Source: an uncultured Acidobacteriota bacterium | GTDB taxonomy: Bacteria > Acidobacteriota > JAQAZP01 | Length of the DNA stretch: 64,000 bases | Assembly (NCBI GenBank): GCA_963836075.1 | Contig: CAWIIB010000001.1 | Span: 1,024,001 to 1,088,000 of the forward strand | Direction of reading: 5' to 3' | Shown: positions 1 through 64,000 of the stretch, in pieces | Numbering within the stretch: position 1 is the first letter of the stretch | Layout of the letters: each line of letters opens with the position of its first letter | Translations under genes and position numbers: made by a program | The notes under the pieces: model-generated | Told to the model about the DNA's origin: nothing | Seen by the model: the letters and a program-made list of their open reading frames with translations, nothing else | Databases searched by the model: none

Positions 1-2666
1 TCCGGCCCTTCGCGCCGCGGCAGCTGCTGTCCGCCCTGCCGGAATCGGTAAAATCAATCGCCGTCCTCGACCGGGCCAAGGAGCCGGGGTCCTCTGGCGA
101 AGCGCTCTACACCGACCTGCTCACCGCCCTGGCCGAAGGCCGTACCGAAGGCTACTCCCAGTTCGACAAGGATCCCACGATCATCGGCGGACGCTACGGT
201 CTCTCCTCCAAGGAGTTCGATCCGGCCATGGTCAAGGCGATCTACGACGAGTTGAAGAATGACTCGCCGAAGAACCACTTCACCGTGGGCATCACCGATG
301 ATGTCTCCAACTCTTCGCTGACCGTGGACCACAGCTTCGACACCGAACCGGACAAAGTGACCCGCGGCGTCTTCTTCGGTCTCGGCTCCGACGGCACGGT
401 GGGGGCAAACAAGAACTCGATCAAGATCATCGGCGAGGAAACGGACAATTACGCCCAGGGCTATTTTGTCTACGACTCGAAGAAGGCCGGCGCGGTGACC
501 GTTTCCCACCTCCGCTTCGGCCCGGACCCGATCCGCTCGATCTACCTGATCAAAAAGGCCAACTTCGTCGCCTGCCACACGGAGGTGTTTCTCGAACGCT
601 ACAACATGCTGGCCTACGCCCAGCCGGGCGCGGTCTTCCTGCTCAACTCGCAGTCGGGGCCGGAGGAGGTGTGGGACACCCTGCCCATGGAGGACCAGCA
701 GTCGATCATCGACAAGAAGCTGAAGTTCTACACCATCGACGCCTACCAGGTGGCCCGGGAGACCGGCATGGGGGTGCGGATCAACACCATCATGCAGACC
801 TGCTTCTTCGCCATCTCCGGCGTGCTGCCCCGTGACGAGGCCATTGCCCAGATCAAGAAAGCGATCAAGAAGACCTACGGCAACAAGGGTGAGGAAATCG
901 TCAAACTCAATTTCAACGCCGTGGACCAGACCCTGGCCCACCTGCACCAGGTGAAGGTGCCCGGGGCGGTGACCTCCACCAAGACCCGGCCGGCACCCGT
1001 TTCCGACGAGGCGCCCGAGTTCGTGCAGAACGTCACCGCCGAGATCATTGCCGGCCGCGGCGACGACCTGCCGGTGAGCGCCTTCCCCGTGGACGGCACC
1101 TGGCCCGTCTCCACCACCCAGTGGGAGAAGCGGAACATCGCCCTGGAGATTCCGGTCTGGGAGTCGGACATCTGCATCCAGTGCAACAAGTGCGCCATGG
1201 TCTGCCCCCATGCCGCCATCCGGCCCAAGGTCTACGACCCGAAGTATCTCGACGGCGCGCCGGCGACATTCAAGGCCGTGGACTACAAGGGCCGTGAATT
1301 CCCGGGGACCAAGTACACCCTGCAGGTGGCCCCCGAGGACTGCACCGGCTGCGAACTCTGCGTCAGGGTCTGTCCGGCCAAGGACAAGAAGGACCCCGAA
1401 CGCCTGGCGATCAACATGGCTGCGCAGCCGCCTCTGCGGGAGAGCGAGCGTGAGAACTACAAGTTCTTCCTCGACCTGCCCGACCCGGACCGCACCAAGG
1501 TCAAGACCGACACCAAGGGGACCCAGTTCTTCCGGCCCCTCTTCGAGTATTCCGGGGCCTGCTCCGGCTGCGGCGAGACACCGTATGTCAAGCTGCTGAC
1601 CCAGCTCTTTGGCGACCGGGCGATCATCGGCAATGCCACCGGCTGCTCCTCGATCTACGGCGGCAACCTGCCCACTACCCCCTACACGGTGAACGCCGAC
1701 GGCCGCGGCCCGGCCTGGAACAACTCCCTGTTTGAAGACACGGCGGAGTTCACCTACGGGTTCCGGCTGGCCGTGGATCAGAACCGGGTGGTGGCCGAGA
1801 ACCTGCTCAAGGGCCTCGGACCCAAGATCGGTCAGATTCTGGTGGATGAGATTCTCACCGCTGACCAGACGAGCGAGTTGACCATCGCCGAACAGCGTTC
1901 GCGGATCGCGGCCCTCATCGACCAGCTGAAATCGTTCGACGACCCCGAAGCCCGGCAGCTCTCCCAGCTGTCTGAATACCTGGTGCGCAAGTCGATCTGG
2001 GGCGTGGGCGGTGACGGCTGGGCCTACGACATCGGCTACGGTGGACTGGACCACGTGCTGGCCAGCAATCGCGACATGAACCTTCTGGTGCTGGACACCG
2101 AGGTGTATTCCAATACCGGCGGCCAGGCCTCCAAGGCCACGCCCATCGGGGCGATGGCCAAGTTTGCCATGGGCGGCAAAGCCATCGCCAAGAAGGACCT
2201 GGGCATGATGGCCATGAGTTACGGCTACGTCTACGTGGCCCAGGTGGCCATGGGGGCCCGGGACGCCCAGACGGTGAAAGCATTCCTCGAGGCCGAATCC
2301 TACGAGGGGCCGTCACTGATCATCGCCTATTCCCACTGCATCGCCCACGGCTTCAACCTGGCCGACGGACTGGAGCAGCAGAAGCTGGCGGTGAACAGCG
2401 GCTACTGGCCGCTCTACCGCTTCGACCCGCGGCGCACCATCAAGGGTGAAAACCCGCTGCAGCTGGACTCCAAGGCGCCGTCGGTGGATTTCCAGTCTTA
2501 CGCGCTCAACGAGACCCGCTACCGGATGCTGCAGAAGATCAACCCCGAGCGGGCGCGGATGCTGCTGGACCACGCCCAGGGAACCATCAACGCCAAGTTC
2601 CGCAAATACGAGCAGCTGGCCAAAATGAACTTTGGCGACCAGGACGAGGGGGACGGGGAAGCGTAG
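1..2666 (+). CDS. nifJ: Pyruvate:ferredoxin (flavodoxin) oxidoreductase, 5'-truncated by window edge
   Basis: Frame is open from base 3 (RPFAPRQLL...VLDRAKEPG). Motifs GLGSDGTVGANKN, two CxxCxxCxxxCP ferredoxin motifs, GACSGCGETPY and TPP motif GGDGWAYDIG. Confidence 0.97.
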   Translation, partial: RPFAPRQLLSALPESVKSIAVLDRAKEPGSSGEALYTDLLTALAEGRTEGYSQFDKDPTIIGGRYGLSSKEFDPAMVKAIYDELKNDSPKNHFTVGITDDVSNSSLTVDHSFDTEPDKVTRGVFFGLGSDGTVGANKNSIKIIGEETDNYAQGYFVYDSKKAGAVTVSHLRFGPDPIRSIYLIKKANFVACHTEVFLERYNMLAYAQPGAVFLLNSQSGPEEVWDTLPMEDQQSIIDKKLKFYTIDAYQVARETGMGVRINTIMQTCFFAISGVLPRDEAIAQIKKAIKKTYGNKGEEIVKLNFNAVDQTLAHLHQVKVPGAVTSTKTRPAPVSDEAPEFVQNVTAEIIAGRGDDLPVSAFPVDGTWPVSTTQWEKRNIALEIPVWESDICIQCNKCAMVCPHAAIRPKVYDPKYLDGAPATFKAVDYKGREFPGTKYTLQVAPEDCTGCELCVRVCPAKDKKDPERLAINMAAQPPLRESERENYKFFLDLPDPDRTKVKTDTKGTQFFRPLFEYSGACSGCGETPYVKLLTQLFGDRAIIGNATGCSSIYGGNLPTTPYTVNADGRGPAWNNSLFEDTAEFTYGFRLAVDQNRVVAENLLKGLGPKIGQILVDEILTADQTSELTIAEQRSRIAALIDQLKSFDDPEARQLSQLSEYLVRKSIWGVGGDGWAYDIGYGGLDHVLASNRDMNLLVLDTEVYSNTGGQASKATPIGAMAKFAMGGKAIAKKDLGMMAMSYGYVYVAQVAMGARDAQTVKAFLEAESYEGPSLIIAYSHCIAHGFNLADGLEQQKLAVNSGYWPLYRFDPRRTIKGENPLQLDSKAPSVDFQSYALNETRYRMLQKINPERARMLLDHAQGTINAKFRKYEQLAKMNFGDQDEGDGEA

Positions 2667-2687
2667 GCCACGTTTCACGGCAATATC

Positions 2688-2725
2688 AAACGGCCGCGGT
2701 GCTCCGGCGCCGCGGCCGTTTTTTT
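2688..2725 (+). terminator. Rho-independent terminator after PFOR (possibly bidirectional)
   Basis: AAACGGCCGCGG...CCGCGGCCGTTTTTTT stem plus T tract between convergent genes. Confidence 0.85.
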
Positions 2726-2741
2726 ATGCAGAAAACCGACC

Positions 2742-3236
2742 TCAGGAAGGGGAGAGCCAAAGGCCGAGGTGGATCAGGGGGACAAGCAGGAGCCGGGACA
2801 GGCGGTGGGAGAGCATACCCAGGCGGCCCAGCCGTCCCGCCAGCGGATTGACCCAGGTCCAGGGACGGCGATGCAGCAGGAGCGTGTGCTCCGGGCCCAG
2901 GATGGCGGTCACCCGGCCGAGCATCATCTCCGAAGGGACCCATGACCAGGCCCGGGAGTTGTCCCCTTTCTGGCAGCAGGGGCGGCTGCCGTCGGCGGCC
3001 GCCCGGGACATCAGCAAGCGGTGAACCACCACCGTCTCGCCCTGGCGCAGGGCAATGATGTCGCCGCAGCGGAGCCGCTCCGGGGAGATCGGCTGAATGG
3101 TGACCCGGTCGCCGGGGGAGGCCACCGGCACCATGCTGCGCCCCTCCAGACGGAGAGTGAACTCCTGCCGGCTGTGCCGCCAGAGGTCCAGCACGGCGGC
3201 GGTCACCGGCAGCCCGGGTGCTCCCTTTTCCCCCAC
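2742..3236 (-). CDS. S24/S26-family (signal peptidase I-like, Ser-His type) peptidase; last gene of RiPP-like operon
   Basis: EGRSMVP (catalytic Ser), GDII, VVHRL (His) and KGDN motifs. Starts 4 nt after the C25 gene stop. Confidence 0.85.
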   Translation of the reverse strand: MGEKGAPGLPVTAAVLDLWRHSRQEFTLRLEGRSMVPVASPGDRVTIQPISPERLRCGDIIALRQGETVVVHRLLMSRAAADGSRPCCQKGDNSRAWSWVPSEMMLGRVTAILGPEHTLLLHRRPWTWVNPLAGRLGRLGMLSHRLSRLLLVPLIHLGLWLSPS

Positions 3237-3240
3237 CTGC

Positions 3241-5985
3241 TCACTCCCACGATTTGAGCCGCGAGGCCGGGTCTCCCAGAAGGGTGAACATGCTGACCAT
3301 CACATCGGTGGCGCCCAGAGCATGCGCGGCCACCTTGGCCTCGGTGACAATGACACCGAGACGGTCCTCCCCTTCATCAAAGATCAACGAGAAGATTTCC
3401 GGGGCCAGGAGATCCTGTTCCCAGGTGTAGCTCAGCCCACTGGGCGAGAAGCATCCGAACCCGCCGCCCAGTTCCGCAGTCGCCAGCTCCTCGGCCAGAC
3501 AATAGTAGAACGGATGCGAGAAATAGCCGTTGAGACAGGTCATGGTGAGCACGAAGGTCAGGGCGTCCTCGTTACTCAGCGACGCCACGTCGGCCGAGCG
3601 GAACATATACTCGCCGGCCCAGCCGGTCACCGACCCGTGGCCGTTGTAGTGGACGATGATCTCACCGATGTTGAAGCCCCGGACAATGTCTTCCGTGGCA
3701 TCGTCCACCACGCCGTACTGGGAGAGATACACCCGGCCAGGCACCATCCCATTGGGCAGCATGGCCAGCAGCGTCTCGTTCAGCGACTCGAAGACCGGCT
3801 CGTCGTCAGCGATAAAGAGGGCACGGGCGGGCACCGCTGCCGTCGATTGCTCGTGGGCCAGCAGCCGGGCCACCATGCGCCCGGCCATATCCAGATCGCT
3901 GGCCGGCAGCCGCCCGATACACATCTCCGGCAGGACATCGTCGCCTTCCACACAGACATACCAGTTGTCGTCCGGCGTCAGCCCCAGTTCGCTCAGTGAA
4001 AGGTGCACCGGCACCCGGCTCTGTTTTCCGGTGCCGAAATAGTCGAGGTAATCGGTGTTGGCATCCCCCAGCAGCAGAACGAACTCCGGGGCCGGGGCCG
4101 GCCACTCCCGGTAGGCATGGCCCAGGAAAGCCTGCAGCGCCGCCGGGTCGGCGATCCCGTGGTTGAAGTCGTCGTAGATATCCTCCAGGGCCACCGACAC
4201 GGCGCGGAGCCCCTGGCCCTGGCGATAGCTGACCAGCGGGTCGGCGGCCGCCAGGAACTCCCGCGGCGTGATCAGGATATAGTCAGCACCGTCACCGCCG
4301 GCCCAGAGCCCCGGCGATGTCCAGCCCTCCACCGATGCCGGGGACCGGAAACGGCCCGACGTCAGAGCCTGGTACCGTGCGGGGCCACCGGCGGTCTCTC
4401 TCCATGCCGCCGTGAACCCGCCTCCGGCCTCGCTGATGCCGACGCCCACCACGCGCTTCACGCTCAGATGGGAACTGATATCAAAGACGGCCACCTCCGG
4501 TTCCGAGAAACCGTGGACAGCAATGACCTGGGGGCCGGCCCCGGCAGTGGTGATCCAGAGCTGGTCGTCCATGGCGCGAAGACGTCTGCGGTAGTCCAGC
4601 TCGATCCAGTTGACGTATATGCTGTCCACCGCCGCCCCGGTGTCACCCGGGCAGTTCACGGTGATGGTATTCAACCCCTGGGCCAACAGATCGGAGGTGA
4701 TGGTCATCTCCTGGACAAAAACGTGGTCACCGTCCCAGAACTGGTCCCCCGCCTCGACCCCGTTGACCCGCACCCGGGTGTGATGGTTGGGATGCGGTGC
4801 CGCTGTGGAACGTCCCCGGCAACACACCCGGAGGGTTCCGTCCCACACTCCGGGAGCGAGGTTGGGAATTTCCAGCTGGTAGTCCATGGACGAGGGCGCG
4901 GTGAGCATGTCCCAGAACCAGTAGTCCTCCTCCGGCGCCCCCGGTGCCGCCTCCCACATCCGGTGGTTTTCCTCCACGTGCACGGTTTCAGTGGTGGAGG
5001 TGACCAGTCTGCCGCCGCCGGCGAGCGAACCATTCACCACATCCATCCGCTTACCCGGAGGGCCGTTCCAGTAGAGCCAGTAAACGTTGGTCCCGGTGAA
5101 GCTGCTCTCCATAGCCTGGCCGTAGAAAATGAGGCTCCCCTCGGGCCATGGCACGTCCTTTTCCGGGCCGGCCACCAGAACCGGCACTTCCCTTCCCCGG
5201 TTGAACAGTTTCAACGTGGCCCGGTCAATTGCATCCACCTCGCCGTGGCTCAAACCCGTGGAGAGCAGCGCTGCCACATAGTCAATGGCATGGAGGCCGT
5301 CTTCCTCCACCTCAATGCGCAACGCCCCGTCGCTTCGTGGGCCGGGGAGACCGACCAGTCCACCGGGGGAAGAAATGGCTGAACCCGTGCCTGGCGGAGC
5401 CTCCGGCGACGCCACAGCTCCGACCGCCGGCTGGACAAAGCTGAGCCGGACCAGCAGGCGGGTGGCACAGCGCAGGTTTCCAGCCGATGGATCCCACTGG
5501 AAGGGCTGGAATAGAACCCGGGCCATCCGGGCGCCACGCCGCACAGCCGGTGGGTCCACCGCCACCAGGGCGGCGGGATAGATCCCCGTGCCCCCGATAC
5601 ACCGTTCCGTGCCGCCGCCTTCCGGAGACAGGGTCAGGACGGGGAAGAGCCGCTGCAGCTGGTGGTGCTCGTAGTCCACATCGAGGATCTCGGCACTCAA
5701 TGCGCTTCCCTCGGGGAGCGGAATGGTGCAGCCAAGACGGGGCAATTCGGGCAGGCCGATATCCGAGGTCCTGGCCCAACCGTCCACCACCACCCGCCGG
5801 CATGGTCCGTCCGGCCCCGCGGTCGGCACCAGCCGGTAGGTCGGCAGGTTGAGTTCCAGGGTCATGCCCCGGGAGTCCCGGTCCCGCAGGTCAAGTTCAC
5901 CGGGAAGCGACAGGGCCGGGCCGGGTGTCAGAGCGCCGGCCGGCACCGTGAGCAGAAGCAACAGCAGAGTTAGTCCGTATCTCAT
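3241..5985 (-). CDS. Secreted C25-family (gingipain-like) cysteine peptidase with N-terminal propeptide
   Basis: Signal peptide, propeptide-like GLPELP region, ADYILIT, YDDFNHG, VLLLGD, IGRLP, catalytic YNGHG and MTCLNG, terminal LLGDP. Confidence 0.9.
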   Translation of the reverse strand: MRYGLTLLLLLLTVPAGALTPGPALSLPGELDLRDRDSRGMTLELNLPTYRLVPTAGPDGPCRRVVVDGWARTSDIGLPELPRLGCTIPLPEGSALSAEILDVDYEHHQLQRLFPVLTLSPEGGGTERCIGGTGIYPAALVAVDPPAVRRGARMARVLFQPFQWDPSAGNLRCATRLLVRLSFVQPAVGAVASPEAPPGTGSAISSPGGLVGLPGPRSDGALRIEVEEDGLHAIDYVAALLSTGLSHGEVDAIDRATLKLFNRGREVPVLVAGPEKDVPWPEGSLIFYGQAMESSFTGTNVYWLYWNGPPGKRMDVVNGSLAGGGRLVTSTTETVHVEENHRMWEAAPGAPEEDYWFWDMLTAPSSMDYQLEIPNLAPGVWDGTLRVCCRGRSTAAPHPNHHTRVRVNGVEAGDQFWDGDHVFVQEMTITSDLLAQGLNTITVNCPGDTGAAVDSIYVNWIELDYRRRLRAMDDQLWITTAGAGPQVIAVHGFSEPEVAVFDISSHLSVKRVVGVGISEAGGGFTAAWRETAGGPARYQALTSGRFRSPASVEGWTSPGLWAGGDGADYILITPREFLAAADPLVSYRQGQGLRAVSVALEDIYDDFNHGIADPAALQAFLGHAYREWPAPAPEFVLLLGDANTDYLDYFGTGKQSRVPVHLSLSELGLTPDDNWYVCVEGDDVLPEMCIGRLPASDLDMAGRMVARLLAHEQSTAAVPARALFIADDEPVFESLNETLLAMLPNGMVPGRVYLSQYGVVDDATEDIVRGFNIGEIIVHYNGHGSVTGWAGEYMFRSADVASLSNEDALTFVLTMTCLNGYFSHPFYYCLAEELATAELGGGFGCFSPSGLSYTWEQDLLAPEIFSLIFDEGEDRLGVIVTEAKVAAHALGATDVMVSMFTLLGDPASRLKSWE

Positions 5986-7137
5986 GTGGTCTGTTCTTCC
6001 TCTTCGGGCCGGGTGGCGTCGAGCGCCAGTTGCCTGACCAACGGTTCCTGCTCCTCAAAACGGCCCACCGTCAGCCGGAAGCAGGAGATATCGCCAATAT
6101 GCTCGATGAGCTCCTTCATCCGCATAACGGACCCGGTATCCCTGCCCCGCCCGGATGAATCGACCCGTTGTTTTATTCCGGGCAGCAGGCCGAATGCCGC
6201 CTGGTGGACTGGTATGCTCTCCAGCGCCGGTGAACGTGAGAAATCGGGCCGGGCCGTCTCACCCCTGAACACGTTGAGCAGATGGTCCCGGTGTTCCTCC
6301 AGCAGGTCCGCAAGACGGACTGCCAGCCCTTGCCCCAGCGGGTAGTCCAGCCGGAATTCGGCCACATCGGTGAGCGGTCTGGTCACTTCGATTCCGGGGT
6401 GCAGTCGGACCAGGGCATCGAGCAGCGGCTCCCAGCCCGGCTCCCGGGCCCCGATCACCAGCCGGCCCATGGCCCTGGCTTGCGGCCCCGGATCGAGGAT
6501 GAGCAGCAGGGCCGGCGCTGCCGTTGCACCGCCTGTCGTTTCACCAGCAATGGCCGGCAGAGGGATCTTTCCACCCCTCAGCGCCACGCCATCGCTTACC
6601 GACTCCGCCGGCCCTTCTTCAGGAACCACCCAGAGACTGCGCGGAAAGGGGTGAACCCGGCCGGTCCGGCGGTGGACCGGACATATTTCATCGGAATAGA
6701 GGGTGAACCCCGCTTCGGCCAGGGCCAGGGCCATGGTGGTCTTTCCCGTGCCCGGCGGCCCGGCCAGGATCACCGCCCGGCCATGGCGCACCGCCACTGC
6801 CGCGTGGAGCAGCAGGTGATGGTTCAGGCTGTCAAAAAGTGTCTGGGTGACCCACTGCCAGGCATGGTGGACCGGGGTGGGATGTCCGTCGAGGGACTGT
6901 TCCCCGTGACGGTCAGCGCCGCCCGCGGTGCGCGGCGGCCCGGGAGAAGCTGACCCCCGGCCCCTCCGGCCCGTTGAAGCAAGCGCTGATCCGCAGGTCG
7001 GCGTCAACCCCGGACACAGTGGTGCGGAACGACCCGTAATCCCGGTCAAACAGTTCCAGCAGCTGTTCCGAATCGCTGGACAGGTCCAGGTCCGTTCCGA
7101 GAATGCAGTAGCGTGCCTGGTGCCGGTCCCGGATCAC
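5982..7137 (-). CDS. HprK-related P-loop kinase-like protein (one frame break near 6930-6960)
   Basis: GTG start overlaps the rSAM stop (GTGA). N-part MIRDRHQARYCILGTDLDLSSDS continues in another frame into LLHAAVAVRHGRAVILAGPPGTGKTT...YSDE...PFPR. Confidence 0.75.
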
Positions 7138-8534
7138 GACGCCCCCTTTTCCGCAGCGGCGCCGCGAGCGCTCTCCCGATGCAAAATACCGTCGAACGCT
7201 TCCCGGTAGGCCTCCTGGCGGTAAGGACAGAAGTCGTCCCGCTCCCAGATGCTCCCCCGATGGTCCAGAGCCTGGCCCATACAGCCGGCCTGGCACAGGT
7301 TCCGCCAGTGACAGGCGGCGCACTCGGCGATCTCCCGCCGCCGCCGGCTCAGAGCCGAGCAGGCCCCGGCCATGGCGGGGTGCTCCAGGCTGGCGCGGAG
7401 GCCGTCACGCAAAACGTTTCCCAGACGAAATTCATCGCGCATCAACAGGACGCAGGGATAGGCCGAGCCGTCCACGTCGGCCACCAGGGTCCGGCCCACG
7501 GAACACCAGATGCCATCCGGGGCGATGGCCGGGGGGACTTCCAGCAGGAATCCGCTCAGACCGCAGTTGACGCTCACCGCGCAGCCGCCGCCGCGCTGCG
7601 CCGCGGCCACCTGATGGTAGAACGCCTCTTGATCCTCCACCGTCACCCCGGCGCCGATGCTGGCCCAGTTGCCTGCCGCCCGGCCCCGGCGCCCCAGGGG
7701 CAGGAAGCGGACCTGGGGCACCCCCCGATCCTCGGCCAGCCTGATGATCGCCGACAGCTGGTGCACATTCTGCTTCATGATGGTGGTGGAGAGATTGAGC
7801 TGCTCCCCCAGGCCGGCCCGCTGCAGGAGTTCCACGGCGTGCAAAGCGGCGGCGAAACTCCCCGCAGCCCTGATCCGGTCATGGGTCGCCTCGTCGGCCC
7901 CGTCCAGGCTGACCTGGACCAGCGCACCGCTCTCGGCCAGGAAGGCAGCCCACCGGTCATCGATGAGCGAACCGTTGGTCAGCAGTCGGACGCGCATGCT
8001 CCCCGCGGCATGACTGATCAAATCCTTCACCCGGGGGTGCAGCAGGGGCTCGCCGCCGCTAATGGTCACGCTCCGCGCTCCCCCGGCGGCCGCCTCGTCG
8101 ATCAGCCGGCAAGCCGCCTCGAGGGGCATGTCCAGGGTTTCCCGGTCAGCGGCGTGGTAGCAGTGGACACAGGCATAGTTGCAGCGGTGGGTGATGTGCA
8201 GAAAAAGCGATTCCGCCAGCGGGACACGCCGCGGCGGGTCGAGGGCTGGGGAATCGAGAAAGCCGCGGTGGCGGAGCTCGTCGGCCACCCGGTCCACATC
8301 GCGCCGGGCCTCGTCTCCGCCGAGGCCGTAACGCCCGGCCAGCGCGGCGGCCGCGCCCTCGCGGTCCGCTCCGGCGCCGAGAATCCCGGCAATTTCGCGG
8401 GTGGTGGCGTTTACCACCAGCCAGCGGGGATCACAGCGGTGGAGCATGACCAACCGATCCCGGGAGCCTTCGGGCAAAGGGGTGTCGGGGTAAAAAAACC
8501 AGGAAGGTTCCGGTGCTGGGGAATGTCTGTCCAA
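7134..8534 (-). CDS. Radical SAM/SPASM peptide maturase with N-terminal PqqD-like RRE domain
   Basis: CNYACVHC, SGGEPLL, QVSLDG; SPASM cysteines CSVG...AYPC...CAACHWRNLCQAGC...FC; N-terminal VVNATTREI...LAGRYGL...ARRDV...LRHRGFL is PqqD-like. Confidence 0.93.
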   Translation of the reverse strand: MDRHSPAPEPSWFFYPDTPLPEGSRDRLVMLHRCDPRWLVVNATTREIAGILGAGADREGAAAALAGRYGLGGDEARRDVDRVADELRHRGFLDSPALDPPRRVPLAESLFLHITHRCNYACVHCYHAADRETLDMPLEAACRLIDEAAAGGARSVTISGGEPLLHPRVKDLISHAAGSMRVRLLTNGSLIDDRWAAFLAESGALVQVSLDGADEATHDRIRAAGSFAAALHAVELLQRAGLGEQLNLSTTIMKQNVHQLSAIIRLAEDRGVPQVRFLPLGRRGRAAGNWASIGAGVTVEDQEAFYHQVAAAQRGGGCAVSVNCGLSGFLLEVPPAIAPDGIWCSVGRTLVADVDGSAYPCVLLMRDEFRLGNVLRDGLRASLEHPAMAGACSALSRRRREIAECAACHWRNLCQAGCMGQALDHRGSIWERDDFCPYRQEAYREAFDGILHRESARGAAAEKGAS

Positions 8535-8584
8535 GAGCGATATATCCTGCCCGGGAATTCCATGGACCGCCCCGGCACCACGCC

Positions 8585-8755
8585 CTAGAAGATGGCGCAG
8601 GGTGCGGGGCTGCAGGCATGCGCGGGCCCGGCCTGCTCCAGGATTTCCACGCTGCTGTAACTGGTGATTACCGGTGATTCGTAGCGGATCCGAATTCCGG
8701 AATTTTTCCGGTCGCAGCGGTCCGGCTTCCGCGGTTCAGTTCTCTCCTCAATCAT
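8585..8755 (-). CDS. Putative RiPP precursor peptide (56 aa; predicted core CSPAPCAIF)
   Basis: GGGAG-rich RBS before ATG; leader motif YESPVI; lies directly upstream of the RRE-rSAM gene. Confidence 0.82.
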   Translation of the reverse strand: MIEERTEPRKPDRCDRKNSGIRIRYESPVITSYSSVEILEQAGPAHACSPAPCAIF

Positions 8756-8839
8756 CTCCCTCTCCCGGTTACGGCCCCAGGCAGGTGTTGAACCCCTCTC
8801 CACAACATATCTTTTCGGCAGTAATGCGTTTTGACTGAA

Positions 8840-8868
8840 AATTTAACAACAACCCTCCGGGCTGTCAA
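8840..8868 (-). promoter_or_regulatory. Sigma70-like promoter of the RiPP-like operon
   Basis: Minus strand TTGACA-N17-TAAATT about 85 nt upstream of the precursor ATG. Confidence 0.65.
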
Positions 8869-8885
8869 CAACAGCCTGACTCGAC

Positions 8886-8914
8886 AAAAAAACCCCCGCC
8901 AGGCGGCGGGGGTT
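8886..8914 (-). terminator. Rho-independent terminator after mdh
   Basis: AACCCCCGCC/GGCGGGGGTT stem followed by a T tract on the minus strand. Confidence 0.8.
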
Positions 8915-8946
8915 CTTATATTCGACCGGTTGCTGCGAGCGGACGG

Positions 8947-9909
8947 CTACTTGCCCATCGCATCGACTTCGCCACAGGTCTTCTTCACGGCGTTGATCGA
9001 GTGCTTCAGGGCCTTCTTCTCTTCCGGGGTCAGCTTGATCTTGATGATCTTCTCCACGCCGTCCTTGCCGAGGATGGCGGGAACGCCGACAAAGAGCCCC
9101 TTGACGCCGTATTCGCCTTCGAGCAGCGCGCAGACCGGGACGATCTTCTTCTTGTCATACATGATCGCCTCGACCATCTCCAGCGCCGACCAGGCCGGGC
9201 TGACAAAGGCCGAACCGGAGCCGAGCAGGCCGACCACCTCGCCGCCGGCCTTGCGGGTCCGGGCTTCGATGGCCTCGAGCTTCTTGGGGCTGACAAACTG
9301 TTCCACCGGCAGGCCGTAGACCCGGCAGGCGCTGCGGATCGGCACCATGGTGTCGCCATGACCGCCAAGCACCACCGCCTCGATGTTTTCCACCGAGACG
9401 CCGGCTGCTTCGGCTACGAAATACTTGTAGCGGCCCGAGTCGAGCACACCGGCCATACCGATGATCTTGTTCTTCGGACAATTCAGCTTCTTGAACAGGC
9501 GGTAGACGATGGCGTCCAGCGGGTTGGCCACGGAGATGACGAAGGCGTTGGGGCAGTACTTCTTGATCCCCGCGGCCACCTTGTCGGTGATCCCCAGGTT
9601 GATCGCCAGCAGCTCTTCGCGGCTGGGGAAGGTGCCGTCGGGCCGCACGGTGCGCGGCACGCCAGCGGTGTTGATCACGAAGTCGGACCCCTCGAGAACC
9701 TCGAAGGTCTGGCTCGCCTGGAAGTTGACGTCACGGCTGATGGTCGGCATCCCCTCGGCGATGTCGAGGCACTTGCCCTTTGCCAGGTTGGGGGGCTTGG
9801 GATCCACCAGGCCAACGTTGCGCGCGAGACCGCGCGAGACGATTTCCGATACCAGGACGCCGCCGATCTGGCCGCCGCCCACGAGTCCGATCTTGTTGAC
9901 CATCGACAT
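8947..9909 (-). CDS. mdh: Malate dehydrogenase (LDH-like type)
   Basis: GGGQIG, TAGVPR...SREELL, ANPLDA, GMAGVLDSGR and VLGGHGDTMVP motifs. Confidence 0.92.
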   Translation of the reverse strand: MSMVNKIGLVGGGQIGGVLVSEIVSRGLARNVGLVDPKPPNLAKGKCLDIAEGMPTISRDVNFQASQTFEVLEGSDFVINTAGVPRTVRPDGTFPSREELLAINLGITDKVAAGIKKYCPNAFVISVANPLDAIVYRLFKKLNCPKNKIIGMAGVLDSGRYKYFVAEAAGVSVENIEAVVLGGHGDTMVPIRSACRVYGLPVEQFVSPKKLEAIEARTRKAGGEVVGLLGSGSAFVSPAWSALEMVEAIMYDKKKIVPVCALLEGEYGVKGLFVGVPAILGKDGVEKIIKIKLTPEEKKALKHSINAVKKTCGEVDAMGK

Positions 9910-10169
9910 TCTCCTTGCTTAGAAAAATACCTTTTGCTCGGGTCCACAACAGGCGGGCAACCACTGTTGCCGCCAGTCTCTCCAAAAATATTCGCCGATA
10001 TTACCACCATGGGACAGGATAGGCCAGTGGAATTCACCGCCGTTGTCCCAATCCGTGAATATTTCTTCATGGCCGGGTGCCGCGGTCCGGTTGACCGGCG
10101 CTGAAGACCATGTTTCAATGAGAAAAATGCTCTTTTCTCACAACCTGGAGGCCTGAATCGCCGCCGGGA

Positions 10170-10589
10170 TCAGTTCCCCAGGTCGACGATGATCCGGTCC
10201 TGGTCCAGCCAGGCGGGCCAGGTCTGCAGCGGCAGGGTGGCCGGACCGTTCAGCACTTTTCCGTCGAGGTCGAAGAAAGACCCGTGGCAGGGGCACTCGA
10301 ACCGCGTGACCGCCCTGCGGTAGGCCACGGTGCACTTCTCGTGGCTGCAGATGGGGCTGACCGCGCTGACCCCATCTTCCGCATGGCGGGCCAGCAGCAC
10401 CTCCCGGCCCTTGAGCCGGATGGTGATCGACCCGCCCACCCGCTTGAGCCGCTTGACCCGGTCCAGCGGGATGGCCACCTTGCCCGCCCGGGCCGCGCGG
10501 CCCGGCCAGACAAAGAGCATCGCCGCCAGCAACGGCAGCAGCCGCTTGAAGAACCCCCGTCGGGAAAATGGAGACCGGCTGTGGTTCAT
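10170..10589 (-). CDS. Tat-exported Rieske [2Fe-2S] protein
   Basis: SRRGFFK twin-arginine motif; CSHEKC and FECPCHGS Rieske motifs. Confidence 0.9.
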   Translation of the reverse strand: MNHSRSPFSRRGFFKRLLPLLAAMLFVWPGRAARAGKVAIPLDRVKRLKRVGGSITIRLKGREVLLARHAEDGVSAVSPICSHEKCTVAYRRAVTRFECPCHGSFFDLDGKVLNGPATLPLQTWPAWLDQDRIIVDLGN

Positions 10590-10611
10590 CTGCTCAGGCC
10601 GCCGCCTCCGT

Positions 10612-11553
10612 TCATTCGCCCTGTCGCCGGAACCGGAACTCCCGGGTGATGGTGAACCCGAGGATCAGGTCACCGTAATCACGGAAGGTGTTGGTGGCGA
10701 TGCCGGTGGCTCCGAAATACTGGGTATTGGAAATCACCAGGGAAAAGGTGTGCTTGTTGGTGGTGGCCCGGAGAGAGGTGGAGAGCACAGGGTAGCGCTC
10801 ACTGAATCCGCCGACGTTGGCCACAACTTCCGTGTGCCAGGAGAAGCCGGGGGTGAAGCGGATGTCCAGTGTTCCGGGAACGGCCATGGAATAATCCGGG
10901 TCGCCGCGATCCCGGCCCTCATTCCAGGAATCGGAGTGGTAGAGCAGGCCGGTGCCCACCCTGACCCGCCGGCCAAAGGTGCGGTTGATCGCCAGCTGGC
11001 CGAAGAACCCCTGCTTGTCATCGGCCTCCCTTTTGGAGAACCAGGTCATCCCACCGCGAATCGAAACATCGAGAAAGTGCTTCTCCTGTTTCAGCGGCTG
11101 GTATTTGAGATCGAGGTCATAGGTATCGGTCTTGAACTGGTCCTGCGTGCCGTTGATCCGCTGCAGGCCCACGTCCAGGCCATCGAGGATGCCGTAGCGG
11201 GCGGCAAGGCCGATTTTCAGCAGCCCGCTGTCAAAACCGAAGAAGTCGTGAAAGGTATCCCTGGTGAAGGTCTTCCAGGCCCGGTGGTCCAGGACGAAGA
11301 TCAGCGAGCCCCGCCGCGCGGTTCGGGCCAGCAGCACGTTGATCGTCCTCTCGTCCCGCGCCTTGCCTTCATCGTCCCAGGTGGAGAGGCCGTCCACCTC
11401 CTCGATGAAATCGATTTCCTCGATCTCGTCCACGGCCTCTTCGGCAGCACCCTGTTCGTCAGTTCCCACAGCGGCGAACCCGGCACCGCCAGACAGCAGC
11501 ACCGTGAGCCCCAGCAACAGCATAAACAAGCAGTCTGTCCGGAGTTTTCTCAT
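10612..11553 (-). CDS. Outer-membrane beta-barrel protein, DUF5777-like
   Basis: Signal peptide; HR...FFGFDSG...GLAARYGI pattern; HTFSLVISN; terminal GFTITREF strand. Confidence 0.7.
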   Translation of the reverse strand: MRKLRTDCLFMLLLGLTVLLSGGAGFAAVGTDEQGAAEEAVDEIEEIDFIEEVDGLSTWDDEGKARDERTINVLLARTARRGSLIFVLDHRAWKTFTRDTFHDFFGFDSGLLKIGLAARYGILDGLDVGLQRINGTQDQFKTDTYDLDLKYQPLKQEKHFLDVSIRGGMTWFSKREADDKQGFFGQLAINRTFGRRVRVGTGLLYHSDSWNEGRDRGDPDYSMAVPGTLDIRFTPGFSWHTEVVANVGGFSERYPVLSTSLRATTNKHTFSLVISNTQYFGATGIATNTFRDYGDLILGFTITREFRFRRQGE

Positions 11554-11695
11554 TTCTGTTCCTCCTCGGCAGCAGGCGGGACCGGAGATCAGCCCTGTAC
11601 ACCTAACGGGGCTCCGGAAATGTTCTTTCCCATACGAAGACCGTAAAGAACGGGCCGCTCCATGTCAAGCTGTCCGCCTCGGGAAAGATTCAGGT

Positions 11696-12298
11696 TCAGG
11701 GGGAATTGTCGGCCGCGGGGCGGAGCGGAACCGTCACCACCGAGGAATAGGCCACCGGTTGGCCGAGGCTCATCGCCGGGTGGAACGTGTAGTCCCCCAG
11801 GGCATCCAGGACCAGGCGGTCCACTTCCCCGTTGCCCGAGGAAGAGACCAGTTTGAGATCGGTGACCAGGCCGTCCTCACCCACCCGGACATAGACCCGC
11901 GGGCGTTCAAGTGGTTCCCCGCGCAGCAGGGCCGCCGGAATCACCGGCCGCTGCCCGCTGATCCGCCGCGGCGGCAGGATTCGCTGCCCGCTGCCGTCGA
12001 GGGACAGAATACCACCGGAGTCATCAGCCGCACCTTCCGGGGCCGGGCCGGCAACACCGGCTTCCGGCCGGTCCGCCGGCGCCGCCGGACCAGCGGCCGG
12101 GGCCCGCTGGTCCACAACGACGGCAGGGGCTGTTTCCAGAAGGGTGCCAGGGGAAATTTGACCGGCCTCATCCGCCCGTTGAAACCACTTGATCGAGAAA
12201 AAGGCGAGCAGGATGATCGCCACCCCGACATAGAGGATCGGCCTGGGGAGACGCTGTCTTCTGCGGTTCTTCAGGTGTTCAAACCGGAACTGGTTCAT
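11696..12298 (-). CDS. TonB-family protein (N-terminal TM, Pro/Ala linker, TonB C-terminal domain)
   Basis: VRVGEDGLV...SSGNGEVD...FHPA...GQPV pattern. Confidence 0.75.
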   Translation of the reverse strand: MNQFRFEHLKNRRRQRLPRPILYVGVAIILLAFFSIKWFQRADEAGQISPGTLLETAPAVVVDQRAPAAGPAAPADRPEAGVAGPAPEGAADDSGGILSLDGSGQRILPPRRISGQRPVIPAALLRGEPLERPRVYVRVGEDGLVTDLKLVSSSGNGEVDRLVLDALGDYTFHPAMSLGQPVAYSSVVTVPLRPAADNSP

Positions 12299-12872
12299 CG
12301 GGGCGCCCGGCCAGCTCGTTTTTCAGGTACTGGGTCAGGATGTGGATCAGGATCAGGTGCGCCTCCTCGGAAAGGCCGTAGTTCTTCGGGCTGACCACCA
12401 GGGCCAGGTCGGCCAGACCGGCCAGCTTGCCGCCACCAAAACCGACCAGGCCGAGGGTGGCCGCCCCGTGTGACTTGGCGTACTCGATGCCGCGCAGCAC
12501 GTTGGGTGAATTGCCCGAAGCGCTGATCCCGATGGCCATATCCTGCGGCTCCACCAACCCCCGGAGCTGCTCTTCAAAGATCTCTTCGTAGCTGTAATCG
12601 TTACCCACTGCGGTGAGCACGGCGATGTTCTCGCTGAGGCTGATCGCCCGGAACCTCGGCTTGTCCGGGCTGGCCGTCCCTTTGGCCAGGTCCACGGCAA
12701 AATGCGAGGCGGTGACCGCACTGCCCCCGTTGCCAAAGATATAGATCCGGCCGCCGCGCCCCCGAGCCTCCTGCAGCATACCGGCCGCCTGGGCCACCTG
12801 GTCCCCGGAAATCTCGCCCAGCATCTCCCGCAGGCGCCCCACGTATTCCTCGCAATAGGTTTCTATTCCCAT
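12279..12872 (-). CDS. gmhA: Phosphoheptose isomerase (SIS domain)
   Basis: FGNGGSA, TAVGNDYSY, ISASGNSPNV and EEAHL motifs. Confidence 0.85.
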   Translation of the reverse strand: MGIETYCEEYVGRLREMLGEISGDQVAQAAGMLQEARGRGGRIYIFGNGGSAVTASHFAVDLAKGTASPDKPRFRAISLSENIAVLTAVGNDYSYEEIFEEQLRGLVEPQDMAIGISASGNSPNVLRGIEYAKSHGAATLGLVGFGGGKLAGLADLALVVSPKNYGLSEEAHLILIHILTQYLKNELAGRPDEPVPV

Positions 12873-13050
12873 GGCTCCTCTCAACTTGGTTTACACCGGG
12901 GGACCGTGAACCGTCCCCGGACACTGATCCTTTAACCGTTGAAGTATACCCGCTGGAACGGAACACCGTCTACGGTTTCTTCTTGTTCCGCCGGTTAAAA
13001 GAAGATATATTTCCCGGGATGAAACTCCTTTGTCTAACTCGGAGCGAATA

Positions 13051-13954
13051 ATGCGTATTCTGATTTCCGGCTCCGGCGGACTGGTGGGCCGCACCCTCTG
13101 CCGGGGCCTGACCGCCGCCCGGCACCAGATCACCCCCCTGGTTCGGCGGCGGCCCGGGTACACGCCTCCGGCGGAGTCGGTCTGGTGGAATCCCGTGGAC
13201 GGGGAACTGGACCTGGCGGGCCTGGAGGGTCACCAGGCGGTAATCCACCTGGCCGGTGAAAACATCGCCTCGGGCCGCTGGACCGCGGCCCGCAAAAAGA
13301 GGATACGGGAAAGCAGGGTCAGGGGACCGGCCTGCTGGCTGGTGCCCTGGCCCGGCTGGACAGCCCGCCGCACACGCTGATCTCGGCATCGGCCGTGGGA
13401 TATTACGGGAACCGGCCCCCGGAAGATATTCTGACGAGGGGTCACCACCGGGAGCGGGATTCCTCGCCGGGGTCTGCCGGGAGTGGGAAGCGGCGGCGGG
13501 GCCTGCCGCCGACGCCGGGATCAGGGTGGTCAACATCAGGTTCGGCGTGGTGCTCCACCCCGGCGACGGCGCCCTGGCCAGAATGCTGCCGGTGTTTCGC
13601 TGCGGTCTCGGCGGTCCGGTGGGCAACGGCCGGCAAATGATGAGCTGGGTCGCCGCCGACGAGCTGCCGCCGCTGATCTCCCACCTGCTGGAGGAACGGT
13701 CGCTGTCCGGGCCGGTGAACGCCGTGTCGCCCAACCCGGTTTCCAACAGAGCGTTCGGCCAGGCGCTGGGCCGGGTGCTCTCCCGCCCGGCGAAACTGCC
13801 GCTGCCGGCGGTGGCCGCCCGGCTGATGTTCGGCGAGATGGCGCAGGAACTGCTCCTCGGCGGGGCCGCAGTCCTGCCCCGGGCCCTGCTCGACTCCGGC
13901 TACCGCTTTGCCCACCCCGAACTGGAGCAGGCCCTGCGGGCCATGCTCGGCTGA
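13051..13954 (+). CDS. TIGR01777/YfcH-like NAD-dependent epimerase-family oxidoreductase (frame breaks near 13330 and 13420)
   Basis: MRILISGSGGLVG, HLAGENIA..RWT, then ISASAVGYYG and GFLAGVCREWE...GLGGPVGNGRQMMSW in shifted frames. Confidence 0.85.
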
Positions 13955-13980
13955 GCGCCGGGGGACGGGCAGACCCACCG

Positions 13981-15510
13981 CTACCAGGAAGCTCCCAGTT
14001 CGCCAACCTCGGCCTGCACGGCGTCCAGCACCCGGCATTCCCGCACGGCATCGGACATGTTGTTGTGGTCCGGGAAGAGCGGCCGGTCCTCGCCCAGGTG
14101 ATCCACAACCTCGCGCACGGCGGCGTGGGCCGCACGGGTGCCCCGGCCCGGCCGGTAGTCCCTGAAATCCAGGGCCTGGGCGCCGGCGATCAGCTCGATG
14201 CCGAGAACGCCGTGGGCGTTTTCCAGGATCTGCTTCGTCTTCAGCGCGGTGTTCATCCCCATGCTGACGAAGTCCTCCTGGTCGGCGGCGGCGGGGATCG
14301 ACTGGACGCAGGCCGGCATGGAGAGGGTCCGCTGCTCGACGATCAGCATGCCGGCGGTGTACTGGCTGAGCATGTGGCCGGAAAACATCCCCGCCCCCTC
14401 GGTGAGGAAAGCCGGCAGTCCAGCGCTGAGCGCCGGGTTGAGCAGCCGGTTGAGGCGGCGCTCGGAGAGCACGCTGACCATGGCCACCGAGGCGCCCACC
14501 ATGTCCAGGGGCAGGCTGATCGGCGTGCCCTGGAAGTTGGCGCCGGTGAGCACCGTATCCGTCTCGGGCACGAATATGGGGTTGTCCCCCACGCCGTTCA
14601 GTTCGATCTCGAACTGCTTGCGGGCGTAAGCCAGGTGGTCTCGGGCAGCCCCGATCACCTGGGGTGTGGAGCGCATGCTGTAGGCATCCTGGACCTTGGT
14701 CTTCACCCCCCCCAGCAGGTCGCTCTCCTCGATACAACGGCGGATGTTCGACGCCGAGGTTACCGCTCCCCGGAACCCGCGCAGCTCGTGCAGTTGGGAG
14801 AGATAAGGCTTCATATTGGCCCGCAGCGCCTCGAGGCTCATCGCGGCGGCGATCTCGGCCTGGCGGAGCCAGCGCTCCACATCGTAGATCTCGAGACAGC
14901 CCATACCGGAGATGAGATTGCTGCCGTTGATCACCGCCAGCCCGTCCCGGGCCTCGAGCACCACCGGTTTGATCCCCGCCCGCTCCAATGCAGCCTCGCC
15001 GCTGAGCCGCTGCCCCTCGAAAAACGCCTCACCCTTGCCCATCAGCACCAGGGCCACCTGGCTCATCGGGGCCAGGTCGCCGCAGGCCCCCACACTTCCT
15101 TTTTCGCAGACCATGGGGGTGACCCCGCGGTTGAGCATGTCGCAGATGGTCCGGGTGATCACCGGCCGGCAACCGGAATGGCCGTGGGCATGAACATTGG
15201 CCCGGGCAAACATCGCCGCCCGGACATGCTCCAGCGGCGCCGGCTCACCGATGCCGGCGGAATGGTTGTAGATCAGGTAGCGCTGGAAATCTTTCAACTG
15301 GTCATCGGAGAGCGCCACCTCGGAGAACTCACCGATTCCGGTGTTGACCCCGTACATGACCTCGCCGGCCTCGATCTTTCGCTCGAGCATCGCCCGGCAG
15401 ACCTTGATTCGCTCAACCGCCGCTCCGTCCAGTTCAACTTTTTCGTTGTGGCGGGCCACTGCCACCACGTCTTCGATGGTCAGGCCGCCGCCGGCAATCG
15501 TAATGGCCAT
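13981..15510 (-). CDS. Histidine/aromatic amino-acid ammonia-lyase family protein (MIO triad Ala-Cys-Gly)
   Basis: YGVNTGIG, GSVGACGDLAPM, GLAVING, QDAYSMR, DNP, GANFQG and QEDFVSMG motifs. Confidence 0.9.
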   Translation of the reverse strand: MAITIAGGGLTIEDVVAVARHNEKVELDGAAVERIKVCRAMLERKIEAGEVMYGVNTGIGEFSEVALSDDQLKDFQRYLIYNHSAGIGEPAPLEHVRAAMFARANVHAHGHSGCRPVITRTICDMLNRGVTPMVCEKGSVGACGDLAPMSQVALVLMGKGEAFFEGQRLSGEAALERAGIKPVVLEARDGLAVINGSNLISGMGCLEIYDVERWLRQAEIAAAMSLEALRANMKPYLSQLHELRGFRGAVTSASNIRRCIEESDLLGGVKTKVQDAYSMRSTPQVIGAARDHLAYARKQFEIELNGVGDNPIFVPETDTVLTGANFQGTPISLPLDMVGASVAMVSVLSERRLNRLLNPALSAGLPAFLTEGAGMFSGHMLSQYTAGMLIVEQRTLSMPACVQSIPAAADQEDFVSMGMNTALKTKQILENAHGVLGIELIAGAQALDFRDYRPGRGTRAAHAAVREVVDHLGEDRPLFPDHNNMSDAVRECRVLDAVQAEVGELGASW

Positions 15511-15722
15511 AACGTTCAGTTCTCCTAAAAGTGGTCGCCCTCTTCAGTGCACGCGGCTGTCAGCGTCTGTCCGGTGGCATCCCCAGCCGCAAAACAGCCC
15601 AATAATAGCGCCGGAAGCCGCGTTCGTCGAGGGGGAAATCCTATCCGGCGGCACTCTGCATGATATACTCGCCGGGATCAACCGGGCCTTTGCCCGCACA
15701 CCAAGCACGGAGGAAATCATCC

Positions 15723-17213
15723 ATGATCCGACTGGCAAAAATCGTCTTCACCGGCTGCCTGTTATTGATGATGATGGTTCCCGCCGCGGCAAAGGACGCC
15801 GCCGGCGAGTTCGACCGCTGGTTCGTCGACCGCACCCTGCGGGTGGACTACTACCACATCGGCAATGCGGAGGAGGAGGCCGTAACCCTCGACCGGTTGT
15901 ATGAACAGGGGACGTGGGCCGGCAGCACTGAGAACCTCCTCGACACCCGCAACAACGGGGCCTTTTACGTCAAGGTGTTCGACGCGGCCACCAACCAGTT
16001 GATCTTCAGCCGCGGATTCGACACCATTTTCCGCGAATACCAGACAACAGCCCCGGCCGCCGCCGGGGTCAGCCGCACCTTTCACGAGAGCTTCCTGATG
16101 CCCCGGCCAAAGAGGCCGTTCCAGTGGACGATGGAACGGCGTGACCGGACCAACCACCTCACACCGGTGTTCAGCACGGTGATCGACCCCAACGAGGTGA
16201 CGGTGGTCCGGGACGCACTGATTCCGGGCGTGTCCACGGCGCTGCACCACGAGGGCGGGCACCCGCACCGCTGCGTGGACTTTCTGCTGGTGGCCGACGG
16301 TTACACCGCGGAGGAGGAGGAGAAGTTTGCCGCAGACTGCCGGCGGATGACCGAAATGCTCTTCCGCTACGAACCCTACAGCTCCGAAAAAACAGCGATC
16401 AACGTGCGCAGCGTTTTCCGGGCCAGCGCGGAAAGCGACGTCAGCAAGCCCCACTTCGGCGAGTACCGCAGCGGTTCGGTGGGCACCAGTTTCTACTCCC
16501 TCGGATCGCCCCGCTACCTGCTCACCGAGGACAACCGGGCCCTGCGCGATGTGGCGGCCCACGCTCCCTATGACGCCCTGTGCATCCTGGTCAACACCGC
16601 CACCTACGGCGGCGGCGGGATATACAACCTCTACGCCACCAACGCCGTGGACAACCAGTGGGCCGAATACCTCTTCATCCACGAAATGGGCCACAGCTTT
16701 GCCGGACTGGCCGACGAATACTACACCTCGTCCACCGCGTACGACGAGGAGGCCTTCTATCCGCCCGGCATCGAACCGCTGGAGCCGAACATCACCCGCC
16801 TGATCGGTGACCCGGTGCCGAAGTGGAACGACGCGGCCGACGCCGGCCAGTACCCCACGCCCTGGGGCAAGGAGGCCTACGACGCCGCCGACCGGGCCTA
16901 CCAGGTGGAACGGGGAAAAATGAACCGCAAAATCGCCGACGCCAAACGTGCGGGCGCGGAAGCCGAACTGATCGCCGGATTGGAGGAGGAGTCGGCGCGC
17001 CTGAGCCGGGAGGCCGCGGCACGGGCCGACGCCATCCTGCGCCAGGACCCGAACTTCGGCAAGGTCGGCGCCTTCGAGGGCGCCGGCTACTGCAGCAGCG
17101 GTGTCTACCGGCCCGAACTGGACTGCATCATGTTTACCAAGGGGAGCAAGCCCTTCTGCCGGGTCTGCCGCGCGGCCATCGAGCGCACCATCCGCCACCA
17201 CACCGGAAGGTAG
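15723..17213 (+). CDS. Secreted M64-family metallopeptidase (IgA peptidase-like)
   Basis: Signal peptide, DRTLRVDYYH, DGYT, YGGGGIYN, HEMGHSFAGLADEY, C-terminal CIM...FCRVC. Confidence 0.9.
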   Translation: MIRLAKIVFTGCLLLMMMVPAAAKDAAGEFDRWFVDRTLRVDYYHIGNAEEEAVTLDRLYEQGTWAGSTENLLDTRNNGAFYVKVFDAATNQLIFSRGFDTIFREYQTTAPAAAGVSRTFHESFLMPRPKRPFQWTMERRDRTNHLTPVFSTVIDPNEVTVVRDALIPGVSTALHHEGGHPHRCVDFLLVADGYTAEEEEKFAADCRRMTEMLFRYEPYSSEKTAINVRSVFRASAESDVSKPHFGEYRSGSVGTSFYSLGSPRYLLTEDNRALRDVAAHAPYDALCILVNTATYGGGGIYNLYATNAVDNQWAEYLFIHEMGHSFAGLADEYYTSSTAYDEEAFYPPGIEPLEPNITRLIGDPVPKWNDAADAGQYPTPWGKEAYDAADRAYQVERGKMNRKIADAKRAGAEAELIAGLEEESARLSREAAARADAILRQDPNFGKVGAFEGAGYCSSGVYRPELDCIMFTKGSKPFCRVCRAAIERTIRHHTGR

Positions 17214-17224
17214 CACCAAAATTC

Positions 17225-17275
17225 AAAAAGAAGGGGGACAGACACCCCAAGACGGTTGCCAGTCCCCCTTTTTTC
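17225..17275. terminator. Bidirectional terminator between convergent M64 peptidase and adk
   Basis: AAAAAGAAGGGGGAC...GTCCCCCTTTTTT inverted repeat. Confidence 0.75.
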
Positions 17276-17298
17276 TGCTCGGGCCTCAAACTGAGGTT

Positions 17299-17868
17299 TT
17301 ACCCGAAAATCGCACTGATCCGCTCGAACACCTCGTCGATGGTCCCGATCCCATCCACGTTGCGCACCACACCCTGCGGGCCGTAATAGTCGAGGCACGG
17401 CTCGCTCTGGTTCTTGTAGGTGTCGATGCGATTCTGGACGATGGAGCTGTCGGCGTCGTCGGCTCGGCCCTCGATGTCCGCCCGCTTGGAGAGCCGGCCG
17501 AAGATCTCCTCCTCGGCAACCGCGATGTTGATCACGTGGTCCAGGGGCAGCCCCAGTTCCTCGAGGATTCCGTTCAGCGCTTCGGCCTGGGGCACGCTGC
17601 GCGGGAACCCGTCAAGCAGGAACCCGGCCTTGACGTCATCCCTGCTCAGACGCTCGCGGACCATGGCGATGGTCACATCGTCGGGCACCAACTGGCCCTT
17701 GTTGGAGTAGGACTGGGCAGTCTGTCCCAGCTCGGTCCCGTTCTTGATGTGGTAGCGGAACATGTCTCCGGTGGAGATGTGGGGGACGTTGAGCAGGTCG
17801 ATCAGTTTTGCCGCCTGGGTGCCCTTGCCGGCTCCCGGAGGTCCGAAGAGTACGATGTTTTTGGCCAT
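17299..17868 (-). CDS. adk: Adenylate kinase (short-LID type)
   Basis: GPPGAGKGTQA, HISTGDMFR, LLDGFPR and GRADD motifs. Confidence 0.96.
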   Translation of the reverse strand: MAKNIVLFGPPGAGKGTQAAKLIDLLNVPHISTGDMFRYHIKNGTELGQTAQSYSNKGQLVPDDVTIAMVRERLSRDDVKAGFLLDGFPRSVPQAEALNGILEELGLPLDHVINIAVAEEEIFGRLSKRADIEGRADDADSSIVQNRIDTYKNQSEPCLDYYGPQGVVRNVDGIGTIDEVFERISAIFG

Positions 17869-17964
17869 GACATCCTCACTTGTTGGAATAACGGTGCACT
17901 TCTAATCAAACACCTCCCGGGGAGGTGAAAAACCGTCATCACCTGGGAAACCGCCGGGCCCGGA

Positions 17965-19887
17965 TCAGGATACGCCGGCCCCGCTGGGCAGGTCGCCGTC
18001 CACGGTGAGCAGCCGCAGCACCTTGCCCTTTTTCGCCGCCAGTACCATCCCCTGGGAGGGAATGCCACGGATGGTGGCCGGCTGGAGGTTGGCCACCACG
18101 ATCACCAGCCGGCCCACCAGCGCTTCGGGGGTGTAGTGCTCGGCGATTCCGGCCACCAGCTGCCGTTTCTCCCCACCGATCTCCACCTGCAGCTTGAGCA
18201 GCCGGTCGGCGTCCGCAACCGGCTCGGCCTCCAGTACCCGGGCCACCTTCAGCTTTATCCGGGCAAAATCTTCGATGGGGATCAGGGCCACCCCTTCAGC
18301 CCCGGCGCTGTTTTTCCCGGATTTTTTCTGCTCCTTCTTCTTTTCCTTCTCCTCGCGCAGGATCCGCGGGAAGAGCGCCTCCAGCCCGCCGGCCGGGCGG
18401 CCGGGCTCCAGCACGCCCCAGGTCTTCAAGTTCTCCATCTGCGGCTCGATCTCGTCATCGGCAATGCCAATGGCCCGCCGCAGTTCGTTCATCTTCTGCG
18501 GGATTACCGGGTAGAGCAGCCCGGAGACGATCCGCAGGCATTCCAGGGTGGTGTAGATGGTCCTGGCGAAGCCGGCTGAATCGCCGCTCTTCAACATGTT
18601 CCAGGGCGCCTGGTGGTCAAAGTACCTGTTGGCCGCCCGAATCGCGCCGATGGCGCCGGCCAGGCCGCGATCGAGGGCCATGCCCTGGAGGTGGCGCTGC
18701 ATCCCCTCCACCGCCGCCAGACAGTTCTCCCGCAGTTCCTTTTCGGCGGCGCCGGACCCTTCCGCCCTGCGGTCGGGCACCCTGCCGCCCAGATTGCGCT
18801 CCACCATCCGCAGGGCCCGGCTGGCCAGGTTGCCCAGGTCGTTGGCCAGGTCGGCGTTGTAGCGCAGGATGAAGGCCTCCTCCGTGAAACTGGCGTCCCG
18901 GCCCAGGGTCATCTCCGCCATCAGGAAGTAGCGCAGGGCATCCACCCCGTATTTTTCCGCCATCTCCATCGGATCGGTGACGTTGCCCAGGGACTTGGAC
19001 ATCTTTGTCTTGCCGGTGAGCCACCAGCCATGGGCAAAGATGGTCCGCGGCTGCTCCAGCCCGGCGGCGTGGAGCATGGTGGGCCAGTACACGGTGTGCG
19101 TGGTGAGGATGTCCTTGCCGATGAGGTGCATGCTGGCCGGCCACCAGCGGGAAAAACTCTCCTCGTCACTGCCGTAGCCCACGGCACTGATGTAGTTCAC
19201 CAGGGCGTCGAACCAGACGTAACAGACAAAATCATCGTCAAAGGGCAGCGGCACGCCCCAGGGCAGCCGGGTTTTGGGCCTCGAAATGCAGAGGTCGCCC
19301 AGCGGCTGGCGCAGGAAACCGAGGGTCTCGTTGCGGCGGTAGTCGGGCTGGATGAATTCCGGGTGCTCGTTGATGTACTCGATGAGCCAGTCGCGATATT
19401 GGCCCATACGGAAGAAGTAGTTCGACTCGGTGATCTTCTCCACCGGCCGCCCGGTGGGGCTCAGCCCGTCCACCAGCTCGTCCTCGGTGTAGAACGTCTC
19501 GTCGCTGACGCAGTACCACCCCTCGTACTCACCGCGGTAGATCTCCCCCCGGTCGTAGAGATCCTGGAGGATCTTCTGTACCACCGTGGTGTGCCGGGGT
19601 TCGGTGGTCCGGATGAAATCGTCACAGGTGATCCCCAGCCGCTTCCACAACTCCCGGAAACGGACCACGGTGTTGTCGCACTGCTCCTGGGGGGTGATCC
19701 CCAGTTCCCGGGCCGCTTCGAAGACCTTCTGGCCGTGCTCGTCGGTGCCGGTGAGGAAGTGGGTCGGCGTGCCCAGCAGGCGGTGGTAGCGGGCCAGCAC
19801 GTCGGCCAGCAGCGTGGTGTAGGCGTGGCCGATGTGCGGAGTGCCGTTGACATAGTAGATGGGTGTGGTTACGTAGAAGTGGCTCAT
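17965..19887 (-). CDS. metG: Methionine--tRNA ligase with C-terminal tRNA-binding domain
   Basis: HIGH, YVWFDALVNY, KMSKS and a C-terminal OB domain (VANLQPA..RGIPSQGM). Confidence 0.97.
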   Translation of the reverse strand: MSHFYVTTPIYYVNGTPHIGHAYTTLLADVLARYHRLLGTPTHFLTGTDEHGQKVFEAARELGITPQEQCDNTVVRFRELWKRLGITCDDFIRTTEPRHTTVVQKILQDLYDRGEIYRGEYEGWYCVSDETFYTEDELVDGLSPTGRPVEKITESNYFFRMGQYRDWLIEYINEHPEFIQPDYRRNETLGFLRQPLGDLCISRPKTRLPWGVPLPFDDDFVCYVWFDALVNYISAVGYGSDEESFSRWWPASMHLIGKDILTTHTVYWPTMLHAAGLEQPRTIFAHGWWLTGKTKMSKSLGNVTDPMEMAEKYGVDALRYFLMAEMTLGRDASFTEEAFILRYNADLANDLGNLASRALRMVERNLGGRVPDRRAEGSGAAEKELRENCLAAVEGMQRHLQGMALDRGLAGAIGAIRAANRYFDHQAPWNMLKSGDSAGFARTIYTTLECLRIVSGLLYPVIPQKMNELRRAIGIADDEIEPQMENLKTWGVLEPGRPAGGLEALFPRILREEKEKKKEQKKSGKNSAGAEGVALIPIEDFARIKLKVARVLEAEPVADADRLLKLQVEIGGEKRQLVAGIAEHYTPEALVGRLVIVVANLQPATIRGIPSQGMVLAAKKGKVLRLLTVDGDLPSGAGVS

Positions 19888-22256
19888 GGGGTCTTCTTCT
19901 TTGCCGGGGCCTTTTTCACCTTCTTCTTTTTCTTTGCTCCACCGGCTCGTGCGGTGGTCTTTTTCTTCTTTTCCGGGGTGGCCTCGGCCAGCTCGACACA
20001 GCGCTGGTAGGTCAGGCTTTCCGGGTCCTCGCCCTTGGGTATGCGCACGTTCTTCTTTTCAAACGAGATGTAGGGCCCCCAGCGTCCGTTGAGCACCCGC
20101 ACGTCCTCGTTTTCCTCGAACTGCTTGATCAGCTTCTTGGCATCGGCCTCACGCTTGGCCTCGATCAACCGTATCGCCGTTTCCTGGTCCACGGTGTACG
20201 GATTGTTCTCCTTGCCCAGGGAAACGAACTTGCCGTCATGTCTGATGTAGGGGCCGAAACGGCCGATGGCGGCCACCATCGGTTGGTCCTCGAAAACACC
20301 CACTTCCCGGGGCAGCCGAAAGAGGTCGAGGGCCTGTTCAAACGTGACGTTTTCCAGCAACTGGCCCGGGCCGAGCTTGGCAAACTTCGGCTTGACCTCT
20401 TCGTCGTCGCTGACCAGTTCCACCACCGGACCGTAACGGGCCATGCGGGCCACGATCATCCGGCCGGTTTTGGGATCGTTGCCCAGTTCGCGCACCGGAC
20501 TGGCCTCGGCCCGGTCGACGTTTTCCTCGGTGGCCAGCACCCGGGGGTGGAACTCACCGTAGAAATTGGCAATCATCTCGTTCCAGCTGGTCTCCCCGGC
20601 GGCAATGGCGTCGAACTCCTTTTCCACCGTGGCGGTGAACGACAGGTCGATGACCTTGGGAAAGTGGGCCACCAGAAAATCGTTGACGATCATCGCCATG
20701 TCGGTGGGAAACAGTTTCATCTTCTCCGTGCCGGTCTGCTCGGAGCGCTGTGCCTCGGAGATCACGTCCTGGCAGAGTTCCAGTTCCCGGTATGTGCGTT
20801 CCCGGCCCTCACGCGATTCCTTGACCACGTAGCCGCGCTGCTGGATGGTGGTCAGGGTGGGGGCATAGGTGGACGGCCGTCCGATACCCTTTTCCTCCAG
20901 CGCCTTGACCAGTGAAGCCTCGGTGTAGCGGGGCTGGGGCCGGGTGAACCGCTCGGTGGCCGTCATCCTGTCCAGTGCCAGTTGCTGGCCCACCGCCAGC
21001 GGCGGCAGCATCCCCTTCTGCTCGTCGCTGCCGTTGTCGTCGGTGGAGACCTCGTAGACCTTGAGGAACCCGTCAAAGGCCACCATCTCGCCGCGGGCCA
21101 CCAGGGTCTGCTCCACTCCGGAGACGGCGATGGTGGCCACGGTTTTTTCCAGCCTGGCATCAGCCATCTGGGAGGCGATGGCCCGTTTCCAGATCAACTG
21201 GTAGAGCCGTTTCTCGTCCCGTCCCTTTCCCGCCCCCTCGACGGCGAAATCGGTGGGCCGGATCGCCTCGTGGGCTTCCTGGGCCGATGCCGAGGTGGTC
21301 CGGAATCTCCTGGTCTGGACATATTCCTCGCCGAAACTCTCGCCGATCCGGCCGGCAGCGGAAGCCAGGGCATCCTCGGACAGGACCAGCGAGTCGGTCC
21401 GCATGTAGGTGATGTGTCCCGCTTCATACAGTTTCTGGGCCAGGACCATGGTTTTGGATACGGAAAACCCGAGCTTGCGGCTGGCCTCCTGCTGCAGCGT
21501 GGAGGTGGTGAAGGGAGCGGCGGGCGATTTCTTTGCCGGCTTGCGCTCCAGGTTGTCCACGGTGAAACCGGCGCCCACGCACTGTTCGAGCCAGGACCGC
21601 GCCCCTTCTTCCGATTTCAGCCGGCGGGGATGCTCGGCGGTGAATGTGCGGCCGTCGTCGAGACCGAACAGTGCGGCCACCTTGAAGAACGATTCGGCGG
21701 TGAAGTTGAGGATGTCCCGCTCCCGCTCCACCACCATCCGCACGGCAGCCGACTGGACCCGACCGGCGGAAAGGCCCCGTTTGATCTTCTTCCACAGCAC
21801 CGGGGAGAGTTCAAAGCCCACCAGGCGGTCGAGCACCCGGCGCGCCTGCTGGGCGTTGACCAGCTTCTGGTCGATGGCCCGCGGTTCGTCGAAGGCCCTG
21901 AGAATCGCCGTCTTGGTAATCTCCCGGAACACCACCCGGCGCACCTTCTCCGGGGCAAGCTCAAGCGCCTGCTGGAGGTGCCAGGAGATCGACTCCCCCT
22001 CGCGGTCTTCGTCAGTGGCCAGCCAGATCAGCTCCGCCGACTGGGCATTTTTTTTCAGCTCCCGGACCAGGTCGGCCTTGTCCGCCATGATCTCGTAGGC
22101 CGGCTGGAAGCCGTTGTCCACGTCCACCGAAAGACCTTTTTTCTTCAGGTCGCGCACGTGGCCATAGCTGGATTTCACCGAAAAGCCCTCGCCCAGGTAT
22201 CCTTCCATGGTCTTGGCCTTGGCCGGTGATTCCACGATTACCAGGTTCTTGCTCAT
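19884..22256 (-). CDS. topA: DNA topoisomerase I
   Basis: LVIVESPAKAK, ATDEDREGE, SAGRVQS, ITYMRTDS and GIGRPSTYA motifs. Confidence 0.97.
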   Translation of the reverse strand: MSKNLVIVESPAKAKTMEGYLGEGFSVKSSYGHVRDLKKKGLSVDVDNGFQPAYEIMADKADLVRELKKNAQSAELIWLATDEDREGESISWHLQQALELAPEKVRRVVFREITKTAILRAFDEPRAIDQKLVNAQQARRVLDRLVGFELSPVLWKKIKRGLSAGRVQSAAVRMVVERERDILNFTAESFFKVAALFGLDDGRTFTAEHPRRLKSEEGARSWLEQCVGAGFTVDNLERKPAKKSPAAPFTTSTLQQEASRKLGFSVSKTMVLAQKLYEAGHITYMRTDSLVLSEDALASAAGRIGESFGEEYVQTRRFRTTSASAQEAHEAIRPTDFAVEGAGKGRDEKRLYQLIWKRAIASQMADARLEKTVATIAVSGVEQTLVARGEMVAFDGFLKVYEVSTDDNGSDEQKGMLPPLAVGQQLALDRMTATERFTRPQPRYTEASLVKALEEKGIGRPSTYAPTLTTIQQRGYVVKESREGRERTYRELELCQDVISEAQRSEQTGTEKMKLFPTDMAMIVNDFLVAHFPKVIDLSFTATVEKEFDAIAAGETSWNEMIANFYGEFHPRVLATEENVDRAEASPVRELGNDPKTGRMIVARMARYGPVVELVSDDEEVKPKFAKLGPGQLLENVTFEQALDLFRLPREVGVFEDQPMVAAIGRFGPYIRHDGKFVSLGKENNPYTVDQETAIRLIEAKREADAKKLIKQFEENEDVRVLNGRWGPYISFEKKNVRIPKGEDPESLTYQRCVELAEATPEKKKKTTARAGGAKKKKKVKKAPAKKKTP

Positions 22257-22336
22257 TCTTCTCTTTTACAGAATCGCCACCCGGGCAGGGTGGCTCGATT
22301 GCCGTCAAGCGATGATCCGTGCAGATCAGGGACCGT

Positions 22337-22597
22337 CTAGCCCATCTGGTCGGCAGGGATTCCCTTCTCTTCGAGCATGATCGGAATCCCGGAGTCCACT
22401 GCGTAGATCATCCTGGAGTCCTCGGTGATCAACCCTTCTTCCAGGGCCTGCTCCACCGCACTCTGGTCCACGTGAACGACCTGGCCGGCGGCGATGGCCA
22501 CGTTGAGGCGGTCAAGTTCACTGCTCGCCAACCGGCGAACCGGCACCTTGCTCACCGGGCAGCACAGGATCTCCACAAGCTCGTCGTTCAAAGGCAT
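22337..22597 (-). CDS. Trm112-family protein
   Basis: LVEILCCPVSK...YAVDSGIPIML; AGAGGGGG RBS. Confidence 0.85.
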   Translation of the reverse strand: MPLNDELVEILCCPVSKVPVRRLASSELDRLNVAIAAGQVVHVDQSAVEQALEEGLITEDSRMIYAVDSGIPIMLEEKGIPADQMG

Positions 22598-22966
22598 GGT
22601 CACTCCCCCTCTGGTTGCAGAATGCCAATGAAAGTATGTCATTTACACCATCTCGTGGAAAAAAGAAAGGGGAGAGTTTGAATCAGGACGGCAATTTCCA
22701 CATAATTCCCGGCGGCGGACCACTCCTGTCAGCATCCCCGGGCCGTTGACAGCTTTGTTGATTTTTTGCACTTTGGCTTTGACAAACGGGGTGTTTTTCG
22801 CGAAAATAGGCCCGACCGATCTACGTTTCCATATTTACACGAACTTGATTTGTTCCGAAGAGTTAAGCCGAATCTGGTTCATCGCGAGTACTCCACAGGT
22901 TGCGAGTGTCGCGCTGGGTCAAAGTTTTTGTGCATGAGTTGTATAACAACAAAAGGAGATGGCGCT

Positions 22967-24571
22967 ATGAAAAAGTTCTCACTGTTCTGCGGCATGGCCG
23001 TGCTCTGCACGGCGGCCCTGATCGCCTTTGCCGGGGTTGACTGCCTTGCCGGAGATCAGGAAGGCCCGACAAAAATTACCCGGGTTGGCGGAGCGAACGC
23101 TTTCTACAAGGCTCCCGGCGGTCTGACTGCCGAGGCCTTCCAGGCGATGTGCGTGGAGAAAAAGGAAGAGATCACCACCCTGCTCTACGAAGCCGGCTGG
23201 ACCTGGGGACCCGAAGTCTTTTTTGACGCCGTGGCAGACGGGGCGTTCGAGGAATTTATGTTCCCGGTGGGCGGTCAGATGGAATGGATGATGTTCCGCA
23301 AGCACGGCAAACCGGTCCTGGGTTACGATTTCATCTGGGCCGGCAAGGAGCCCCTCGAGGCGTTCAAGGTCACCTTGATGGTTGATGACGAGAAAAACCT
23401 CAAGGACTATGTGTATCAGTTCATCGTCCCCAAGAAATGCGCCAACATCGCCCTCTACGCCCTGGACACCACGCCCTACAAGGTCGACGCCAACGCCGCC
23501 CTCAACGTCGTCCCGGCCAGCGGCTGCGTCTGCACCGACTTCGTCATCGACGCCACCGGGTCAAGGGCTTCGTTGAAGGGTAAAAGCATCCTGACCGGCG
23601 TGATGGCCCAGGTCACCAAGCCCGACGGCACCACCGAAGGTCTCGGCGCCCCGGACAAGGCCGGCAAACACCTCTGGACGGTCAACTACAGGAAGCCGGG
23701 GACTTACAAGCTCAAAGCCGTTACCGTCCTCTCGGGCAGCCTGACCGGCGCCGCGGAGACCCTGGCCACCTTTGAAGTTCTCCCCTGCCCGCCGGAGTGC
23801 GACCTGGGCCTCGACGTTGCCGGTGACTACGACGACGAAGAGAAAGCTGAAATCTTTGGCGAGTTCTACACCGGTGAGGAACTGATCCTCGACGCATCCG
23901 GATCCTCGGCCAAGACCGGCGCCCTGGACAAGGTTACCGTGAAGGTCTATCTCGACGGCGACAAGATCGAAGACCACGACCTGGACGGCGATTTCAAAAA
24001 GACCGTTGTCTATGACACGCAGGGCGAATACAAGTTCGAGGCGGAAGCCTTTGACAACTGCGACCAGGATTCGGACAACGACTGCGATGCCTCCCTGGGC
24101 GTCAACTCGCGCTGGATCCCCTTCGTCTCGATCCTCGGCGGCAAGATGCGCCGCTCGGGCCTCGTGCCGGACGATCCCAACGAAAACGTGGACATCGAAG
24201 GCCACTGCGAACCGCTGGTGGCGCTCAAGGCCGGTGTGGGCTACATGGTCATTCCGCGGAAGTTCTCGATCTCCGGTGCCCTGGGCTACGCCTTCGCCAT
24301 CGACTACTCGGAATTTTCGAGCCTCTTCGCCGACGTCTACTTCAACTATCACAACCGGCCCTGGATGTTTGGCGCCGGCATCGGTTACTGGAATATCGAC
24401 AACAGTGATTACGGTGATTTCACCCTGAACCTCCAGGGCGGCATCGACCTGCCGTGGGAGATCCGGGATGAGCCGATGCAGTTCGTCATCGAGGCCAAGA
24501 GCTTCCTCGACGAGATCAGCGACCTGGGCAACAACTACCTGCTGATGGGCGGGTTTCAGTTCAACTTCTAG
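22967..24571 (+). CDS. Secreted/outer-membrane protein with PKD/Ig-like domains and C-terminal beta-barrel
   Basis: AAGGAG RBS, signal peptide, two (I/L)DA(T/S)GS...G(T/E)YK modules, amphipathic C-terminal strands ending in Phe. Confidence 0.7.
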   Translation: MKKFSLFCGMAVLCTAALIAFAGVDCLAGDQEGPTKITRVGGANAFYKAPGGLTAEAFQAMCVEKKEEITTLLYEAGWTWGPEVFFDAVADGAFEEFMFPVGGQMEWMMFRKHGKPVLGYDFIWAGKEPLEAFKVTLMVDDEKNLKDYVYQFIVPKKCANIALYALDTTPYKVDANAALNVVPASGCVCTDFVIDATGSRASLKGKSILTGVMAQVTKPDGTTEGLGAPDKAGKHLWTVNYRKPGTYKLKAVTVLSGSLTGAAETLATFEVLPCPPECDLGLDVAGDYDDEEKAEIFGEFYTGEELILDASGSSAKTGALDKVTVKVYLDGDKIEDHDLDGDFKKTVVYDTQGEYKFEAEAFDNCDQDSDNDCDASLGVNSRWIPFVSILGGKMRRSGLVPDDPNENVDIEGHCEPLVALKAGVGYMVIPRKFSISGALGYAFAIDYSEFSSLFADVYFNYHNRPWMFGAGIGYWNIDNSDYGDFTLNLQGGIDLPWEIRDEPMQFVIEAKSFLDEISDLGNNYLLMGGFQFNF

Positions 24572-24599
24572 TTGAGCGGCGGCAATGCCGCCACCGTAA

Positions 24600-24639
24600 T
24601 AAAGGCCTTCCGGAATTCAATCCGGAAGGCCTTTTTTTT
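24600..24639 (+). terminator. Rho-independent terminator
   Basis: AAAGGCCTTCCGGA-ATTCAA-TCCGGAAGGCCTTTTTTT. Confidence 0.9.
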
Positions 24640-24765
24640 ACCAATTGAGTTATTGAATTCAATTGCTGCTGCCGGCGAATTTCGTGAAATATAGAATATA
24701 TTCATCACGATTACTGTTTCCGGATTTTTTAAACAGATTGATAGTGTCACAGTTGGCCTTCACCA

Positions 24766-24833
24766 AATTATATTCATGCAATATAATTGGTTGATTTAAT
24801 TGCTTGACACTAATTCTGTTGACAGTTCATAAT
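24766..24833 (+). promoter_or_regulatory. AT-rich promoter region with 9-5-9 inverted repeat and TTGACA-N18-CATAAT
   Basis: AATTATATT-CATGC-AATATAATT (24766-24788); TTGACA at 24804 and again at 24819. Confidence 0.55.
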
Positions 24834-24987
24834 TCATTTATAAATGTGGCTGTGAACAATTCGGCATTCAGAAGTTGTAAATTCAGGATACGCCCTTATT
24901 GATCACCGTTGATTAATTCGGATGCCGATAAACCTGGGCCGGGAGCGGAGCAAGACGTGTCGGCCGCCGTGCAATGGAGAACGAATC

Positions 24988-25278
24988 ATGCCGAAACTGA
25001 GCCTCGAAGACAAGATCAGCCGGCTGGCCGCGGAATTCGCCGCCCAGCTGGTGGACGCGGTGAAAAAGAGTTCCCTGGAAGACCTGGTTTCCTTCCAGGG
25101 TGAGAAAAAGAAACCGGGCCCCAAGCCGGGCAAGAAGCGCGGTCGCAAACCGGGCCCCAAACCCGGGAAAAAGCGCGGGCGCAAGCCCGGCCCGAAACCG
25201 GGACGGAAGAAACCGGGGCCCAAGCCGGGAAGCAAGAGAAAAGTGGTGAAGAAGGTCGCGGTGAAAAAAGAGAAATAG
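24988..25278 (+). CDS. Small basic DNA-binding (histone-like/AT-hook-like) protein
   Basis: GGAG RBS; helical N-terminus followed by four KPGPKPG units and two RGRKP motifs; very Lys-rich. Confidence 0.75.
   Translation: MPKLSLEDKISRLAAEFAAQLVDAVKKSSLEDLVSFQGEKKKPGPKPGKKRGRKPGPKPGKKRGRKPGPKPGRKKPGPKPGSKRKVVKKVAVKKEK
25111..25230 (+). repeat. Degenerate coding tandem repeat (about 36-bp period, KPGPKPGKKRGR)
   Basis: AAACCGGGCCCCAAGCCGGG-like units repeated four times. Confidence 0.85.
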
Positions 25279-25298
25279 ACCCGGTTCGGAACCACGAT

Positions 25299-25336
25299 TA
25301 AAAAAGAAAAGGGCACCGTTATCCGGTGCCCTTTTT
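25299..25336. terminator. Bidirectional terminator
   Basis: AAAAGGGCACCG-TTATC-CGGTGCCCTTTT between convergent genes. Confidence 0.85.
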
Positions 25337-25361
25337 ATTGCTGCGGCAATTGGAATTCCGG

Positions 25362-27992
25362 TCAGGGAACCAGGTTCCCCACTGCCACATTCGCTCCGTA
25401 GCGCACCCGGTCTTCTCCTTCATAGGGCCAGGCGAAGTAATTGATCGAGCTTATCGATTCCAGAGTGCCGCCGTCGTAATTCCAGCCGCGGACGTGGGCC
25501 CCGAACACATTTCCCGGGCCGGCGCCGGTGAGGATCTCGTCGATACCGTCCTGGTCCACGTCTCCGGCCCCCACGTTGACCCCGTATTTCAGGGTGCCAT
25601 AGGCGAAGTAGCTGACTCCGGGGATCGAGGTCAACGTACCGCCGTCGTAGTTCCAGCCACGGACGTGGGGTCCGTACACCGCGCCCGGACCGGGGCCGGT
25701 GATGATCTCGTCGATACCGTCACCGTCGATGTCACCGCAGGCCACGTTGGCGCCCCATTTCGGCGTCCCGTAGGCCATGAAGCTCACCGCGGGTATCGAA
25801 GTGGTCTGGCTGCCGCCGTCGTAGTTCCAGCCGCGCACGTGGGGCCCGAACACCGCGCCCGGCCCGGCGCCGGTGATGATCTCGTCCATACCGTCGCCGT
25901 CGATGTCCCCACAGGCCACGTTGACCCCGTATTTCAGCGTCCCGTAGGCAAAGTAGTTCACCGCGCTGATCGGGTTGTGGCCGTCCTCCTCGTCATATTT
26001 GAAGGCCCGCACCTGGGGCCCGAACATCTGTCCCGGCCCGGGGCCACTCACCGTCTCGGCCACGCCGTCACCGTCGATGTCCCCGCAGGCCACATTGACC
26101 CCGTACTTGTCCACACCGTAGGCATAGACATTGGTCCCCAGCACCAGGTCGCCGTTCAGCTCGTAGGCCCGGATCCGCGGCGGGGCCTCCGGGTCGGGGC
26201 CCGGCCCGCAGACCACCTCGGTGATCCCGTCACCGTCGATATCGCCGGTGGCCACGTTGACCCCGTAGCCGTAGGCGCCGAAGTGGATCCGCTCGGAGAA
26301 CTGCACATCGCTCTCGGCGAGGAAGGTGCGGAAGGTCGGCGGGTTGGTTTCACCGGCTCCGGGGCCCACCACGATAATCGAGGTGTTGGGATCGGCATCC
26401 GGCCAGGCGATGTAGGTGTACCCCTTGGAAGGAAAGTTCATCCCGGGGTTGAGGAACCCGTTGCCCAGGTTGGCCACCACCATCAGCAGCCGCTCGCACT
26501 GGTCCACCTGGTCCACTTCGAACCAGATGGACTGGGTGTCCTGGGGCACGTCGAACCACTCGTAGCTGAAGGCGCCGCCCACCTCGAAGACCTTGATGAT
26601 CCCCAGTTTCCAGACCATGCGGTAGCCGTTGTGCTCCTCATCGCCGGAGAAGAAGATGGTCAGGTCGGTCTCGCTGGTCAGCGCCTCGTCGAAACGGACG
26701 TAGTTGACGCCGAAAAACTGCGGTGCGTTGGGCAGCACGTCCGGGCAGACCGCGGGCAGGGTGGTGTGGCGGTGCTCGGCATCCACCCGCGCCTGGTTGA
26801 ACTCCTGGCCGTGGGTGTAGTGGGCACCGTCGTAAAGCCACTGGCCGCAGAAATAGCGCCACTCCGACAGCTCCATGATCAGATCGTAGATCGTCCAGGC
26901 GCCGCCACCCGGAGCGCCGCCGGGGTCGTAGATGTCGGCGAAGTGCGGCAGGGCGTCGAAGGTGTTGTGATCGTCGCTGCCCGGTTCGTCGCGCATCCAG
27001 TCCCAGACCTCACGGATCACCGTGGAGTCCCACTGGTCCACCCGCTCACAGAAAAACTCGGGCCACATGAAACCGCCATACTGGTACAGACCGATATCAT
27101 CGTTGTCGAACCCGCAGACCGGGCGCCAGGGATCCACCTGGTACCACATGGAGTAACTCCAGGCATCGTCGTCCCACTCGGGGTAGACATGCGGCTCGAC
27201 CCAGACGGCGGTGTTTTCGTAAAACGAGGCGATGGTCTCGTAGGCCATGGCCATCTGGCAGGCGTGGTTGAACTCGTGGCTGCCGGTGGTCTGGACCTCG
27301 TTGTCGGCGGTGAGGCCGCGGCTGTGCACAATGTGCGACGTGCGGTCGTTCCACCAGGTGGAATCCACCTGGGATTCGGGAGACGTATAGCCCAGGACAC
27401 CCGGAGAGGTGCCGCTGAGATAGACGTCATAGTCGTCGCTTCCCTCTACGCCCATGTCTCCGGGCGGCTCGAAGAACCCCATCTGGCCGCACTCCACCTG
27501 CCAGCTGTGTTCATAGGCCTCGAGGGTCTTCTGCGCCCGTGTTTCCTGGCTGGTTTCCTCGTAGTGCACCCGCAGGGGGATTACCGAGGACTGCAGGGTG
27601 TATGAAAAGGACGGCCGGGCCCCGATGGACTTCAGGTCGGGCAGGCCGGCCTTGTCGCCCAGCCACTTGCGGTCGGCCTCGCTCAGCAGGTGGTAGTTGT
27701 CCACGATCTCCTTGATCACCGGTGTGGCGCAGCCCACCGGCACGTCAAAGTGCGCTTTCAACCGGGCTGGGAGAAGGTCCCACTTCTTGAACCAGAGGAT
27801 TTTCAGCCTCAACGACGCGCTGTAGTCGATCTCGCCGTCATCGTGCATTTTGGCGATCAGCTGTGGAACATTCAGCCGGTGCTCCGCCGGCGGTTCCGGC
27901 ACGGCCGGCGCGGCCTGGAGCAGGTGCGGGCCGAGGCATGAAACGGCCAGCACGATACAGAGGATCCATCCCTGCAGATTTCTCTTCATCAC
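25362..27992 (-). CDS. Secreted zinc metalloprotease-like protein (HEFNH) with C-terminal FG-GAP repeats
   Basis: Signal peptide; SHEFNHACQ...FYENTAVWVE gluzincin-like motif; five GD(I/V)DxDG..E repeats. Confidence 0.8.
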   Translation of the reverse strand: MMKRNLQGWILCIVLAVSCLGPHLLQAAPAVPEPPAEHRLNVPQLIAKMHDDGEIDYSASLRLKILWFKKWDLLPARLKAHFDVPVGCATPVIKEIVDNYHLLSEADRKWLGDKAGLPDLKSIGARPSFSYTLQSSVIPLRVHYEETSQETRAQKTLEAYEHSWQVECGQMGFFEPPGDMGVEGSDDYDVYLSGTSPGVLGYTSPESQVDSTWWNDRTSHIVHSRGLTADNEVQTTGSHEFNHACQMAMAYETIASFYENTAVWVEPHVYPEWDDDAWSYSMWYQVDPWRPVCGFDNDDIGLYQYGGFMWPEFFCERVDQWDSTVIREVWDWMRDEPGSDDHNTFDALPHFADIYDPGGAPGGGAWTIYDLIMELSEWRYFCGQWLYDGAHYTHGQEFNQARVDAEHRHTTLPAVCPDVLPNAPQFFGVNYVRFDEALTSETDLTIFFSGDEEHNGYRMVWKLGIIKVFEVGGAFSYEWFDVPQDTQSIWFEVDQVDQCERLLMVVANLGNGFLNPGMNFPSKGYTYIAWPDADPNTSIIVVGPGAGETNPPTFRTFLAESDVQFSERIHFGAYGYGVNVATGDIDGDGITEVVCGPGPDPEAPPRIRAYELNGDLVLGTNVYAYGVDKYGVNVACGDIDGDGVAETVSGPGPGQMFGPQVRAFKYDEEDGHNPISAVNYFAYGTLKYGVNVACGDIDGDGMDEIITGAGPGAVFGPHVRGWNYDGGSQTTSIPAVSFMAYGTPKWGANVACGDIDGDGIDEIITGPGPGAVYGPHVRGWNYDGGTLTSIPGVSYFAYGTLKYGVNVGAGDVDQDGIDEILTGAGPGNVFGAHVRGWNYDGGTLESISSINYFAWPYEGEDRVRYGANVAVGNLVP
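25380..26290 (-). repeat. FG-GAP-type coding repeats (about 60 aa units)
   Basis: Repeated YGVNVACGDIDGDG.DEIITG.GPG.VFGPHVRGWNYDG. Confidence 0.85.
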
Positions 27993-28127
27993 TTTCTCCT
28001 GTTCAGTTTATTTTGGCAGGCGGGCTCAATTACCGTCACATGAAATTAAATTTTAGCACATCACACAATCAAAACAATAGAATGTTTGCCGCTGTGCGCC
28101 ACGGCCGGATCAGAACCGGAACGGGTA

Positions 28128-29654
28128 TCAACCGTCCTTGCGCTGCTGGCGTTCCTCCCGGCGGTCCAGCCGTTCCAGGCGGTAGACCGCCACCTGCCAA
28201 TGGCCCGATTCGTCCCGCGATTCGGCCTGGCGGTAGTAGTTCCTGGCGGCGTCGAAGTCGGAGGCGTCGGCCTCGATGTCCCCCAGGCGGATCAGGCTCC
28301 AGGCGGCCTGGCCGTTGCGCACCGCTGACCCCAGGCTGAGGTAGTCGCGGAACTGTTCCCGGGCGCTGGCCGCCTCCCCGCGCTGGACAAGCACTTGACC
28401 CAGCAGGTAGGAGAGGAGCCCGCTGTTGCCCTTGATCTCCTTCAGGCGGCGCAACAACTGACCGGCGGAATCCAGGTCGCCGCTGATCCAGTAGCGAAAG
28501 ACCTGGTGCAGGTCGGGGCCGTATCCATCGTCGGCCAGTTTTCCGGGGAGCCTCTTGATCCGCCGCCGGTGGCGGCCGTCCTCGTCCGCCCGTTTCAGCC
28601 GGCGCAGCAGTTCCGAATAGCTCTTCTCGTCGCCGGACAACAGGTAGAGCCGGGCCAGCGAATGAGCGGCCACCGGACGGACCCAGCTGGGACCGCTGCC
28701 GTCCTCCATCACCGTGGTCAGCGCCCGGTAAGCGGAGTCCAGGGCAAAATCTTCCACGTCGGCCTCGGCCCGGATAATCAGAAAGACGTTGCGGTGATAC
28801 TCCAGGTAGGGAGGCACCCCCTGTTGGACCTTCTCATCGGCCTCGTCCAGCAGCAGCCGGGTCTGGTCGAAGGAACCCAGCTTGGCCAGGATCTTGGCGG
28901 TGAGACTGAGGAAAAGCGGGTTTTCGGGATAGTCCCGGCGCAAGGTGCGCAGATGGGTCAGGGCTTCGCGGTGCTGGTTCTCGCCGTTGGAGTAGATGGT
29001 GGCCAACGCCACCCGCGCCATGGTCCCGAAGCGCCGGCTCTGCAGCGCGGCCTTCTCCAGGTATTGCAGTCCCAGTTGGGCATCACCGGGGGGGAAGAAG
29101 AGGATTCGCTGGAGACTGCGCACCAGGGGGGATGAGAGATCGACGTAGTAGAGATAGAGGCCCAGGGAGAAATAGGTGTCGCCGATTTCCGGGCTGGCCA
29201 GCCGCACCTGTTCCAGCATCTTCTTGCCCTCACGGGCATATCGTGCCGCTGAGAGATAGTTGCCCCGGGCCACCTGGACCTGGCTGGCCATGGTGATCAG
29301 GTTGCCCATCAGCGCCTGGTGCTCCGGCGGACAACTCTCCTCCCCGGCGGCGGCGCGGCAGCGGTCGATTCCGCTTTCCACGACGGTGAACAGCTGGTCC
29401 TGGATCGCACCATTGTTGAAGTCCTCGGCCATCAGCCACCAGTACCCCATGGCCAGGTCCGCCTCGTCCTCCAGGCTCCAGCCCGGCTGGTCCCGCCGGG
29501 CCAGGCACTCTTCTATATACTCGCGGGTGAAGCCCCGGTCCAGCAGGTCCCAACGGGCTTCCCGCCGGTCATCAGGCGGACCGGCGGCCCATACTCCCGC
29601 CGCCAGGAGAAAAGCCGTCGTCGCCAGAAGAAGCCGGCCCCACATAGGCACCAT
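28128..29654 (-). CDS. Secreted tetratricopeptide-repeat protein
   Basis: Signal peptide, helical TPR-like repeats (DTYFSLGLY, YPENPL, SYLLGQV, LIRLGDI). Confidence 0.7.
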   Translation of the reverse strand: MVPMWGRLLLATTAFLLAAGVWAAGPPDDRREARWDLLDRGFTREYIEECLARRDQPGWSLEDEADLAMGYWWLMAEDFNNGAIQDQLFTVVESGIDRCRAAAGEESCPPEHQALMGNLITMASQVQVARGNYLSAARYAREGKKMLEQVRLASPEIGDTYFSLGLYLYYVDLSSPLVRSLQRILFFPPGDAQLGLQYLEKAALQSRRFGTMARVALATIYSNGENQHREALTHLRTLRRDYPENPLFLSLTAKILAKLGSFDQTRLLLDEADEKVQQGVPPYLEYHRNVFLIIRAEADVEDFALDSAYRALTTVMEDGSGPSWVRPVAAHSLARLYLLSGDEKSYSELLRRLKRADEDGRHRRRIKRLPGKLADDGYGPDLHQVFRYWISGDLDSAGQLLRRLKEIKGNSGLLSYLLGQVLVQRGEAASAREQFRDYLSLGSAVRNGQAAWSLIRLGDIEADASDFDAARNYYRQAESRDESGHWQVAVYRLERLDRREERQQRKDG

Positions 29655-29875
29655 TCAGTTCCGCTCCTCGGTGGCCCGGCCGCTTGCCGGGGATACAGGG
29701 TGCATGCCGCAGCCTGCGGCGAACCAGGTGATTATACCCGCTCCCCTCCGGGCTCGCCACAAAATGGCGGCAGCATATTGATCCGGTGGCGTTTATGGAG
29801 TACATTTCAATCTTTCCACGACACACCGGAAATCGGCTCCGGCGCACAGAAATCCACTACCGCAGGAAGGACAAC

Positions 29876-32278
29876 ATGGCTGAAGGGCAGGACAAGACGA
29901 CCCGCAAAAAATTCCCGCCGACATACTGGCTGGTGATTCTCTTCGAGTTCTTCGAACGCGGATCCTACTACGGGATGATGAGTATCCTCTCGGTCTATTT
30001 CACCGATGAGCTCTTTTTCCGCAAGGAGAGCGTGGGGATCATCAAAAGCACCATTCAGCCGCTGCTCTATTTTCTGCCGATCATCAGCGGCGCCCTGGCC
30101 GACCGGTTCGGCTACCGCAAGATGCTCACCCTGGCCTTCACCTTCCTCGGTCTGGGCTACTTTCTCACTGCCCGGGTCACCGACTACGGGCTGGTTTTCC
30201 TCGCCCTGGTGGTGATGGGGGTCGGCGCCGGACTGTTCAAACCGATCATTTCCGGCACCATCGCCCGGGTCACCGACGAGTCAAACTCCACCATGGGCTT
30301 CGGTATCTTCTACTGGACCATCAACCTCGGCGCCTTCCTCTTCCCGCTGATCCTGGTGCCCTGGCTCAAGGGCTACGGCTGGCACTGGGTGATCTACGCC
30401 GCGGCCATCGGCACCGGCGCCATGATAATCCCCACCCTGCTCTTCTACCGCGAACCGGCGCGTCAGGAAACCGATGAGGAGCGGAAGAAGCGGGAAAAGA
30501 AGGAAGCCGCCACACCGCTGCTGCCCACCATCATCACCACCGTGGCCAATGCCTTCGAGATCGTCTACAGCCCGCTGGTGCTGATCTTCCACCGCTTCCG
30601 CGCTTCCGCCGCCGGCATGGCCCTGATGATCGCGGTCCTGCTGGGCTTCCTCGGCTACGCCGTCTGGGATTTCAGCGGCACACGCCAGGCCTCGATCCAA
30701 TTGGACCATGCGCTCGTCTCGGACGGCGAACCGCTGGTGGTGCTGCGGATCAACCGGGACCAGTTGCGCGCCGAGGAATATTCCGTCGACCATCAGCAGC
30801 TGTTGTGGCCCGGGGGCCGCTCCCTGATCCTCGAGACCGCGGACGCCGGTCCGGACGCCGAGCCGGGATTCGATCTGCCCCTGCCGGATGACGAAGACCT
30901 GGTGGTGGGGATCAGCGGTTCCCCTGGCAGTGCAGAGCTGCTGGAGGCTTTGCAGCATTTCCAGCTCACCGGGCTCACCGTTGCGGACCTGGACAACGGT
31001 TTGGCGGCGCTGGCCGGCAACCAGGGAAACCTGGTGCAGATCACGGTGTTCAAGCCGAACCGCTACGAGGACTTCAAGGGCCAGTTGCTGGCCGGTCTGA
31101 CGGCCATCCCCGGCCTGGAAGGACTGAACGGTGACACGCTCGACGAGTGGGTGGCTGCCGGTGATAGCCGGCCCACCGTGGCGGTGTCGATCTCCGGAGA
31201 CAGTGACGTGGCCGCCGAGCGGTCGGCCGACGGGAACTACTCGGTGACCCTGGCCGAGTTGCCCGGCAAGGAATGGCCCGACCGCCGTGATCTGCTCTCC
31301 TCACTGCGATCACAGCCCGGGCTGACCATGCTCTCCGCCGACACCGTCGACCGGCTGCTCAATGATGCGGCGTCCCGACCCTTCTTTTATCTCTTCCTCG
31401 GCGCATTGCTGGCCATGGCCACGGTGATCCTCTTCATCGAGGGGTGGTTCAAGAAAACGTCCATGGGCGGAAAGATCGGCGTGCTCATCGCCATCGGCGT
31501 GGTCATGGTAATCGTCTTCTGGGTGCTGCCCGGACTGACCCTCTTTGCCCGAATTCTTTCCACGGTGATCTTTTCCACCGTGTTGTCGCTGTTGATCATC
31601 AAGCAGGACGATCCCCAGCGGTTCCGGGACCATTTCCGCTTCCTGCTGATGATCTTCATCTACTCCGGGTTCTGGGTGCTCTACTTCCAGATGTTCGACT
31701 CGGTGCTCTGGTATATGAAGGCCTATGTCGACGCCACACCGCTGAACAACATGATGAACGCCATGCTCGGCGGCATCGGCATCACCAACTGGCGTTTCGA
31801 CATCGAACATGTGACGGTGATCAACGCCGGCACCATCATCCTGCTCCAGCTGTTCATCTCCAAGGTGGTCAAGAACACCAAGGCCCTGCCGACCATGATC
31901 TTCGGTATATTCCTGGGGACCGTGGGCATGGCCATCCTGGCCATCAACACCAGTATCTGGACCCTCCTTCTTGGTATCGGGATCTTCTCCATCGGTGAGA
32001 TGACCGCCCACCCGAAATTCATCAGCTACATCGGCCTGACCGCCCCGCGGAACAATGTGTCGATGTATATGGGCTATATCTTCCTCTACGGGGTGATCGG
32101 CAGCAGCATCGGCGGTGTGCTGGGGGCCAACCTCTACGTCACCTTTGTGGACGAGCTGAACCGGCCGAAAACCCTCTGGCTGATCTTCAGCATGATCGGC
32201 GTGGCCACCATTGCCGGCCTCTGGCTTTACAACCGGTTCCTGGTGGTGCCCCGGGAGGCCGAGGCGCAGAAAGCCTGA
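29876..32278 (+). CDS. POT/PTR-like MFS peptide transporter with large central insertion
   Basis: FEFFERGSYYG (ExxER), GALADRFG, GLFKP, FYWTINLG and FSIGEM motifs; 800 aa. Confidence 0.85.
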   Translation: MAEGQDKTTRKKFPPTYWLVILFEFFERGSYYGMMSILSVYFTDELFFRKESVGIIKSTIQPLLYFLPIISGALADRFGYRKMLTLAFTFLGLGYFLTARVTDYGLVFLALVVMGVGAGLFKPIISGTIARVTDESNSTMGFGIFYWTINLGAFLFPLILVPWLKGYGWHWVIYAAAIGTGAMIIPTLLFYREPARQETDEERKKREKKEAATPLLPTIITTVANAFEIVYSPLVLIFHRFRASAAGMALMIAVLLGFLGYAVWDFSGTRQASIQLDHALVSDGEPLVVLRINRDQLRAEEYSVDHQQLLWPGGRSLILETADAGPDAEPGFDLPLPDDEDLVVGISGSPGSAELLEALQHFQLTGLTVADLDNGLAALAGNQGNLVQITVFKPNRYEDFKGQLLAGLTAIPGLEGLNGDTLDEWVAAGDSRPTVAVSISGDSDVAAERSADGNYSVTLAELPGKEWPDRRDLLSSLRSQPGLTMLSADTVDRLLNDAASRPFFYLFLGALLAMATVILFIEGWFKKTSMGGKIGVLIAIGVVMVIVFWVLPGLTLFARILSTVIFSTVLSLLIIKQDDPQRFRDHFRFLLMIFIYSGFWVLYFQMFDSVLWYMKAYVDATPLNNMMNAMLGGIGITNWRFDIEHVTVINAGTIILLQLFISKVVKNTKALPTMIFGIFLGTVGMAILAINTSIWTLLLGIGIFSIGEMTAHPKFISYIGLTAPRNNVSMYMGYIFLYGVIGSSIGGVLGANLYVTFVDELNRPKTLWLIFSMIGVATIAGLWLYNRFLVVPREAEAQKA

Positions 32279-32356
32279 CCTGTGACCCGCACCCACCACC
32301 CGCCGGGGTGGTGGGTTTCCATGTTGTCCGCACGTGTACAAAGTGAAACCGGTCAT

Positions 32357-34695
32357 ATGGTCTCCGTCGCCAGATACCTCCTGCTCATCCTGATATTGAT
32401 TTCGCTGGTTCTCCAGGGCGGCTGCTCCAGGGAACCCGGGATCGACCTCGAGCTGGAAGTCACCCGGATCCACCTGATGCAGGGAGGCCCCCTGCTGCTC
32501 AACCTCGAGTACCGGTGGCGGCGGGACGCCGGCTTCACCCTCGACTACCAGAAGCCGATGGTCTACGTCCATTTCCTCAACGAGGAGAAAGAGATCTTCT
32601 TCCAGGACGACCACGTACCACCGGCGGAAGTTCTTTTCGGTGATCGCCACGACCAGACAGTCAGCTACCAGCGGTGCGGTATTCTGCTGACCACCGACCC
32701 CGAACTGTTTGAAAATCTGGACCGGTCACACGTGAGGATCAGGAGCGGGTTCTACGAGAAAACGGAGATGACCAGGAAACATCCGGTCCTCGACACCCGG
32801 ATGAAACCCACTCCCCGGCCATCCGCTCTCCCCACGATCACCGCCCTTGAAGGCACAGCCGCCCGCACCGCGGCCGGCAGCCGCGCGACCTCGCTCCCGC
32901 TGCTGCTGCCGTCCTCCATCATCAGAGGGCCTGCAACCGACGAACCGCTGGCCACCCGGCTGATTTCCCGGGAGCAGCTGTCGCTGATCAGGGATCACCT
33001 GCCGGCACCGGCCGGCGGCGCGGAGCGCCCAGCCCAGCAGCCCGGCCCGCTGGGAATTGAAATGCCGGCCCACACCTCGGCTGAATTCATCCTCCGCCCG
33101 GCCGCCGGCTCGCGCCTGGTCTTCACCCCCCTGGCCCGCTCCCGGACCCTGTTCCGTGTCACGGTTCGCCGGACCGGAGAAGACGGAGAGGTCCTCCTGG
33201 AACGGACGGTTACCGGTGATGAACCGGAATTGTCACTGGCCCTGCCGGGCCCGGGGGATGGCCCGATGAGCCTGCGTCTGGAATGCCGGGGGCCCGATCC
33301 AGGCATCTGGGTCGATGCCCGGGTGGTGGAGCCGGCACCCGCTGTTCCGCCGGACCGGGAACTGGAAGGAAGGCTGGTTGAAATCCGCCGTGCCGCCCGG
33401 GACTGGAACGCCCTGGTGGTCATTCTCGATGCCACACGGGCCGATGCCCTCTCCAGCTACGGGCATTCCCGGCGCACCACTCCCACCCTGGACAGGATCG
33501 CCCGCCAGAGTGTCCAGTTCATCGAAAGCCACTCCTCGGCGTCCTACACCATCTCCTCCACGGCCAGCTTGTTTTCAGGTCTCTATCCCACCACCCACCG
33601 GGTGCTGGACTGGCAGGACCGCCTCTGGGAGGGCTTTCCCGTCCTGGCCGAGGCCCTTTCGGAATCCGGGAAATTCACCGCGGCCATAACCGCAAATCCT
33701 TGTATTTCAGATACCTACGGGATGAGACGCGGGTTCGACCACTTCACCGTGGTACCCCGGGTACGGGATGAGCGGATGGATTCAGCGGCGGTGAACAGTT
33801 GCCTCGAAGAACTGACCCCGCAACTGGCTGGCCCGGCAATCTCCTCGTTCTATCTCTACCTGCACTACCTCGAGCCCCACATGCCCTACGACCCTCCGGA
33901 ACCGATCCGGGAGCTGGTCACACGCCAGTCCAGCGACCCCAGTCTGCCCGCCACCCGGGAGACCATCCGCGATCCCGAACACGCCCGGGGGGAGGAACGG
34001 GAACAGTTGGCGGCTCATTTTCGAGCCCTGTACCACGGAAACCTGACCTACGTGGATTTCCAACTGGCCAAAGCCCTGGCCCGGCTGCGGCGGGAGGGAC
34101 TGCTGGACCGCACCCTGCTGCTGATCACCTCCGATCACGGAGAGGCTTTTCTGGAGCATGACCGGATGCTCCACGGCTCCACCGTCTATCGTGAGGAGAT
34201 CCTCGTCCCGCTGCTCGTGCGTTTTCCGCCGCCACTGGAGAAGCTGTCCGGCCTCAGCCGGCATCCGGTGAATACGGTGGACACCACGGCCTTTCTGCTC
34301 CAGTTGCTGGGCCCACCCGAAAGCCCGCTGGGCCGCTCGATGGAAGGCCGCAGCTACCTCCCCCCCTCCTGGGTGCGGAGAGTCCCACCGCCGGGGACCT
34401 GACCTACCTGGTGGCAGCTCTCACCCAACCCTACAGCTACGGTCTGTTCGACGACACTCACAGCCTTGTGGCGGGTCCGCACGGTGTCGAGCTGTTCAAC
34501 CGCACCACCGATCCGTACGAGTTGTCTCCCCTCCAGGGCAGCGACTCACTGGACCGGGCCTATCTCCTGCAGCAGTTCCTCGCCCACCTGACCACGAATT
34601 CCTGGCGGGATCCGAGCTCCACCGGATCCGGGGATGCCATGGTTGACCAGGCGCTGAAGGACCAACTGGCGGCCCTGGGGTATGTCCAGGACTGA
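32357..34695 (+). CDS. Sulfatase-like hydrolase/transferase with N-terminal extracellular domains (frame break at poly-C near 34360)
   Basis: ILDATRAD, TTPTLD, HYLEPHMPY, TSDHGE; C-terminus ELFNRTTDPYE...LAALGY in a shifted frame. Confidence 0.8.
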
Positions 34696-34699
34696 GTCC

Positions 34700-34729
34700 T
34701 TGACAGAACGGTAATACATTGTAATAATT
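34700..34729 (+). promoter_or_regulatory. Promoter of RHH-znuACB operon with overlapping direct repeat
   Basis: TTGACA-N17-AATAAT; GTAATACATT GTAATAATT direct repeat across the -10. Confidence 0.65.
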
Positions 34730-34780
34730 GAACCATGTAGCGTCTTGGATGGGGAGAAGTTTGTGTGAGGTGGTCGGCCG

Positions 34781-35041
34781 ATGAAACGCAAGAAACCGGA
34801 AGTGATCACCTTCAAGGTGGATGAATCGCTGCTCGAAGCGATGGAGGACATTCCCAACCGCTCCGAATTCATCCGCCATGCCGTGCAGGCAGCCCTCGAA
34901 CACAGTTGCCCGCTCTGCCGCGGCACCGGGGTGCTGACCCCGGAGCAGCACGACCACTGGAGGGCCTTCTCCGCCAGCCACCAGCTCCGGCGGTGCGAAG
35001 AGTGCCGTGAAATGCACCTGGTGTGCGAGAAGGGAAAGTGA
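34781..35041 (+). CDS. CopG/ribbon-helix-helix regulator with Cys/His-rich C-terminus
   Basis: VITFKVDESL...NRSEFIRHAV RHH pattern; CPLC, CEEC and HLVC motifs. Confidence 0.8.
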   Translation: MKRKKPEVITFKVDESLLEAMEDIPNRSEFIRHAVQAALEHSCPLCRGTGVLTPEQHDHWRAFSASHQLRRCEECREMHLVCEKGK

Positions 35042-35961
35042 TGAACCGTCGCCCTGCCCTGCTGTTCTTTCTCCTGTTCACGGTACTGGCCTTCGGCTGC
35101 TCCGCCCCGAAGGAGACCGGCACGGCCCACAGGCCCCGCCCGGGGATATTCGTCAGCATCCCGCCGCAAAAATTCCTCGTGCAGCGCATCGCCGGAGACC
35201 TGGTCACGGTGGACGTCCTGTTGCCGCCCGGCCAGTCGCCGGCCACCTATGAACCGGCCCCCCGGCAGATGAGCCGGTTGTCGGAGTCGGCGCTCTTCTT
35301 CCGGGTGGGCGTGCCGTTCGAGGAGCGGTTGATGAAGAAAATCACCGACACCATGCCGGACCTGGAGGTGGTGGACACCCGGGAGGGAATCGAACTGCGA
35401 CGGATGGAGGGGGGACACGATCACGGCCACGCCCATCACGGCGATCACACTCATCAGCCCGGCAGCCCGGACCCGCACAGCTGGCTCGATCCGCGGCTGG
35501 CCATGATCCAGGCCCGCACGATGCACGATGCGCTGGTGCGGATCCTGCCCGGCAACGCCGACAGCCTGCGGGACGGGCTGGAGCGGCTGACCGCCGACCT
35601 GCAGGAAACCGACCGCCGGGTGGCACTGACTCTGGAGCCGCTGCGCGGCCGCAGCATCTACGTCTTCCACCCGGCTTACGGGTATCTGGCGGATGCCTAC
35701 GGCCTGACCCAGGTGGCGGTGGAACTGGAGGGCAAGGAGCCCAGCGCCAGGCAACTGGCCGACACCATCACCAGGGCCCGGCAGGACGGCGTACACGCCA
35801 TTTTTTACCAGCCGCAGTTTTCCCGGAGCAGCGTCGAGACGCTGTCCCGGGAAATCGGCGGCAACGCCGTTGAACTGGACCCGCTGGCCGAGGGCTACCT
35901 GGAGAACCTCGAGCGAATGGCGGCGGCCATCAGCGACGCACTGGAGGCGGAGGCGAATTAG
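35041..35961 (+). CDS. znuA: Zinc/manganese ABC transporter substrate-binding lipoprotein
   Basis: Lipobox LAFGC, His-rich loop HDHGHAHHGDHTH, DPHSWLDP, HPAYGY. Confidence 0.88.
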   Translation: MNRRPALLFFLLFTVLAFGCSAPKETGTAHRPRPGIFVSIPPQKFLVQRIAGDLVTVDVLLPPGQSPATYEPAPRQMSRLSESALFFRVGVPFEERLMKKITDTMPDLEVVDTREGIELRRMEGGHDHGHAHHGDHTHQPGSPDPHSWLDPRLAMIQARTMHDALVRILPGNADSLRDGLERLTADLQETDRRVALTLEPLRGRSIYVFHPAYGYLADAYGLTQVAVELEGKEPSARQLADTITRARQDGVHAIFYQPQFSRSSVETLSREIGGNAVELDPLAEGYLENLERMAAAISDALEAEAN

Positions 35962-35963
35962 CG

Positions 35964-36728
35964 ATGCCTGACCCTGACGGCAGCCCGGCCATCAGCGCCC
36001 TGAACCTCACCTTCACCTACGGCGGCCCGCCGGTGCTCGAGGATGCCACCTTCACCATCGAGCGCGGCGATTTCGCTTCCATCGTCGGCCCCAACGGCGG
36101 GGGCAAGACCACCCTGCTCAAACTGATCCTGGGTCTGCTGCACCCCTCGCGGGGCGAGATTCGGGTCAGCAACCGCCCGCCGGCTGACGCCCGCCCGCTC
36201 ATCGGGTATATGCCGCAGCACGTGGACCTCGATCCCAGCTTCCCGATAAACGTGACCGAGATCGTGCTGATGGGCCGCCTGGCGCCGGGCATGGCTCCCG
36301 GCCCCGTCGGCCGCAAGGACCGCCGGCTGGCCGCCGGCATCATCGAAATGCTCGGTCTGGAGGAGGTGCGCCAGAAGCCGCTGGCCGAACTTTCCGGCGG
36401 CCAGCGGCAACGGGTGCTCATCGCCCGGGCTCTGGCCTGCCAGCCGGAGATCCTGCTCCTTGACGAACCCACGGCACATCTCGACCTGCATCTGGAAGAC
36501 GAGTTTCTCGAAATTCTGAAGGACCTGAACCGGCGGATGACGGTGGTGATGGTTTCTCACGACCTGGGGTTCGTGGCCAGCTGCGTCAACCGCTGCGTCT
36601 GCGTCAATCGCCACGTGCACCTGCACCCCACCAGCGCACCGAAGGATGACCTGATCCGCAGCATGTATGGTGACAGCGTCCGCCTGATCCGCCACGATGT
36701 GGATTTCCCGGAGGGCGAAGAACGATGA
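35964..36728 (+). CDS. znuC: Metal ABC transporter ATP-binding protein
   Basis: GPNGGGKTT, LSGGQRQR, LLDEPT and SHDL motifs. Confidence 0.9.
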   Translation: MPDPDGSPAISALNLTFTYGGPPVLEDATFTIERGDFASIVGPNGGGKTTLLKLILGLLHPSRGEIRVSNRPPADARPLIGYMPQHVDLDPSFPINVTEIVLMGRLAPGMAPGPVGRKDRRLAAGIIEMLGLEEVRQKPLAELSGGQRQRVLIARALACQPEILLLDEPTAHLDLHLEDEFLEILKDLNRRMTVVMVSHDLGFVASCVNRCVCVNRHVHLHPTSAPKDDLIRSMYGDSVRLIRHDVDFPEGEER

Positions 36729-37576
36729 GCGAGTTCGTCCAGGCCCTGAGCGAGCACGTCTTCCTGCAGCGGGCGCTGCTGGCCGGCCTGATGATCAGCC
36801 TGGCCTGCGGCATGGTGGGCACCTACGTGGTCTCCCGGAGGATCACCTACATCGCCGCCAGTGTGGCCCACTGCGTACTGGGCGGCATGGGCGCGGCCCG
36901 TTACCTCCAGGTGGTCCACGGCTGGGCCTGGCTGACACCGTTGTATGGCGCCCTGGCCGCCGCGGTGACCGCCGCGGTGATCATCGGCCTGATCAGCCTC
37001 AAGGCCCGGGAACGGGAAGACACCGTGATCGGTGCACTCTGGGCCATCGGCATGGCCGCCGGCGTGCTGTTCATATCCCGTACCCCCGGATACAACGAAG
37101 ACCTGATGAGCTACCTCTTCGGCAACATCCTGGTGATCTCCTCGCTTGATCTCTGGCTCATCGCCCTGCTGGACCTGGTGGTGGCGGCGATCACCCTGCT
37201 GTTCTACCGCCAGTTGCAGGCGGTCTGCTTCGACGAGGAATTTTCCCGTCTCCGCGGCCTGCGGGTGGAATTCCACTACCTGCTGCTGCTCTGTCTCACC
37301 GCCCTCACCGTGGTGCTGCTGGTCACCGTGGTGGGCATCGTGATGGTCATCGCCCTGCTCACCCTGCCGGCGGCCATTGCCGGATACTTCTCTCGTTCCC
37401 TGTGGCAGATGATGGTGCTGGCCACCGCAGTTTGCGCCCTGCTCACCAGTTCGGGACTGGCCCTCAGCTACGGCCCGAACCTCCCGGCCGGCGCCACCAT
37501 CATCATTCTCGCCGGCGCCGCCTACCTGCTGGTGGCTGGGGGACGGGCGCTGCTGCGCAGGTCCGCATCGGGCTAG
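36725..37576 (+). CDS. znuB: Metal ABC transporter permease
   Basis: ABC-3 permease motifs (SYLFGNIL, FDEEF, VGIVMVIALLTLP). Confidence 0.9.
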   Translation: MSEFVQALSEHVFLQRALLAGLMISLACGMVGTYVVSRRITYIAASVAHCVLGGMGAARYLQVVHGWAWLTPLYGALAAAVTAAVIIGLISLKAREREDTVIGALWAIGMAAGVLFISRTPGYNEDLMSYLFGNILVISSLDLWLIALLDLVVAAITLLFYRQLQAVCFDEEFSRLRGLRVEFHYLLLLCLTALTVVLLVTVVGIVMVIALLTLPAAIAGYFSRSLWQMMVLATAVCALLTSSGLALSYGPNLPAGATIIILAGAAYLLVAGGRALLRRSASG

Positions 37577-37592
37577 CCTCAAAAACCAGGCC

Positions 37593-37618
37593 GGAGCAAT
37601 AATTGACATAATTGCTCC
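37593..37618. promoter_or_regulatory. Inverted repeat enclosing a TTGACA hexamer (operator or hairpin)
   Basis: GGAGCAAT-AATTGACATA-ATTGCTCC. Confidence 0.4.
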
Positions 37619-37859
37619 AAGTTTCGAAATTCTTACGATTTATGTGAAAAATGACTGGAATTTCATCAACTGCTAGTTTATATTGAAGTTCAAGAGTTTT
37701 TTGATAGGGAACCTTCGGATGTTACTGGGGCCGGAGGATCGATTCCCAGCCTGTCGGATCGGGGCGCCAGACCCCGGATCTTGATGTTTTTCCAAACGCC
37801 ATCACCATCACCGGAATCGTCCGGGTTGATGGGTGAGATTTCCGGAAAGGAGTGCTTTA

Positions 37860-38969
37860 ATGCGTTACCGTGGTATGAAGGGTTGGATCTGTTGCTCCGC
37901 CCTCCTCGTTTTCCTTTTCTCCATCGGGCTCATGTTCAGCGCCGGCACCAGCCTGGCCGCTGACAGAGTTGTACTGGGAGAACTCTTCTCCCGCACCTCT
38001 TGACCATACTGCCCATCCGCGGTACGCGGATTTGAAGATCTCGTCGACACCTACGGCACCGACCAGTTCCTCCCCATCACCTGGTATCTGCCCGGCTACA
38101 CCGGCAGTATCCCCGAAGCCGCCACGCGGGCCTCGGCCAGTTTCTACAATGTCACCGGAGCGCCCACGGCATGGTTCGACGGCTGGACCAATTCGGTGGG
38201 AGGCCTGCCCTCAGGCTCCATGTTCTCCTACTACAACCCGATTGTGATCAGCCACCTCGGCTCGGCAAGCCCGTTGGAGATGACCGCCAGCTATACCCAG
38301 ACAGGACTCGACGTGACGCTCAACGTGCATATCGATGTCACCGGCTTTGTCAGCACCACCAGCAACCGGGTACACTTCATCGTCTGCGAGGACGGGGGTC
38401 AGGGCAATGTGAACATGTCCCGCCAGGCCCTGACCTACGAGCCGTTCACCCTCACCTCCCCTGGACAGTCAGTGGACATCCAGCGCACCACCACCCTCTC
38501 AGCCGCCTGGACCGGCCCGATCAACATCATCGTCTTTGTCCAGAGCCACGGTTCGAACTTTGACGTGCTGCAGGCGACCCTGGCCGCCGAGGAGTGGGCG
38601 GGAGACACCGTGGGCGTCACCCTTGGTTGCACCCCCGGTTCCGGCACACTCCCCTTCACTTCCAGCATGTGGCTCCGTCTGGAGAACCTCACCCCCTGGT
38701 CCCGGCGGATCTCGGGCAAGATCAACGCCACCATCGGCAACGGCTCGACGTTTACCAGCTGGAGAGCCGGTTGGACCAACCTCAGTCCCGCTGAAGTCTA
38801 TACATCAAACTGGAACCAGAACTTCCCGGGCCTGGCTTCGCTGGTGGGCGACAACATCTTCACCCTCTACGGCTACGATGTAACACCCGCACCGTATAAC
38901 CAGCCGCCCTATGCCCCGGACGGCGGTTCCGACACCGCGTCCTGCACCATCACGGCGTACGCGCCCTGA
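37860..38969 (+). CDS. Putative selenoprotein: secreted Omp28-like thioredoxin-fold protein with U48-P-Y-C motif (369 aa if read through)
   Basis: AAGGAG RBS, ATG 37860, signal peptide, VVLGELFSRTS-TGA(38001)-PYCP in frame with ORF 38196..38969; later GAPTAWFDG and IIVFVQ. Confidence 0.8.
38015..38031 (+). promoter_or_regulatory. Candidate bacterial SECIS element
   Basis: ATCCGCG-GTA-CGCGGAT perfect hairpin starting 11 nt after the in-frame TGA, with G-starting loop. Confidence 0.7.
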
Positions 38970-38991
38970 TCCTTTCGGCAGGGCAAAGAGC

Positions 38992-39030
38992 AAAGCCCCG
39001 GTCATCGCAACGGTGACCGGGGCTTTTTTT
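38992..39030 (+). terminator. Rho-independent terminator
   Basis: AAAGCCCCGGTCA...TGACCGGGGCTTTTTTT. Confidence 0.9.
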
Positions 39031-39119
39031 ATCTGCTCTTCACGATTCTTCTTTTATTCCTACTCCACTATTTCTCCAAAACCTCATGTGTTGCCGGGCC
39101 GCACATGAGGTTTCGGGAC

Positions 39120-39171
39120 AAAAAAATACCCCCTGGCTCCCCTGTCAAAGACAGGCAGCGGAGGGGGTATT
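39120..39171 (-). terminator. Terminator downstream of the orphan precursor
   Basis: Minus strand ATACCCCCT...CCTGTC-TTT-GACAGG...AGGGGGTAT followed by a T tract. Confidence 0.8.
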
Positions 39172-39202
39172 CATTCGCGAGACTGATCCGCGTCAGACGG
39201 CC

Positions 39203-39472
39203 TCAGCTGCTGTAGGTAATCCAGTTACCGCACATGCCGCTGTAGACGTAGCTGCCGCTGGTGCCGCCGGGGCCGAAGCCGATGCCGGCGCTGCCGCTGG
39301 CCGACTCGCTACCGCCGAAACCGCCACCGAGGTGACCGGTGAAGGTGTCATAGGGAGCACCCGTGTGCCAGGATCCCGGAGGGGGATCAGTGGTCTTGCC
39401 ACAGGCCAAAGCCGAGGTCTCGAACGACTTTTCACTCTTGATCACAGGCTTGCTGTACAGTGCCTTCTTCAT
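39203..39472 (-). CDS. Orphan putative RiPP precursor (89 aa) with Gly/Ser-rich core
   Basis: Leader MKKALYSKPVIKSEKSFETSALA then CGKTT...; standalone gene with own promoters and terminator. Confidence 0.75.
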   Translation of the reverse strand: MKKALYSKPVIKSEKSFETSALACGKTTDPPPGSWHTGAPYDTFTGHLGGGFGGSESASGSAGIGFGPGGTSGSYVYSGMCGNWITYSS

Positions 39473-39544
39473 GAAACCCATCCCTTCTTGAGGTTGATAA
39501 TTTTGCCACTCCCTCACAGACCCCTAATTCGGAATGGCTGCGAA

Positions 39545-39573
39545 ACTATACCTTCTCACCATCAACGAGTCAA
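39545..39573 (-). promoter_or_regulatory. Sigma70-like promoter P1 of the orphan precursor
   Basis: TTGACT-N17-TATAGT on the minus strand. Confidence 0.65.
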
Positions 39574-39667
39574 GACCAAATCCACATGTCGCATCCCGCA
39601 GCAAATCCGCCGATTCAGAGCAACGAAAACAGAACGCAAACCATGTAATCGGGATAACGATGCGAAC

Positions 39668-39696
39668 AATTTACAAGTTTTCCATCCTTAAGTCAA
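39668..39696 (-). promoter_or_regulatory. Sigma70-like promoter P2 of the orphan precursor
   Basis: TTGACT-N17-TAAATT on the minus strand. Confidence 0.55.
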
Positions 39697-39743
39697 TACG
39701 GTTTTCAAGATCCGGTTCATCGGCTCCCGCACCCTCCCGCTCC

Positions 39744-41006
39744 TCACCTCAATTCTCCGGGTTCGAAGATCCGAACAGTACCGAAGAGACCGTCATATCC
39801 CGCAGATACGGCAAGCGCTCCCCGACGAACCCGGCTCACACCCTCGGCCAGCAGCGGACCACCGGCTGCGGCCAGTTCTTCCACCGGCACGTCCATCAGG
39901 ATCTGCAGTTCCGGACCGAGGCGGGCCAGCAGCCCATCGTAAATCCTGGCCACCTTTCTGGAGCCCGCCCCGACCCCTTTGATCTCTCCAATGATCTGGG
40001 ACAGGGAGACCAGCCGGTGAAAAGGCAGGGCCCGCGGGGAACGCGATCCTTCGTCGCGGTCAGCCAGCACTTCCACCCGGTGGGCCACCCCCACGGTGAC
40101 CGCCCTTCCGCAGGCGGGGCAGAGGCCGCCGGCCGCCAGGGTCTGGACCGGGGTCAAGCGTTGCCCGCAGGCCCGGTGGCCGTCCAGATGATATTTGCCC
40201 TCCTCGGGAAAGAACTCCACCGTTCCCTTGCACAACGCCGGGTCTGCACTGCGCAGCGCGGCGAACAGGTTGTCGTAGCCCGGCTCCACCGCCAGCAGGG
40301 TAGCCTCCCGCCCGATCCGCGATGGTGAGTGCGCATCGGAATTGGAGACCAGGGTGTACTCATCAAGCGTGGAGACGCGCCAGTTCATCGGCGGGTCGGA
40401 GGAGAGCCCGGTCTCCAGGGCGAAAATGTGTCCGGACAAATCTCCGTAGCAGTCGTTGATGGCATCAAAGCCGGACCGCGAACCCAGAACCGAAAACCAG
40501 GGCGTCCAGATGTGGGCCGGAATGAGAACAGCCCGCGGGGAACACTCCAGGGCCATGGCCAGCAAATCGCGGCTGTCCAGTCCCAGGATGGGCCGGCCGT
40601 CGGAGCCAAGGTTTCCCACCTTGCTCAGCAGAGCACTCAGCCGGTCCGCGGCAGGGAGGTCGGGGAGGTACACCAGGTTGTGCACCTTGCGGACCCGGTC
40701 CCCCCGTTTGTAGATGCTGCTGATTTCCACCTGGAGGATGAAGCGCACATCCGAGGCACATGAATCGGGCACCGCATCCTCCCCCTCCAGGGAAGGACCG
40801 CTCCGCAGCCGGAAAAGTCCGTTGCCTTCAGATACCAGTTGCTCCTTCAGTTCGGCTCGCCAGCCGGGGTGGGTGAAATCCCCGGTCCCCAACAGCCCCA
40901 TACCCTTTTTCCGGCCCCAGGCCCACATCCGCTCCAGGTCGAAGTTGCGGCTGGTGGCCCGGGAGTATCTGGAGTGGAGGTGAAGATCAGCGGCAAAAGT
41001 TTTCAA
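39744..41006 (-). CDS. Endonuclease Q-family PHP-domain protein
   Basis: TTG start after AGGAGG; ADLHLHSRYSRATS, GTGDFTHP, PAHIWTPWFS, ETGLSSDP, NSDAHS, GKYHLDGHRAC and CPAC motifs. Confidence 0.85.
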   Translation of the reverse strand: MKTFAADLHLHSRYSRATSRNFDLERMWAWGRKKGMGLLGTGDFTHPGWRAELKEQLVSEGNGLFRLRSGPSLEGEDAVPDSCASDVRFILQVEISSIYKRGDRVRKVHNLVYLPDLPAADRLSALLSKVGNLGSDGRPILGLDSRDLLAMALECSPRAVLIPAHIWTPWFSVLGSRSGFDAINDCYGDLSGHIFALETGLSSDPPMNWRVSTLDEYTLVSNSDAHSPSRIGREATLLAVEPGYDNLFAALRSADPALCKGTVEFFPEEGKYHLDGHRACGQRLTPVQTLAAGGLCPACGRAVTVGVAHRVEVLADRDEGSRSPRALPFHRLVSLSQIIGEIKGVGAGSRKVARIYDGLLARLGPELQILMDVPVEELAAAGGPLLAEGVSRVRRGALAVSAGYDGLFGTVRIFEPGELR

Positions 41007-41162
41007 GCGCTTTCCCTCCTGGAAACTCTTGCGGCAGCATGCAAAACCCACTTGACGCTGATCAACAATGTGTTTATTATCGTAAACGAGTCGGGTCGTC
41101 CCCGGTGGCTCATTCCCCGAACCGCCGCCGGAGTTCAAGGCGACAACCACCTTTGAGGGCGC

Positions 41163-41474
41163 ATGTCCGACCAGAATTCACATCAGCAGGATCGAGCACT
41201 ACCCGTGCCCGGCACCACCGCTACCGGACGCCGCAGGAGTTCCCGGAGGAACATGGTGGCGCATATCGATTCGGATCTCTGCACCGGGTGCGAGGCGTGC
41301 CAGGACTTCTGTCCCACCGGCTGCATCCGCACCATCCCCGGTGAGGTCTACGAAACCATCGGAGCGGTGAACCGGGTCAACGAGGACGGCTGCGTGGGTT
41401 GCTTCATCTGCCTTGATTACTGCCGGTGGGAAGCGATCCTCAAGGTACCCGGCAACCTGCCCGATCCCAGCTGA
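41163..41474 (+). CDS. 2[4Fe-4S] ferredoxin-like protein
   Basis: CTGCEACQDFCP and CVGCFICLDYC; start could be the Met at 41253. Confidence 0.85.
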   Translation: MSDQNSHQQDRALPVPGTTATGRRRSSRRNMVAHIDSDLCTGCEACQDFCPTGCIRTIPGEVYETIGAVNRVNEDGCVGCFICLDYCRWEAILKVPGNLPDPS

Positions 41475-41614
41475 ACGTCCGTCCATATTCACTTCCGTCT
41501 CTTCCCGATACTGCATTCCAGATGATGCTCGGCACCGTTCTGTCGGGCATAGCGGGACGGGCGTACGGAACCCGGCACAGGGTTGGCCGGTACCGGGCGG
41601 ATTGCATTGGAAAC

Positions 41615-42688
41615 TCAGGAGCCGGGGAAACCAGCCACGGCCTTGGACAGCCGCTCTTCCAATCCGATGAAAGTCATATCATCCGGCTGGAGGTAGACCC
41701 GCCGCCCCTCGAACTCGTCACGACTGAGGATGGAATAGAGCAGACTGTGCCAGCGGCCATCGCGCTCCCAGATGTCGAGGCGGAAGATATGCTCGCCGGA
41801 ATCCCAGGCGAACGCCTCGTCCTTGACCAGGACCGAACCCCTGAGCTGATACCAGCCGCCCATGTCGGCGGGGACACCATCATTCTCGGGGCTCAGTTCC
41901 ACGGTCCGGCCCGTGCCGGCCTTGAGCAGTTCGGCACGGAATCCCTCCAGAGCTGAACCCGCCGCGGCAGCGGCATCCATGCCGGAAGTGCCGGACGTTG
42001 AGTAGTAGATCTTGTCGTCCGAGTTTATGGGCAGGGTCCAGATGGCACCCTGTTGTGCTGTGCTGCCCTCCTGGTATATATCGGATCGCCAGCCATCGGG
42101 AATGAAGAAGACGAGATTGATCGCCGGGAAATTCATTTTCAACGGCACCTTGGGGTTGTTTATTCGCCGGTTCTCCCCGTGGCAGGAAATGGTCCGCTCG
42201 ATCTCGGCCAGCCGATCGGACACCGCCGCCGGGGTTCCGCAGGAGGCGTGCAGGTCGATCTGGGAGAGGATCAACCGATCGCTCTTGTTGCAGTGGAACA
42301 CCGCATAGGTGGTGTAGATGTCCCCACCCTCCCGGGTCCCGGTCACCGAGAATCCCTTGTGCCCATGCACCTTTATTTTGCCGCTGCTCTGGACCTTGAA
42401 CGACGCGGCCTCCTGGTCCCGGAAACTGTTCACCGTCTCCAGAACGAATGCTTCATCGATATTCTTGGGCATCGTTTCGGGCGTCGGTCCCCAGAAGATG
42501 AAATGCGAACCCCAGGTGGTGTTGTCCAGGTAAACGAAATTCTCACCGGAGGCCACGCTGTGCCAGTGGTCGAACTCGGTGGCCAGCCGATTAAGATTCA
42601 CCTGGGGGGTTCCGCAGAAGGCGACTGCGGGGACTATCATTACCAGGGCCGCCACCAGTAGTGCTCTGTTGTAACCTGGACCGTTCAT
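41615..42688 (-). CDS. Hypothetical secreted protein
   Basis: GGAGG RBS, signal peptide, long ORF; no recognisable motif. Confidence 0.6.
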   Translation of the reverse strand: MNGPGYNRALLVAALVMIVPAVAFCGTPQVNLNRLATEFDHWHSVASGENFVYLDNTTWGSHFIFWGPTPETMPKNIDEAFVLETVNSFRDQEAASFKVQSSGKIKVHGHKGFSVTGTREGGDIYTTYAVFHCNKSDRLILSQIDLHASCGTPAAVSDRLAEIERTISCHGENRRINNPKVPLKMNFPAINLVFFIPDGWRSDIYQEGSTAQQGAIWTLPINSDDKIYYSTSGTSGMDAAAAAGSALEGFRAELLKAGTGRTVELSPENDGVPADMGGWYQLRGSVLVKDEAFAWDSGEHIFRLDIWERDGRWHSLLYSILSRDEFEGRRVYLQPDDMTFIGLEERLSKAVAGFPGS

Positions 42689-42914
42689 CACCGATTTCCT
42701 CCCGGCACGCACGAGCGAAGCTTTTGCCGTCAATTTCGAAGCAGTGCCGGGGCCGGACCGCAGCCCAGGGAACCCCGGCAGGATCCTCTATTGTAATGAA
42801 ATCCGTGACACATGCAAACCGGTGTACCACACCGGCTGTTTTCGATACCCGCCGTGGGGTACAATACAGTCTCGTTCCTGATCCAGTGCGCAACCTGAGG
42901 AGCCGCCAGCGCTG

Positions 42915-43679
42915 ATGAACGTCTATGCCATTGCCGACCTGCACCTCTCCCACTCCCGTCCAAAGCCGATGGACGTGTTTGGCCCGGCCTGGAATGACCA
43001 CACGGAACGGCTGCGGCGGCACTGGCAGGAGACGGTGGGCGAGGAAGACCTGGTCCTGTTGCCCGGCGACATCTCCTGGGCGATGGCCCTCGAAGAGGCC
43101 ATGCCCGACCTGGAGTGGATCCACCGGCTTCCCGGAACCAAGGTGCTGACCAAGGGCAACCACGACTACTGGTGGAAATCAGCGGGCAAGGTGCGCGCCG
43201 CGCTTCCCGAGTCGATCAGGATCATTCAGAACGACGCACTGCTCATCGGAGACGTGGCCCTGGCCGGGACCAGGCTCTGGCAGCTCCCGTGGGTGACCTC
43301 CGCGGGATTGCCGCTGCTGGTGGAGAACCCGCCCGTAGTGGTCTCGCCTGCCCCGGGCCGGGTCAAGAACATCGAGGAGGAGATGAAGTATGTCCGCCGG
43401 GAGATCGGACGGCTGAAACTGTCGCTGGAAAAGGCCTCCGCCCTGGGCGGCCGGCGGCTGGTGGCGATGGTCCACTATCCGCCGCTGGACCACCGGCGGG
43501 AGGAGAACGATGTGACCCGGTTGCTGGAACAGTTCGGGGTCACCGATTGCGTATACGGGCACCTGCACAATCTCGATCCGGAGGGGGCGTCGGTCCTCGG
43601 ATCGCTGCATCTGGGCGGGATCCACTACCGTCTGGTCTCGTGCGATTTCACGCGGTTTCAACCGGTTCGCATTCTCTGA
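42915..43679 (+). CDS. Metallophosphoesterase
   Basis: ADLHL, PGDISW, KGNHDYW, HYPP and YGHLH motifs. Confidence 0.9.
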   Translation: MNVYAIADLHLSHSRPKPMDVFGPAWNDHTERLRRHWQETVGEEDLVLLPGDISWAMALEEAMPDLEWIHRLPGTKVLTKGNHDYWWKSAGKVRAALPESIRIIQNDALLIGDVALAGTRLWQLPWVTSAGLPLLVENPPVVVSPAPGRVKNIEEEMKYVRREIGRLKLSLEKASALGGRRLVAMVHYPPLDHRREENDVTRLLEQFGVTDCVYGHLHNLDPEGASVLGSLHLGGIHYRLVSCDFTRFQPVRIL

Positions 43680-43734
43680 AACCGGCCGGCGGACCGGGAA
43701 GGCCCACCGGACTCACTGCTACTCATTGAGGGAG

Positions 43735-44322
43735 ATGAAGATGACCAGTAGAAAAACCTGTCGGCGATCCGATTCAGCGGGGCGCGTCCTGGCGGCCCTG
43801 GTGCTGCCCGTCATGATGGTGGCGTCATTCTGCATCGGCTGCGGGAGCGCAGCCGACAAGGCGATGACCGAAGGATCATCGGGTCGCACCGCTGCTGCCG
43901 AGTTCAGTCTCACCGACATTCAAGGGAAAGTTCACCACCTCTCCGACTACCGGGGCAAGGTGGTGGTGCTCAACTTCTGGGATACCTGGTGCGGGCCCTG
44001 CCGCCAGGAAATCCCGGGGTTCATCGCCCTCCAGGATCAGTTGGGGTCCGAGGGGCTCCAGTTGCTGGGGGTGGCCCTGGGCCAGGAGGGAGCGGCCAGG
44101 GTCAAGGACTTCACCGCCGGCGCCGGCATAAACTACCCGGTCCTGCTCCTCGGTGAGAACAGCACAGTTCTGGCCGACTACGGCGGGATCAACTCCATCC
44201 CCGCCACATTTATCATCGACCGTGAGGGATACATCGCCGATAAGCACATCGGTTACCTCGCCAAAAGCGCATTCGAGGCAATGGTCAGGCCGGTTATCGG
44301 GACCGGGGGGGAGACGTCGTGA
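43735..44322 (+). CDS. TlpA/ResA-like thiol-disulfide oxidoreductase (probable lipoprotein)
   Basis: LSDYRGKVVVLNFWDTWCGPC, IPATFIIDREG; start position uncertain. Confidence 0.88.
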   Translation: MKMTSRKTCRRSDSAGRVLAALVLPVMMVASFCIGCGSAADKAMTEGSSGRTAAAEFSLTDIQGKVHHLSDYRGKVVVLNFWDTWCGPCRQEIPGFIALQDQLGSEGLQLLGVALGQEGAARVKDFTAGAGINYPVLLLGENSTVLADYGGINSIPATFIIDREGYIADKHIGYLAKSAFEAMVRPVIGTGGETS

Positions 44323-46019
44323 GCAGACTCACCATCCTGATCCTGCTCTTCTTCGCACTTGCCTGCGTGCCGGCCGCGGTGGCCGCCGGGCCGGAATTGC
44401 CGGTGATCACCGGTGGTCCCGGTGAACTGGTGACCCGCCAACTGGAGAGCCCCGCATCCTGCCCCATGGGCCTGGCCTGGGACGGGGAGCGTCTCTGGGT
44501 TTCCGACCGGCGAGAGGACCGGCTCTATGCCTTTGACGCACTGTCGGGCAGTCTGGTGGCCGAACTGCCCTCCCCCGGCTTCCAGCCCGCCGGGCTGGCC
44601 TGGGACGGCCGCTGCCTCTGGTGCGCGGACCAGGAGGAGGGGAAACTCTATCGCATCGAGCCGGACACCGGCCTGGTGGTGCGCACGGTGGACGCCCCCT
44701 GGCCCAAACCAACCGGCCTGGCCTGGGACGGAGAGCGCCTCTGGGTGGCCGACGAGCGCAAACGGGTGATCTGCCTGGTGGACCCGGCGGACGGCACCAC
44801 CATCCGGTCCTTCCCGGCCCCGGCGGAGTCACCCCAGGGCCTGGCCTGGGACGGCCGCACGCTCTGGTGCAGCGACCGCAAGATGGACCGGGTCCACGGC
44901 ATCAGCCCCGAGGGGGGTGAGGTACTGATCACCCTGCACAGCCCCGGGCCCTACCCCACCGGCCTGGCCTGTGACGGGGGAGACGGCCTCTGGTCCGTGG
45001 ACTACCAGACCGATCGCTGCTCGTCGCTGGAGGTCGGGGGCCGCGGCCCGGCAATCCTGGTGGATGAGCAGCGGCACGCCCGGATCACCGTCACCACCGA
45101 TGTGCTCAACTATGGTCCCGACGTCACGGAAAAGCTGGAGATATACCTTGCTCTGCCCTCGGACCTGCCCGGGCAGCAGTTGATCAACGGCCCGCAGTTC
45201 TCCCCGGAACCAACCCGGATGACCAGCGACCGCTGGGGACAGGCAGTGGCGGTTTTCGAAACCAGCGGGATTGGAGCCGGCACACTGAACCGGGTGGAGA
45301 TGGAGGTGGAGGCGAAGATTTCCCGCACGCGGCATCTGTTCCACCCGGACGACGTGGGACCGCTGGCGGAGATCCCCCCGGCCATCAGCGGGGCCTACCT
45401 GGCGGATGACACCAAGTTCGACCTGCGGCACCCCCTGATCCAGGCCATTGCGAACGAACTGAACGCCGGGGTCGACAACCCCTACTGGATCGCCCGCAAC
45501 ACGTTTCACTACCTGATCGACAACCTGTTCTACGAACTGGCCGGCGGCTGGAACACCGCCCCGGCAGTCCTCGAGCGGGGCAACGGATCCTGCTCCGAGT
45601 ACACCTTCTGTTTCATCGCCCTCTGCCGGGCGGCCGGGCTCCCCGCGCGTTATGCCGGGTCGGTTGTGGTCCGCGGCGATGATGCCAGTTACGACGATGT
45701 GTTTCACCGCTGGGCCGAAGTCTACCTGCCCCGGGTGGGCTGGGTGCCGGTGGATCCCAGCGGCGGTGACGATCCCCTGCCCGCCGACCAGGCGTCCTTC
45801 TTTGGTCAGCTGTCCAACCGCTTCCTGATCACCACCCACGGCGGGGGCGGGTCCGAGTACCTGGGGTGGGACTACAACGGTTCGCAGCGCTGGACCACCC
45901 GGGGCAAGGCCAGGGTGCGCACGGAGACGGTGGCCGACTGGGAGCCGCTGGGCACGGACAAGCCGCCGGTGCCCAACGGGCTCACCACCCGCGGCGGCGA
46001 AACCTGCAGCCGGCCCTGA
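44319..46019 (+). CDS. Secreted beta-propeller plus transglutaminase-like domain protein
   Basis: Five P.GLA(W/C)DG repeats; GSCSEY, HRWAEVY and WVPVDP triad motifs. Confidence 0.85.
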   Translation: MSRLTILILLFFALACVPAAVAAGPELPVITGGPGELVTRQLESPASCPMGLAWDGERLWVSDRREDRLYAFDALSGSLVAELPSPGFQPAGLAWDGRCLWCADQEEGKLYRIEPDTGLVVRTVDAPWPKPTGLAWDGERLWVADERKRVICLVDPADGTTIRSFPAPAESPQGLAWDGRTLWCSDRKMDRVHGISPEGGEVLITLHSPGPYPTGLACDGGDGLWSVDYQTDRCSSLEVGGRGPAILVDEQRHARITVTTDVLNYGPDVTEKLEIYLALPSDLPGQQLINGPQFSPEPTRMTSDRWGQAVAVFETSGIGAGTLNRVEMEVEAKISRTRHLFHPDDVGPLAEIPPAISGAYLADDTKFDLRHPLIQAIANELNAGVDNPYWIARNTFHYLIDNLFYELAGGWNTAPAVLERGNGSCSEYTFCFIALCRAAGLPARYAGSVVVRGDDASYDDVFHRWAEVYLPRVGWVPVDPSGGDDPLPADQASFFGQLSNRFLITTHGGGGSEYLGWDYNGSQRWTTRGKARVRTETVADWEPLGTDKPPVPNGLTTRGGETCSRP

Positions 46020-46723
46020 TGAGATTCGAGCAGACACTCATCCGGGGGCGGCTGATCAAACGCTACAAACGTTTCCTGGCCGATGTGCGGCTGGCCAGCG
46101 GAGCGGTCACCGTCCACTGCCCCAACACCGGCAGCATGATGGGCTGCGCCAGGCCGGGGAGCGCGGTCCGGCTCTCCACCAGCGACAATCCGGGACGCCG
46201 CTATTCCCACACCTGGGAGATGGTCCGCGTGGGCCGGGTCTGGGTCGGCATCAACACCATCCTGGCCAACCGCGTGGCCGCCGAGGCCATTGGCGCGGGC
46301 CTGATCCCCGACCTTGCCGGATACGACCGCCTGGAACGAGAACGCCCCCTGGGCGATTCGTCCCGTGTGGACATCCTGCTCAGTGGCCCTGCCGGCCGGT
46401 GCTGCTACGTGGAGGTGAAGAACGTCACCCTGGCCGAGAACGGCCTGGCGCTCTTCCCCGACGCGGTCACCCTGCGCGGGCTCAAGCATCTCCGGGAACT
46501 GGCCGAGGTGGTTCGAAAGGGCCGGGGCAAGGTTCGCGCAGCCATGCTCTACCTGGTCCAGCGCACCGACTGCCACTCATTTCGAGCCGCCCAGGCCATC
46601 GACCCCGATTACGCCGCCGGGCTGGACCATGCTGCCCGCGCCGGTGTCGAAGTCTACCCCCTCCTGGCCCGGGTCAGCCCCACCGGCATCGCACCGGTCA
46701 AGCTGTTGCCATGGAAAAGGTGA
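46019..46723 (+). CDS. sfsA: SfsA-family DNA/RNA nuclease
   Basis: RYKRFLADV, HCPNTGSM, VEVKNV and FPDAVTLRGLKHL motifs. Confidence 0.93.
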   Translation: MRFEQTLIRGRLIKRYKRFLADVRLASGAVTVHCPNTGSMMGCARPGSAVRLSTSDNPGRRYSHTWEMVRVGRVWVGINTILANRVAAEAIGAGLIPDLAGYDRLERERPLGDSSRVDILLSGPAGRCCYVEVKNVTLAENGLALFPDAVTLRGLKHLRELAEVVRKGRGKVRAAMLYLVQRTDCHSFRAAQAIDPDYAAGLDHAARAGVEVYPLLARVSPTGIAPVKLLPWKR

Positions 46724-46753
46724 CACCCATTAGAGTGCCCCTATATAAAGAAA

Positions 46754-46785
46754 GGGCCTGGGCTGTGCAATCACAACCCAGGCCC
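46754..46785. terminator. Hairpin between convergent sfsA and oadB
   Basis: GGGCCTGGG.TGTG-CAAT-CACA.CCCAGGCCC. Confidence 0.65.
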
Positions 46786-46806
46786 AAAATATTCACTCGA
46801 TACAGC

Positions 46807-47966
46807 TCAGCCGAGCAGGGTGAGGAAGACACCGGCGGCGACGGCGGATCCGATGACACCAGCCACGTTGGGGCCCATGGCCGCCATCAGCGGGTTGACC
46901 TTGCCGTTGGTGCTCTCCGAAACGAAGTTCTGCACCACCCGCGAGGCCATGGGCACCGCGGAGACGCCGGCGGCGCCGATGCAGGGGTTGAGCTTCTTGC
47001 CCTTGGGCAGGAAGAGGTTGATCAGCTTGGCGAAGACCACCCCGCCGAAGGTGCTGAACCCGAAGGCGACCGCCCCGAGCACCAGGATGAACAACGTCTC
47101 GGGCCTGAAGGAACGTCTCACCCACCATGGTGGCGCCCAACGGTGATGCCGAGGAAGATGGTGACGATGTCCACCAGCGAACCGCCGGCCGTTCTGGCCA
47201 GGCGGTCGGTGACCCCGGATTCACGCAGCAGGTTGCCGAACATCAGCATGCCGATCAGCGGCGCGCAGGAGGGGATGGCCAGGGAGGCCAGCATGGCCAC
47301 AGCGATGGGGAAAATGATCACTGCCGTCTTGCGAAACCGGCTTGGCCTGCGGCATGTCGATGGCCCGCTCTTTTTTGGTGGTCAGCATCCGCATGATCGG
47401 CGGCTGGATCACCGGGACCAGTGACATGTAGCTGTAGGCCGCCACGGCAATGGCTCCCAGCAGGTGCGGCGCCAGCTTTGCAGCAAGGTAGATCGAAGTG
47501 GGGCCGTCCGCGCCGCCGATGATCCCGATGGCCGCGGCTTCCTTGATGTCGAAACCGAAGAGGAAGTACGCTCCCAGCGCAGCGACAAAGATGCCGAACT
47601 GCGCCGAAGCGCCAAGGAGGAAGGTGATCGGCCGGGCCAGCAGGGGGCGAAAATCGGTCAACGCCCCCACGCCCATGAAGATCACCGGCGGAAGAAACTC
47701 GGTCTTGATCCCCGCGTCGTAGACCATCTGCAGCAGCGGGTGAATCCCGGTGTGCACGCGGCTGCACCTTCGCTGGTGGCCCCGAGCATGGCCAGCGGCA
47801 GGTTGGCCAGGATGGCCCCGAGACCGATGGGAATCAGGAGCAACGGCTCGTAGTTCTTGCGAATCGCCAGAAAGATCAGCACCCCGCCGATGACGAACAT
47901 CACCAGGTTCTGCCAACTCAGGCTGGCAAACCCCGAGCCGCGTATAAGCGTCTCAAAGGCTTCCAT
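46807..47966 (-). CDS. oadB: Na+-translocating decarboxylase beta subunit (about three frame breaks)
   Basis: [59 protein letters not shown] and [10 protein letters not shown] spread across four ORF pieces. Confidence 0.9.
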
Positions 47967-47967
47967 C

Positions 47968-49834
47968 TCAACCTCCGATCGTCATGATCGCCATGCCGGC
48001 CATAACATCGTCACCCAGCGAGGCATCGATGCTCAGCACCTTCCCGCGCACAGGGAGCCTTTACGTCGTGCTTGGCCTTCATCGCTTCCACCGAGGCCAC
48101 CACCTGGCCCTCGGAGACCGCATCACCCACCTTGATCTTGATCTCCACCAGCTCCGACTTCCCTTCGAAAGGCGAGAAGACCGGCGTGCCGTTTGATGGA
48201 CCCGCGGCCGGGGCGGCGGCCGCGGCGGACGGGGCCGCAGCGGCCATGCCGGCGGGCGGCTCGATGGTGATCTTGAAGTTGCGGGTATTGGCGCCGTCCA
48301 CCACCGTGCAGGTGGTGGTCACCGGGCCGGTGAAGACCGGTGCGGCTGCCGGAGCGGCCACGGCCGCCGGAGCAGCAGCGGCTGGTTTGGCGGGCTCTTC
48401 CTTCTTCTTCAGCGGGAGCACGATCTTCGCCTTGCCGGTGAGCAGCCGGATCCCTTCGTTGAGATCCATGTTCTTGCCCGGGATGATCGCCGCGGCCACG
48501 AGGAAGATGTTCTCCTCGGTGACCGGCAGGCCGCGTTCCTTGAGTGCTTCCTCGGCCGGTCCGAGGCTGTCCGGCGCGGCGTCCAGCGGGTCACCGTCGA
48601 ACGGCGGCTTGTCCATCTGCTTGGCGGCAATCTCCACCACCTGGGGATCGGGCGGCAGGGGGGTCTTGCCGAAGTAGCCGAGGACGGCCTTGCCATAGCC
48701 GTCATTGATTTTCTCCCAGCGGCCGTGGAGCACATTGTTGAAGGCCTGCAGCCAGTACTGCTGGCTGCCCGGGGTCACACTGGTCCAGGCGCCGCCGGCC
48801 TTGACCACCACCGGGAATTCGGCGAGCACTTCGTTGTATCTGTCGAGGATCCCGGCCTCGCTCATCATGTGCACGTTGGGGCCGATGGCGCCGCCCGGCA
48901 TGGGGAAGCCCACCACCCGGGCATCGGCCGTGGTGGTCACCGGGTTGAAGAAATAGTCCTTCAACCCCTCATTGAGCATGTTCTCGATCTCGCCCATCTT
49001 GGAAACATCGATGTCCAGCGAATAACCGGTGTTCTTCAGACCGTGGTCCATGGAGCGGACGTCCGGCTGCACCGTGCCGCTGGCCATCGGCCGGCAGGAA
49101 AGATCGATACCGTCCACGCCGCCTTCGATGCCGGCCATGTACTGGGCCACACCCAGGCTGGCGGTGTCGTGGGTGTGCTGCCAGAGGATCACATCCGGCG
49201 GCAGGATCGCCTTGATCCCCTTGGCCGTCTCGTAGCAGGTCTTGGGGTCGGTGGTGCCCGAGGCGTCCTTCATGCAGATCGAGTCCACCTTCATCCCGCT
49301 GTCGATGATCCGCCTGGCGATATCGATGTAGAACGCCGGCGTGTGAACCGTGTCGTCGTGGAAGGGCAGCCCCATCAGGGCCACGCAGACCTGGTGGTGC
49401 ATGCCGCTGTCGATGATCGACTGGCCGGTCTTGATCAGGTTCTCCACATCGTTCATGTAGTCGAAGTTGCGGTCCCAGGTGGTGGCGTGCTTCCGCATCA
49501 GCTTGGCCTGCAGCGACAGCGCCTTCAGCCTCTGGGTGGTCAGGGTCACACCGGACACCGAACGGGTCAGGATCTGCAGGTCGGCGTCAGGGCCCACGGC
49601 CTCGCGCATCTTGTCCTGGCACTCGAAGGGATCCTCACCGACGTAGAAGTACGGCGCCTGGTAACGGGCGCCCCCGCCGAACTCGAAGTGGCGGATCTTG
49701 GCCTCCCTGGCCGAAAACTCCATTGCCGGCAGAATGTCCTTCAGCCGGGCTTTGCCGCCGAATGAACTCTGCAATCCGTCACGAAACGGGGTGAACATCA
49801 CCCTGATCTTCTTCGCCTTTTCAGTGAAGATCAT
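47968..49834 (-). CDS. oadA: Biotin-dependent carboxyltransferase/decarboxylase alpha subunit with biotinyl domain (frame break near 48047)
   Basis: FRDGLQS, CMKDASG, HTHDT, MPGGAIG, SVTPGSQ, Ala/Pro linker and EAMKA; corrected C-terminus GKVLSIDASLGDDV...TIGG. Confidence 0.8.
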
Positions 49835-50043
49835 GACTCCTCCTCAATACGCGTTACCCTGGCACCGGGGATCAATGTGGAAACCGTGCTGGAAATGGCA
49901 GCAACCATGGCCGAATCCAGAACGGCTTTGCGCTCCGGAAAAGCCGCCATGATCAACTGCATGACAACCGCTAGAAAGGCCAGAAGCACGAACACCGCCA
50001 GGAAGGCGATGCTGCAGGCCGAGAGAATGTGTACCTCGCCCAA
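49831..50043 (-). CDS. oadG: Decarboxylase gamma subunit (OadG-like)
   Basis: TTG start after GGAGG; one TM helix (AFLAVFVLLAFLA), VAAIS motif; stop overlaps the alpha start. Confidence 0.7.
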   Translation of the reverse strand: MGEVHILSACSIAFLAVFVLLAFLAVVMQLIMAAFPERKAVLDSAMVAAISSTVSTLIPGARVTRIEEES

Positions 50044-50214
50044 AACTCTCCTCCGCTCCTGTTCGGCAATGAAGATGAGCGCTGCCGGCCGCCGTTCCGG
50101 CCGCGCCCGGTATGGCACCTGCGACCGGTGATTCGGCGGGGCCGATCGCGCCCCAAAGCATACACCCGGCGCCTGTTCGTGGCAACACCGCCGGGCGATT
50201 TTTTGAGATTTTTG

Positions 50215-51204
50215 CTATTTTTTTATAAGAAGGCTGTCACAGGAGGATTCAAAGGCCAGGCGGCCGCCGGTCACCGGCTCGTCATGGCCCTCCATGCGCA
50301 GTGTCAGATCGGCCTCGATGGAGAGTACCCGGCCGGCAGCCAGGGGTGCGGGCCACGGATCTTCAGCTCCCCGCTCACCCTCACTCTCGTCCCACACCCT
50401 TACCCGCCGCCCCACCACCAGCGAGGCCTCCCGATAGGCATGAAGCAGCGACTCTCCGCCCCCGGCCAGCAGCTCCAGGTGCCGCTGGCCCAGCGCCTCC
50501 AGAAGATGCCGCAATACACTGATAAAAGACGGCTTATCGCTTCCGGAGAACTCGTGCAGCGCGCCGGTGCGGGGCACGAAGGGCGTGGGCGCCACCCGGG
50601 GAGCGATGGACACGTTGAGGCCGATGCCCAGAGTGACCGCCTCCACCAGGTTCCCCCGGGTCTGGGTGGTGGTGAGCACTCCGGCGACTTTTCGCCCCTC
50701 AACGAGAATGTCGTTAACCCACTTGATTCCCGGCGCAACGAGATCATTGCCGGCCGCCCGAACGGCATCCACCACCGCCACGGCGGGGAGCATGATCAGC
50801 AGGGGCAGGGTGCCGACCGCCGGGAGGTTCACCGGCAATCCCACCGAGAGGTGGATGTTTCCAGCCTCAGCAGCCCAGGTCCGGCCCCGGTGGCCGTGGA
50901 ACCCGCTCCCGGCCAACGCCAGGCAGGCCACCGGCCCCAGTTGCGGGTCACCGCGCAGCAACCCGTGGAGCGTATCGAACTGGGAGGCCGGTGCGTCACC
51001 GATCACCAGCAGGCAGCGCCAGAAGCCCCCTGGAGGCAGCGAAGCAGCCAGCCGGCAGGTCCAGGCATGAGGACCGGTGCCCATGACCTGCCAGAGCGCC
51101 GCCGCCCGTGGCGGAAGTTCCTCCGCCGGGGTGCGGGTCCACTGCCGGCCTCGGGGAAGGAGGCCGCTGCAGCGACGGGGAGCATCGGTGAGGATAAGGC
51201 ACAT
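50215..51204 (-). CDS. birA: Biotin--protein ligase
   Basis: GHRGRTW, IKWVNDILVEGRKVAGVL and GIGLNV; adjacent to biotin enzyme operon. Confidence 0.85.
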   Translation of the reverse strand: MCLILTDAPRRCSGLLPRGRQWTRTPAEELPPRAAALWQVMGTGPHAWTCRLAASLPPGGFWRCLLVIGDAPASQFDTLHGLLRGDPQLGPVACLALAGSGFHGHRGRTWAAEAGNIHLSVGLPVNLPAVGTLPLLIMLPAVAVVDAVRAAGNDLVAPGIKWVNDILVEGRKVAGVLTTTQTRGNLVEAVTLGIGLNVSIAPRVAPTPFVPRTGALHEFSGSDKPSFISVLRHLLEALGQRHLELLAGGGESLLHAYREASLVVGRRVRVWDESEGERGAEDPWPAPLAAGRVLSIEADLTLRMEGHDEPVTGGRLAFESSCDSLLIKK

Positions 51205-51211
51205 ACCCGGC

Positions 51212-52129
51212 TCAATCGCCTTCGCCGGCCGGCTGGGGGACGGCCACGGTGAGCACCGCCGTCCAGCTGGAGGCCACCACCTTTTCCACGGTGGAGCCGA
51301 GGAAGTGGGGGCCGCCATCGCCCAGGCCGCTTCCGGCGATCACCACCAGGCCGGCGCCGGTTTCCGCGGCGTGGCGGACGATCTCGGCATGCGGCCGGCC
51401 CTCGAGCACGGTGTATTCCACCCGCAGGCCCGGCGGGCAGTTCCCGGCCACCTCTTCCCGCATCTTCTCCAGACAGCGTTCCTCGAGATTGGCCTCCAGG
51501 ACGGTTACCCTCGCCTCGGGGTAGAACACGGGATAGTCGGGCTTCTCCATCACGTGAACCACGTCCAGCACCGCAAAGTACGATGAGGCCAGTTCAGCAG
51601 CCACGGCGAGCGCCCGTCGCGAGCCGTGGGAAAAGTCCACCGGCACCACCAGACGGCCGTTTCCGGATGAGAGCTGCGGCAGGTCCAGGCCTTCCCGAAC
51701 CGTGTACACCGGGACCGGGGAAAGGCGGATGACCTGGGAAGCCACACTGCCCAGCAGCATCCGCCCCATCCATCCGCGACCGTGGGTGCCCATGACCAGC
51801 AGGTCGTAGTCCCCACTGCGCAGGGTGTTGAGGATCTCCTCCGATGGGGAGAATCCGCGAACGATTGCCGTCTCCACCTCGAGGGCCCCTGCCCTGCCGG
51901 CCGCCGTCTGTTCCAGGTGCTCGGCGCCCCGGCCCTGAAAGCGGTCGAGCAGGGCCTCCATCTCCCGGCGGTCGCTCTCCGCCGGCGATGTGTCGAGCAT
52001 GACCTGAACGTGGAGCAGGGTCACCGACGCGTCAAACGCCCGGGCCAGGCCCAGGCAGTGCTCCAGCGCCTGGTCGGCGCAGTCGGAGAAGTCGGTGGGG
52101 AATAAAATCTTTTTCACAGTGCTAAGCAT
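51212..52129 (-). CDS. Tandem universal stress protein
   Basis: ILFPTDFS...MGTHGR...LLGSVA, then VVPVDFS...FLGSTVE. Confidence 0.92.
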   Translation of the reverse strand: MLSTVKKILFPTDFSDCADQALEHCLGLARAFDASVTLLHVQVMLDTSPAESDRREMEALLDRFQGRGAEHLEQTAAGRAGALEVETAIVRGFSPSEEILNTLRSGDYDLLVMGTHGRGWMGRMLLGSVASQVIRLSPVPVYTVREGLDLPQLSSGNGRLVVPVDFSHGSRRALAVAAELASSYFAVLDVVHVMEKPDYPVFYPEARVTVLEANLEERCLEKMREEVAGNCPPGLRVEYTVLEGRPHAEIVRHAAETGAGLVVIAGSGLGDGGPHFLGSTVEKVVASSWTAVLTVAVPQPAGEGD

Positions 52130-52275
52130 CCTGCCGGTCTCCCTGGACAGACGGCTGGCGGCAGAGGAACTGCCGCATCACGCCGCGATTATGGCAGCAA
52201 TTGTATCACAGACCAGCCGGCGAACCACCGGGCCGGACCCCTGACACGATTCGAAAAGGGTAGCCGGCGGCAGGA

Positions 52276-52305
52276 TTGACAGCTTGTCTATGACATTTAT
52301 ATAAT
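52276..52305 (+). promoter_or_regulatory. Sigma70-like promoter upstream of the cupin gene
   Basis: TTGACA-N18-TATAAT. Confidence 0.6.
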
Positions 52306-52419
52306 TAAACTTCAGTTCGGTTCAGGGATTGAACCCCCCCGGGTCTTCCGACACTTGAACCGGGCTTCGCCGGAAAGTGGAGAGGGACCGGGAAACCCAC
52401 AGTCAGAGGTTCGGGAAAC

Positions 52420-52761
52420 GTGGCAGGAAAAAGACCAAAAAAATACAATGTCGACTCGATCCGCGACAAAATCGTGGTCAACTGGTCGCCGATCAACATC
52501 GCGCGGGTCAATGATTGCGTGGTGCGCATCGTCAGGATCAAGGACGAATTCACCTGGCATACCCACGAACACGAGGACGAATTCTTCCTGATCATGGAAG
52601 GAAGCGCAGTGATCCAGACCGAGGATGGGAACGTGCACCTGGAAGCAGGGGAAGGCGTCCTCATACCCCACGGGCTTCGGCACTGCACCCGTTCCGACAA
52701 CGGTGCGGTGATGCTCGTCTTCGAACCCTGGACCACCAAAACGAGGGGCGACCAGGGATAG
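52420..52761 (+). CDS. Cupin-domain protein
   Basis: WSP, WHTHEHEDEFF and IPHGLRH motifs. Confidence 0.88.
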   Translation: MAGKRPKKYNVDSIRDKIVVNWSPINIARVNDCVVRIVRIKDEFTWHTHEHEDEFFLIMEGSAVIQTEDGNVHLEAGEGVLIPHGLRHCTRSDNGAVMLVFEPWTTKTRGDQG

Positions 52762-52847
52762 CATCCTTCCCGTCCGGCGATTAAATTTCATCAGGTTGGC
52801 CGACCGGCGGCAAAACAACCGGAATCACACAGGAAACTATACCTGCC

Positions 52848-53018
52848 ATGGGTAATCTGGGATCCAAATTCACTCTGCTCGGCGACATCTGGACCTTTCT
52901 CAAGGTCCGCAAGAAGTGGTGGCTGGCACCGATCATTGTCTTCCTGCTGGTCATGGCAGCCTTGATCGTGCTGACCGAGGGATCGTCGCTGGCGCCATTC
53001 ATCTATGCCATTTTCTGA
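52848..53018 (+). CDS. DUF5989/SxtK-like small membrane protein (56 aa, absent from ORF track)
   Basis: MGNLGSKFTLLGDIWTFLKVRKKWWLAPII...GSSLAPFIYAIF. Confidence 0.88.
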   Translation: MGNLGSKFTLLGDIWTFLKVRKKWWLAPIIVFLLVMAALIVLTEGSSLAPFIYAIF

Positions 53019-53088
53019 CCCCGGGCAACAGAGCCATTCACCACACCGGGTGCGCCGAACCGTACAGCGGAGTGCGAGTGCAGCAAGA

Positions 53089-54907
53089 ATGAACATTCTG
53101 GGCATATCAGCGTTCTATCACGACAGCGCAGCCGCCCTTGTCTGCGACGGCAAGATCGTCGCCGCGGCCCAGGAGGAGCGGTTCACCCGGCGCAAGCACG
53201 ACCCGGGGTTCCCGGAGAAGGCGATCGCATTCTGCCTCGAGCAGGCGGGAATCAGCGTCGACGACCTCGACCGTGTCTGTTTCTACGACAAGCCGTTCAT
53301 CAAGTTCGAGCGTCTGCTGGAGACCTACCTGGCCTACGCCCCCGCCGGCATCTCCTCGTTCCTCAAGGCGATGCCGCTCTGGATCAAGAAGAAACTCTGG
53401 ATCGGTGAACTGATCCGGAAGACCCTGGGCTATGACGGCCAGATGGTCTACCCCGAACACCACCAGTCCCACGCGGCCTCGGCCTTTCTCCCCTCCCCGT
53501 TCCAGAACGCGGCCATCCTGACCCTTGACGGGGTTGGTGAATGGGCCACCGCCTCCTGGGGCGTGGGGCAGGACAACAAGGTCAACCTGAAGGCCGAGCT
53601 GACCTTCCCGCACAGCCTCGGGCTGCTCTACACCGCCTTTACCTACTACACCGGCTTCAAGGTGAACTCCGGTGAATACAAGGTGATGGGGCTGGCCCCC
53701 TACGGTGAACCGGAATACAAGGACACGATCCTCGAGCATCTGATGGACCTCAAGGAGGACGGCTCCTTCCGGCTGAACATGAAATATTTCAACTACTGCC
53801 AGGGCCTGACCATGACCTCCGAGGCCTTCCACGAGCTGTTCGGCGGACCGCCGCGGCAGCCGGAGTCGGAGCTGACCAGGAAAGAGATGGACCTGGCCCG
53901 CAGTGTCCAGGAAGTGGCCGAGCTGGTGATGCTGCGAATGGCCCGGCACATCCGCAGGGAGACCGGCGAAAAGCATCTCTGCCTCGCCGGGGGCGTGGCC
54001 CTCAACTGCGTGGGCAACGGGAAAATTCTCCGCGAGAAGATCTTCGACCGCATCTGGATCCAGCCGGCGGCCGGCGATGCCGGCGGCGCCCTGGGTGCGG
54101 CCCTCTTCACCTGGTACCACGTGGAAGACAACCCGCGCACGGCCCACGGGGTGCGGGACAGCCAGAGCGGCTCCTACCTCGGACCGGCCTTCAGCGGCGA
54201 CGAGGTGGAAACCTGGCTCAGGGAGCGGGGCTACCCCTACACCCGAATGCCGGCGGACGACATCCCCGCCGTACGTGGCCGAGCAGATCGACAACCAGAA
54301 AGTGATCGGCTGGTTCTCCGGCCCGATGGAGTTCGGGCCCCGGGCCCTCGGTGCGCGCAGCATCATCGGCGATGCCCGCAGCTCCGAAATGCAGTCGATC
54401 ATGAACCTGAAGATCAAGTACCGCGAGTCGTTCCGCCCCTTTGCACCCTCCTGTATCGTGGAAGACGTCAACGAATTCTTCGAGCTGGATGAGCCGTCGC
54501 CCTACATGCTGCTGGTGGCCAACGTCCAGGAGAAGCGGCGGGTGCAGATGACCGAGGAGCAGGAAAGCCTCTTCGGCATCGAAAAGCTGAACATCCCGCG
54601 GAGCGACATCCCGGCCATCACCCATGTGGATCACTCGGCCCGGGTCCAGACCGTCGACGCGCTGGACCACCCGCAATACCACGCGATGATTTCGAACTTC
54701 AAAAAGCGCACCGGATACGGGGTGATCATCAACACCTCGTTCAACGTGCGGGGGGAGCCGATCGTCTGCACCCCCTGGGACGCCTACCTCTGCTTCATGC
54801 GCACGGAGATGGAGGTGCTGGTGCTGGAGGACTGCGTGCTGCACAAAGCAGACCAGCCCGAACTGAGCGAGGAGAAGGACTGGCGCAAGGTATACGAACT
54901 CGATTGA
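53089..54907 (+). CDS. Carbamoyltransferase, CmcH/NodU/SxtI family (frame break near 54270)
   Basis: ILGISAFYHDSAAA, QEERF, EHHQSHAASAF, GEYKVMGLA; C-part EFGPRALG, KYRESFRPFAP, NTSFNVRGEP. Confidence 0.93.
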
Positions 54908-54961
54908 CCTGCTGCCCGGCGAGACCACCCATGCCGGACAGAGCTGGAGAGGGCCCCGAGA

Positions 54962-55384
54962 ATGATGGACCTGATCAAGAAACTGATCGCGGCATCGGCC
55001 GACCGCCGGGAGATCAGAAAATTCGCCATTCCGGTGGCCGTGGTGCTCCTGGCCATCGGCCTGTTCGCCCTGTGGCGGGAAAAGTCCTTTGCCTGGCCCC
55101 TGGTGGGTGTCAGCGGGTTCCTCGTCGCCGCGGCGTATCTTCTTCCGGTGATCCTCCGGCCGCTCTACGTGCCCTGGATGCTGCTGGCCGCCGGTACTGG
55201 GCTGGGTGATGACCAGGGTCCTGCTCACGGTGACCTTCTTCTGATGATCACACCCATCGGGATTATCCGCCGGCTTTTCGGCAATGACTCCCTCAAACGG
55301 AAGTTCCCCGGCCAGGGGGACTCCTACTGGGAGCCGTGGGAAGAGCCGGAAGGCGGCCACACCAGGCACTACAAACCGTTCTGA
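54962..55384 (+). CDS. SxtJ-family membrane protein (two compensating frame breaks near 55197 and 55243)
   Basis: PVILRPLYVPWM...ITPIG...SYW; the expected TM segment LGWVMTRVLLTVTFF sits in an alternate frame. Confidence 0.8.
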   Translation: MMDLIKKLIAASADRREIRKFAIPVAVVLLAIGLFALWREKSFAWPLVGVSGFLVAAAYLLPVILRPLYVPWMLLAAGTGLGDDQGPAHGDLLLMITPIGIIRRLFGNDSLKRKFPGQGDSYWEPWEEPEGGHTRHYKPF

Positions 55385-55436
55385 CACTCCGTTGTGAGCC
55401 CCGCCCCATTGGTCAGCAAAAAAGTTGTTTCAGGGC

Positions 55437-55465
55437 TTGACAAATCGCTATTATTACTTAATAAT
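55437..55465 (+). promoter_or_regulatory. Promoter with perfect 7-2-7 palindrome upstream of the sigma54 activator
   Basis: TTGACA-N17-AATAAT; ATTATTA-CT-TAATAAT at 55450-55465. Confidence 0.6.
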
Positions 55466-55555
55466 TAATATACACTTATACGCCTGGCCGGTATCCCACC
55501 ATCCGGATCGCCCGCGCGCATCGAGCGGACCGGTAAACGTTTTGTGAGGTATCCA

Positions 55556-57148
55556 ATGAACGTATCTCCCGAAAGCCGGCCATCGCTCCCCGGCAGTCCT
55601 CCGGGGATTTCTGCCGCCGGCTGCCCGGTGGGGCTGCTGAGCCGCGCGGCCGCCTCGCTGAACCGGTCGCCGGCCCGCAAAAGCGCCCTGCGGGAGTCGA
55701 TGCGCTTTCTGCTGGAGGAAACCGGCGCCCGCCGCTGCCTGATCTACATCGAAAGCGGAGAAAACGACACGCTGCACCTGGATACGGGCTGTGACGAGCA
55801 GGGCGGCGACATCAGGAACAGACGACCGGATCAGCCGCGGTGTGGCGGGAACCGTGATCCACACCGCCGAACCACTGCTGCTGAACAGCGACGTCTCATC
55901 GAGCCGGCAGAGCCGTCAACAGGCCACCGCCGGGCTGGTCAACGCGGTGATCGCGGTCCCCCTGCGCTTCAACGGCTCCCTGTCCGGCGTGCTCTACATC
56001 GACCGCCTGGCCGACAAAGTCCGTTTCAGCAGGGCCCACCTCGCCTTTGCCTGCGCCTTCACCGAGATCATCGCCCTGGCCCTCAGGCACCACCCGCTGC
56101 CGCTCGGTTCATCTTCGACCACCGCGGCGCGGACGAGGGCGAAGCCCCGGCGCCGGACTCCTTCGCCCCCATCGTGGGGAACAGCCCGGCGATGAAAACG
56201 CTGCTGCGCCAGGCCCGGCAGGTTCTGCACCACAACGTGCCGGTGCTCATTCTCGGCGAGAGCGGCACAGGCAAGGAACTGCTGGCCAAAGCGATCCACG
56301 GCGGCGGCCGCAACTCCGGTTGTTCATTCGTTCCGCTGAACTGCACCGCGGTCCCCGGTGAACTGCTGGAAAGCGAACTGTTCGGCCACGTTCGCGGAGC
56401 CTTCACCGGCGCCGGCAACGACCGGCGGGGCCTGTTGGAGGAGGCCGACGGCGGAACGCTCTTCCTCGACGAGATCGGCGACCTGGCCCTTTCCACCCAG
56501 GCCAAACTGCTGCGGGTGCTGCAGGAAGGGGAGTTTCGCCGGGTGGGGGAAAACCGGATCAGGCAGGTCAATTTCCGGCTGATCACGGCCACCAACCGCG
56601 ACCTGAAGAGCGAGGTGGCCCGCCAGCGGTTCCGGCTGGACCTCTACTACCGCATCGCGGTGGTGGTGCTGCGCATCCCGCCCCTGCGGGAGCGGTCCGG
56701 CGACCTGCCGCTGCTGGTGGACCACTTCTTCCGCCGCTTCAACGGCCGGGGAAAATTCCAGGTGGCCTCGGTGGACCGGCCGGCAATGACCGCCCTGGCG
56801 GCCCACCAGTGGCCGGGGAATGTCCGGGAACTGGAAAACACCATCCACTCAGCGCTGGTGATGATGAACGGGGATACCGTGCTGGCCACCGAGCACCTGC
56901 CCCCGTCGGTCACCTTCCCCTTTGCCGGGGAGAGCGGAGCAGACGCCGACCCGCTGGACTGCGGCCTGCCGCTGCGCCAGGCCCGGGAGCGGTTCGACCG
57001 GCGGTATGTCACATCGATCCTGGAACGGCACAACGGCAACCGCACCCGCACCGCGTCGGCCCTCGGCATCTCGCGGCAGGCGCTGCTGAAGATGGTCAAG
57101 CGTCTGGGGCTGGCGCCGGGGAGACGCCCGCCGGCGGCACCAGTCTGA
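55556..57148 (+). CDS. GAF-domain sigma54-dependent transcriptional activator (compensating frame breaks near 55815 and 56110)
   Basis: GESGTGKE, ESELFGH, GAFTGA, LFLDEIG, WPGNVREL and Fis HTH; GAF segment ISRGVAGTV...IAVPL...GVLYID in an alternate frame. Confidence 0.9.
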   Translation: MNVSPESRPSLPGSPPGISAAGCPVGLLSRAAASLNRSPARKSALRESMRFLLEETGARRCLIYIESGENDTLHLDTGCDEQGGDIRNRRPDQPRCGGNRDPHRRTTAAEQRRLIEPAEPSTGHRRAGQRGDRGPPALQRLPVRRALHRPPGRQSPFQQGPPRLCLRLHRDHRPGPQAPPAAARFIFDHRGADEGEAPAPDSFAPIVGNSPAMKTLLRQARQVLHHNVPVLILGESGTGKELLAKAIHGGGRNSGCSFVPLNCTAVPGELLESELFGHVRGAFTGAGNDRRGLLEEADGGTLFLDEIGDLALSTQAKLLRVLQEGEFRRVGENRIRQVNFRLITATNRDLKSEVARQRFRLDLYYRIAVVVLRIPPLRERSGDLPLLVDHFFRRFNGRGKFQVASVDRPAMTALAAHQWPGNVRELENTIHSALVMMNGDTVLATEHLPPSVTFPFAGESGADADPLDCGLPLRQARERFDRRYVTSILERHNGNRTRTASALGISRQALLKMVKRLGLAPGRRPPAAPV

Positions 57149-58359
57149 ACAGGGCGGCCATGCAGCCGACGATGCACATCAGGTGCAGATACTGGTTCGG
57201 CCAGTAGAAGAACTCGTAGCCGGCCATGTCGACCAGCAGGCCGATCAGCGCCATGGTGCAGAGGGCCAGGCGGAGCTGGGCAGGCGGGGGTCGGGGAGAA
57301 CGGCGCAACCGCCGGGCGGCGCCCACCAGAAGCCAGCCCGCCAGCACGATGAAACCGATGGAGCCGGCGAGGCCCGTCTCGGCCAGGATGGTCAGGTACA
57401 TGTTGTCGGCGATCATGTTCTTGTGCGGCGTGGAATCCTCCTCGCGGTCGTAGTCGCTCGAACCGTATCCGATAGTGCTCGTAGCCGACCCCGACCAGCG
57501 GGTGGTCGCGAAACATCCGCCAGGCGATCTCAGCGCGGTTCAACCGGTAGTGCGAGACCACTCCCCCGCGGCCCAGGTAGTGCAGTCCCAGACGCTGGAA
57601 GGGCGACTGGGGTATGGAGCCGGCGGCCACCACCAGCAGGATCAGGAGAGAGTACACCAGTGCCTTGAACCGGCGGTCGGTGAACCAGAGATAGAACATC
57701 CAGGAGACCACCAGCCCCAGGCAGGCGCCGCGGGAAAAAGTGAGCACCAGCACCAGGGCCACCAGTCCGGTGCCGGCCCCGGCCAGCCAGCGGGTGCGGT
57801 TCGACGCCGCTTCCCGGAAGACCAGGATGTGAAACGGCAGGCTGGCCAGCAGGTATCCACCCAGGGCTGCCGGATTGTACTGGGTGGACATCGGTCTGAC
57901 CCGGCCCGCGATGTATCCGCGGTAATAGGGGTTCTCCAGCAGATGGCGATAGAGCGGGTTCTCCCCGAAGAGGAACTCGGCCAGCCCGCCCAAAGCCACA
58001 ACCGCACTCATGAAACAGAGCGCCACCGCCGCCAGCTTGAACACCCGCTGGTCGTTCACCGTCTCCGAGACAAGGTAGTAGACCAGGAGAGTGGCCAGCA
58101 CGAGGTCGATGCAGATCCGTACCGATACCGGGGCCAGCCCGGAAGCAAAGGCACCCGGAATCAGGGATACGGTGAACACCCAGACCGGCCAGTCGGACCA
58201 GCTGAAAATCCGGCCCCTCTTTTCCAGCAGCAGCGCGGCCACGGCCAGGGCCAGGCCGACCCGGGTGACCAGGGGAAAATCGTTCTGCACCGAACGGGGA
58301 AAAAACGAGAGCCAGAAGAGCAGCAGGATCAGGCCGGCGATGGAGAGTCGTTTGAACAT
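57096..58359 (-). CDS. O-antigen ligase (Wzy_C)-like membrane protein (frame break near 57420-57460)
   Basis: Multiple TM helices, LTFSRG, HPLVGVG and DNMYLTILAETGLAG. Confidence 0.82.
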
Positions 58360-58507
58360 CAGGGCCTCATATTACCACTTTGACGGGAGTTCCCACAAAG
58401 CATGGCGCCGAGTGTACCGGCACCCCGCTGCATGTGATATAAGATATCGGTGTCCCGGAATCTCGTCTCCCGGCGGGCGTAGCAGCCCGCCGGCCATGGT
58501 TCTCCGC

Positions 58508-59429
58508 ATGAAACGTTTTCTCACGCGACGGCTGCTGCTGCTGGTGCCGGTGACTCTCGGCGTCCTGACCCTGGTCTTCTCGCTGGTCCACCTGATCCCG
58601 GGAGACCCGGTGGAGATCATGCTCGGCGAGGGCGCCTCGGCCGCCGACATGGACAACCTGCGGCACCAGCTGGGTCTGGACCGCCCCCTTGCCGTGCAGT
58701 ACCTGGCACTACATCAACGGCCTGCTGCGCGGCGATCTCGGCACGTCCCTCTCCTACGGCGAACCGGTGGCCGCCCTGATCGCCGGCCGGCTGCTGCCCA
58801 CCCTGCTGCTCACCGTGGCCAGCCTGCTGGTGGCCCTGGCCATCGCGCTCCCCGCCGGCGTGCTGGGGGCGGTGAAGCAGAACAGCCCCGGTGACCACCT
58901 GCTCACCGTGTTGACCCTGCTCGGCGTGTCGATGCCCAACTTCTGGCTCGGACCGCTGCTGATCATCCTCTTCTCCATCCAGTTGGGCTGGCTGCCGGTC
59001 TCCGGCATGGAGGGCCCGTTGAGCATCGTTCTCCCGGCGATCACCCTGGGCACCGCGCTGGCCGCGGTGCTCACCAGGATGATCCGCTCCAGCCTGCTGG
59101 AGGAACTGGGAGAGGAGTACGTCCGGGCGGCGCGGGCCAAGGGACTTCCCGAGAACCGTGTGCTGTGGAAACACGCCATGCGCAATGCCCTGATCCCGGT
59201 GCTCACCGTGATCGGGCTGCAGTTCGGTTCCCTGCTCACCGGGGCAATCATCACCGAAACCATCTTCTCCTGGCCCGGGCTGGGACAGTTGTTGATCCGG
59301 TCGATCAACTACCGCGATTTCCCCCTGGTCCAGGGGTGCATCCTGGCCATCTCCATCATTTATATCGCGGTGAACCTGCTGACCGACCTGGCCTACGGCT
59401 GGCTCGACCCGAGGATCAAACTCTCATGA
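58508..59429 (+). CDS. Peptide/nickel ABC transporter permease, DppB-like (frame break near 58705)
   Basis: LIPGDPV, GLDRPL..QY, GDLGTS, SMPNFWLG and YVRAARAKGL motifs. Confidence 0.9.
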
Positions 59430-60307
59430 GCACACCGGTGAACACTCTGCGGCACCGCACCAGCGCTCCTGGGCGGCCAGGACCGGCCCGGGGCCGCAAC
59501 CCGCTGGTGATCACCGGCGGGCTGATCATCGCCCTGCTGGTGCTCACCGCCGTTCTGGCCCCGTGGCTCGCCCCCCGGTCGGTGAGCGAGCAGGACCTCT
59601 CCCGCCGGCTGTCACCGCCGACGCCGGAGAACCTGCTGGGGTGCGATGAACTGGGGCGGGACATGCTCTCCAGGCTGATCTACGGCTCGCGGGTCTCACT
59701 GAAAGTGGGCCTGCTGGTGGTGCTCATCTCCGGGTGCCTGGGCCTGGTGATCGGAATGATATCGGGGTATTTCGGCGGCCTGCTGGACGAAATGCTGATG
59801 CGGCTGATCGACATTCTGCTGGCCTTCCCCGGCATCCTGCTGGCCATCGCCCTGGTGGCGGTTCTGGGGCCGGGGCTGAACCACGTGATCCTGGCCCTCT
59901 GCCTCATCGGCTGGGTGGGCTATGCCCGGCTGGCCCGGGGACAGACCCTGAAAGTGCGGGAGCTGGATTTCGTCACCGCGGCCCGGGCCCAGGGCAGCGG
60001 GCCGCTGCGCCTGATCTTTCGCCACGTGGCGCCGAACATCCTCGGGCCGATGATCGTCCAGGCCACCCTGGGCATGGCCGGCGCCATCCTCGCCGAAGCG
60101 GGTCTCAGTTTCCTCGGCCTCGGCGTGGTGCCCCCCGAACCGAGCTGGGGCTCGATGCTCAACACCGGCTGCAGCCACCTCTCCACCGCGCCGCACCTGA
60201 CCCTCTTCCCCGGCCTGGCGATCATGCTGGTGGTGCTGGGGTTGAACTTCCTCGGTGACGGGTTGCGGGACGTGCTGGACCCCAAGCTGAAGAAAGGCGG
60301 GGGCTAG
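59426..60307 (+). CDS. Peptide/nickel ABC transporter permease, DppC-like
   Basis: LGCDELGRD, AFPGILLA, EAGLSFLGLG and NFLGDGLRD motifs. Confidence 0.92.
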   Translation: MSTPVNTLRHRTSAPGRPGPARGRNPLVITGGLIIALLVLTAVLAPWLAPRSVSEQDLSRRLSPPTPENLLGCDELGRDMLSRLIYGSRVSLKVGLLVVLISGCLGLVIGMISGYFGGLLDEMLMRLIDILLAFPGILLAIALVAVLGPGLNHVILALCLIGWVGYARLARGQTLKVRELDFVTAARAQGSGPLRLIFRHVAPNILGPMIVQATLGMAGAILAEAGLSFLGLGVVPPEPSWGSMLNTGCSHLSTAPHLTLFPGLAIMLVVLGLNFLGDGLRDVLDPKLKKGGG

Positions 60308-60873
60308 TTCTCTTTGTATGAGATGTCGAAGGCCACATCCTCGTTCATCACCTGCTTCTTGACCATCACGGTGACGGCACGCTGGTCCTTGCGGAAGGTG
60401 AACACACTGAGGATCGGCTTGCTCGAGCGGTTGACCAGCTTCCAGCCCTGCTCCGGCATCTGGTGGACGAAGAACTCGCCCACCGCTGCCCGGCGGTAGG
60501 AGGTGATGCAGCCGAGTACGAAGTCGGTCTCGCCCAACTGGCGCACCGAGCTGATGGAAAGCCAGTTGCCCAGGGGGATGTCGTCGGGAAACGTCGGCGG
60601 CAGGGCCGCGGCCAGTTCGGGCTTCAGTTCTTCGGCCACGGCCAGGGCCGCACCGTCACGGCTCCGGCCTTTGATCGACTCCGGGTCCATGGTCTCGCCG
60701 GTGCCCCGCTTTTGTGCCGCGGCCTTGACCGCTCTGGTTTTGGGCTGGTCCACCTGCTCAGCCGGTTTCTCCGCTTCGAGTGATTCACCCGTGCCGCAGC
60801 CGGCCATGAAGAGGGCCAGAACCAGAAGGATGGTGAAAGACGTGCTCATGGAACGATGGTGCGACTGTTTCAT
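60304..60873 (-). CDS. Hypothetical lipoprotein
   Basis: Hydrophobic stretch ending in FMAGC lipobox; LPPTFPDDIP motif; start uncertain. Confidence 0.6.
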   Translation of the reverse strand: MKQSHHRSMSTSFTILLVLALFMAGCGTGESLEAEKPAEQVDQPKTRAVKAAAQKRGTGETMDPESIKGRSRDGAALAVAEELKPELAAALPPTFPDDIPLGNWLSISSVRQLGETDFVLGCITSYRRAAVGEFFVHQMPEQGWKLVNRSSKPILSVFTFRKDQRAVTVMVKKQVMNEDVAFDISYKEN

Positions 60874-60883
60874 TTCCACCGGA

Positions 60884-61456
60884 TCAGAAGCGGCGATAAA
60901 GCCTGAGGGTCACAAGTTCAAACTGGCGGCGGTCGAACATGGTGTCGCGCCGCTTGTGGTGTTCGATCTCCATTCTGGCCCCGCCCTTGAGAATAAACGA
61001 ATTTCGCTCGGAGGGAACCGAACTGTCGAACCGCAGATAGGACACCAGTTCACGGACCCGCTGGATGGTCACCGCCCTCCTGAAAAAGAGGTTCGGCAGC
61101 TGGCTGCGCTTGAACTCCATCAGGCCGAGGAAGAGGTGCTCCGGGCGGACCCGGGTGTGGCCGAAACTCTCCGCTTCCAGACCGGCCTCGATAACGATCT
61201 CCAGCGCCCGGTGGCCGAATGCCACCCCGGACATCGGCGTGGCCACCGCGGCTTCGGGGTTGTTGTGGCAGATCTGCTCGAGAATTTTCAGCGAATTGAG
61301 CCGGTAGCAAGCAGCAACAGCATCAATCAGGATATAATCCTCACGGAACAGGGCCAGCAGCAGGTGGTCCGGAGACACGATGTCCCTGCCGCGGAGACTG
61401 CAATCATACGCGGCGTATGAAAGTATGCGCTTGACCCCTTGCCCGAGCTGGACCAT
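60884..61456 (-). CDS. Standalone Clp N-terminal (Clp_N repeat) domain protein
   Basis: GGGAG RBS; two repeats VSPDHLLLAL and VRPEHLFLGL; no AAA domain. Confidence 0.7.
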   Translation of the reverse strand: MVQLGQGVKRILSYAAYDCSLRGRDIVSPDHLLLALFREDYILIDAVAACYRLNSLKILEQICHNNPEAAVATPMSGVAFGHRALEIVIEAGLEAESFGHTRVRPEHLFLGLMEFKRSQLPNLFFRRAVTIQRVRELVSYLRFDSSVPSERNSFILKGGARMEIEHHKRRDTMFDRRQFELVTLRLYRRF

Positions 61457-61709
61457 TGGTATCTCCCGCCTGCGGCGCCGCTTCCGGAACCGGTCCGGGC
61501 GGCGCGTGAGGCATCTGCAGCAATTATGATCGGAATCCCATGGTGATTTCAAGTTCTCCCGGGCCTTCCGTATCCAGGAGTGCGGTGAACTTGACTTTTC
61601 CGCTGCCGTTTTTATAATTTTTTGCGTTCAACTCCCAGCATCCCGACCGCCCCGCGGCCGAAATCCGGCCGGCGGATACGGAGGGAACAAGACGGAATGA
61701 GGATGGCTC

Positions 61710-62651
61710 ATGATCAATGTGCAGAACATCTCCAAGCATTTCGGGGAAACGGTGGCCCTGCGCGGCGTCTCCTTTGAAGTGCAGAAAGGTGAGGTGCTCG
61801 GGTTCCTCGGCCCCAACGGGGCGGGGAAATCCACCACCATGCGCATCATCACCTGCTACATGCCGGCCGATTCGGGGTCCGTCTCGGTGGCCGGTTTCGA
61901 CGTCTACGATGATTCCCTCGAAGTCCGACGCCGTCTGGGCTACCTGCCGGAAAATGCCCCGCTCTACCACGACATGAAAGTGAACGAGTTCCTCGGCTAT
62001 ATCGCCGATATCCGGCAGGTCGACGCCACCCGGCGCGTGCAACGGATCGGCAGGATGGTGGAGGTCTGCGGCCTGGAAACGGTGCTGAACAAGAACATCG
62101 CCCATCTCTCCCGCGGCTACCGGCAGCGGGTGGGCCTGGCCCAGTCGATGCTCCACGATCCCGACATCCTGATTCTCGACGAGCCGACCCTGGGCCTCGA
62201 CCCGAACCAGATCATCGAGATCCGCGAGTTGATCAAGCAGCTGGGCCGCGAGAAGACGGTGATTCTCTGTTCGCACATTCTGCCCGAGGTGTCGGCCACC
62301 TGCTCGCGGATCATCATCATCAACGACGGGCGGATCGTGGCCAGCGGCGCCCCCGACGAACTGACCAGCAAGGCCGGCGGCGCACCAGTGCTCTACATCA
62401 CGGTCCGCGGCCCGGCTGACGAGGTGGCCGCCCGGCTGTCCCGGGTGGACGGGATCACCGGCGTCAGGGCCGCTGGCGAACTCGAGGACGGGATGCAGCG
62501 GTTCACCGTCACCGGGCGGGAAGGCACCCGGCCCGGCGAAGACCTGTTCCGGGCCGTGGTGGATGGCGGCTGGAGCATCAGCGAACTGCGGCAGGAGAGC
62601 GCCACCCTCGAGGACGTGTTCACCAAACTGACCACCGGGGAGAGGGCATAG
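61710..62651 (+). CDS. ABC transporter ATP-binding protein (GldA-like)
   Basis: GPNGAGKST, LSRGYRQRVG and DEPTLGLDPNQI motifs. Confidence 0.92.
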   Translation: MINVQNISKHFGETVALRGVSFEVQKGEVLGFLGPNGAGKSTTMRIITCYMPADSGSVSVAGFDVYDDSLEVRRRLGYLPENAPLYHDMKVNEFLGYIADIRQVDATRRVQRIGRMVEVCGLETVLNKNIAHLSRGYRQRVGLAQSMLHDPDILILDEPTLGLDPNQIIEIRELIKQLGREKTVILCSHILPEVSATCSRIIIINDGRIVASGAPDELTSKAGGAPVLYITVRGPADEVAARLSRVDGITGVRAAGELEDGMQRFTVTGREGTRPGEDLFRAVVDGGWSISELRQESATLEDVFTKLTTGERA

Positions 62652-62653
62652 AC

Positions 62654-63370
62654 ATGGGAACCATAGCCGCAACCTTCAAAAAAGAGTTTCGCGCCTATTT
62701 CAACTCCCCCATCGCCTACATCTTCATCACCGTCTTCCTGGTGCTGTCGAACTGGCTCTTCATGCGGGGTTTCTTCATTTACAACCAGGCGGACATGCGC
62801 GGGTATTTCGCCTTTCTGCCCTGGATCTTCCTCTTCTTCATCCCGGCGGTGACCATGCGGCTGTGGGCCGAGGAGAAGAAGCTGGGAACCATGGAGCTGC
62901 TGATGACCTTTCCGGTGAAGGACCGGGACGTGGTGCTGGGCAAATACCTGGCCAGCCTGCTCTTCCTCACCATCACCGTCCTGCTCTCCTTCAGCATCCC
63001 GCTGACCATCTCCATCCTCGGCGACCCGGACGGCGGCCCGATCATGGGCAGCTACCTGGGAACGATCCTGATGGGGGCGGCCTACCTGGCCATCGGCCTC
63101 TTTCTCTCCAGCCTCACCGAGAACCAGATCGTCGCCTTTATCCTCGGCGTGGCGGGCTGCTTCCTGCTCTTCATCATCGGTGAGGGGTTCGTCCTCTTCA
63201 CCCTGCCCCAGGCCCTGGTCCCGCTGTTCAAGTTTCTCGGGCTGGGGACTCACTTTGACAGCATCAGCCGGGGAGTGCTCGACTCGAGGGACATCCTCTA
63301 CTACGTTTCCGTGGTCGTCTTCTTCCTGTATCTGAACGTCCGGTCGCTCGAGAGCCGGAAGTGGAAATAG
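62654..63370 (+). CDS. ABC-2 permease (GldF-like)
   Basis: YFNSPIAY, TMRLWAEEKKLGTMELL and SSLTENQIVA motifs. Confidence 0.9.
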   Translation: MGTIAATFKKEFRAYFNSPIAYIFITVFLVLSNWLFMRGFFIYNQADMRGYFAFLPWIFLFFIPAVTMRLWAEEKKLGTMELLMTFPVKDRDVVLGKYLASLLFLTITVLLSFSIPLTISILGDPDGGPIMGSYLGTILMGAAYLAIGLFLSSLTENQIVAFILGVAGCFLLFIIGEGFVLFTLPQALVPLFKFLGLGTHFDSISRGVLDSRDILYYVSVVVFFLYLNVRSLESRKWK

Positions 63371-63390
63371 CGGAGGGGAGATCGGACACA

Positions 63391-64000
63391 ATGGCCAACA
63401 GAAGCAAAATCCGGATCAGCACCAACGTCATCCTGATGATCCTGATCGTGGCGGGCGTCCTGGCGGTGGTCAACTTCATCGCCCAGCGGCATTTCTTCCG
63501 CCTCGACCTCACCGAGAACAAGCAGTACACCATTTCCGACGCCACCAGGAAGATCGTCGGCAACCTCGACGACCTGGTCAACGTGAAGATCTTCTTCTCC
63601 CACAAGCTGCCGCCGCAGATGGTCAACCTGGAGAACCAGATCAGCGACCTCTTCGACGAGCTGGAGGCCTATCTCCGACGGCAACCTGCGGGTGGAATAC
63701 ATCGACCCCGGTGACGACCCCGAGCTGCAGCAGCTGGCGCAGAGCTTCACCATCCCCCAGGTCCAGCTCAACATCTACGAGAAGGACAAGGCCGAGGTGA
63801 CCTCGGCCTACATGGGCATCGGCTTCATGTACGGCGACCGCAAGGAAGCGATCCCGATCATCCAGAACCTGCAGAGCCTGGAATACGACGTGGCCTCGCG
63901 GCTGCTCAAACTGACCCGCGAAGAGGTGGAGACCGTCGGTTTCCTGGTGGGTCACGAGGGCCCGGACATTTACGACGACGCGCAGTACGGAGCGCTGCGC
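63391..64000 (+). CDS. GldG-like ABC auxiliary protein, 3'-truncated (frame break near 63680)
   Basis: RLDLTENKQYTIS; continues VEYIDP...LEYDVASRL...VGFLVGHE in a shifted frame. Confidence 0.85.

Follow-up and report, generated by a model that had tools for sequence, protein, structure and literature searches.

A widely conserved five-gene cassette joining a short precursor peptide to a radical SAM enzyme, an HprK-like kinase and a secreted C25 peptidase

What is produced by an operon in which a 56-residue peptide is encoded beside a radical SAM (rSAM) enzyme, an HprK-like kinase and two peptidases? The operon lies in the window analysed here, a stretch of 64,000 nucleotides from an uncultured Acidobacteriota bacterium, and its features are collected in Table 1. 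The first-pass annotation had described five co-oriented, tightly spaced genes. All five are indeed on the minus strand, with 50 nt between the precursor and rSAM genes, a GTGA overlap (7137-7134) between the rSAM and kinase genes, an ATGA overlap (5985-5982) between the kinase and C25 genes, and 4 nt between the C25 and S26 genes. The domain assignments made earlier match the profile results, with a refinement of the C25 label, and there is no exporter gene in this operon, in agreement with the statement that no transporter is encoded. The proposed promoter was located; promoter-like sites numbered 2 in the 6.6 kb scanned, compared to 0.8 +/- 0.9 in shuffled sequences, and the same hexamers occur at the same relative position in an orthologous locus, L001. 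Both of the hairpins said to bound the operon were found, but the one beyond the S26 gene has its T-run on the plus strand and is therefore primarily the terminator of the convergent pyruvate:ferredoxin oxidoreductase (PFOR) gene.

Table 1. Features of the operon and its borders (positions counted from the first nucleotide of the window)
Feature	Position	Strand	Remarks
Hairpin, 15 bp, between convergent PFOR gene and S26 gene	2688..2721	.	T-run on + strand
Small S24/S26 (SipW/SEC11-type) serine peptidase, 164 aa	2742..3236	-	GTG start
Secreted C25 cysteine peptidase, 914 aa	3241..5985	-	Signal peptide, C25 propeptide-like domain, catalytic domain
HprK-like (PEPCK-fold, predicted) kinase gene	5982..7137	-	Two frames in this assembly
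PqqD-like RRE + radical SAM + SPASM enzyme, 466 aa	7134..8534	-	TTG start
Precursor peptide gene, 56 aa	8585..8755	-	ORF 8585-8803; 56-aa form from ATG 8755
Sigma-70-type promoter, TTGACA-N17-TAAATT	8840..8868	-	10/12 matches; TG ahead of -10 hexamer
Hairpin + T-run, terminator of upstream mdh gene	8891..8914	-	Insulates operon

Translation of the first ORF bore out the predicted 56-residue peptide with its YESPVI leader motif and CSPAPCAIF tail (MIEER...YESPVI...CSPAPCAIF). The N-terminus is charged, the leader contains Y25-E-S-P28-V-I-T-S-Y33, and this is followed by G43-P-A-H-A-C48 and the tail SPAPCAIF. Y25, P28, G43, P44, A45 and C48 are invariant in an alignment of 14 sequences. The consensus of the family leader is Y-x-x-P-x-[IV] and later T-Y-x-x-E-E-I-x-E-x-I-G-P-A-x-A-C, and G-P-A-x-[A/T]-C precedes a short, variable tail. 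At E <= 1e-3 the precursor profile recovers 503 cluster representatives. A GPAxxC-type motif is present in 129 of the 151 relatives examined, and in 119 of these 129 a Ser or Thr follows within three residues of the Cys. Over the same 129 members the tail after the invariant Cys has a median length of 10 residues (range 3-44), varies in sequence including its C-terminal residues, and has no conserved acceptor residue. The two-Cys tail noted earlier is present here, but only the first Cys is invariant in the family; because a second Cys occurs in only 92 of the 129 members, the other 37 tails being without one, a two-Cys model is not general.

The rSAM enzyme has all the features of a radical SAM/SPASM maturase, ie a CxxxCxxC core (C118-x3-C122-x2-C125), a seven-Cys SPASM domain and an RRE at about residues 29-93. 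The three core cysteines and C344, C361, C405, C408, C414, C418 and C436 do not vary among 20 sequences. The TTG start is favoured because an N-terminal SFF-x-Y, upstream of the annotated ATG, is kept across the family. PF04055 scores 88 bits and PF13186 22.6 bits (cut-off 21.5). The earlier proposal that an RRE is paired with a YxxP-type leader holds, since PF05402 (PqqD) matches 19 of 20 family members and Y-x-x-P is present in the leader. At E <= 1e-20, at least 170 proteins fall into the family. Its best NCBIfam match is MftC (TIGR03962, 138 bits, E 4e-40), below the cut-off of 265, and ScmE (105 bits) and ScmF (101 bits) are each compared to a cut-off of 400. Among solved structures, the family profile matches the anaerobic sulfatase maturase anSME best (4k36, E 7e-35), in an alignment spanning the whole core and SPASM, followed by SkfB (6efn, 3e-28) and CteB (5wgg, 3e-26).

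Conservation of the gene set was assessed by a synteny census, using tblastn and the precursor HMM over 28 loci holding a member of the rSAM family. These loci belong to Acidobacteriota, Thermodesulfobacteriota, Planctomycetota and others. They cannot be counted as independent, since one MAG supplies four of them and L035 is almost identical to L112. A precursor-like ORF was found in 20 of the 28, which was the positive outcome of the check suggested in the first-pass annotation, that a conserved peptide gene should stand beside rSAM homologues. The kinase was found in 18, C25 in 16, S26 in 12 and a PF14907 nucleotidyltransferase (NTase) in 7. Where 4 kb or more of sequence lies 3' of the rSAM gene (13 loci), kinase and C25 were each present in 12. 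Exceptions were L108, which has the rSAM and S26 genes but neither kinase nor C25 within 9 kb, the divergent locus L034, the only one with a separate PqqD gene, and L225, where an MsbA-like ABC exporter lies between rSAM and C25, the only such exporter seen. PF14907 is absent from the present operon, and two PF14907 genes occur elsewhere in the genome. The five genes are a real and widely conserved cassette. Several of the cassette loci have glycan or cell-surface genes as neighbours.

The kinase gene has a net +1 frameshift at 6929-6931, overlooked in the first-pass annotation. The N-terminal piece, 74 aa long, begins with the GTG at 7137 and is ended by the stop codon at 6913-6915, and the C-terminal piece continues in another frame to 5982; the kinase of L001 is a single ORF of 381 aa. 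If the frameshift were real, the strain might lack phosphorylation, and the pathway could be decaying in this strain, with the operon yielding at most an unphosphorylated peptide. The frame change is there in the assembly itself, but we regard decay as improbable. Both pieces are closely related in protein sequence to an intact kinase of 386 aa (P0126; 94% and 92% identical), and the other four operon genes are intact. In contigs from three public runs (at least 88% likeness) a single frame is restored by two different indels within a G+C-rich run, one adding 2 nt (X1) and one removing 1 nt (X2 and X3), a pattern that assembly error or strain variation typically gives. TIGR04352 (HprK_rel_A) matches the P-loop region with 63.6 bits (E 1.5e-17, cut-off 200), and a P-loop, H-A, S-D-E and P-F-P-R are conserved. 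An AF2 model of the L001 orthologue (pLDDT 82) gave PEPCK as the best Foldseek match, with HprK/P at rank 49, and the predicted fold is PEPCK/HprK-like.

The two peptidases differ in location. The C25 enzyme has its catalytic His in NGHG and Cys in TCLNG, scores 243 bits with PF01364 (cut-off 23) and has the features of family C25; all 11 orthologues examined have both motifs and a hydrophobic N-terminus. The label of gingipain C25 given earlier was correct as to the family, but a secreted, PorU-like C25 peptidase describes the protein better, NF033707 (PorU) scoring 202 bits over model positions 106-733 of 1095, below the cut-off of 420. The genome has 25 matches to PF01364, and therefore C25 adjacency here means little by itself. 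As C25 is extracytoplasmic and the other enzymes are cytoplasmic, it is linked to the peptide by gene neighbourhood only. Por_Secre_tail gave no matches in the genome, in a search whose controls were equally blank. The S26 protein contains G-x-S-M-x-P, V-H-R and G-D, with Ser34, His73 and Asp93. The His and Asp are invariant in 10 of 10 orthologues, and the nucleophile is Cys instead of Ser in L035 and L112. None of the 10 has an N-terminal hydrophobic anchor (no N-terminal 19-residue window exceeded KD 1.6). An AF2 model (pLDDT 83) matches the LexA, SEC11 and SipA folds. [quoted passage not shown]

Taken with the related systems below, the cassette probably encodes a RiPP pathway related to that of the linear polyphosphorylated peptides (LPP) and to the tailoring module of phosphorylated lasso peptides, with two added enzymes and with radical chemistry on the invariant Cys. 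The LPP pathway (LppA/K/B/S/D/N; Popov et al., Nat Commun 2026, PMC13381572) comprises a YxxP leader, an RRE, an HprK-like kinase, a SipW-like leader peptidase and a PF14907 nucleotidyltransferase; there LppK polyphosphorylates core Ser3 and LppS removes the leader. For the present pathway we infer the chemistry, the cleavage site and the role of C25 as follows. The PqqD-like RRE at the N-terminus of the rSAM enzyme would bind the Y-x-x-P-x-[IV] leader, and the rSAM/SPASM core would act on or from Cys48, the likeliest result being a thioether of the sacti- or ranthipeptide type to a carbon in the short tail; oxidation of Cys48 as by anSME is a less likely reaction. The kinase would phosphorylate the Ser or Thr beside the Cys, here Ser49, as LppK does core Ser3. 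The cytoplasmic SipW-like S26 enzyme would then remove the leader, as does LppS, most likely cutting after G-P-A-x-[A/T] and leaving a product of roughly nine residues that starts with the modified Cys; the LPP cleavage site, placed by YxxP spacing, would fall 7 residues upstream of this proposed cut. The product might leave by an unlinked exporter and be trimmed or ligated outside by the PorU-like C25 peptidase, which is the weakest step. Thioether crosslinking and Ser phosphorylation had both been raised as possibilities in the first-pass annotation: the second has an experimental precedent in LppK, but the first we still infer.

The likeness of the rSAM family to anSME invites another reading of the chemistry, in which the enzyme converts the invariant Cys by oxidation into an aldehyde of the formylglycine type and the peptide aldehyde covalently regulates or inhibits the neighbouring C25 peptidase. 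Peptide aldehydes inhibit cysteine peptidases. The tight linkage to C25 would be explained, and besides the structural match many precursor cores read C-[ST]-P-x-P, resembling the sulfatase motif C-x-P-x-R. We consider this very unlikely, however, as the third and fifth positions of that motif are not conserved, the anaerobic sulfatase maturase model TIGR03942 reaches 96 bits against a cut-off of 349, scores at least as high are obtained with the models for MftC, GeoRSP and sactipeptide maturases, and the reading has no need of the kinase or S26. In a pairwise alignment no Cys of the rSAM enzyme lies opposite the first Cys of the anSME stretch S-S-S-C-G-M-N-G-T-C, for which C324 may be the counterpart, and the neighbours scanned in cassette loci included no sulfatase gene. 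The match to MftC suggests instead a precursor of a redox cofactor or small enzyme subunit (mycofactocin, PQQ or QhpC/QhpD type) used by the C25-family protein or another enzyme, since RRE-bearing rSAM/SPASM enzymes are known to produce cofactors from peptides. To this we give a very slim chance: the MftC score is below its cut-off, no cofactor-dependent oxidoreductase is present in the cassette among the neighbours scanned, and the region after the Cys varies in length and sequence, unlike that of cofactor precursors. MftA, the substrate of MftC, has a conserved Val-Tyr at its C-terminus, whereas the C-termini here vary.

A rather different view is that the cassette is a system for processing or sorting protein tails and not a natural-product pathway, the precursor being a free-standing copy of a cytoplasmic C-terminal tail. 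Its clients would be surface proteins with an undescribed extracellular beta-sandwich domain, named WET for the motif W-E-T-A-S-E...G-F-x-L-W-R, and C25 would process them outside while rSAM, kinase and S26 acted inside. Three proteins (P0221, P0228 and P0264) have, from the N-terminus, a signal peptide, extracellular domains, WET, Q-T-x-C-G-V, a hydrophobic helix (KD19 2.0-2.5), a basic cluster and then the full leader, GPAQAC and tail, and the same core is found as a free precursor beside rSAM and kinase in the same MAG (L274). At 4 further loci a free precursor gene begins 45-242 nt after a WET-domain gene. The domain is present in 12 of the 28 cassette loci, in L030 at the C-terminus of C25 itself, and the rSAM family occurs in 3 of 5 WET-bearing genomes tested. 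In a protein atlas the nearest named clusters are T9SS C-terminal sorting domains (score 0.85, a lead only). Nevertheless the view is unlikely to be correct. In-frame fusions account for 3 of 76 WET loci, all in one MAG, and most loci, the one in this window included, encode a small soluble peptide as the precursor. The first 20 kb of the window contain no WET domain, and the only 3 matches in the genome are all distant. The rSAM family is absent from the other 2 of the 5 genomes at E <= 1e-60, and none of 18 WET domains matches Por_Secre_tail (Pfam), even at E <= 10. It is equally doubtful that the leader with G-P-A-x-A-C is a portable tag, serving also as the cytoplasmic end of single-pass surface proteins in a two-sided system, with the RRE-rSAM enzyme, kinase and SipW-like peptidase acting on the tail inside and C25 on WET outside; WET would then be common to C25 and its clients. 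Were this so, bacteria in which no T9SS is known would have turned radical-SAM/RiPP chemistry to the sorting of proteins or their anchoring at the surface. On the preferred reading, a modified-peptide pathway, the 503 cluster representatives with short, variable cores and no known product would be a large and so far untapped group of modified peptides. Repeated links to a secreted C25, glycan genes and an undescribed surface domain suggest a cell-surface role over that of a classical antibiotic.

Compared to known systems, the large secreted C25 protein with its His and Cys motifs resembles PorU, the C25-family sortase of the T9SS, but it sits inside a peptide-maturation cassette and is below the NF033707 cut-off. 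With sactipeptide and ranthipeptide maturases and anSME the rSAM enzyme shares an RRE, radical SAM and SPASM domains and Cys-bearing substrates; their curated cut-offs are not reached, and the precursor family and partner genes differ. SynChlorMet (ScmC/E/F; TIGR04249-51) and the HprK-related kinase A cassettes (TIGR04352) also have an HprK-like protein with PqqD and rSAM/SPASM. ScmC, ScmE, ScmF and HprK_rel_A are all far below their cut-offs, membership of SynChlorMet was rejected, and a literature search on these cassettes returned no paper. In the paeninodin-type phosphorylated lasso peptides, as summarised in PMC13381572, an HprK-like kinase, alone or together with a PF14907 NTase, tailors an RRE-bound peptide with a YxxP or WxxP leader. 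The same tailoring module is found here, but unlike those systems none of the loci scanned has a lasso cyclase (C) or B2 cysteine leader peptidase, and the precursors do not end in Ser.

The closest comparison is with LPP. A full-text literature search gave no paper on this five-gene combination, so that the earlier description as an uncharacterised RiPP pathway stands for the combination as a whole, but not for all its parts, as LPP is a partial match (PMC13381572). Both have a Y-x-x-P-x-[V/I] leader, a PqqD-type RRE, an HprK-like kinase and an archaeal/SipW-type leader peptidase bearing Ser, His and Asp; in S26 the Ser and His are 39 residues apart, as are S29 and H68 of LppS. The PF14907 NTase of 7 of the 28 loci, and the glycan or cell-surface neighbours of several, are further points of likeness. 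Since LPP shares the kinase, SipW-like peptidase and YxxP/RRE logic, it is on this experimental precedent that Ser phosphorylation and leader removal rest, and not on SynChlorMet, an analogy which had been drawn earlier and is weak (ScmC, 27 bits against a cut-off of 125). There are also differences from LPP as described in PMC13381572. Of the LPP leader motif YxxPxVLxHQxIxFETxxS only Y-x-x-P-x-[IV] is common to both; LPP has a discrete RRE protein, LppB, whereas here the RRE is fused to the radical SAM/SPASM enzyme; and its cluster has an MsbA-like exporter and a PF14907 NTP transferase, neither of which is in this operon. The core here is short and starts at the invariant Cys. The terms 'radical SAM', 'SPASM' and 'C25' have 0 occurrences in that text, and the radical-SAM enzyme and the secreted C25 peptidase are undescribed additions to a kinase/SipW-like-peptidase peptide pathway. 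LPP was reported there as restricted to Bacillota, to which the present hosts do not belong. If the relationship is correct, a pathway of the LPP type extends into anaerobic sediment phyla, where it is joined to radical-SAM chemistry and a sortase-like surface peptidase.

The operon reads on the reverse strand. A pyruvate:ferredoxin oxidoreductase gene converges on it from one side, and a malate dehydrogenase gene bounds it on the other (see table). The five co-oriented, tightly spaced genes of the first-pass annotation are all recovered from the coordinates, with a 50-nt gap, GTGA and ATGA overlaps and a 4-nt gap. The operon is therefore as described, except that the kinase gene is not intact, being frameshifted in this assembly. 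The promoter claimed for it was found by a scan which gave 2 sites per 6.6 kb against 0.8 ± 0.9 in shuffled sequence, and it is kept in the orthologous locus of a congeneric genome (L001). As had been stated, the operon has no exporter. The 21 runs listed include no RNA run that contains the stretch, a result with no bearing on expression.

Features of the operon and its neighbours in the window
Feature	Position	Strand	Remarks
Pyruvate:ferredoxin oxidoreductase gene	3-2666	+	convergent neighbour of operon
S24/S26 peptidase	2742-3236	-	164 aa
C25 peptidase	3241-5985	-	914 aa
Kinase	7137 down to 5982	-	two frames in assembly
rSAM	7134-8534	-	466 aa, TTG start
Precursor	8585-8755	-	56 aa from ATG; ORF extends to GTG at 8803
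Promoter TTGACA-N17-TAAATT	8868-8840	-	promoter scan, 10/12 matches
Malate dehydrogenase gene	8947-9909	-	flanks operon at other end

The constant part of the precursor is its leader and one cysteine, and the tail is hypervariable. Y25, P28, G43, P44, A45 and C48 (numbering of the 56-aa precursor) are invariant across 14 aligned precursors. A word-indexed search with the 56-aa sequence returned only itself and one 91% relative; a precursor profile, run over 1.84 billion proteins, gave 503 representatives at E ≤ 1e-3, mostly of 40-80 aa, of which 78 reach E ≤ 1e-10. Precursor matches were examined in 151 cases (150 listed, plus P0137), and 129 have a motif of the type G-P-A-x-[A/T]-C. In the remaining 22 the leader is retained and the motif as defined is lacking, the Cys being replaced in some and the differences lying elsewhere in others. 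In the 129 motif-bearing precursors the residue following the Cys is Ser in 77, Thr in 20 and Ala in 17, and Ser or Thr occurs within three residues past it in 119. A second Cys is found in 92, at a spacing of four residues in 45 and five in 25, and the tails are of 3-44 residues, with a median of 10. The genome of the window (G000) has a second, unlinked precursor gene (C9:1759764-1759916, L267; about 13765-13917 in L269). The core of its product, CSPAPCAIF, is identical to that of the operon's precursor and the N-terminus is different; the gene lies upstream of a subtilase/FG-GAP gene.

The rSAM protein matches Radical_SAM (88 bits), SPASM (22.6 bits) and PqqD (22.1 bits, just below the 23.4 cut-off) in Pfam. 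The RRE claimed for it is borne out by the family, 19 of 20 members of which match PqqD, and the lasso RRE TfuB1 is among the solved structures that match its N-terminus. The C118-x3-C122-x2-C125 motif and seven SPASM cysteines are kept. The best solved relatives of its profile are anSME (E 7e-35), SkfB, CteB and PqqE; all NCBIfam scores were under the curated cut-offs, the best being MftC at 138 bits versus 265. Thioether-forming enzymes characteristically leave a coordination site of the first auxiliary cluster free. The first Cys of the anSME stretch S-S-S-C-G-M-N-G-T-C has no aligned Cys in the rSAM. C324 is nearly invariant and could occupy the coordination site of the first auxiliary cluster.

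In the assembly the first piece of the kinase is 74 aa, from GTG at 7137 to a stop at 6913, and the remainder is in another frame. The shift lies at 6929-6931 and is a net +1. The L001 kinase (Acidobacteriota MAG, same genus) is one 381-aa ORF, relative to which the window gene has 10 extra bases in a variable linker. Against P0126, a 386-aa database protein with an intact kinase, the first piece has 94% identity and the second 92%. Logan contigs from four runs in four studies were aligned to the operon. Those of run X1 (mostly at least 99% alike) have two extra bases at 6929-6931, and those of X2 and X3 one base fewer, in each case giving one frame; in run X5 the site falls outside the coverage. 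Programmed frameshifting could be dismissed, because the kinase is a single ORF in both L001 and P0126 and different indels mend the frame in other strains. From these alignments the break is read as an assembly error or a strain variant and no feature of the system.

The kinase pieces were left unjoined and the fold was studied with the L001 orthologue. Pfam and NCBIfam gave P-loop-level matches only, plus HprK_rel_A at E 1.5e-17, and among solved structures the sequence matched AAA+ proteins alone, at the P-loop; the database assignment of the family is PF27840. P-loop, H-A, S-D-E and P-F-P-R motifs are common to the orthologues. With the AF2 model (pLDDT 82) as Foldseek query, PEP carboxykinases were best and HPr kinase/phosphatase was at rank 49; the two belong to one fold class. 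In a 659-aa database protein, P0021, rSAM and kinase form one predicted protein; the two may be truly fused, or two genes may have been called as one across the GTGA overlap.

The small peptidase matches Peptidase_S24 (25.9 bits), and the archaeal-type signal peptidase I model is under its cut-off. G-x-S-M-x-P, V-H-R and G-D motifs are kept; in L035 (14493-15062) and L112 (6206-6775) the nucleophile is Cys instead of Ser, with G-R-C-M for G-x-S-M. Because none of 10 orthologues has a hydrophobic N-terminus, the enzyme should work in the cytoplasm. Its AF2 model (pLDDT 83) matches the LexA C-domain, human SEC11 and SipA, and complex prediction with the precursor scored 0.00 in two uncontrolled runs, a score that speaks neither for nor against a complex. 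At L030, from a SEEP-SRB2 MAG, the peptidase ORF reads into the precursor ORF without a stop (6795-7550), a possible fusion; the peptide also has an ATG-ATG start within this ORF. The C25 protein matches Peptidase_C25 at 243 bits together with the C25 propeptide domain, PorU-type models being under their cut-offs, and the catalytic His and Cys motifs are present in it and in all 11 orthologues examined. It should act outside the cytoplasm, since a site of the A-x-A type comes after its hydrophobic N-terminus. Secreted C25 peptidases are a large expansion in G000, which has 25 Peptidase_C25 (PF01364) matches, mostly in ORFs of 750-2100 aa.

G000 (6.2 Mb, 10 contigs, 94.7% complete) shares the rSAM with a second genome of the genus, at 74% identity; at E ≤ 1e-40 it was absent from a third and from 38 phylum genomes of other families. 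At least 170 proteins belong to the rSAM family at E ≤ 1e-20 among 8000 candidates scored, and named relatives include Desulfobacteraceae, Thermodesulfobacteriota, Acidobacteriota and Terriglobales, among others. Family-alignment scans of genome and metagenome collections, with follow-up searches, yielded 28 loci with a family member, many of them short contig pieces. They are not independent: one MAG supplies four of them, L035 hardly differs from L112, and L001 is of the same genus as the window. A uniform tblastn and HMM pass over the 28 found the precursor in 20, as the first-pass annotation would have it. Of the enzymes, the kinase was found in 18 loci, the catalytic domain of C25 in 16 and S26 in 12; 12 loci have the WET domain (below) and 7 a PF14907 nucleotidyltransferase. 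Where at least 4 kb is available 3' of the rSAM (13 loci), kinase and C25 each occur in 12, the sole exception being L108 with rSAM and S26 only. Synteny across phyla excludes chance adjacency. Elsewhere in G000 are two possible further peptide cassettes. At C1:1290412-1293636 a PF14907 gene and a weak HprK-like match are about 0.4 kb apart, and an rSAM/SPASM relative is found at a distance of about 2 kb; at C9:1712532-1718312 about 5 kb separate the second PF14907 gene from an HprK-like match.

A five-step scheme is, in our judgement, the best reading of the cassette and a fairly probable one. The RRE would bind the YxxP leader, the kinase would phosphorylate Ser49 and the S26 peptidase would remove the leader, three steps proposed from homologous parts that have been studied by experiment; the cut would most likely fall after G-P-A-x-[A/T]. 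Radical chemistry at Cys48 is suggested by the enzyme class and the invariant Cys. That C25 acts on the exported product is the weakest step, suggested by gene linkage. Signal-peptidase-type enzymes prefer small residues at -1 and -3. The proposed cut agrees with this, and also with the Thr at -1 in the linear polyphosphorylated peptide (LPP) pathway, as the main text of its description has it (Popov et al. 2026, PMC13381572). Counted from YxxP, however, the LPP spacing would put the cut 7 residues further towards the N-terminus.

A different substrate is suggested by P0221, P0228 and P0264, three precursor-profile matches that are the C-terminal ends of large proteins. These begin with a signal peptide and extracellular domains (lamin-tail, propeller or ConA-like), and continue with a domain of about 100 residues which we call WET (W-E-T-A-S-E...G-F-x-L-W-R), Q-T-x-C-G-V, a hydrophobic helix, a basic cluster, and a complete leader with GPAQAC and tail. 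Judged from sequence, that tail must be cytoplasmic, in agreement with a cytoplasmic rSAM, kinase and S26 peptidase. WET copies matched no Pfam or NCBIfam family; the genome collection has 294 stretches with the domain, from which 76 loci were retained, and the rSAM family occurs in 3 of 5 WET-bearing genomes tested. The cassette could thus process or sort the tails of WET-bearing surface proteins, a reading favoured by these precursor-like ends, by WET in 12 of the 28 cassette loci and by its position at the C-terminus of C25 itself in L030. WET also occurs on DUF7948/SBBP propeller proteins adjoining the cassette in L033, L109 and L225, and a free precursor gene follows a WET-domain gene by 45-242 nt in four more loci. 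In-frame fusions are rare, however (3 of 76 loci, all one MAG), and the window has no WET near the cassette while G000 has three elsewhere, so that we keep tail sorting only as a rival and think it unlikely. In a protein atlas T9SS C-terminal sorting tails were nearest to WET (score 0.85, a lead only), which HMM scans with Pfam and NCBIfam left unconfirmed; a Por_Secre_tail search of G000 was blank, as were all its controls, and is given no weight. Within G000, WET forms the C-terminus of a secreted C39-like peptidase (L264, C9:1656766-1657101), and in a second protein (L265, C9:1751683-1752018) is followed by another domain also present on the L030 C25.

That the precursor yields a redox cofactor or small enzyme subunit is very improbable. 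A constant leader with a hypervariable tail is the usual RiPP precursor pattern, and for this reason a RiPP precursor is favoured. The precursor core (8585-8611) and the S26 peptidase do resemble the nickel-hook N-terminus of Ni-superoxide dismutase, itself exposed by an S26 peptidase, the one computed link being a weak TIGR02754 match of the peptidase (E 3e-5); the resemblance to that maturation is probably coincidence.

The first-pass proposal of an uncharacterised RiPP pathway is thus supported, with LPP as a characterised relative that matches in part. Among the papers open to full-text search none was found to join rSAM, HprK-like kinase and C25, and the main text of PMC13381572 mentions neither radical SAM nor C25. 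According to that text, the LPP kinase places several phosphates on core Ser3, and the peptidase (S29, H68, D93) cuts off the leader only if the RRE presents it. Both systems have the YxxP leader, the kinase and a peptidase of the same type, in which Ser and His are 39 residues apart, and a PF14907 nucleotidyltransferase as in LPP also occurs in 7 of the 28 loci. Glycosyltransferase, sugar-transferase, aminotransferase and PMT-type genes flank the cassette at L201:13139-18328, L036:37-1669 and L026:3705-6083, echoing the polysaccharide-locus context reported for LPP clusters. Unlike LPP as described there, the present system has its RRE fused to a radical SAM/SPASM enzyme, includes a C25 peptidase and lacks an exporter in this operon (one locus, L225, has an ABC exporter between rSAM and C25). 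The rest of the leader and the short Cys-initiated core also differ, and the hosts are of other phyla. The kinase-peptidase pathway itself is already known; what is new is the addition of rSAM and C25 to LPP-like kinase and peptidase parts.

Follow-up and report, generated by a model that had tools for sequence, protein, structure and literature searches.

A gene for a small homolog of signal peptidases closes an operon that encodes a radical SAM/SPASM enzyme and a short peptide precursor, raising the question of whether this homolog removes the leader of that precursor and, if so, at which bond. The locus lies in a 64,000-nucleotide stretch of Acidobacteriota DNA, the whole of which is referred to here as the window. 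A first-pass annotation had proposed that the S26-type protein was repurposed as a RiPP leader peptidase, cutting after Ala-X-Ala in two precursors and thereby exposing an N-terminal Cys.

The operon and its S26-like protein

The genes of the operon are read from the minus strand in the order precursor, RRE-bearing radical SAM/SPASM enzyme, HprK-like kinase, secreted C25 peptidase and, last, the S26-like protein, and are accompanied by the following features:

8840..8868, minus strand: promoter-like TTGACA-17 nt-TAAATT upstream of the precursor, past the terminator of a malate dehydrogenase gene (read by eye)
8585..8755, minus strand: precursor peptide, 56 aa, MIEERTE...YESPVITSYSSVEILEQAGPAHA-CSPAPCAIF, with its ATG at 8755 behind GGGAGAGGGAG
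7134..8534, minus strand: radical SAM/SPASM enzyme, 466 aa, with a fused N-terminal PqqD-like RRE (residues 29-93)
5982..7323, minus strand: HprK-like P-loop kinase gene, in two frames here (6913..7323 and 5982..7049)
3241..5985, minus strand: C25 (gingipain/PorU-like) cysteine peptidase, 914 aa, with an N-terminal signal peptide and a C25 propeptide domain
2742..3236, minus strand: S26B/LppS-like soluble serine peptidase, 164 aa, GTG start
2691..2717, minus strand: GC-rich hairpin followed by TTT, directly past the stop codon of the S26-like gene (read by eye)

The open reading frame at 2742..3236 is confirmed as real; its GTG start lies 4 nt past the stop of the C25 gene, with GGGAG upstream. 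The hairpin beyond its stop is likely a terminator common to the operon and a convergent PFOR gene (3..2666, plus strand). Neither an exporter nor an NTP_transf_5 (NTase) gene is present in the operon, and there is no sodN-like gene among its open reading frames. The HprK-like gene carries a frameshift near 6929-6946 in this assembly and is a single frame in two relatives (L004, L005). Contigs of two public sequencing runs differ from the assembly exactly at this point, by +2 bases (X1) and –1 base (X3), either of which restores one frame, and we read the frameshift as an assembly error or a strain mutation.

The S26-like protein is a clan-SF peptidase of the S24/S26 fold, on the Sec11/SipW (S26B) branch. 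It scores 25.9 bits against Pfam PF00717 Peptidase_S24, above the cut-off of 23.3, and 35.8 bits against NCBIfam TIGR02228 (archaeal-type signal peptidase I), below the cut-off of 51.85; its match to TIGR02754 (NiSOD maturation protease) is far under the cut-off (24.4 versus 63.25 bits), and the NCBIfam scan gave no match to SipW NF046067. When a profile of 101 homologs was searched against PDB sequences, the closest solved relatives were human SEC11C (1.1e-10) and SEC11A (1.5e-10), with the GxSMxP, VHR and KGDN segments aligned to the Sec11 catalytic motifs. Among the 101 aligned sequences there is no variation at Met35 or His72, and Ser34, Arg73, Gly91 and Asp92 reach at least 90% conservation; Ser34, His72/Arg73 and Gly91/Asp92 are likewise invariant or at least 90% conserved in smaller alignments of 19 and 15 homologs. 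The position of the general base is occupied by His72, within an HR motif, and not by Lys. The AF2 model (pLDDT 91.9, pTM 0.86) places an N-terminal helix (residues 11-22) before a beta core that carries Ser34, His72 and K90-G-D-N93, followed by two Arg-containing C-terminal helices (126-161). Foldseek matches of this model are led by the LexA C-domain (2.4e-4), ahead of SEC11C (5e-4), and include SEC11A, SipA and SpsB. The C-terminal domains of LexA, UmuD and lambda cI (S24) cut themselves by means of a Ser/Lys dyad; the window protein resembles them in its top Foldseek match and in its Pfam S24 assignment, and differs in its His72 base and in having no DNA-binding domain, a Pfam scan having revealed neither a DNA-binding domain nor any other domain that could be released. 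In fold and in the GxSMxP, HR and GDN motifs it resembles SipW, Sec11 and archaeal signal peptidase I (MEROPS S26B; TIGR02228), although, unlike these, it has no transmembrane anchor and falls under the curated TIGR02228 cut-off.

The absence of an anchor is apparent from hydropathy: the Kyte-Doolittle 19-residue maximum is 0.54 over the first 30 windows and 1.29 over the whole protein, the latter at the Arg-containing C-terminus, compared to 1.74 for the signal peptide of the C25 peptidase. By this hydropathy scan no 19-residue window reaches the level of a membrane span, and the homologs are similar. Two elements of the earlier proposal, namely that the protein keeps its Ser, His and KGDN motifs and that it has no obvious N-terminal membrane anchor, are thus borne out, the former by the Sec11 alignment and by conservation in 101 sequences, the latter by the gap between 0.54 and 1.74. 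Three canonical LepB genes lie elsewhere in the genome, each scoring over the TIGR02227 cut-off; the S26-like gene is therefore an extra copy and not the general signal peptidase of the cell. Close homologs are few (14 proteins, 52-90% identity) and are named no further than 'hypothetical protein' in any source checked, and the wider family numbers 1097 representatives at E ≤ 1e-10.

Recurrence of the cassette and contexts of the S26-like gene

The gene order precursor-radical SAM-HprK-C25-S26 recurs in a same-genus Acidobacteriota MAG (L004, the same as L027), in a metagenome contig (L005) and in five further genomes (L028, L030, L031, L033, L035), and in L029 a C25-S26 pair stands at a contig end. 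A narrower alignment of S26 homologs, used as query, yielded one locus from genome contigs and two from metagenome contigs. Orthologs of the radical SAM enzyme at E ≤ 1e-40 occur in 9 of 401 Acidobacteriota genomes, and the S26-like gene lies within the cassette in seven of these nine. The contig of one of the remaining two (G064) ends right past the C25 gene; the other cassette (G050, L053) is the sole S26-free one met, and neither an S26-like gene nor a precursor was found in it. L053 (G050:C2:22000-41900) reads radical SAM-HprK-C25 followed by a 79-aa PqqD-like open reading frame, and its radical SAM frame runs open into an upstream tRNA-adenosine-deaminase-like gene.

The S26-like gene also takes part in other layouts, namely S26-HprK-radical SAM (L045), C25-PqqD-radical SAM-HprK-S26 (L052) and, on contig C9 of the same genome as the window, HprK-PqqD-radical SAM-S26 together with three tandem precursors (L032). 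L041 and L046 have, directly after the C25 gene, a fusion of the S26-like domain with NTP_transf_5, a cytoplasmic-type domain; the L041 fusion is read from a Pfam NTP_transf_5 match combined with matches to the S26 query and to the family profile. Fusions of an S24-like domain with NTP_transf_5 are likewise found in the library representatives P0021, P0065 and P0095. A fusion of S26 with C25 in L046 was considered and rejected, as the 1319-aa open frame in question is a high-GC read-through and the S26-like domain begins a separate S26-NTase gene after the C25 stop. Two single cases may be added. The library representative P0028 is one 1071-aa open reading frame made up of an S26-like domain, a hydrophobic segment, a C25 propeptide and a C25 peptidase, and is either a true membrane-spanning fusion or a gene-call read-through. 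In P0029 (321 aa) an S26-like domain is combined with the SPASM part, the C-terminal third, of a radical SAM enzyme very like that of the window, probably through a deletion or a chimeric assembly.

Such proximity to a second peptidase admits a different role, in which the S26-like protein acts on or with its C25 neighbor and not on the precursor, be it as a private signal or propeptide peptidase (as SipW for TasA) or as a non-cutting partner to a sortase-like enzyme (as SipA for a pilus sortase). The window and 10 other loci (L004/L027, L005, L028-L031, L033, L035, L041, L046) have the C25 gene immediately before the S26-like gene, P0028 unites the two domains across a hydrophobic segment in a single frame, and SipA is among the Foldseek matches. 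We nevertheless hold this role to be unlikely, given that S26-like genes also occur in cassettes without C25 (L032, L045) and that the protein has no anchor or signal peptide to place its active site on the outer face. The S26-like protein keeps its catalytic Ser and His, which SipA is not known to do, and the precedent of LppS (next section) operates without C25.

Membership of the family does not by itself imply a role in RiPP maturation, because most of the S26-like genes examined lie outside cassettes: cassette genes are absent by tblastn from 14 of the 20 best-scoring other S26-like loci, and 13 of these 14, covered by a Pfam scan, revealed mostly housekeeping genes plus one NRPS. Matches to the family profile at E ≤ 1e-5 are found in 109 of 401 Acidobacteriota genomes, a tally that counts the unpublished genome G151. 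A tree of 28 S26-like domains does not group the cassette-linked members into one clade (8 changes, with 101 of 500 shuffles as low), and its resolution is too low to decide if they have a common origin. L006 was labeled in it as 'other context' though its 1650-base contig shows none, and L004 and L040 were omitted because they duplicate L027 and the L039 layout, respectively. The wide spread of the profile matches, the housekeeping surroundings of most genes examined and the failure of the tree to separate cassette-linked domains from the others would suit a small S24-like peptidase of general function, self-cleaving or housekeeping, that stands at the end of the operon by chance. This reading is very improbable, however, considering that the cassette position is kept across several families of the phylum, that the S26-like gene is closely spaced with the gene upstream, and that the protein contains no DNA-binding or other domain to release.

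The LppS precedent and a probable leader-peptidase role

A precedent for a leader peptidase of this type is LppS, an archaeal-type SpI homolog that processes the linear polyphosphorylated peptides (LPP) of Bacillota (Popov et al., Nat Commun 2026, PMC13381572). Deletion of lppS stops precursor processing, the S29A, H68A and D93A variants are inactive, and cleavage requires the RRE LppB; in an AlphaFold3 model backed by mutants, LppS contacts the RRE-leader sheet through its N-terminal helix (PMC13381572). The leader consensus is given as YxxPxVLxHQxIxFETxxS, with the cut mapped by mass spectrometry to the bond after F-3, E-2 and T-1 and reduced by mutations at FET and at L-10, and Ser3 of the core is polyphosphorylated by the HprK-like LppK (PMC13381572). 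The partners of LppS are an HprK-like kinase and an NTase, and its authors describe SpI-like peptidases as previously undescribed in RiPP pathways and LPPs as restricted to Bacillota (PMC13381572). The text of the paper makes no mention of radical SAM, SPASM, C25 or Acidobacteria, and cluster 3 of its supplement includes 10 Acidobacteriota rows with non-LPP RREs (PMC13381572). By term search, S24 and S26 are absent from a 2023 review of RiPP leader proteases. LppS (2026) was the only signal-peptidase-type RiPP leader peptidase found in our literature searches, which returned no other paper on such an enzyme or on the present cassette.

Compared by description, the two proteins share several features: both are of ~150-165 aa, with catalytic residues at nearly the same positions (S29/H68/D93 in LppS; S34/H72/D92 here), and both have an N-terminal helix instead of a membrane anchor and Arg/Lys-rich C-terminal helices. 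Judged by eye, the LppS-like sequences of Supplementary Data 1 match the window protein in length and layout (PMC13381572). Both enzymes are encoded with an RRE and an HprK-like kinase, with an NTP_transf_5 enzyme appearing in relatives of the window protein, and the leaders share YxxPx[VI], to which a second precursor family of this genome adds the FET motif. The two systems differ in that the present RRE forms part of a radical SAM/SPASM enzyme, that the cassette includes a secreted C25 peptidase and lacks an MsbA-like exporter, and that the host belongs to the Acidobacteriota; the leader of the in-operon precursor, moreover, is without FET and ends in GPA-x-(A/T) before Cys.

Further systems resemble the operon in part. 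In SynChlorMet (ScmC HprK-like, ScmD PqqD-like, ScmE/F radical SAM/SPASM) and GeoRSP an HprK-like protein likewise occurs together with a PqqD-like RRE and radical SAM/SPASM. Weak matches to TIGR04249, TIGR04250/1, TIGR04303 and TIGR04302 were obtained, all far below the curated cut-offs; literature searches found no papers on either cassette. SodX (TIGR02754) is likewise soluble and of the S26 type, and strips a short N-terminal leader from a single dedicated substrate. The window protein matches it weakly (24.4 bits), but the operon contains no sodN and the substrate would be an RRE-bound RiPP precursor.

Owing to the cassette linkage, the lack of an anchor, the NTP_transf_5 fusions and the LppS precedent, we consider the S26-like protein to be probably a soluble, cytoplasm-facing relative of LppS and the dedicated leader peptidase of the 56-aa precursor, a role that is better supported than any particular cut site. 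Evidence to the contrary comprises the scores under the curated cut-offs of TIGR02228 and TIGR02754, the one cassette (L053) without an S26-like gene, the lack of an exporter in an operon whose C25 peptidase offers an alternative protease, and the frameshift of the HprK-like gene in this assembly. On the same four grounds the first-pass annotation was right in kind to see a signal-peptidase homolog acting as a RiPP leader peptidase, an activity already published for the sister system LppS (PMC13381572).

In the mechanism that we propose, the radical SAM/SPASM enzyme would bind the YxxPx[IV] segment of the leader through its PqqD-like RRE domain and modify the Cys residues of the core, and the HprK-like kinase may phosphorylate a Ser or Thr, perhaps the invariant one after the first Cys. 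As with LppS, the N-terminal helix of the S26-like peptidase would dock on the sheet formed by RRE and leader, and the Ser34/His72 (Asp92) center of the enzyme would cut the leader. A two-compartment extension of this scheme can be imagined, which we regard as a long shot: held at the inner membrane face by its basic C-terminal helices, the S26-like enzyme would free a radical-SAM-modified, phosphorylated peptide with an N-terminal Cys, and after export the PorU-like C25 peptidase would join this peptide to a cell-surface acceptor by transpeptidation, or trim it. The S26-hydrophobic segment-C25 frame of P0028 might then represent a fused version of the pair.

At this locus the LppS enzyme type is joined, in Acidobacteriota, to another chemistry, that of a radical SAM/SPASM enzyme with a fused RRE, and to a secreted gingipain-like peptidase. 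If the leader-peptidase role is true, leader peptidases of the S26-like type would form a portable module, used across a far broader and uncharacterised set of RiPP cassettes that contain a kinase.

Two precursor families and candidate cut sites

Signal peptidases obey a -1/-3 rule by which small residues occupy these two positions. The Ala-X-Ala that had been noted before the first core Cys is present in the precursor at 8585..8755 (minus strand) as GPAHA|CSPAP. Such strings arise by chance, with AxAC before 1.0% of Cys and [AG]x[AGST]C before 7.8% over all six frames of the collected loci, and the A-x-A-C motif counts as evidence only because it is conserved in orthologs. Eleven precursors of this in-operon family (type 1) were compared, from the window, L004, L005, L028, L030, L031, L033, L035 (two), L054 and G000:C9:1759686-1759922. 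The motif G-P-A-x-(A/T)-C-(S/T) is shared by all 11, with Gly-Pro at -5/-4, Ala at -3, Cys at +1 and Ser or Thr at +2 in every case, while -1 is Ala in seven and Thr in four; the expected conservation of AxA-C therefore holds in full at -3 and in 7 of 11 precursors at -1. The leader of the window precursor contains YxxPxI and is without FET, and all nine precursors that have YxxP show a distance of 20 between its Pro and the Cys. GPA-x-(A/T) fits the small-residue rule, with a helix breaker at -4/-5. The conserved GPAxxC could equally serve as a recognition element for the radical SAM enzyme. Among 14 cassette-linked sequences, inspection by eye found no convincing co-variation of P1 (Ala or Thr) with residues of the S26-like protein. 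Thr is also the P1 residue of LppA (PMC13381572). Our preferred site is the bond after GPA-x-(A/T), giving the core CSPAPCAIF, to which we assign roughly even chances.

The second string of the earlier proposal, TSALA|CGKTT, exists as described, in a precursor that belongs to a different family (type 2):

39206..39472, minus strand: orphan 89-aa precursor, FET-type, Ser-terminated, outside the operon

This Gly-rich precursor is 30 kb from the operon, beside unrelated genes, and has an LPP-like leader (YSKPVI...SFET), reading ...SFET-SALA-C. It has at least 14 paralogs in the genome, on contigs C1, C8 and C9, among them the three tandem precursors of L032 (C9), the single matching maturation cluster, which has its own S26-like gene and would serve the orphan. 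The S26-like enzymes of the operon and of L032 are 36% identical over 104 residues. FET-x-A-L-(A/G/S)-C and a terminal Ser are found in 11/11 FET-type precursors examined, and the distance from YxxP to the predicted cut is 10 residues as against 12 in LPP. By homology to LPP these precursors would be cut after FET, four residues upstream of the site first proposed, leaving SALAC...; a second or alternative cut might occur at the conserved small-x-small before Cys, which, given the FET| site, is not needed to explain the S26-like gene. A lipoprotein reading of SALAC was also considered and rejected, as there is no hydrophobic signal segment and the residues misfit the lipobox consensus. A single A-x-A|C rule for both peptides is consequently not supported, with a homologous FET cut, two clusters and two S26-like enzymes all opposing it; exposure of an N-terminal Cys agrees with the conserved GPA-x-(A/T)-C of type 1 and disagrees with the SALAC end predicted for type 2.

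The FET homology also raises the rather unlikely alternative that a leader peptidase cuts both families upstream, at an LPP-equivalent fixed distance from the RRE-binding motif, at EIL(E/D/A)|(Q/E) in type 1 and FET| in type 2, so that the mature peptide would start with Q-x-G-P-A... or S-A-L-A-C... and not with Cys. LppS cuts after FET, at a distance of 12 residues from the Pro of YxxP, and does so less well when FET or L-10 is mutated. By-eye alignment to the LPP consensus maps this position to EILE|Q of the window precursor and not to AHA|C; FET is present in 11/11 type-2 precursors examined, and the type-1 Ile38, invariant in 9/9 aligned sequences, corresponds by eye to the hydrophobic Phe at P3 of LPP. 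On the other hand, the EIL(E/D/A)| cut requires Glu, Asp or Ala at P1, which is unusual for S26 enzymes under the -1/-3 rule, the type-1 leader lacks FET, and the distance is not a fixed one, as it is 12 in LPP and 10 in type 2. Knowledge of the cut site would define the mature product, of 9 residues here for the preferred cut after GPA-x-(A/T) or 16 for the upstream one, would make the cassette testable by heterologous expression, and would reveal which rule this branch of enzymes has retained, that of signal peptidases (-1/-3) or that of LppS (F-E-T).

Further precursor genes were met along the way. In genome G211 the L035 cassette contains two (2747-2899 and 5006-5140), the first 2.2 kb upstream of the second. 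A second type-1 copy at G000:C9:1759686-1759922 (plus strand) combines a different leader with an identical core CSPAPCAIF, and tblastn found no cassette genes near it. In L032 the three tandem FET-type precursors adjoin a gene for a B12-binding radical SAM enzyme (L032:4232-6391, plus strand), which resembles the RiPP C-methyltransferases of TIGR03975 (127 bits, below the cut-off), and a Trm112-like/methyltransferase gene flanks the cluster on its other side.

Follow-up and report, generated by a model that had tools for sequence, protein, structure and literature searches.

An in-frame TGA as the candidate selenocysteine codon of a predicted exported thioredoxin-fold protein

A reading frame that opens with the ATG at position 37860 of the 64,000-nucleotide stretch of DNA analysed here (the window) meets a TGA at codon 48 and then stays open for a further 321 codons, which raises the question of whether this TGA terminates a short leader or is decoded as selenocysteine (Sec, U) within one long gene. 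The real stop, also a TGA, is located at 38967-38969, and translation with the first TGA as Sec yields a protein of 369 residues (Table 1). The residues ELFSRTS precede the TGA and PYCP follows it, such that the motif U-P-Y-C occupies 38001-38012 with U48 as its first residue. A preliminary description of the locus had listed the ribosome-binding site, the ATG, the ELFSRTS-TGA-PYCP string and the 321 further open codons, and all of these were recovered. It had also proposed a signal peptide, with which the N-terminal sequence MRYRGMKGWICCSALLVFLFSIGLMFSAGTSLAAD agrees as judged by eye; in the window protein, residues 1-12 and 19-31 have AlphaFold pLDDT values under 50, and the N-terminus is comparable in all full-length homologues. 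We consider it likely that 37860-38969 is a single gene encoding an exported thioredoxin-fold selenoprotein, with its active-site Sec specified by the in-frame TGA.

Table 1. Features of the putative selenoprotein gene and of the operon upstream of it, in window coordinates
Feature	Position	Strand	Basis or remark
znuA-like gene (35023-35961), ABC ATPase gene (35964-36728) and ABC-3 permease gene (36725-37576)	35023..37576	+	Pfam ZnuA 7.3e-65, ABC_tran 2.1e-32, ABC-3 3.2e-68
AAGGAG Shine-Dalgarno-like motif	37847..37852	+	7 nt 5' of ATG 37860; read from the sequence
Full selenoprotein CDS, 369 codons, Sec = codon 48	37860..38969	+	Translation with TGA = U; stop included
Predicted Sec-type signal peptide, residues 1-33	37860..37958	+	By eye: basic n-region, hydrophobic core, SLA-A site
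Thioredoxin-like domain plus beta-sandwich, residues ~35-245, HBP35/Omp28-like	37963..38594	+	AlphaFold, Foldseek, NF045500
In-frame TGA, predicted selenocysteine codon U48	38001..38003	+	TGA in 6/6 sequences at the column; Cys in P0010/P0013/P0269, Ser in P0014
Predicted bacterial SECIS hairpin, 7-bp stem, loop GUA	38015..38031	+	UGA-to-loop 18 nt; -9.7 kcal/mol; bSECIS model passed
C-terminal beta-sandwich domain, ~120 aa, residues 250-369; candidate sorting/anchoring domain	38607..38966	+	Tail motif DVTPAPYNQPPY...CTITAYAP; 110/113 other proteins
Intrinsic-terminator-like hairpin, 16 pairs, then T run	38992..39026	+	23 nt past the stop

TGA is the usual stop codon of the window, where it ends 36 of the 52 open reading frames (ORFs), hence its decoding at codon 48 would be a case of local recoding and not of a reassigned genetic code. 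The same usage, with TGA the commonest stop, is in keeping with an alternative, namely that this TGA is a true stop, in a locus that is either a pseudogene, or misassembled, or made up of a 47-codon leader and then a separate protein translated from an internal start such as the GTG at 38196. Public annotations read it in this way: the database copy of the window gene (P0002) is a 249-aa fragment, and 24 of the 28 database proteins that carry the N-terminal domain (N-domain) are called from starts past column 48, much as the preliminary description had expected of standard gene callers. A search for longer forms retrieved two proteins only, both of them shortened. Nor was Sec machinery detected nearby, a result that would suit this alternative: no tRNA was found in the 64-kb window or in five related loci, no selA, selB or selD among 50 scanned window ORFs, and no sel gene among 32 flanking ORFs. 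An Rfam scan of the whole window returned nothing above the curated-family thresholds, which in itself says little.

Conservation of the codon argues otherwise. The five related loci, which were all that tblastn confirmed among 49 pattern matches, each carry TGA in the same column as the window (6/6 sequences, 43-85% identity) and keep the frame on both sides of it (5/5). These six sequences were drawn from at least four assemblies, two of the loci (L002 and L003) being paralogues in one metagenome-assembled genome, and the retention of the same TGA over such distances rules out an error or recent decay. In a comparison of four lineages there were 73 degenerate columns in which the amino acid was kept, and the codon varied in 56 of them; such columns occurred both ahead of the TGA (positions 33-43) and in the segment from the TGA to the earliest codon at which translation could restart (50-119). 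The 64 codons separating the TGA from that restart are conserved as protein with synonymous codon variation. The predicted fold (see below) likewise needs both strand 1, encoded before the TGA (residues 38-44), and helix 1, encoded after it, and the joined model reached a pLDDT of 94.9. Full-length forms with Cys at the position also exist. We regard a true stop as hardly credible.

Those Cys forms bear on the identity of the encoded residue. The preliminary description had held that homologues should show TGA or Cys at this column; beside TGA in all five fetched loci, Cys was found in three (P0010, P0013 and P0269) of the four N-domain proteins that cover column 48, out of 28, the fourth (P0014) having Ser. 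P0269 reads ELFTATWCATCP at the site, which corresponds to the ExFT..WCxxCP pattern that the preliminary description had named. Since Cys is one point mutation away from TGA, the occurrence of 24 shortened calls against three Cys forms suggests that the encoded residue is favoured over Cys, and the Ser of P0014 indicates that not every member of the family has such a role in redox chemistry. In an exhaustive profile search, the Ig-like repeats of P0013 and P0014 filled profile positions 247-418 and dominated the matches listed; among the 150 profile matches listed, 12 concern the N-domain.

A further possibility is that the UGA is read through without Sec, either by a near-cognate tRNA for Trp or Cys or by a tRNA-Sec charged with Cys; the downstream hairpin would then do no more than stimulate read-through, or would merely result from the peptide sequence that is encoded there. 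The minimal SECIS of Escherichia coli fdhF spans 17 nt and is situated 11 nt from its UGA. In the window, the perfect 17-nt hairpin that had been reported 11 nt past the TGA is present at 38015-38031, with the sequence AUCCGCG-GUA-CGCGGAU and a stem of 7 bp. The bacterial SECIS (bSECIS) model, as given in PMC13188914, specifies a loop of 3-9 nt with a G within its first two positions, a stem of 4-16 bp, a UGA spacing of 16-37 nt and a minimum free energy (MFE) of -7.5 kcal/mol or lower. All four of these published constraints are satisfied by the window hairpin, in agreement with its initial designation as SECIS-like, and they are passed in 6/6 sequences, with a UGA-to-loop spacing of 17-18 nt throughout. 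The loop starts with G-U or G-G-U, in line with the model and at odds with non-Sec read-through. In L004 and L005, where Arg is replaced by Ala (CGC to GCG), a 6-bp stem with the loop GGUC is retained.

The hairpin of the single window sequence is weak evidence for a SECIS. Folded alone (-9.7 kcal/mol, z = -3.07) it was equalled by 2 of 200 shuffles, and its 66-nt context showed no gain in stability over shuffled sequences (z = -0.41). When the 15 codons that follow were freely replaced by synonyms, the recoded versions were usually at least as stable, and a 7-bp stem arose in 16% of them. A first null, based on the MFE of free folding and on stems of any kind inside 45 nt, was not significant; the later test was specific to the bSECIS model. 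As a control, TGA occurs 1,833 times as a trinucleotide in the window, and 248 of these occurrences (13.5%) have a downstream hairpin that passes a bulge-free version of the model; this looseness leaves room for read-through without Sec, as does the peptide PSAV(R/A)GF, which encodes the hairpin and is conserved in the Cys forms too. It is the comparative evidence, that is, the same column, the same spacing, the rarity among recodings and the frozen arm codons, that lifts the hairpin above chance. For the window-type peptide, 8-9% of synonymous recodings pass the bSECIS model and 1.3-3.4% match the observed stability; for the L004 and L005 peptides, 22-24% pass. Across four lineages, three of the four codons of four- or six-fold degeneracy in the hairpin were invariant, compared with 3 of 43 elsewhere (p = 0.0047). 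The invariant arm codons are TCC, GCG and GGA, and the hairpin uses codons that are not preferred, with GCG accounting for 22% of Ala codons and GGA for 11% of Gly codons.

Read-through without Sec would also sit well with the lack of visible Sec machinery in the 64-kb window, yet it leaves unaccounted for the fact that the column is that of the nucleophilic Cys of a CxxC motif in the Cys forms, a classic Sec/Cys pair such as that of the GOS_C family, that curators list the related NF045500 as a family of UxxC selenoproteins, and that shortened calls so outnumber Cys forms only a point mutation away. We judge it very unlikely. Under the preferred reading, that of Sec insertion, the known bacterial pathway suggests that a ribosome arriving at the UGA at 38001 would encounter the mRNA hairpin bound by SelB-GTP-Sec-tRNA(Sec), and Sec would be put in at the codon instead of termination. 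The product would consist of a thioredoxin-like domain and two domains of the beta-sandwich type, with a signal peptide in front.

The thioredoxin fold proposed in the preliminary description was borne out by the AlphaFold models and by a fold match to HBP35. The N-domain model (pLDDT 94.9, pTM 0.91) has the topology beta1 (38-44), U48xxC51, alpha1 (51-65), beta2, alpha2, beta3, and in both models U48 and C51 fall between strand 1 and helix 1, at the N-terminus of that helix. P102, invariant and directly before beta3, occupies a position that we take to be that of the cis-proline of oxidoreductase sites. PDB sequence searches with the N-domain returned no significant match, and the fold search alone gave one: the best Foldseek hit was HBP35 (5y1a; E 2e-10, TMq 0.75, 253 columns), followed by 2axo (TMq 0.59), and the beta-sandwich could be superposed on the Omp28 domain 2r2c (TMt 0.68, rmsd 2.9). 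When the whole protein was searched, HBP35 was matched with a TMq of 0.47 and generic tandem beta-sandwiches (transglutaminases, RbmA) dominated. On these models, the window protein is a thioredoxin-like fold with a CxxC-type site. U48-P-Y-C51 would then lie in the strand 1-helix 1 loop, where thioredoxin-fold oxidoreductases carry their CxxC, with Sec48 attacking as the nucleophile and Cys51 resolving, after the pattern of HBP35, the nearest protein by structure. The window protein is thus probably, by analogy, a selenol/thiol-disulfide oxidoreductase that acts outside the cytoplasm; beyond the Sec insertion that we infer from the sequences, its export, its catalytic role and its substrate are modelled on such characterised relatives.

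Another role for the same residues may be considered. A selenol/thiol pair might bind a metal, a metalloid or haem in place of redox catalysis, perhaps in connection with the znuABC operon, which is directly upstream on the same strand; ZnuA is also found upstream in L002. There are precedents, in that a review table (PMC13188914) includes UxxC and UxxU selenoproteins that bind metals, and HBP35 is described as binding haemin besides its thioredoxin activity (PMC2907840). The synteny is, however, absent from L003, L004 and L005, a gap of 284 nt separates the permease gene from the selenoprotein gene, and the position of the motif together with the invariant Pro before strand 3 fits an oxidoreductase site. 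A selenoprotein with a purely binding function is therefore rather unlikely in our estimation, and an oxidoreductase remains the preferred reading. In the same 64 kb, extension of ORFs through TGA revealed no second selenoprotein. Two read-through candidates, at 36020-37609 (- strand) and 46399-47850 (+ strand), were rejected as low-complexity antisense translations without a family match, the real genes at the former site being znuABC on the + strand.

The C-terminal part of the protein is of separate interest. Its beta strands span residues 251-367 in the AlphaFold model, and the domain had no Pfam or NCBIfam match. In 110 of 113 other proteins, whose passenger domains are unrelated, it occupies the extreme C-terminal end. 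It probably sorts or anchors the protein. Its identification as a type A C-terminal domain (CTD) of the T9SS (type IX secretion system) was rejected (hhalign probability 0.9%), and no match to Por_Secre_tail (TIGR04183, cut-off 23 bits) was obtained in the window protein. In L004 and L005 the same Sec domain is coupled with FG-GAP repeats and with a sorting domain of T9SS type A (34.7 and 24.9 bits against the cut-off of 23), and P0014 and P0269 also score above the TIGR04183 cut-off. The window itself encodes a PorU-like sortase, GldF and GldG. From these observations we tentatively put forward, as a possible but doubtful generalisation, that HBP35-like oxidoreductases of the cell surface, nearly always of the Sec type, form a clade of their own that would be exported from anaerobic FCB-type bacteria either by T9SS tails or by an undescribed 120-aa sorting domain (DVTPAPYNQPPY...CT[IV]T..AP) common to more than 100 unrelated secreted proteins. 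If true, this would mean a selenium-based redox module outside the cell and, with it, a new sorting signal. The gene as read here also suggests that selenoproteins are among the cargo of secretion systems in uncultured anaerobes.

The window gene and nearly all of its relatives are stored publicly as N-terminally shortened 'hypothetical proteins', and as the stored relatives lack both signal peptide and active site, predictions of their function and localisation are wrong. Comparison with known families places the corrected protein among proteins of a recognised kind. One of these is DUF1223/Atu2684 (2axo), a Cys protein for which a motif-level alignment pairs ELFTSQGCASCP with ELFsrdgcpYCPSA, the match being not significant (E 0.24); the distant Cys relative P0269 carries PF06764, presumably the same DUF1223. 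The preliminary description had called the protein Omp28-like, and this stands as a resemblance and not as membership: the match to PF11551 (E 0.0055) scored 17 bits against a gathering threshold of 34.9, that to NF033782 (E 0.0018) 17.5 against a cut-off of 150 bits, and that to NF045500 54 against 200, whilst P0269 matches NF033782 at 2e-9. The window protein differs from Omp28 in having Sec in place of the first Cys and a signal peptide without a lipobox, as judged by eye. No work treating Omp28 as a selenoprotein was found in the literature searched, in which Omp28 and selenocysteine occurred together only in an unrelated H. pylori paper.

HBP35 of Porphyromonas gingivalis resembles the window protein in combining a thioredoxin-like motif, a beta-sandwich and a C-terminal domain. 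It is described as a surface protein whose thioredoxin activity is lost upon mutation of its two Cys residues and which also binds haemin (PMC2907840), and as a T9SS cargo protein. It differs in having Cys in place of Sec and in sharing just 15% sequence identity, and the C-terminal domain of the window protein is no recognisable type A CTD.

The closest family by sequence is NF045500, the 'Omp28-related selenoprotein', to positions 37-188 of whose 377-position profile residues 34-179 of the window protein were matched (E 1.6e-14). This corresponds to the 'hypothetical protein GOS_C' of the Global Ocean Sampling selenoproteome (Zhang and Gladyshev 2008; PMC2398784), which is described there as a UxxC protein of thioredoxin-like fold with 74 Sec and 312 Cys sequences. 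The two share the UxxC motif, the thioredoxin-like fold, the occurrence of Sec/Cys pairs and a downstream SECIS-like hairpin, the comparison being one of profile range (approximately 150 of 377 positions) and motif. The score of the window protein, at 54.1 bits, falls short of the NF045500 cut-off of 200, and nine relatives score 34-60 bits. What comes after the N-domain is another difference from NF045500: in the window protein it is a C-terminal domain specific to the lineage, and in L004 and L005 it is a set of FG-GAP repeats with a T9SS tail. If the 24 shortened calls and the five TGA loci are taken as Sec types, against three Cys forms, the balance would also be the opposite of the 74:312 ratio of GOS_C. 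A significant E-value combined with a score so far under the cut-off points to a new, divergent member that forms a separate subfamily of a known kind. Read in this manner, the gene adds a divergent branch to the Omp28-related/GOS_C family known from ocean metagenomes and links that family to the solved and assayed HBP35, which suggests a thioredoxin-type activity at the cell surface and extends, and does not overturn, the existing picture.

The elements recognised in the preliminary description of the gene under study (ATG, TGA, PYCP, open frame and hairpin) were all present in the sequence. As the frame remains open up to the stop at the 3' end, the window protein comprises 369 residues, with an N-terminus that reads as a basic segment, then a hydrophobic stretch, ending at SLA-AD. 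In the protein sequence P0001, a C stands in place of U48 and one further, spurious C derives from the stop codon. The anticipated splitting by gene callers was borne out, in that the standard ORF listing broke the gene into 37833-38003 and 38196-38969, whilst the public protein set contained only a 249-aa fragment (P0002).

Features of the window, in order of position
Feature	Position	Strand	Remark
znuA, ABC ATPase and ABC-3 permease	35023-37576	+	real genes beneath antisense ORFs
Shine-Dalgarno-like sequence AAGGAG	37847-37852	+	7 nt upstream of ATG at 37860
In-frame TGA, codon 48	38001-38003	+	between ELFSRTS and PYCP
Palindrome AUCCGCG-GUA-CGCGGAU	38015-38031	+	11 nt past the TGA
C-terminal beta-sandwich, about 120 aa	38607-38966	+	residues 250-369
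Stop TGA	38967-38969	+	321 open codons separate codon 48 from the stop
Terminator-like hairpin	38992-39026	+	16 pairs and a T run, 3' of the stop

An alignment of the window protein and its relatives (A1) was utilized to scan genome_contigs, yielding 49 pattern matches, five of which (loci L001-L005) coded for relatives. All five (43-85% identity) carried TGA at the codon-48 column, followed by P/A-Y-C-P-S-A-V. L002 and L003 originated from one MAG and thus represent two paralogs, each with the TGA retained; synteny with the window was seen in L001 and L002 and was absent from L003-L005. Across four lineages (window, L003, L004 and L005), 73 degenerate columns had a constant amino acid, and in 56 of these the codon varied. 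Such columns included 33-42, before the TGA, and 50-119, downstream of it as far as the first possible restart codon, indicating that both flanks are translated in this frame. As more ORFs of the window end in TGA than in any other stop (36 of 52), the code is not reassigned genome-wide.

In 28 database proteins, the alignment to the N-domain (the thioredoxin-like domain and its beta-sandwich) extended over 80 residues or more. Of these, 24 started past column 48, their alignments opening at query positions 57-121 and within residues 1-18 of their own sequence, and some opened with V at the Val55 codon. The database protein P0005 is annotated on a contig equal in length to that of L002, whose DNA carries the TGA. 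The preliminary description had proposed looking for Cys or TGA at codon 48 in homologues; beyond the TGA of the five loci, the four proteins covering this column had Cys in three cases (P0010, SCPYCP; P0013, GCPYCP; P0269, WCATCP) and Ser in the full-length, 622-aa P0014 (SAYCP), which is an SxxC variant of a site otherwise occupied by Sec or Cys.

The minimal SECIS of fdhF is 17 nt in length and lies 11 nt from the UGA. The isolated window hairpin had a folding energy of -9.7 kcal/mol (z = -3.07), its 66-nt context was no more stable than shuffled sequences, and when the following 15 codons were recoded synonymously, an equally stable fold usually resulted; by itself, the hairpin of a single sequence is weak evidence for a SECIS. 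In the bacterial SECIS model set out in a 2026 review (PMC13188914), the loop spans 3-9 nt, with G in the first two loop positions, and the stem 4-16 bp; the loop lies 16-37 nt from the UGA, and the MFE must not exceed -7.5 kcal/mol. In its bulge-free version, these constraints were satisfied by the SECIS-like hairpin of the preliminary description and its counterparts in L001-L005 (6/6 sequences), and likewise by 248 of the 1,833 TGA trinucleotides in the window. The window and L001-L003 hairpins have 6-7 bp, a GUA loop, a spacing of 18 and energies of -8.8 to -10.0 kcal/mol, whilst those of L004 and L005 have 6 bp, a GGUC loop, a spacing of 17 and energies of -8.1 and -8.3 kcal/mol; the peptide of the latter pair has exchanged Arg for Ala (CGC to GCG), and the stem is nevertheless retained in a shifted register. 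Amongst synonymous recodings of the window-type peptide, 8-9% satisfied the model and 1.3-3.4% matched the observed stability (22-24% and 17-21%, respectively, for the L004 and L005 peptides). The arm codons TCC (Ser53), GCG (Ala54) and GGA (Gly57) were invariant in all four lineages, GCG and GGA being non-preferred here (22% and 11%), and the Pro52 codon directly before them took three forms. Invariant four- or six-fold codons made up 3/4 inside the hairpin versus 3/43 elsewhere (p = 0.0047). Recoding controls and invariant arm codons together favour a real structure. The finding is real, and its interpretation as a selenoprotein is supported.

Most likely, SelB with Sec-tRNA(Sec) would bind the hairpin and decode UGA48 as selenocysteine. 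The precursor would be exported via its predicted signal peptide, and we infer that the mature protein, located at the outer membrane or outside it, would serve as a selenol/thiol-disulfide oxidoreductase towards a putative substrate; Sec48 would be the attacking and Cys51 the resolving residue. Of this scheme, the sequence-level steps were observed directly.

No tRNA or sel genes were found in the 64-kb window or the five loci, nor was a second selenoprotein gene found in the window. A ResA/AhpC-TSA-type thiol-disulfide oxidoreductase ORF at 43726-44322(+), also present in L001, matched the selenoprotein model NF041054 (WAxxUGC; 1.1e-18) among others and, being uninterrupted, is presumably a Cys form. 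At 29786-34402(+), an 830-aa MFS/POT-like and a 706-aa sulfatase-domain ORF share a frame, with one TGA and one codon between them; as about 130 nt separate the sulfatase ORF from the upstream transporter-like ORF in L001 and L002, these are probably two genes. The 116-aa ORF at 13030-13380(+) matched only positions 1-88 of the 292-position TIGR01777 (yfcH-type oxidoreductase), and the gene may have undergone truncation or a frameshift. Within 34546-37609 the longest ORFs were on the minus strand (34546-35796, 36017-36472 and 36557-37609), and were rejected as genes, being antisense artefacts of high G+C.

The same Sec domain is N-terminal in L004 (873 aa, L004:807-3428) and L005 (863 aa, L005:5911-8502), where FG-GAP/ASPIC-type repeats (about 500 aa) come next and a T9SS type A tail closes the protein (TIGR04183 scores of 34.7 and 24.9 bits, respectively; cut-off 23). 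Among database relatives of about 790-817 aa, the majority are gene calls that truncate this architecture. The C-terminal domain of the window protein had no match in Pfam or NCBIfam, and was rejected as a T9SS type A CTD (no profile similarity, hhalign probability 0.9%). It was located at the extreme C-terminus in 110 of 113 other recovered proteins (including P0015-P0121), many encoded on the window's own 2.30-Mb contig, with the tail motif DVTPAPYNQPP[YF]...CT[IV]T..AP; these secreted, otherwise unrelated proteins carry beta-helix, FG-GAP, sialidase, peptidase and other passengers. Its position and promiscuity make it a candidate lineage-specific sorting or anchoring signal. The window also encodes GldF, GldG and a PorU-like sortase ORF at 3241-5985(-) (NF033707, 1.3e-59, 202 bits, below the cut-off of 420; also matching the PorU2 N-terminal model NF052324), which could be the processing enzyme for this domain. 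Its neighbours within 2742-7049(-) are signal-peptidase-I-like (2742-3236) and HprK-related kinase A-like (5982-7049).

AlphaFold2 predictions had a pLDDT of 86.9 for the whole protein (49-row alignment) and 94.9 for residues 32-250 (pTM 0.91; 28-row alignment). The predicted topology comprises strand 38-44, U48-x-x-C51, helix 51-65, strand 70-76, helix 85-91, strand 103-106 and helix 121-133, with beta-sandwiches at 139-245 and 251-367. Pro102, directly before the third strand, was invariant in a 9-row alignment and occupies what we take to be the cis-proline position of thioredoxin-fold enzymes. In Foldseek searches of the PDB, the N-domain best matched the P. gingivalis cell-surface thioredoxin HBP35 (5y1a, E 2e-10, TMq 0.75), followed by 2axo (TMq 0.59), with the Omp28 domain 2r2c at rank 6 (TMt 0.68); topology and best match are consistent with the thioredoxin fold originally suggested. 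HBP35 combines a thioredoxin-like motif with a C-terminal domain and is described as haemin-binding; its activity as a thioredoxin in vitro is abolished when its two Cys are mutated (PMC2907840). It is also described as a cargo protein of the T9SS that bears a type A CTD (PMC10202324).

Pfam matches were sub-threshold (Omp28, 17 bits; Thioredoxin_3, E 0.31), and literature searches linking Omp28 to selenoproteins or selenocysteine yielded no account of the present subfamily. The NCBIfam model NF045500, "Omp28-related selenoprotein", matched at E 1.6e-14, and nine relatives scored 34-60 bits. This model corresponds to "hypothetical protein GOS_C", with the motif UxxC (PMC13188914), described as a Trx-like fold family of 74 Sec and 312 Cys sequences with unknown function (PMC2398784). 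The window protein shares both UxxC and Trx-like fold with this family. Its score of 54 bits falls short of the model's cut-off (200). It is a divergent branch of the Omp28-related/GOS_C UxxC selenoproteins, one that is systematically mis-annotated, rather than a new kind of system, and the fold match now connects this branch to HBP35.

Follow-up and report, generated by a model that had tools for sequence, protein, structure and literature searches.

Among the described systems closest to the one reported here are PqqA/PqqD/PqqE, mycofactocin, and the sactipeptides (SkfA/SkfB), which likewise combine a PqqD-type chaperone and a SPASM-domain radical SAM enzyme with a small precursor whose leader carries an aromatic-x-(K)-P-x-hydrophobic motif. 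The SynChlorMet cassette (ScmC/ScmD/ScmE/ScmF) and the HprK-related-kinase-A systems also contain an HprK/PEPCK-like P-loop protein, a PqqD relative, and a radical SAM/SPASM enzyme; our literature search found no paper on the SynChlorMet cassette. In the prochlorosins, a single lanthipeptide synthetase (LanM) serves many dispersed precursor genes that have a common leader and hypervariable cores. Lasso peptide clusters of the paeninodin and pseudomycoidin type encode an HPr-kinase-like protein and a nucleotidyltransferase, and their precursors, according to the part of PMC8498205 that was consulted, share little but a C-terminal serine.

Here we analyze a gene for an 89-amino-acid (aa) peptide found in a 64,000-nucleotide stretch of DNA (the window) from an uncultured Acidobacteriota bacterium, together with a four-gene cassette located elsewhere in the same genome, on contig C9. 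Compared with the Pqq, mycofactocin, and sactipeptide systems, the C9 cassette adds a kinase-like protein and an S24/S26 peptidase, and the peptide core is 66 aa long and conserved. Models for MftC and StsB are among the top NCBIfam matches of the C9 radical SAM enzyme, all of them below the cutoff. For the kinase-like protein from a related locus, L053, the top match is ScmC (3e-12), and ScmD, ScmE, and ScmF are among the matches, but all scores are far below the curated cutoffs (e.g., 46 bits versus 125 for ScmC), and the cassette proteins reached none of the cutoffs of TIGR04248-04251 and TIGR04352/04353. The cassette further differs from SynChlorMet in having one radical SAM enzyme rather than two and in the addition of a signal-peptidase-like protease. 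As with the prochlorosins, one maturation locus is accompanied by many precursor genes that share a leader and are scattered in the genome; here, however, the enzyme is a radical SAM protein rather than a LanM, and the cores are conserved (65% mean identity) rather than hypervariable. The likeness to phosphorylated and phosphoglycosylated lasso peptides, as far as the consulted part of PMC8498205 describes them, lies in a C-terminal serine (the last residue of 80 of the 85 leader-bearing open reading frames [ORFs] from other genomes) and in a PF14907 nucleotidyltransferase, present in 20/31 complete loci of the short-core type described below (L030 left out). In contrast to the lasso systems, the maturase beside the peptides is a radical SAM/SPASM enzyme, and no nucleotidyltransferase gene adjoins the cassette of this genome, whose only homolog is at C1:1292827 (E 2e-11). 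Literature searches, in which papers were judged partly from titles and the first lines of abstracts, found no paper on the four-gene cassette, and the same holds for the part of PMC11002830 that was consulted; as far as these searches reach, the system is undescribed.

A small minus-strand transcription unit

The span 39120-39696 of the window comprises one small transcription unit on the minus strand, with the following features.

39668..39696 (read 39696..39668), minus strand: promoter-like TTGACT-17-TAAATT, 9/12 consensus match, a candidate
39545..39573 (read 39573..39545), minus strand: promoter-like TTGACT-17-TATAGT, a candidate by its 10/12 consensus match only
39482..39487, minus strand: Shine-Dalgarno-like GAAGGG, 9 nt 5′ of the ATG at 39472
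39203..39472, minus strand: precursor gene P0001, 89 aa plus stop, from the ATG at 39470-39472
39404..39472, minus strand: leader, residues 1-23, MKKALYSKPVIKSEKSFETSALA, ending in A-L-A (AxA-type) before Cys24
39206..39403, minus strand: core, residues 24-89, CGK...TFTGH...GFGPGGTS...C.NW.T.SS, rich in Gly, Ser, and Thr
39120..39170, minus strand: intrinsic terminator, a G+C-rich hairpin (~39126-39170) followed by U7 (39120-39126)

Counted from the first GTG, the ORF covers 39203..39517 and 104 aa. The ATG at 39470-39472 has the Shine-Dalgarno-like site listed above, an earlier in-frame ATG lacks the spacing for one, and a GGAGG-like site lies 5′ of the start in 10/10 paralogs examined. The initial annotation had described a standalone gene for 89 aa with two consensus-like promoters and a terminator of its own, and each of these elements was recovered. 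Two sigma-70-like sites were seen on the minus strand of the gene, compared with a mean of 0.4 in 50 shuffled sequences. One of the two was said to share its −10 hexamer with a radical SAM operon in the window; this TAAATT is indeed common to both genes, since the operon precursor is preceded by the promoter-like site TTGACA-17-TAAATT at 8868..8840. When the 230 nt 5′ of 10 paralogs were searched with a strict pattern (TTGAC.-16..18-TA...T), the window copy alone matched, so a promoter common to the paralogs is not supported.

The terminator hairpin lies 33 nt 3′ of the stop codon and folds at −38.5 kcal/mol (z = −3.15), with 1/200 shuffled sequences folding as well. A simple terminator scan had passed over it because of its long imperfect stem; it was found by folding. 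An Rfam search of 37500-40000 gave four matches, all far below the gathering score and all on a plus-strand terminator at ~38990-39030, and no riboswitch in the 5′ region of the gene.

Eleven contig pieces from four metatranscriptome runs, 90 to 99% alike to the window, all fall within 39164-39558. None falls in the flanks (38900-39163 and 39559-39900), which is not evidence of transcript ends: the contigs come from relatives, were taken from runs picked for holding the gene, may reflect DNA carry-over, and carry no information on starts, ends, strand, or level. They are a weak hint that the gene may be transcribed in relatives. The high expression that had been proposed for the window gene is hinted at.

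Leader, core, and copies of the peptide

The 89-aa protein reads MKKALYSKPVIKS...NWITYSS (complete sequence, MKKALYSKPVIKSEKSFETSALACGKTTDPPPGSWHTGAPYDTFTGHLGGGFGGSESASGSAGIGFGPGGTSGSYVYSGMCGNWITYSS). The long Gly/Ser/Thr-rich core with two cysteines noted in the initial annotation was confirmed by count: from Cys24 onward it has 66 aa, with 18 Gly, 10 Ser, 7 Thr, and 2 Cys. Cys24, His36, His47, and Cys81 are invariant in an alignment of 121 family members, and the core ends in a C-terminal serine.

The leader motif of the family is YxKPxIxxExxFETxAL[A/S], followed by CGK. A hidden Markov model (HMM) of the leader, built on 85 leader-bearing ORFs of other genomes, scored the window leader at 50.6 bits, compared with 51.6 to 53.7 bits for the three copies that lie beside the C9 cassette. 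In those 85 leaders P9, E18, A(−3), L(−2), and C(+1) are each found 85 times, and position −1 is A in 58, S in 25, and G in 2. The five ORFs that do not end in Ser include one cut by a contig end, three that are truncated, and one that ends in Ala. Type I signal peptidases follow a small-x-small rule, with small residues at −1 and −3. The family leaders conform to this S26 site rule, and the predicted cleavage site would lie between A-L-A and Cys24. A lipoprotein reading of 'LAC' is ruled out by the Glu at −6 and the missing hydrophobic region; read from the sequence, residues 1-23 hold seven charged residues and no hydrophobic run and do not form a Sec or lipoprotein signal.

Database and structure searches placed the peptide in no named family. 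Pfam and NCBIfam gave no family for it at E ≤ 10, NCBIfam gave none at E ≤ 0.01 for seven short- and mid-core relatives, and the ESM Atlas returned its own unnamed cluster (0.93), unnamed clusters below 0.9, and nothing else. AlphaFold2 with the 121-member alignment produced no confident fold (pLDDT 49.3, pTM 0.22), a result of little weight in either direction. In a large protein collection there are 177 homologs of ~88 aa; none has a Pfam domain, and 'hypothetical protein' is the sole name given by any source.

The genome (6.23 Mb, 10 contigs) contains 15 paralogous loci. In 10, which are intact, a single frame joins start codon, leader, and core; in four the leader is no longer intact, and the last is a fragment of the C terminus. 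Of 301 sampled genomes of the phylum, the three of this genus are the only ones with full-length copies (16, 11, and 10 matches; 15, 11, and 9 at a stricter threshold). A scan of one genome per species found full-length relatives in a few metagenome-assembled genomes only.

The window gene is a real gene under purifying selection. Orthologs at two loci of other genomes (L017 and L020) retain both of its neighbors; dN/dS is 0.027/0.224 against the syntenic ortholog in L017 and 0.089/0.324 against that in L020, i.e., ratios of 0.12 to 0.27. Among the 10 intact paralogs, mean pairwise identity is 65% for the core and 63% for the leader. A core as conserved as the leader is unusual for families of RiPP precursors.

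No peptide-modifying enzyme is encoded within 10 kb on either side of the window gene, in keeping with the earlier remark that none is adjacent. The neighbors are a zinc-uptake ZnuABC operon directly upstream, a 257-aa protein of no family, a TIGR00375 PHP-like protein, a ferredoxin, a phosphoesterase, AhpC, and a transglutaminase-like protein. The window copy is thus tied to a maturation cassette through its family membership.

The four-gene cassette and its leader across phyla

Three of the paralogs abut the cassette at locus L009 (G000:C9:2112000-2130000; enzymes at G000:C9:2116714-2125255), about as far from the window gene as the genome permits. In coordinates of L009, the features are as follows.

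8667-8933, ~9186-9446, and 9517-9783, minus strand: three tandem precursor copies abutting the cassette in the same orientation
10348-10896, minus strand: S24/S26-like peptidase, directly upstream of the copies (sigpep_I_arch 2.5e-9, below the cutoff)
10913-12148, minus strand: radical SAM/SPASM enzyme (Radical_SAM 6e-22, SPASM 4e-12)
12179-12454, minus strand: PqqD, 91 aa (1e-21)
12444-13256, minus strand: P-loop (HprK/PEPCK-like) protein, 270 aa

The core of the first L009 copy differs from that of the window peptide at 1/65 aligned residues, and all other differences between the two are in the leader. Since dS between the genes is 0.36, the near identity of the cores reflects selection rather than recent copying.

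The closest solved relatives of the C9 radical SAM enzyme are PqqE (4.7e-15) and SkfB (7e-13). For the peptidase, a Peptidase_S24 match was obtained with the homolog from another locus. The model of the kinase-like protein (pLDDT 91.5) has the HprK/PEPCK P-loop kinase fold, with Foldseek matches to PEPCK (E 1.5e-8, TMq ~0.5) and HprK/P (E 3e-5); G140, S142, G145, K146, and T148 of its P-loop (GxSGxGKS/T) are invariant in 25 sequences. The protein reached no curated NCBIfam cutoff and its best structural match is PEPCK rather than HprK, so serine-kinase activity would be an analogy.

Binding of the leader by the C9 PqqD was given 'weak support' by complex prediction with peptide residues 1-40, which scored 0.45, compared with 0.01 for the best of three controls (at least 92% contact agreement between runs; partner pLDDT of at least 55). 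The mark for a pass was reached by 116 of 157 solved complexes and by 2 of 215 mismatched pairs; at scores ≤0.60 it was reached by only 18 of the 157 solved complexes and by both passing mismatches, and 0.45 lies in a band in which a pass is wrong more often than right, except for a pairing that was already likely. PqqD-leader complexes have already been solved, so the pass may reflect likeness alone.

The leader recurs far beyond the genus. In the scan of one genome per species (79 loci), residues 1-33 matched small ORFs in Terriglobales and other Acidobacteriota, Armatimonadota, Methylomirabilota, Rokubacteria, Binataceae, Fermentibacteria, Eisenbacteria, and Elusimicrobia. These ORFs share the block YxKPxhxxExhFETxAL(A/S)CGK, and the cores behind it are of 18 aa (CGKxxxTQxxCxxxxKxS), of 21 aa with three Cys, or of ~60 aa with a (T/S)GH motif. 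In the 58 short-core loci, three of which (L025, L029, and L030) are really fragments of the long family, we found an ortholog of the C9 enzyme in 36 (E < 1e-40), PqqD in 40, the kinase-like protein in 33, the peptidase in 33, and all four in 32. Many of the short-core loci lacking the enzymes lie on short contigs or belong to the Armatimonadota type. For long- and mid-core loci in other genomes, the enzyme is nearby in only 4/18. The same N-terminal 26 residues stand before unrelated 18-aa cores inside four-gene cassettes at 32 loci, which is the signature of a leader peptide.

A search of 1.84 billion representative proteins with the short-core profile returned 1005 clusters at E ≤ 1e-3 and 329 at E ≤ 1e-10, none of them named. 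The peptides match no Pfam or NCBIfam model, and the cassette enzymes reach no curated cutoff; the nearest models below the cutoff are those of SynChlorMet cassette proteins, HprK-related kinase A, the PqqD proteins of lasso and GeoRSP systems, MftC, and AhbD. In a maximum-likelihood tree of 42 enzymes, those of long- and mid-core loci, including the C9 enzyme, are split from 32 short-core enzymes with support of 100/97, indicating that the enzyme tracks the core type.

Candidate maturation routes

The radical SAM operon in the window itself (2742-8803) is a paralogous cassette with a precursor of its own (P0002 type).

7134-8534: radical SAM/SPASM enzyme with a fused N-terminal PqqD-like domain
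5982-7049: HprK-related protein
3241-5985: C25 peptidase
2742-3236: S24-like peptidase

P0002 ends in GPAHA followed by CSPAPCAIF. The leader of its family (seven aligned members) reads YxxPxIxTYSSEEILEQxGPAQAC, a pattern that the window peptide does not match. The family occurs in 9/301 genomes of the phylum, and a second copy with an identical core (CSPAPCAIF) is present in this genome at G000:C9:1759686-1759919. A six-frame genome search was needed to find its members, as a search of a set of 5.8 billion proteins gave just two homologs. The pattern suggested earlier for such leaders, searched as Y..P.[IL].{8,20}A.AC, was found in 11 of 119,427 six-frame ORFs, compared with 0 to 4 in five shuffles.

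We consider it most likely, with a probability of roughly 0.6, that the window gene encodes the precursor of an undescribed family of RRE-dependent radical SAM/SPASM peptides and would be processed in trans by the C9 enzymes. Processing would be in trans because the enzymes and three sister precursors are all at C9. The initial annotation had proposed a RiPP-type precursor in a dispersed multi-precursor system, modified in trans by the 7134-8534 enzyme or by another RRE system. The dispersed system was found, with 15 loci, 10 of them intact and three beside a PqqD/radical SAM cassette, and so was the linkage of homologs to maturation genes in this and other genomes. Of the two proposed sources of modification, the other RRE (PqqD) system has a counterpart at C9, and the named enzyme proved to belong to the paralogous cassette with its own precursor family.

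That this window enzyme, with its HprK-like, C25, and S24-like neighbors, matures the peptide in trans is nonetheless conceivable from the build of the two cassettes, both of which have a radical SAM/SPASM enzyme, a PqqD domain, an HprK-related protein, and an S24/S26-like peptidase. Both genes have the TAAATT hexamer, both precursors carry Y-x-x-P-V-I-x-S and a small-x-small motif before Cys, and in two Bryobacteraceae loci (L073 and L080) a C25 homolog (E ~1e-71) lies a few kilobases upstream of a short-core cassette of the C9 type. The parallel that had been drawn between the two leaders holds as a motif, since hhalign set Y..P.I and A.AC of the two family profiles in register (P = 0.0048; P = 0.042 against the short-core profile). 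It does not extend to recognizable homology: the hhalign probability is 7%, BLASTP gave no alignment with the operon precursor at E ≤ 100, and the leader HMM, which found every paralog of the window peptide, did not find P0002 at E ≤ 100. The two families differ by 5 residues in their Tyr-to-Cys spacing, and the cassette enzymes that accompany the leader-bearing ORFs in other genomes match the C9 enzyme at 1e-45 to 1e-240 but the window enzyme at only ~1e-8 to 1e-25. The shared leader logic is real as a design principle of two sister systems but offers no evidence for the window enzyme accepting this peptide as a substrate. We consider maturation by the window operon very unlikely. We also regard it as unlikely that the long-core copies scattered over the genome are matured by an orphan radical SAM/SPASM enzyme at G000:C1:90218-91324, whether by itself or together with the C9 PqqD, with the C9 enzyme serving the adjacent copies only. 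The orphan, which could also be an additional maturase, shares 39% identity with the C9 enzyme (E 1e-96) and groups with it in the long/mid-core clade (100/97), and at L031-L033 (Fermentibacteria and Eisenbacteria) enzymes of this clade adjoin mid-length precursors at loci in which no PqqD, kinase-like protein, or peptidase was detected. However, its long branch (1.73 changes per column) makes this placement uncertain, it reaches no curated family cutoff, and neither a precursor nor PqqD is beside it, the neighbors by translation being an enolase, a cell-division-like protein, a tRNA-like stretch, and a sensor kinase.

A different kind of explanation dispenses with maturation altogether and takes the product as an abundant small Gly-rich protein that acts unmodified, for instance as a metal-binding (2 Cys plus 2 His) or structural protein, with the N terminus as part of the protein or an unusual export tag. 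The purifying selection on a core conserved like the leader, the four invariant Cys and His residues, the ZnuABC operon directly upstream, and the distance of most copies from any maturase are all in line with such a protein. We nevertheless hold it to be improbable. Its N terminus recurs before unrelated cores inside the 32 complete cassettes, three copies are co-oriented with the C9 cassette and abut it, and the charge of the N terminus (7/23 residues) and its lack of a hydrophobic stretch argue against a Sec or lipoprotein signal; AlphaFold2, for the little it says, gave no fold.

If maturation by the C9 cassette is correct, a widespread peptide-maturation cassette exists for which we found no name, profile model, or paper. 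It would unite radical SAM cross-linking with tailoring of a C-terminal serine by a kinase or nucleotidyltransferase, so far described apart. That one cassette serves ~10 dispersed genes with long conserved cores would make it harder to tell precursors of natural products from small proteins that are cross-linked after translation. The equal conservation of core and leader, the invariant two Cys and two His, and the ~10 active copies with strong expression signals point to an abundant, sequence-specific product rather than a hypervariable antibiotic. In a wider and more tentative reading, which we think possible but doubtful, the leader would mark a new RiPP class of at least 1005 clusters in Acidobacteriota, Armatimonadota, Methylomirabilota, Fermentibacteria, and other phyla, with radical SAM cross-links, a phosphorylated C-terminal Ser (nucleotidylated or glycosylated in many lineages), and a dedicated, signal-peptidase-like protease for leader removal. 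The 18-aa core would, in this genus, have been extended to a conserved, protein-like, Gly-rich core of 66 aa (invariant 2 Cys plus 2 His), with ~10 active genes and B12-dependent methylation by radical SAM enzymes, and the abundantly made product would be structural or metal-binding and not an antibiotic.

For maturation by the C9 enzymes, we propose the following course. The stand-alone PqqD would bind leader residues 1-23, and the radical SAM/SPASM enzyme would then put in at least one cross-link, probably via the two invariant cysteines. By analogy, the PEPCK/HprK-fold kinase-like protein may modify the peptide, most plausibly at the invariant C-terminal serine. As the last step, the S24/S26 signal-peptidase-like protease would cut after A-L-A and leave an N-terminal Cys. 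Before this cut, methylation of the long core by B12-dependent radical SAM enzymes is probable in this genus. At L009, two genes for B12-binding radical SAM proteins are convergent with the tandem copies, and a third such gene follows two further precursor copies at L011.

Candidate selenoprotein beside the peptide gene

The 257-aa neighbor of the 89-aa peptide gene was extended upstream through an in-frame stop codon, and a metal-uptake operon lies immediately upstream of both genes.

Window 35023-37576, + strand: ZnuA/ZnuC/ZnuB-type metal-uptake operon
Window 37833-38969, + strand: extended open reading frame (ORF) of the 257-aa neighbor, running through the in-frame TGA

A single in-frame TGA (38001-38003) joins the frame of this neighbor to an upstream signal peptide, and reading across it gives ...GELFSRTS-U-PYCP..., which contains a UxxC redox-type motif. 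A hairpin lies 14 nt 3′ of the TGA. Both TGA and hairpin are kept in a paralog of the source genome (G000), near C9:2705000-2707400, as well as in the orthologs at two loci of other genomes, L017 and L020. G000 encodes SelB (365.7 bits, above the cut-off). The extended ORF had no match in Pfam or NCBIfam. We consider it a member of a candidate secreted selenoprotein family. Homologs were also found close to peptide copies in L021, L025, and L028.

Dispersed precursors and enzymes in the source genome

Two copies exist of the precursor encoded with the window's radical SAM cassette (the operon precursor), and a search of 301 genomes from the phylum recovered this precursor family in 9.

Window 8585-8755, − strand: operon precursor, first copy
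G000:C9:1759686-1759919, + strand: operon precursor, second copy, with identical core CSPAPCAIF
G000:C8 (L016:8078-8938), − strand: lone HprK-related protein (HprK_rel_A, 7e-7, under the cut-off)
G000:C1:90186-91367 (L096:8186-9367), + strand: orphan radical SAM/SPASM enzyme (tblastn match, 90218-91324)
L009:4715-8391 and L011:9855-12134, both + strand: B12-binding radical SAM genes with long-core precursor copies

Because the second copy is unlinked to the window cassette, the system of that cassette likewise has dispersed precursors. A dispersed peptide copy with a deviant C terminus, ...NWVGGGT (C8:137051-137314), adjoins the lone HprK-related protein in divergent orientation. The orphan enzyme shares 39% identity with the enzyme of the C9 cassette, and the two belong to one clade; the orphan is flanked by a putative enolase, an FtsB-like gene, and a tRNA-like region on one side and by a putative sensor kinase on the other, with neither PqqD nor a precursor adjoining. 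B12-binding radical SAM genes occur at these two G000 sites and, in other genomes, at 3 (L023, L024, and L028) of the 18 loci whose cores are long or mid-length; none of the 58 short-core loci has one.

Variation among related loci

Besides the four core genes, complete short-core loci often carry a PF14907 nucleotidyltransferase (20/31) and a ~629-aa protein (22/31) with a putative N-terminal hydrophobic stretch, seen by eye, and no Pfam match.

L061:14992-16176 (−) and L069:1506-3395 (+): examples of these extra genes
L073:1038-4796 and L080:3606-7367, two Bryobacteraceae loci: C25 peptidase homologs matching the window protein at E about 1e-71

In L073 and L080, the C25 peptidase homolog lies upstream of a C9-type short-core cassette. 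These loci are close relatives and therefore count as one observation, which hints that window-type and C9-type sister systems can occupy a shared neighborhood.

At 14 loci (L035 to L038, L042 to L045, L051, L052, L054, L077, L085, and L089), an Armatimonadota-type variant joins the unchanged leader to a 21-aa core with three Cys residues (CGKC..GP..Q..C.....S). This variant may use a different maturase: the C9 enzyme had no ortholog at any of the 14 loci, and PqqD was seen at just 5 of them.
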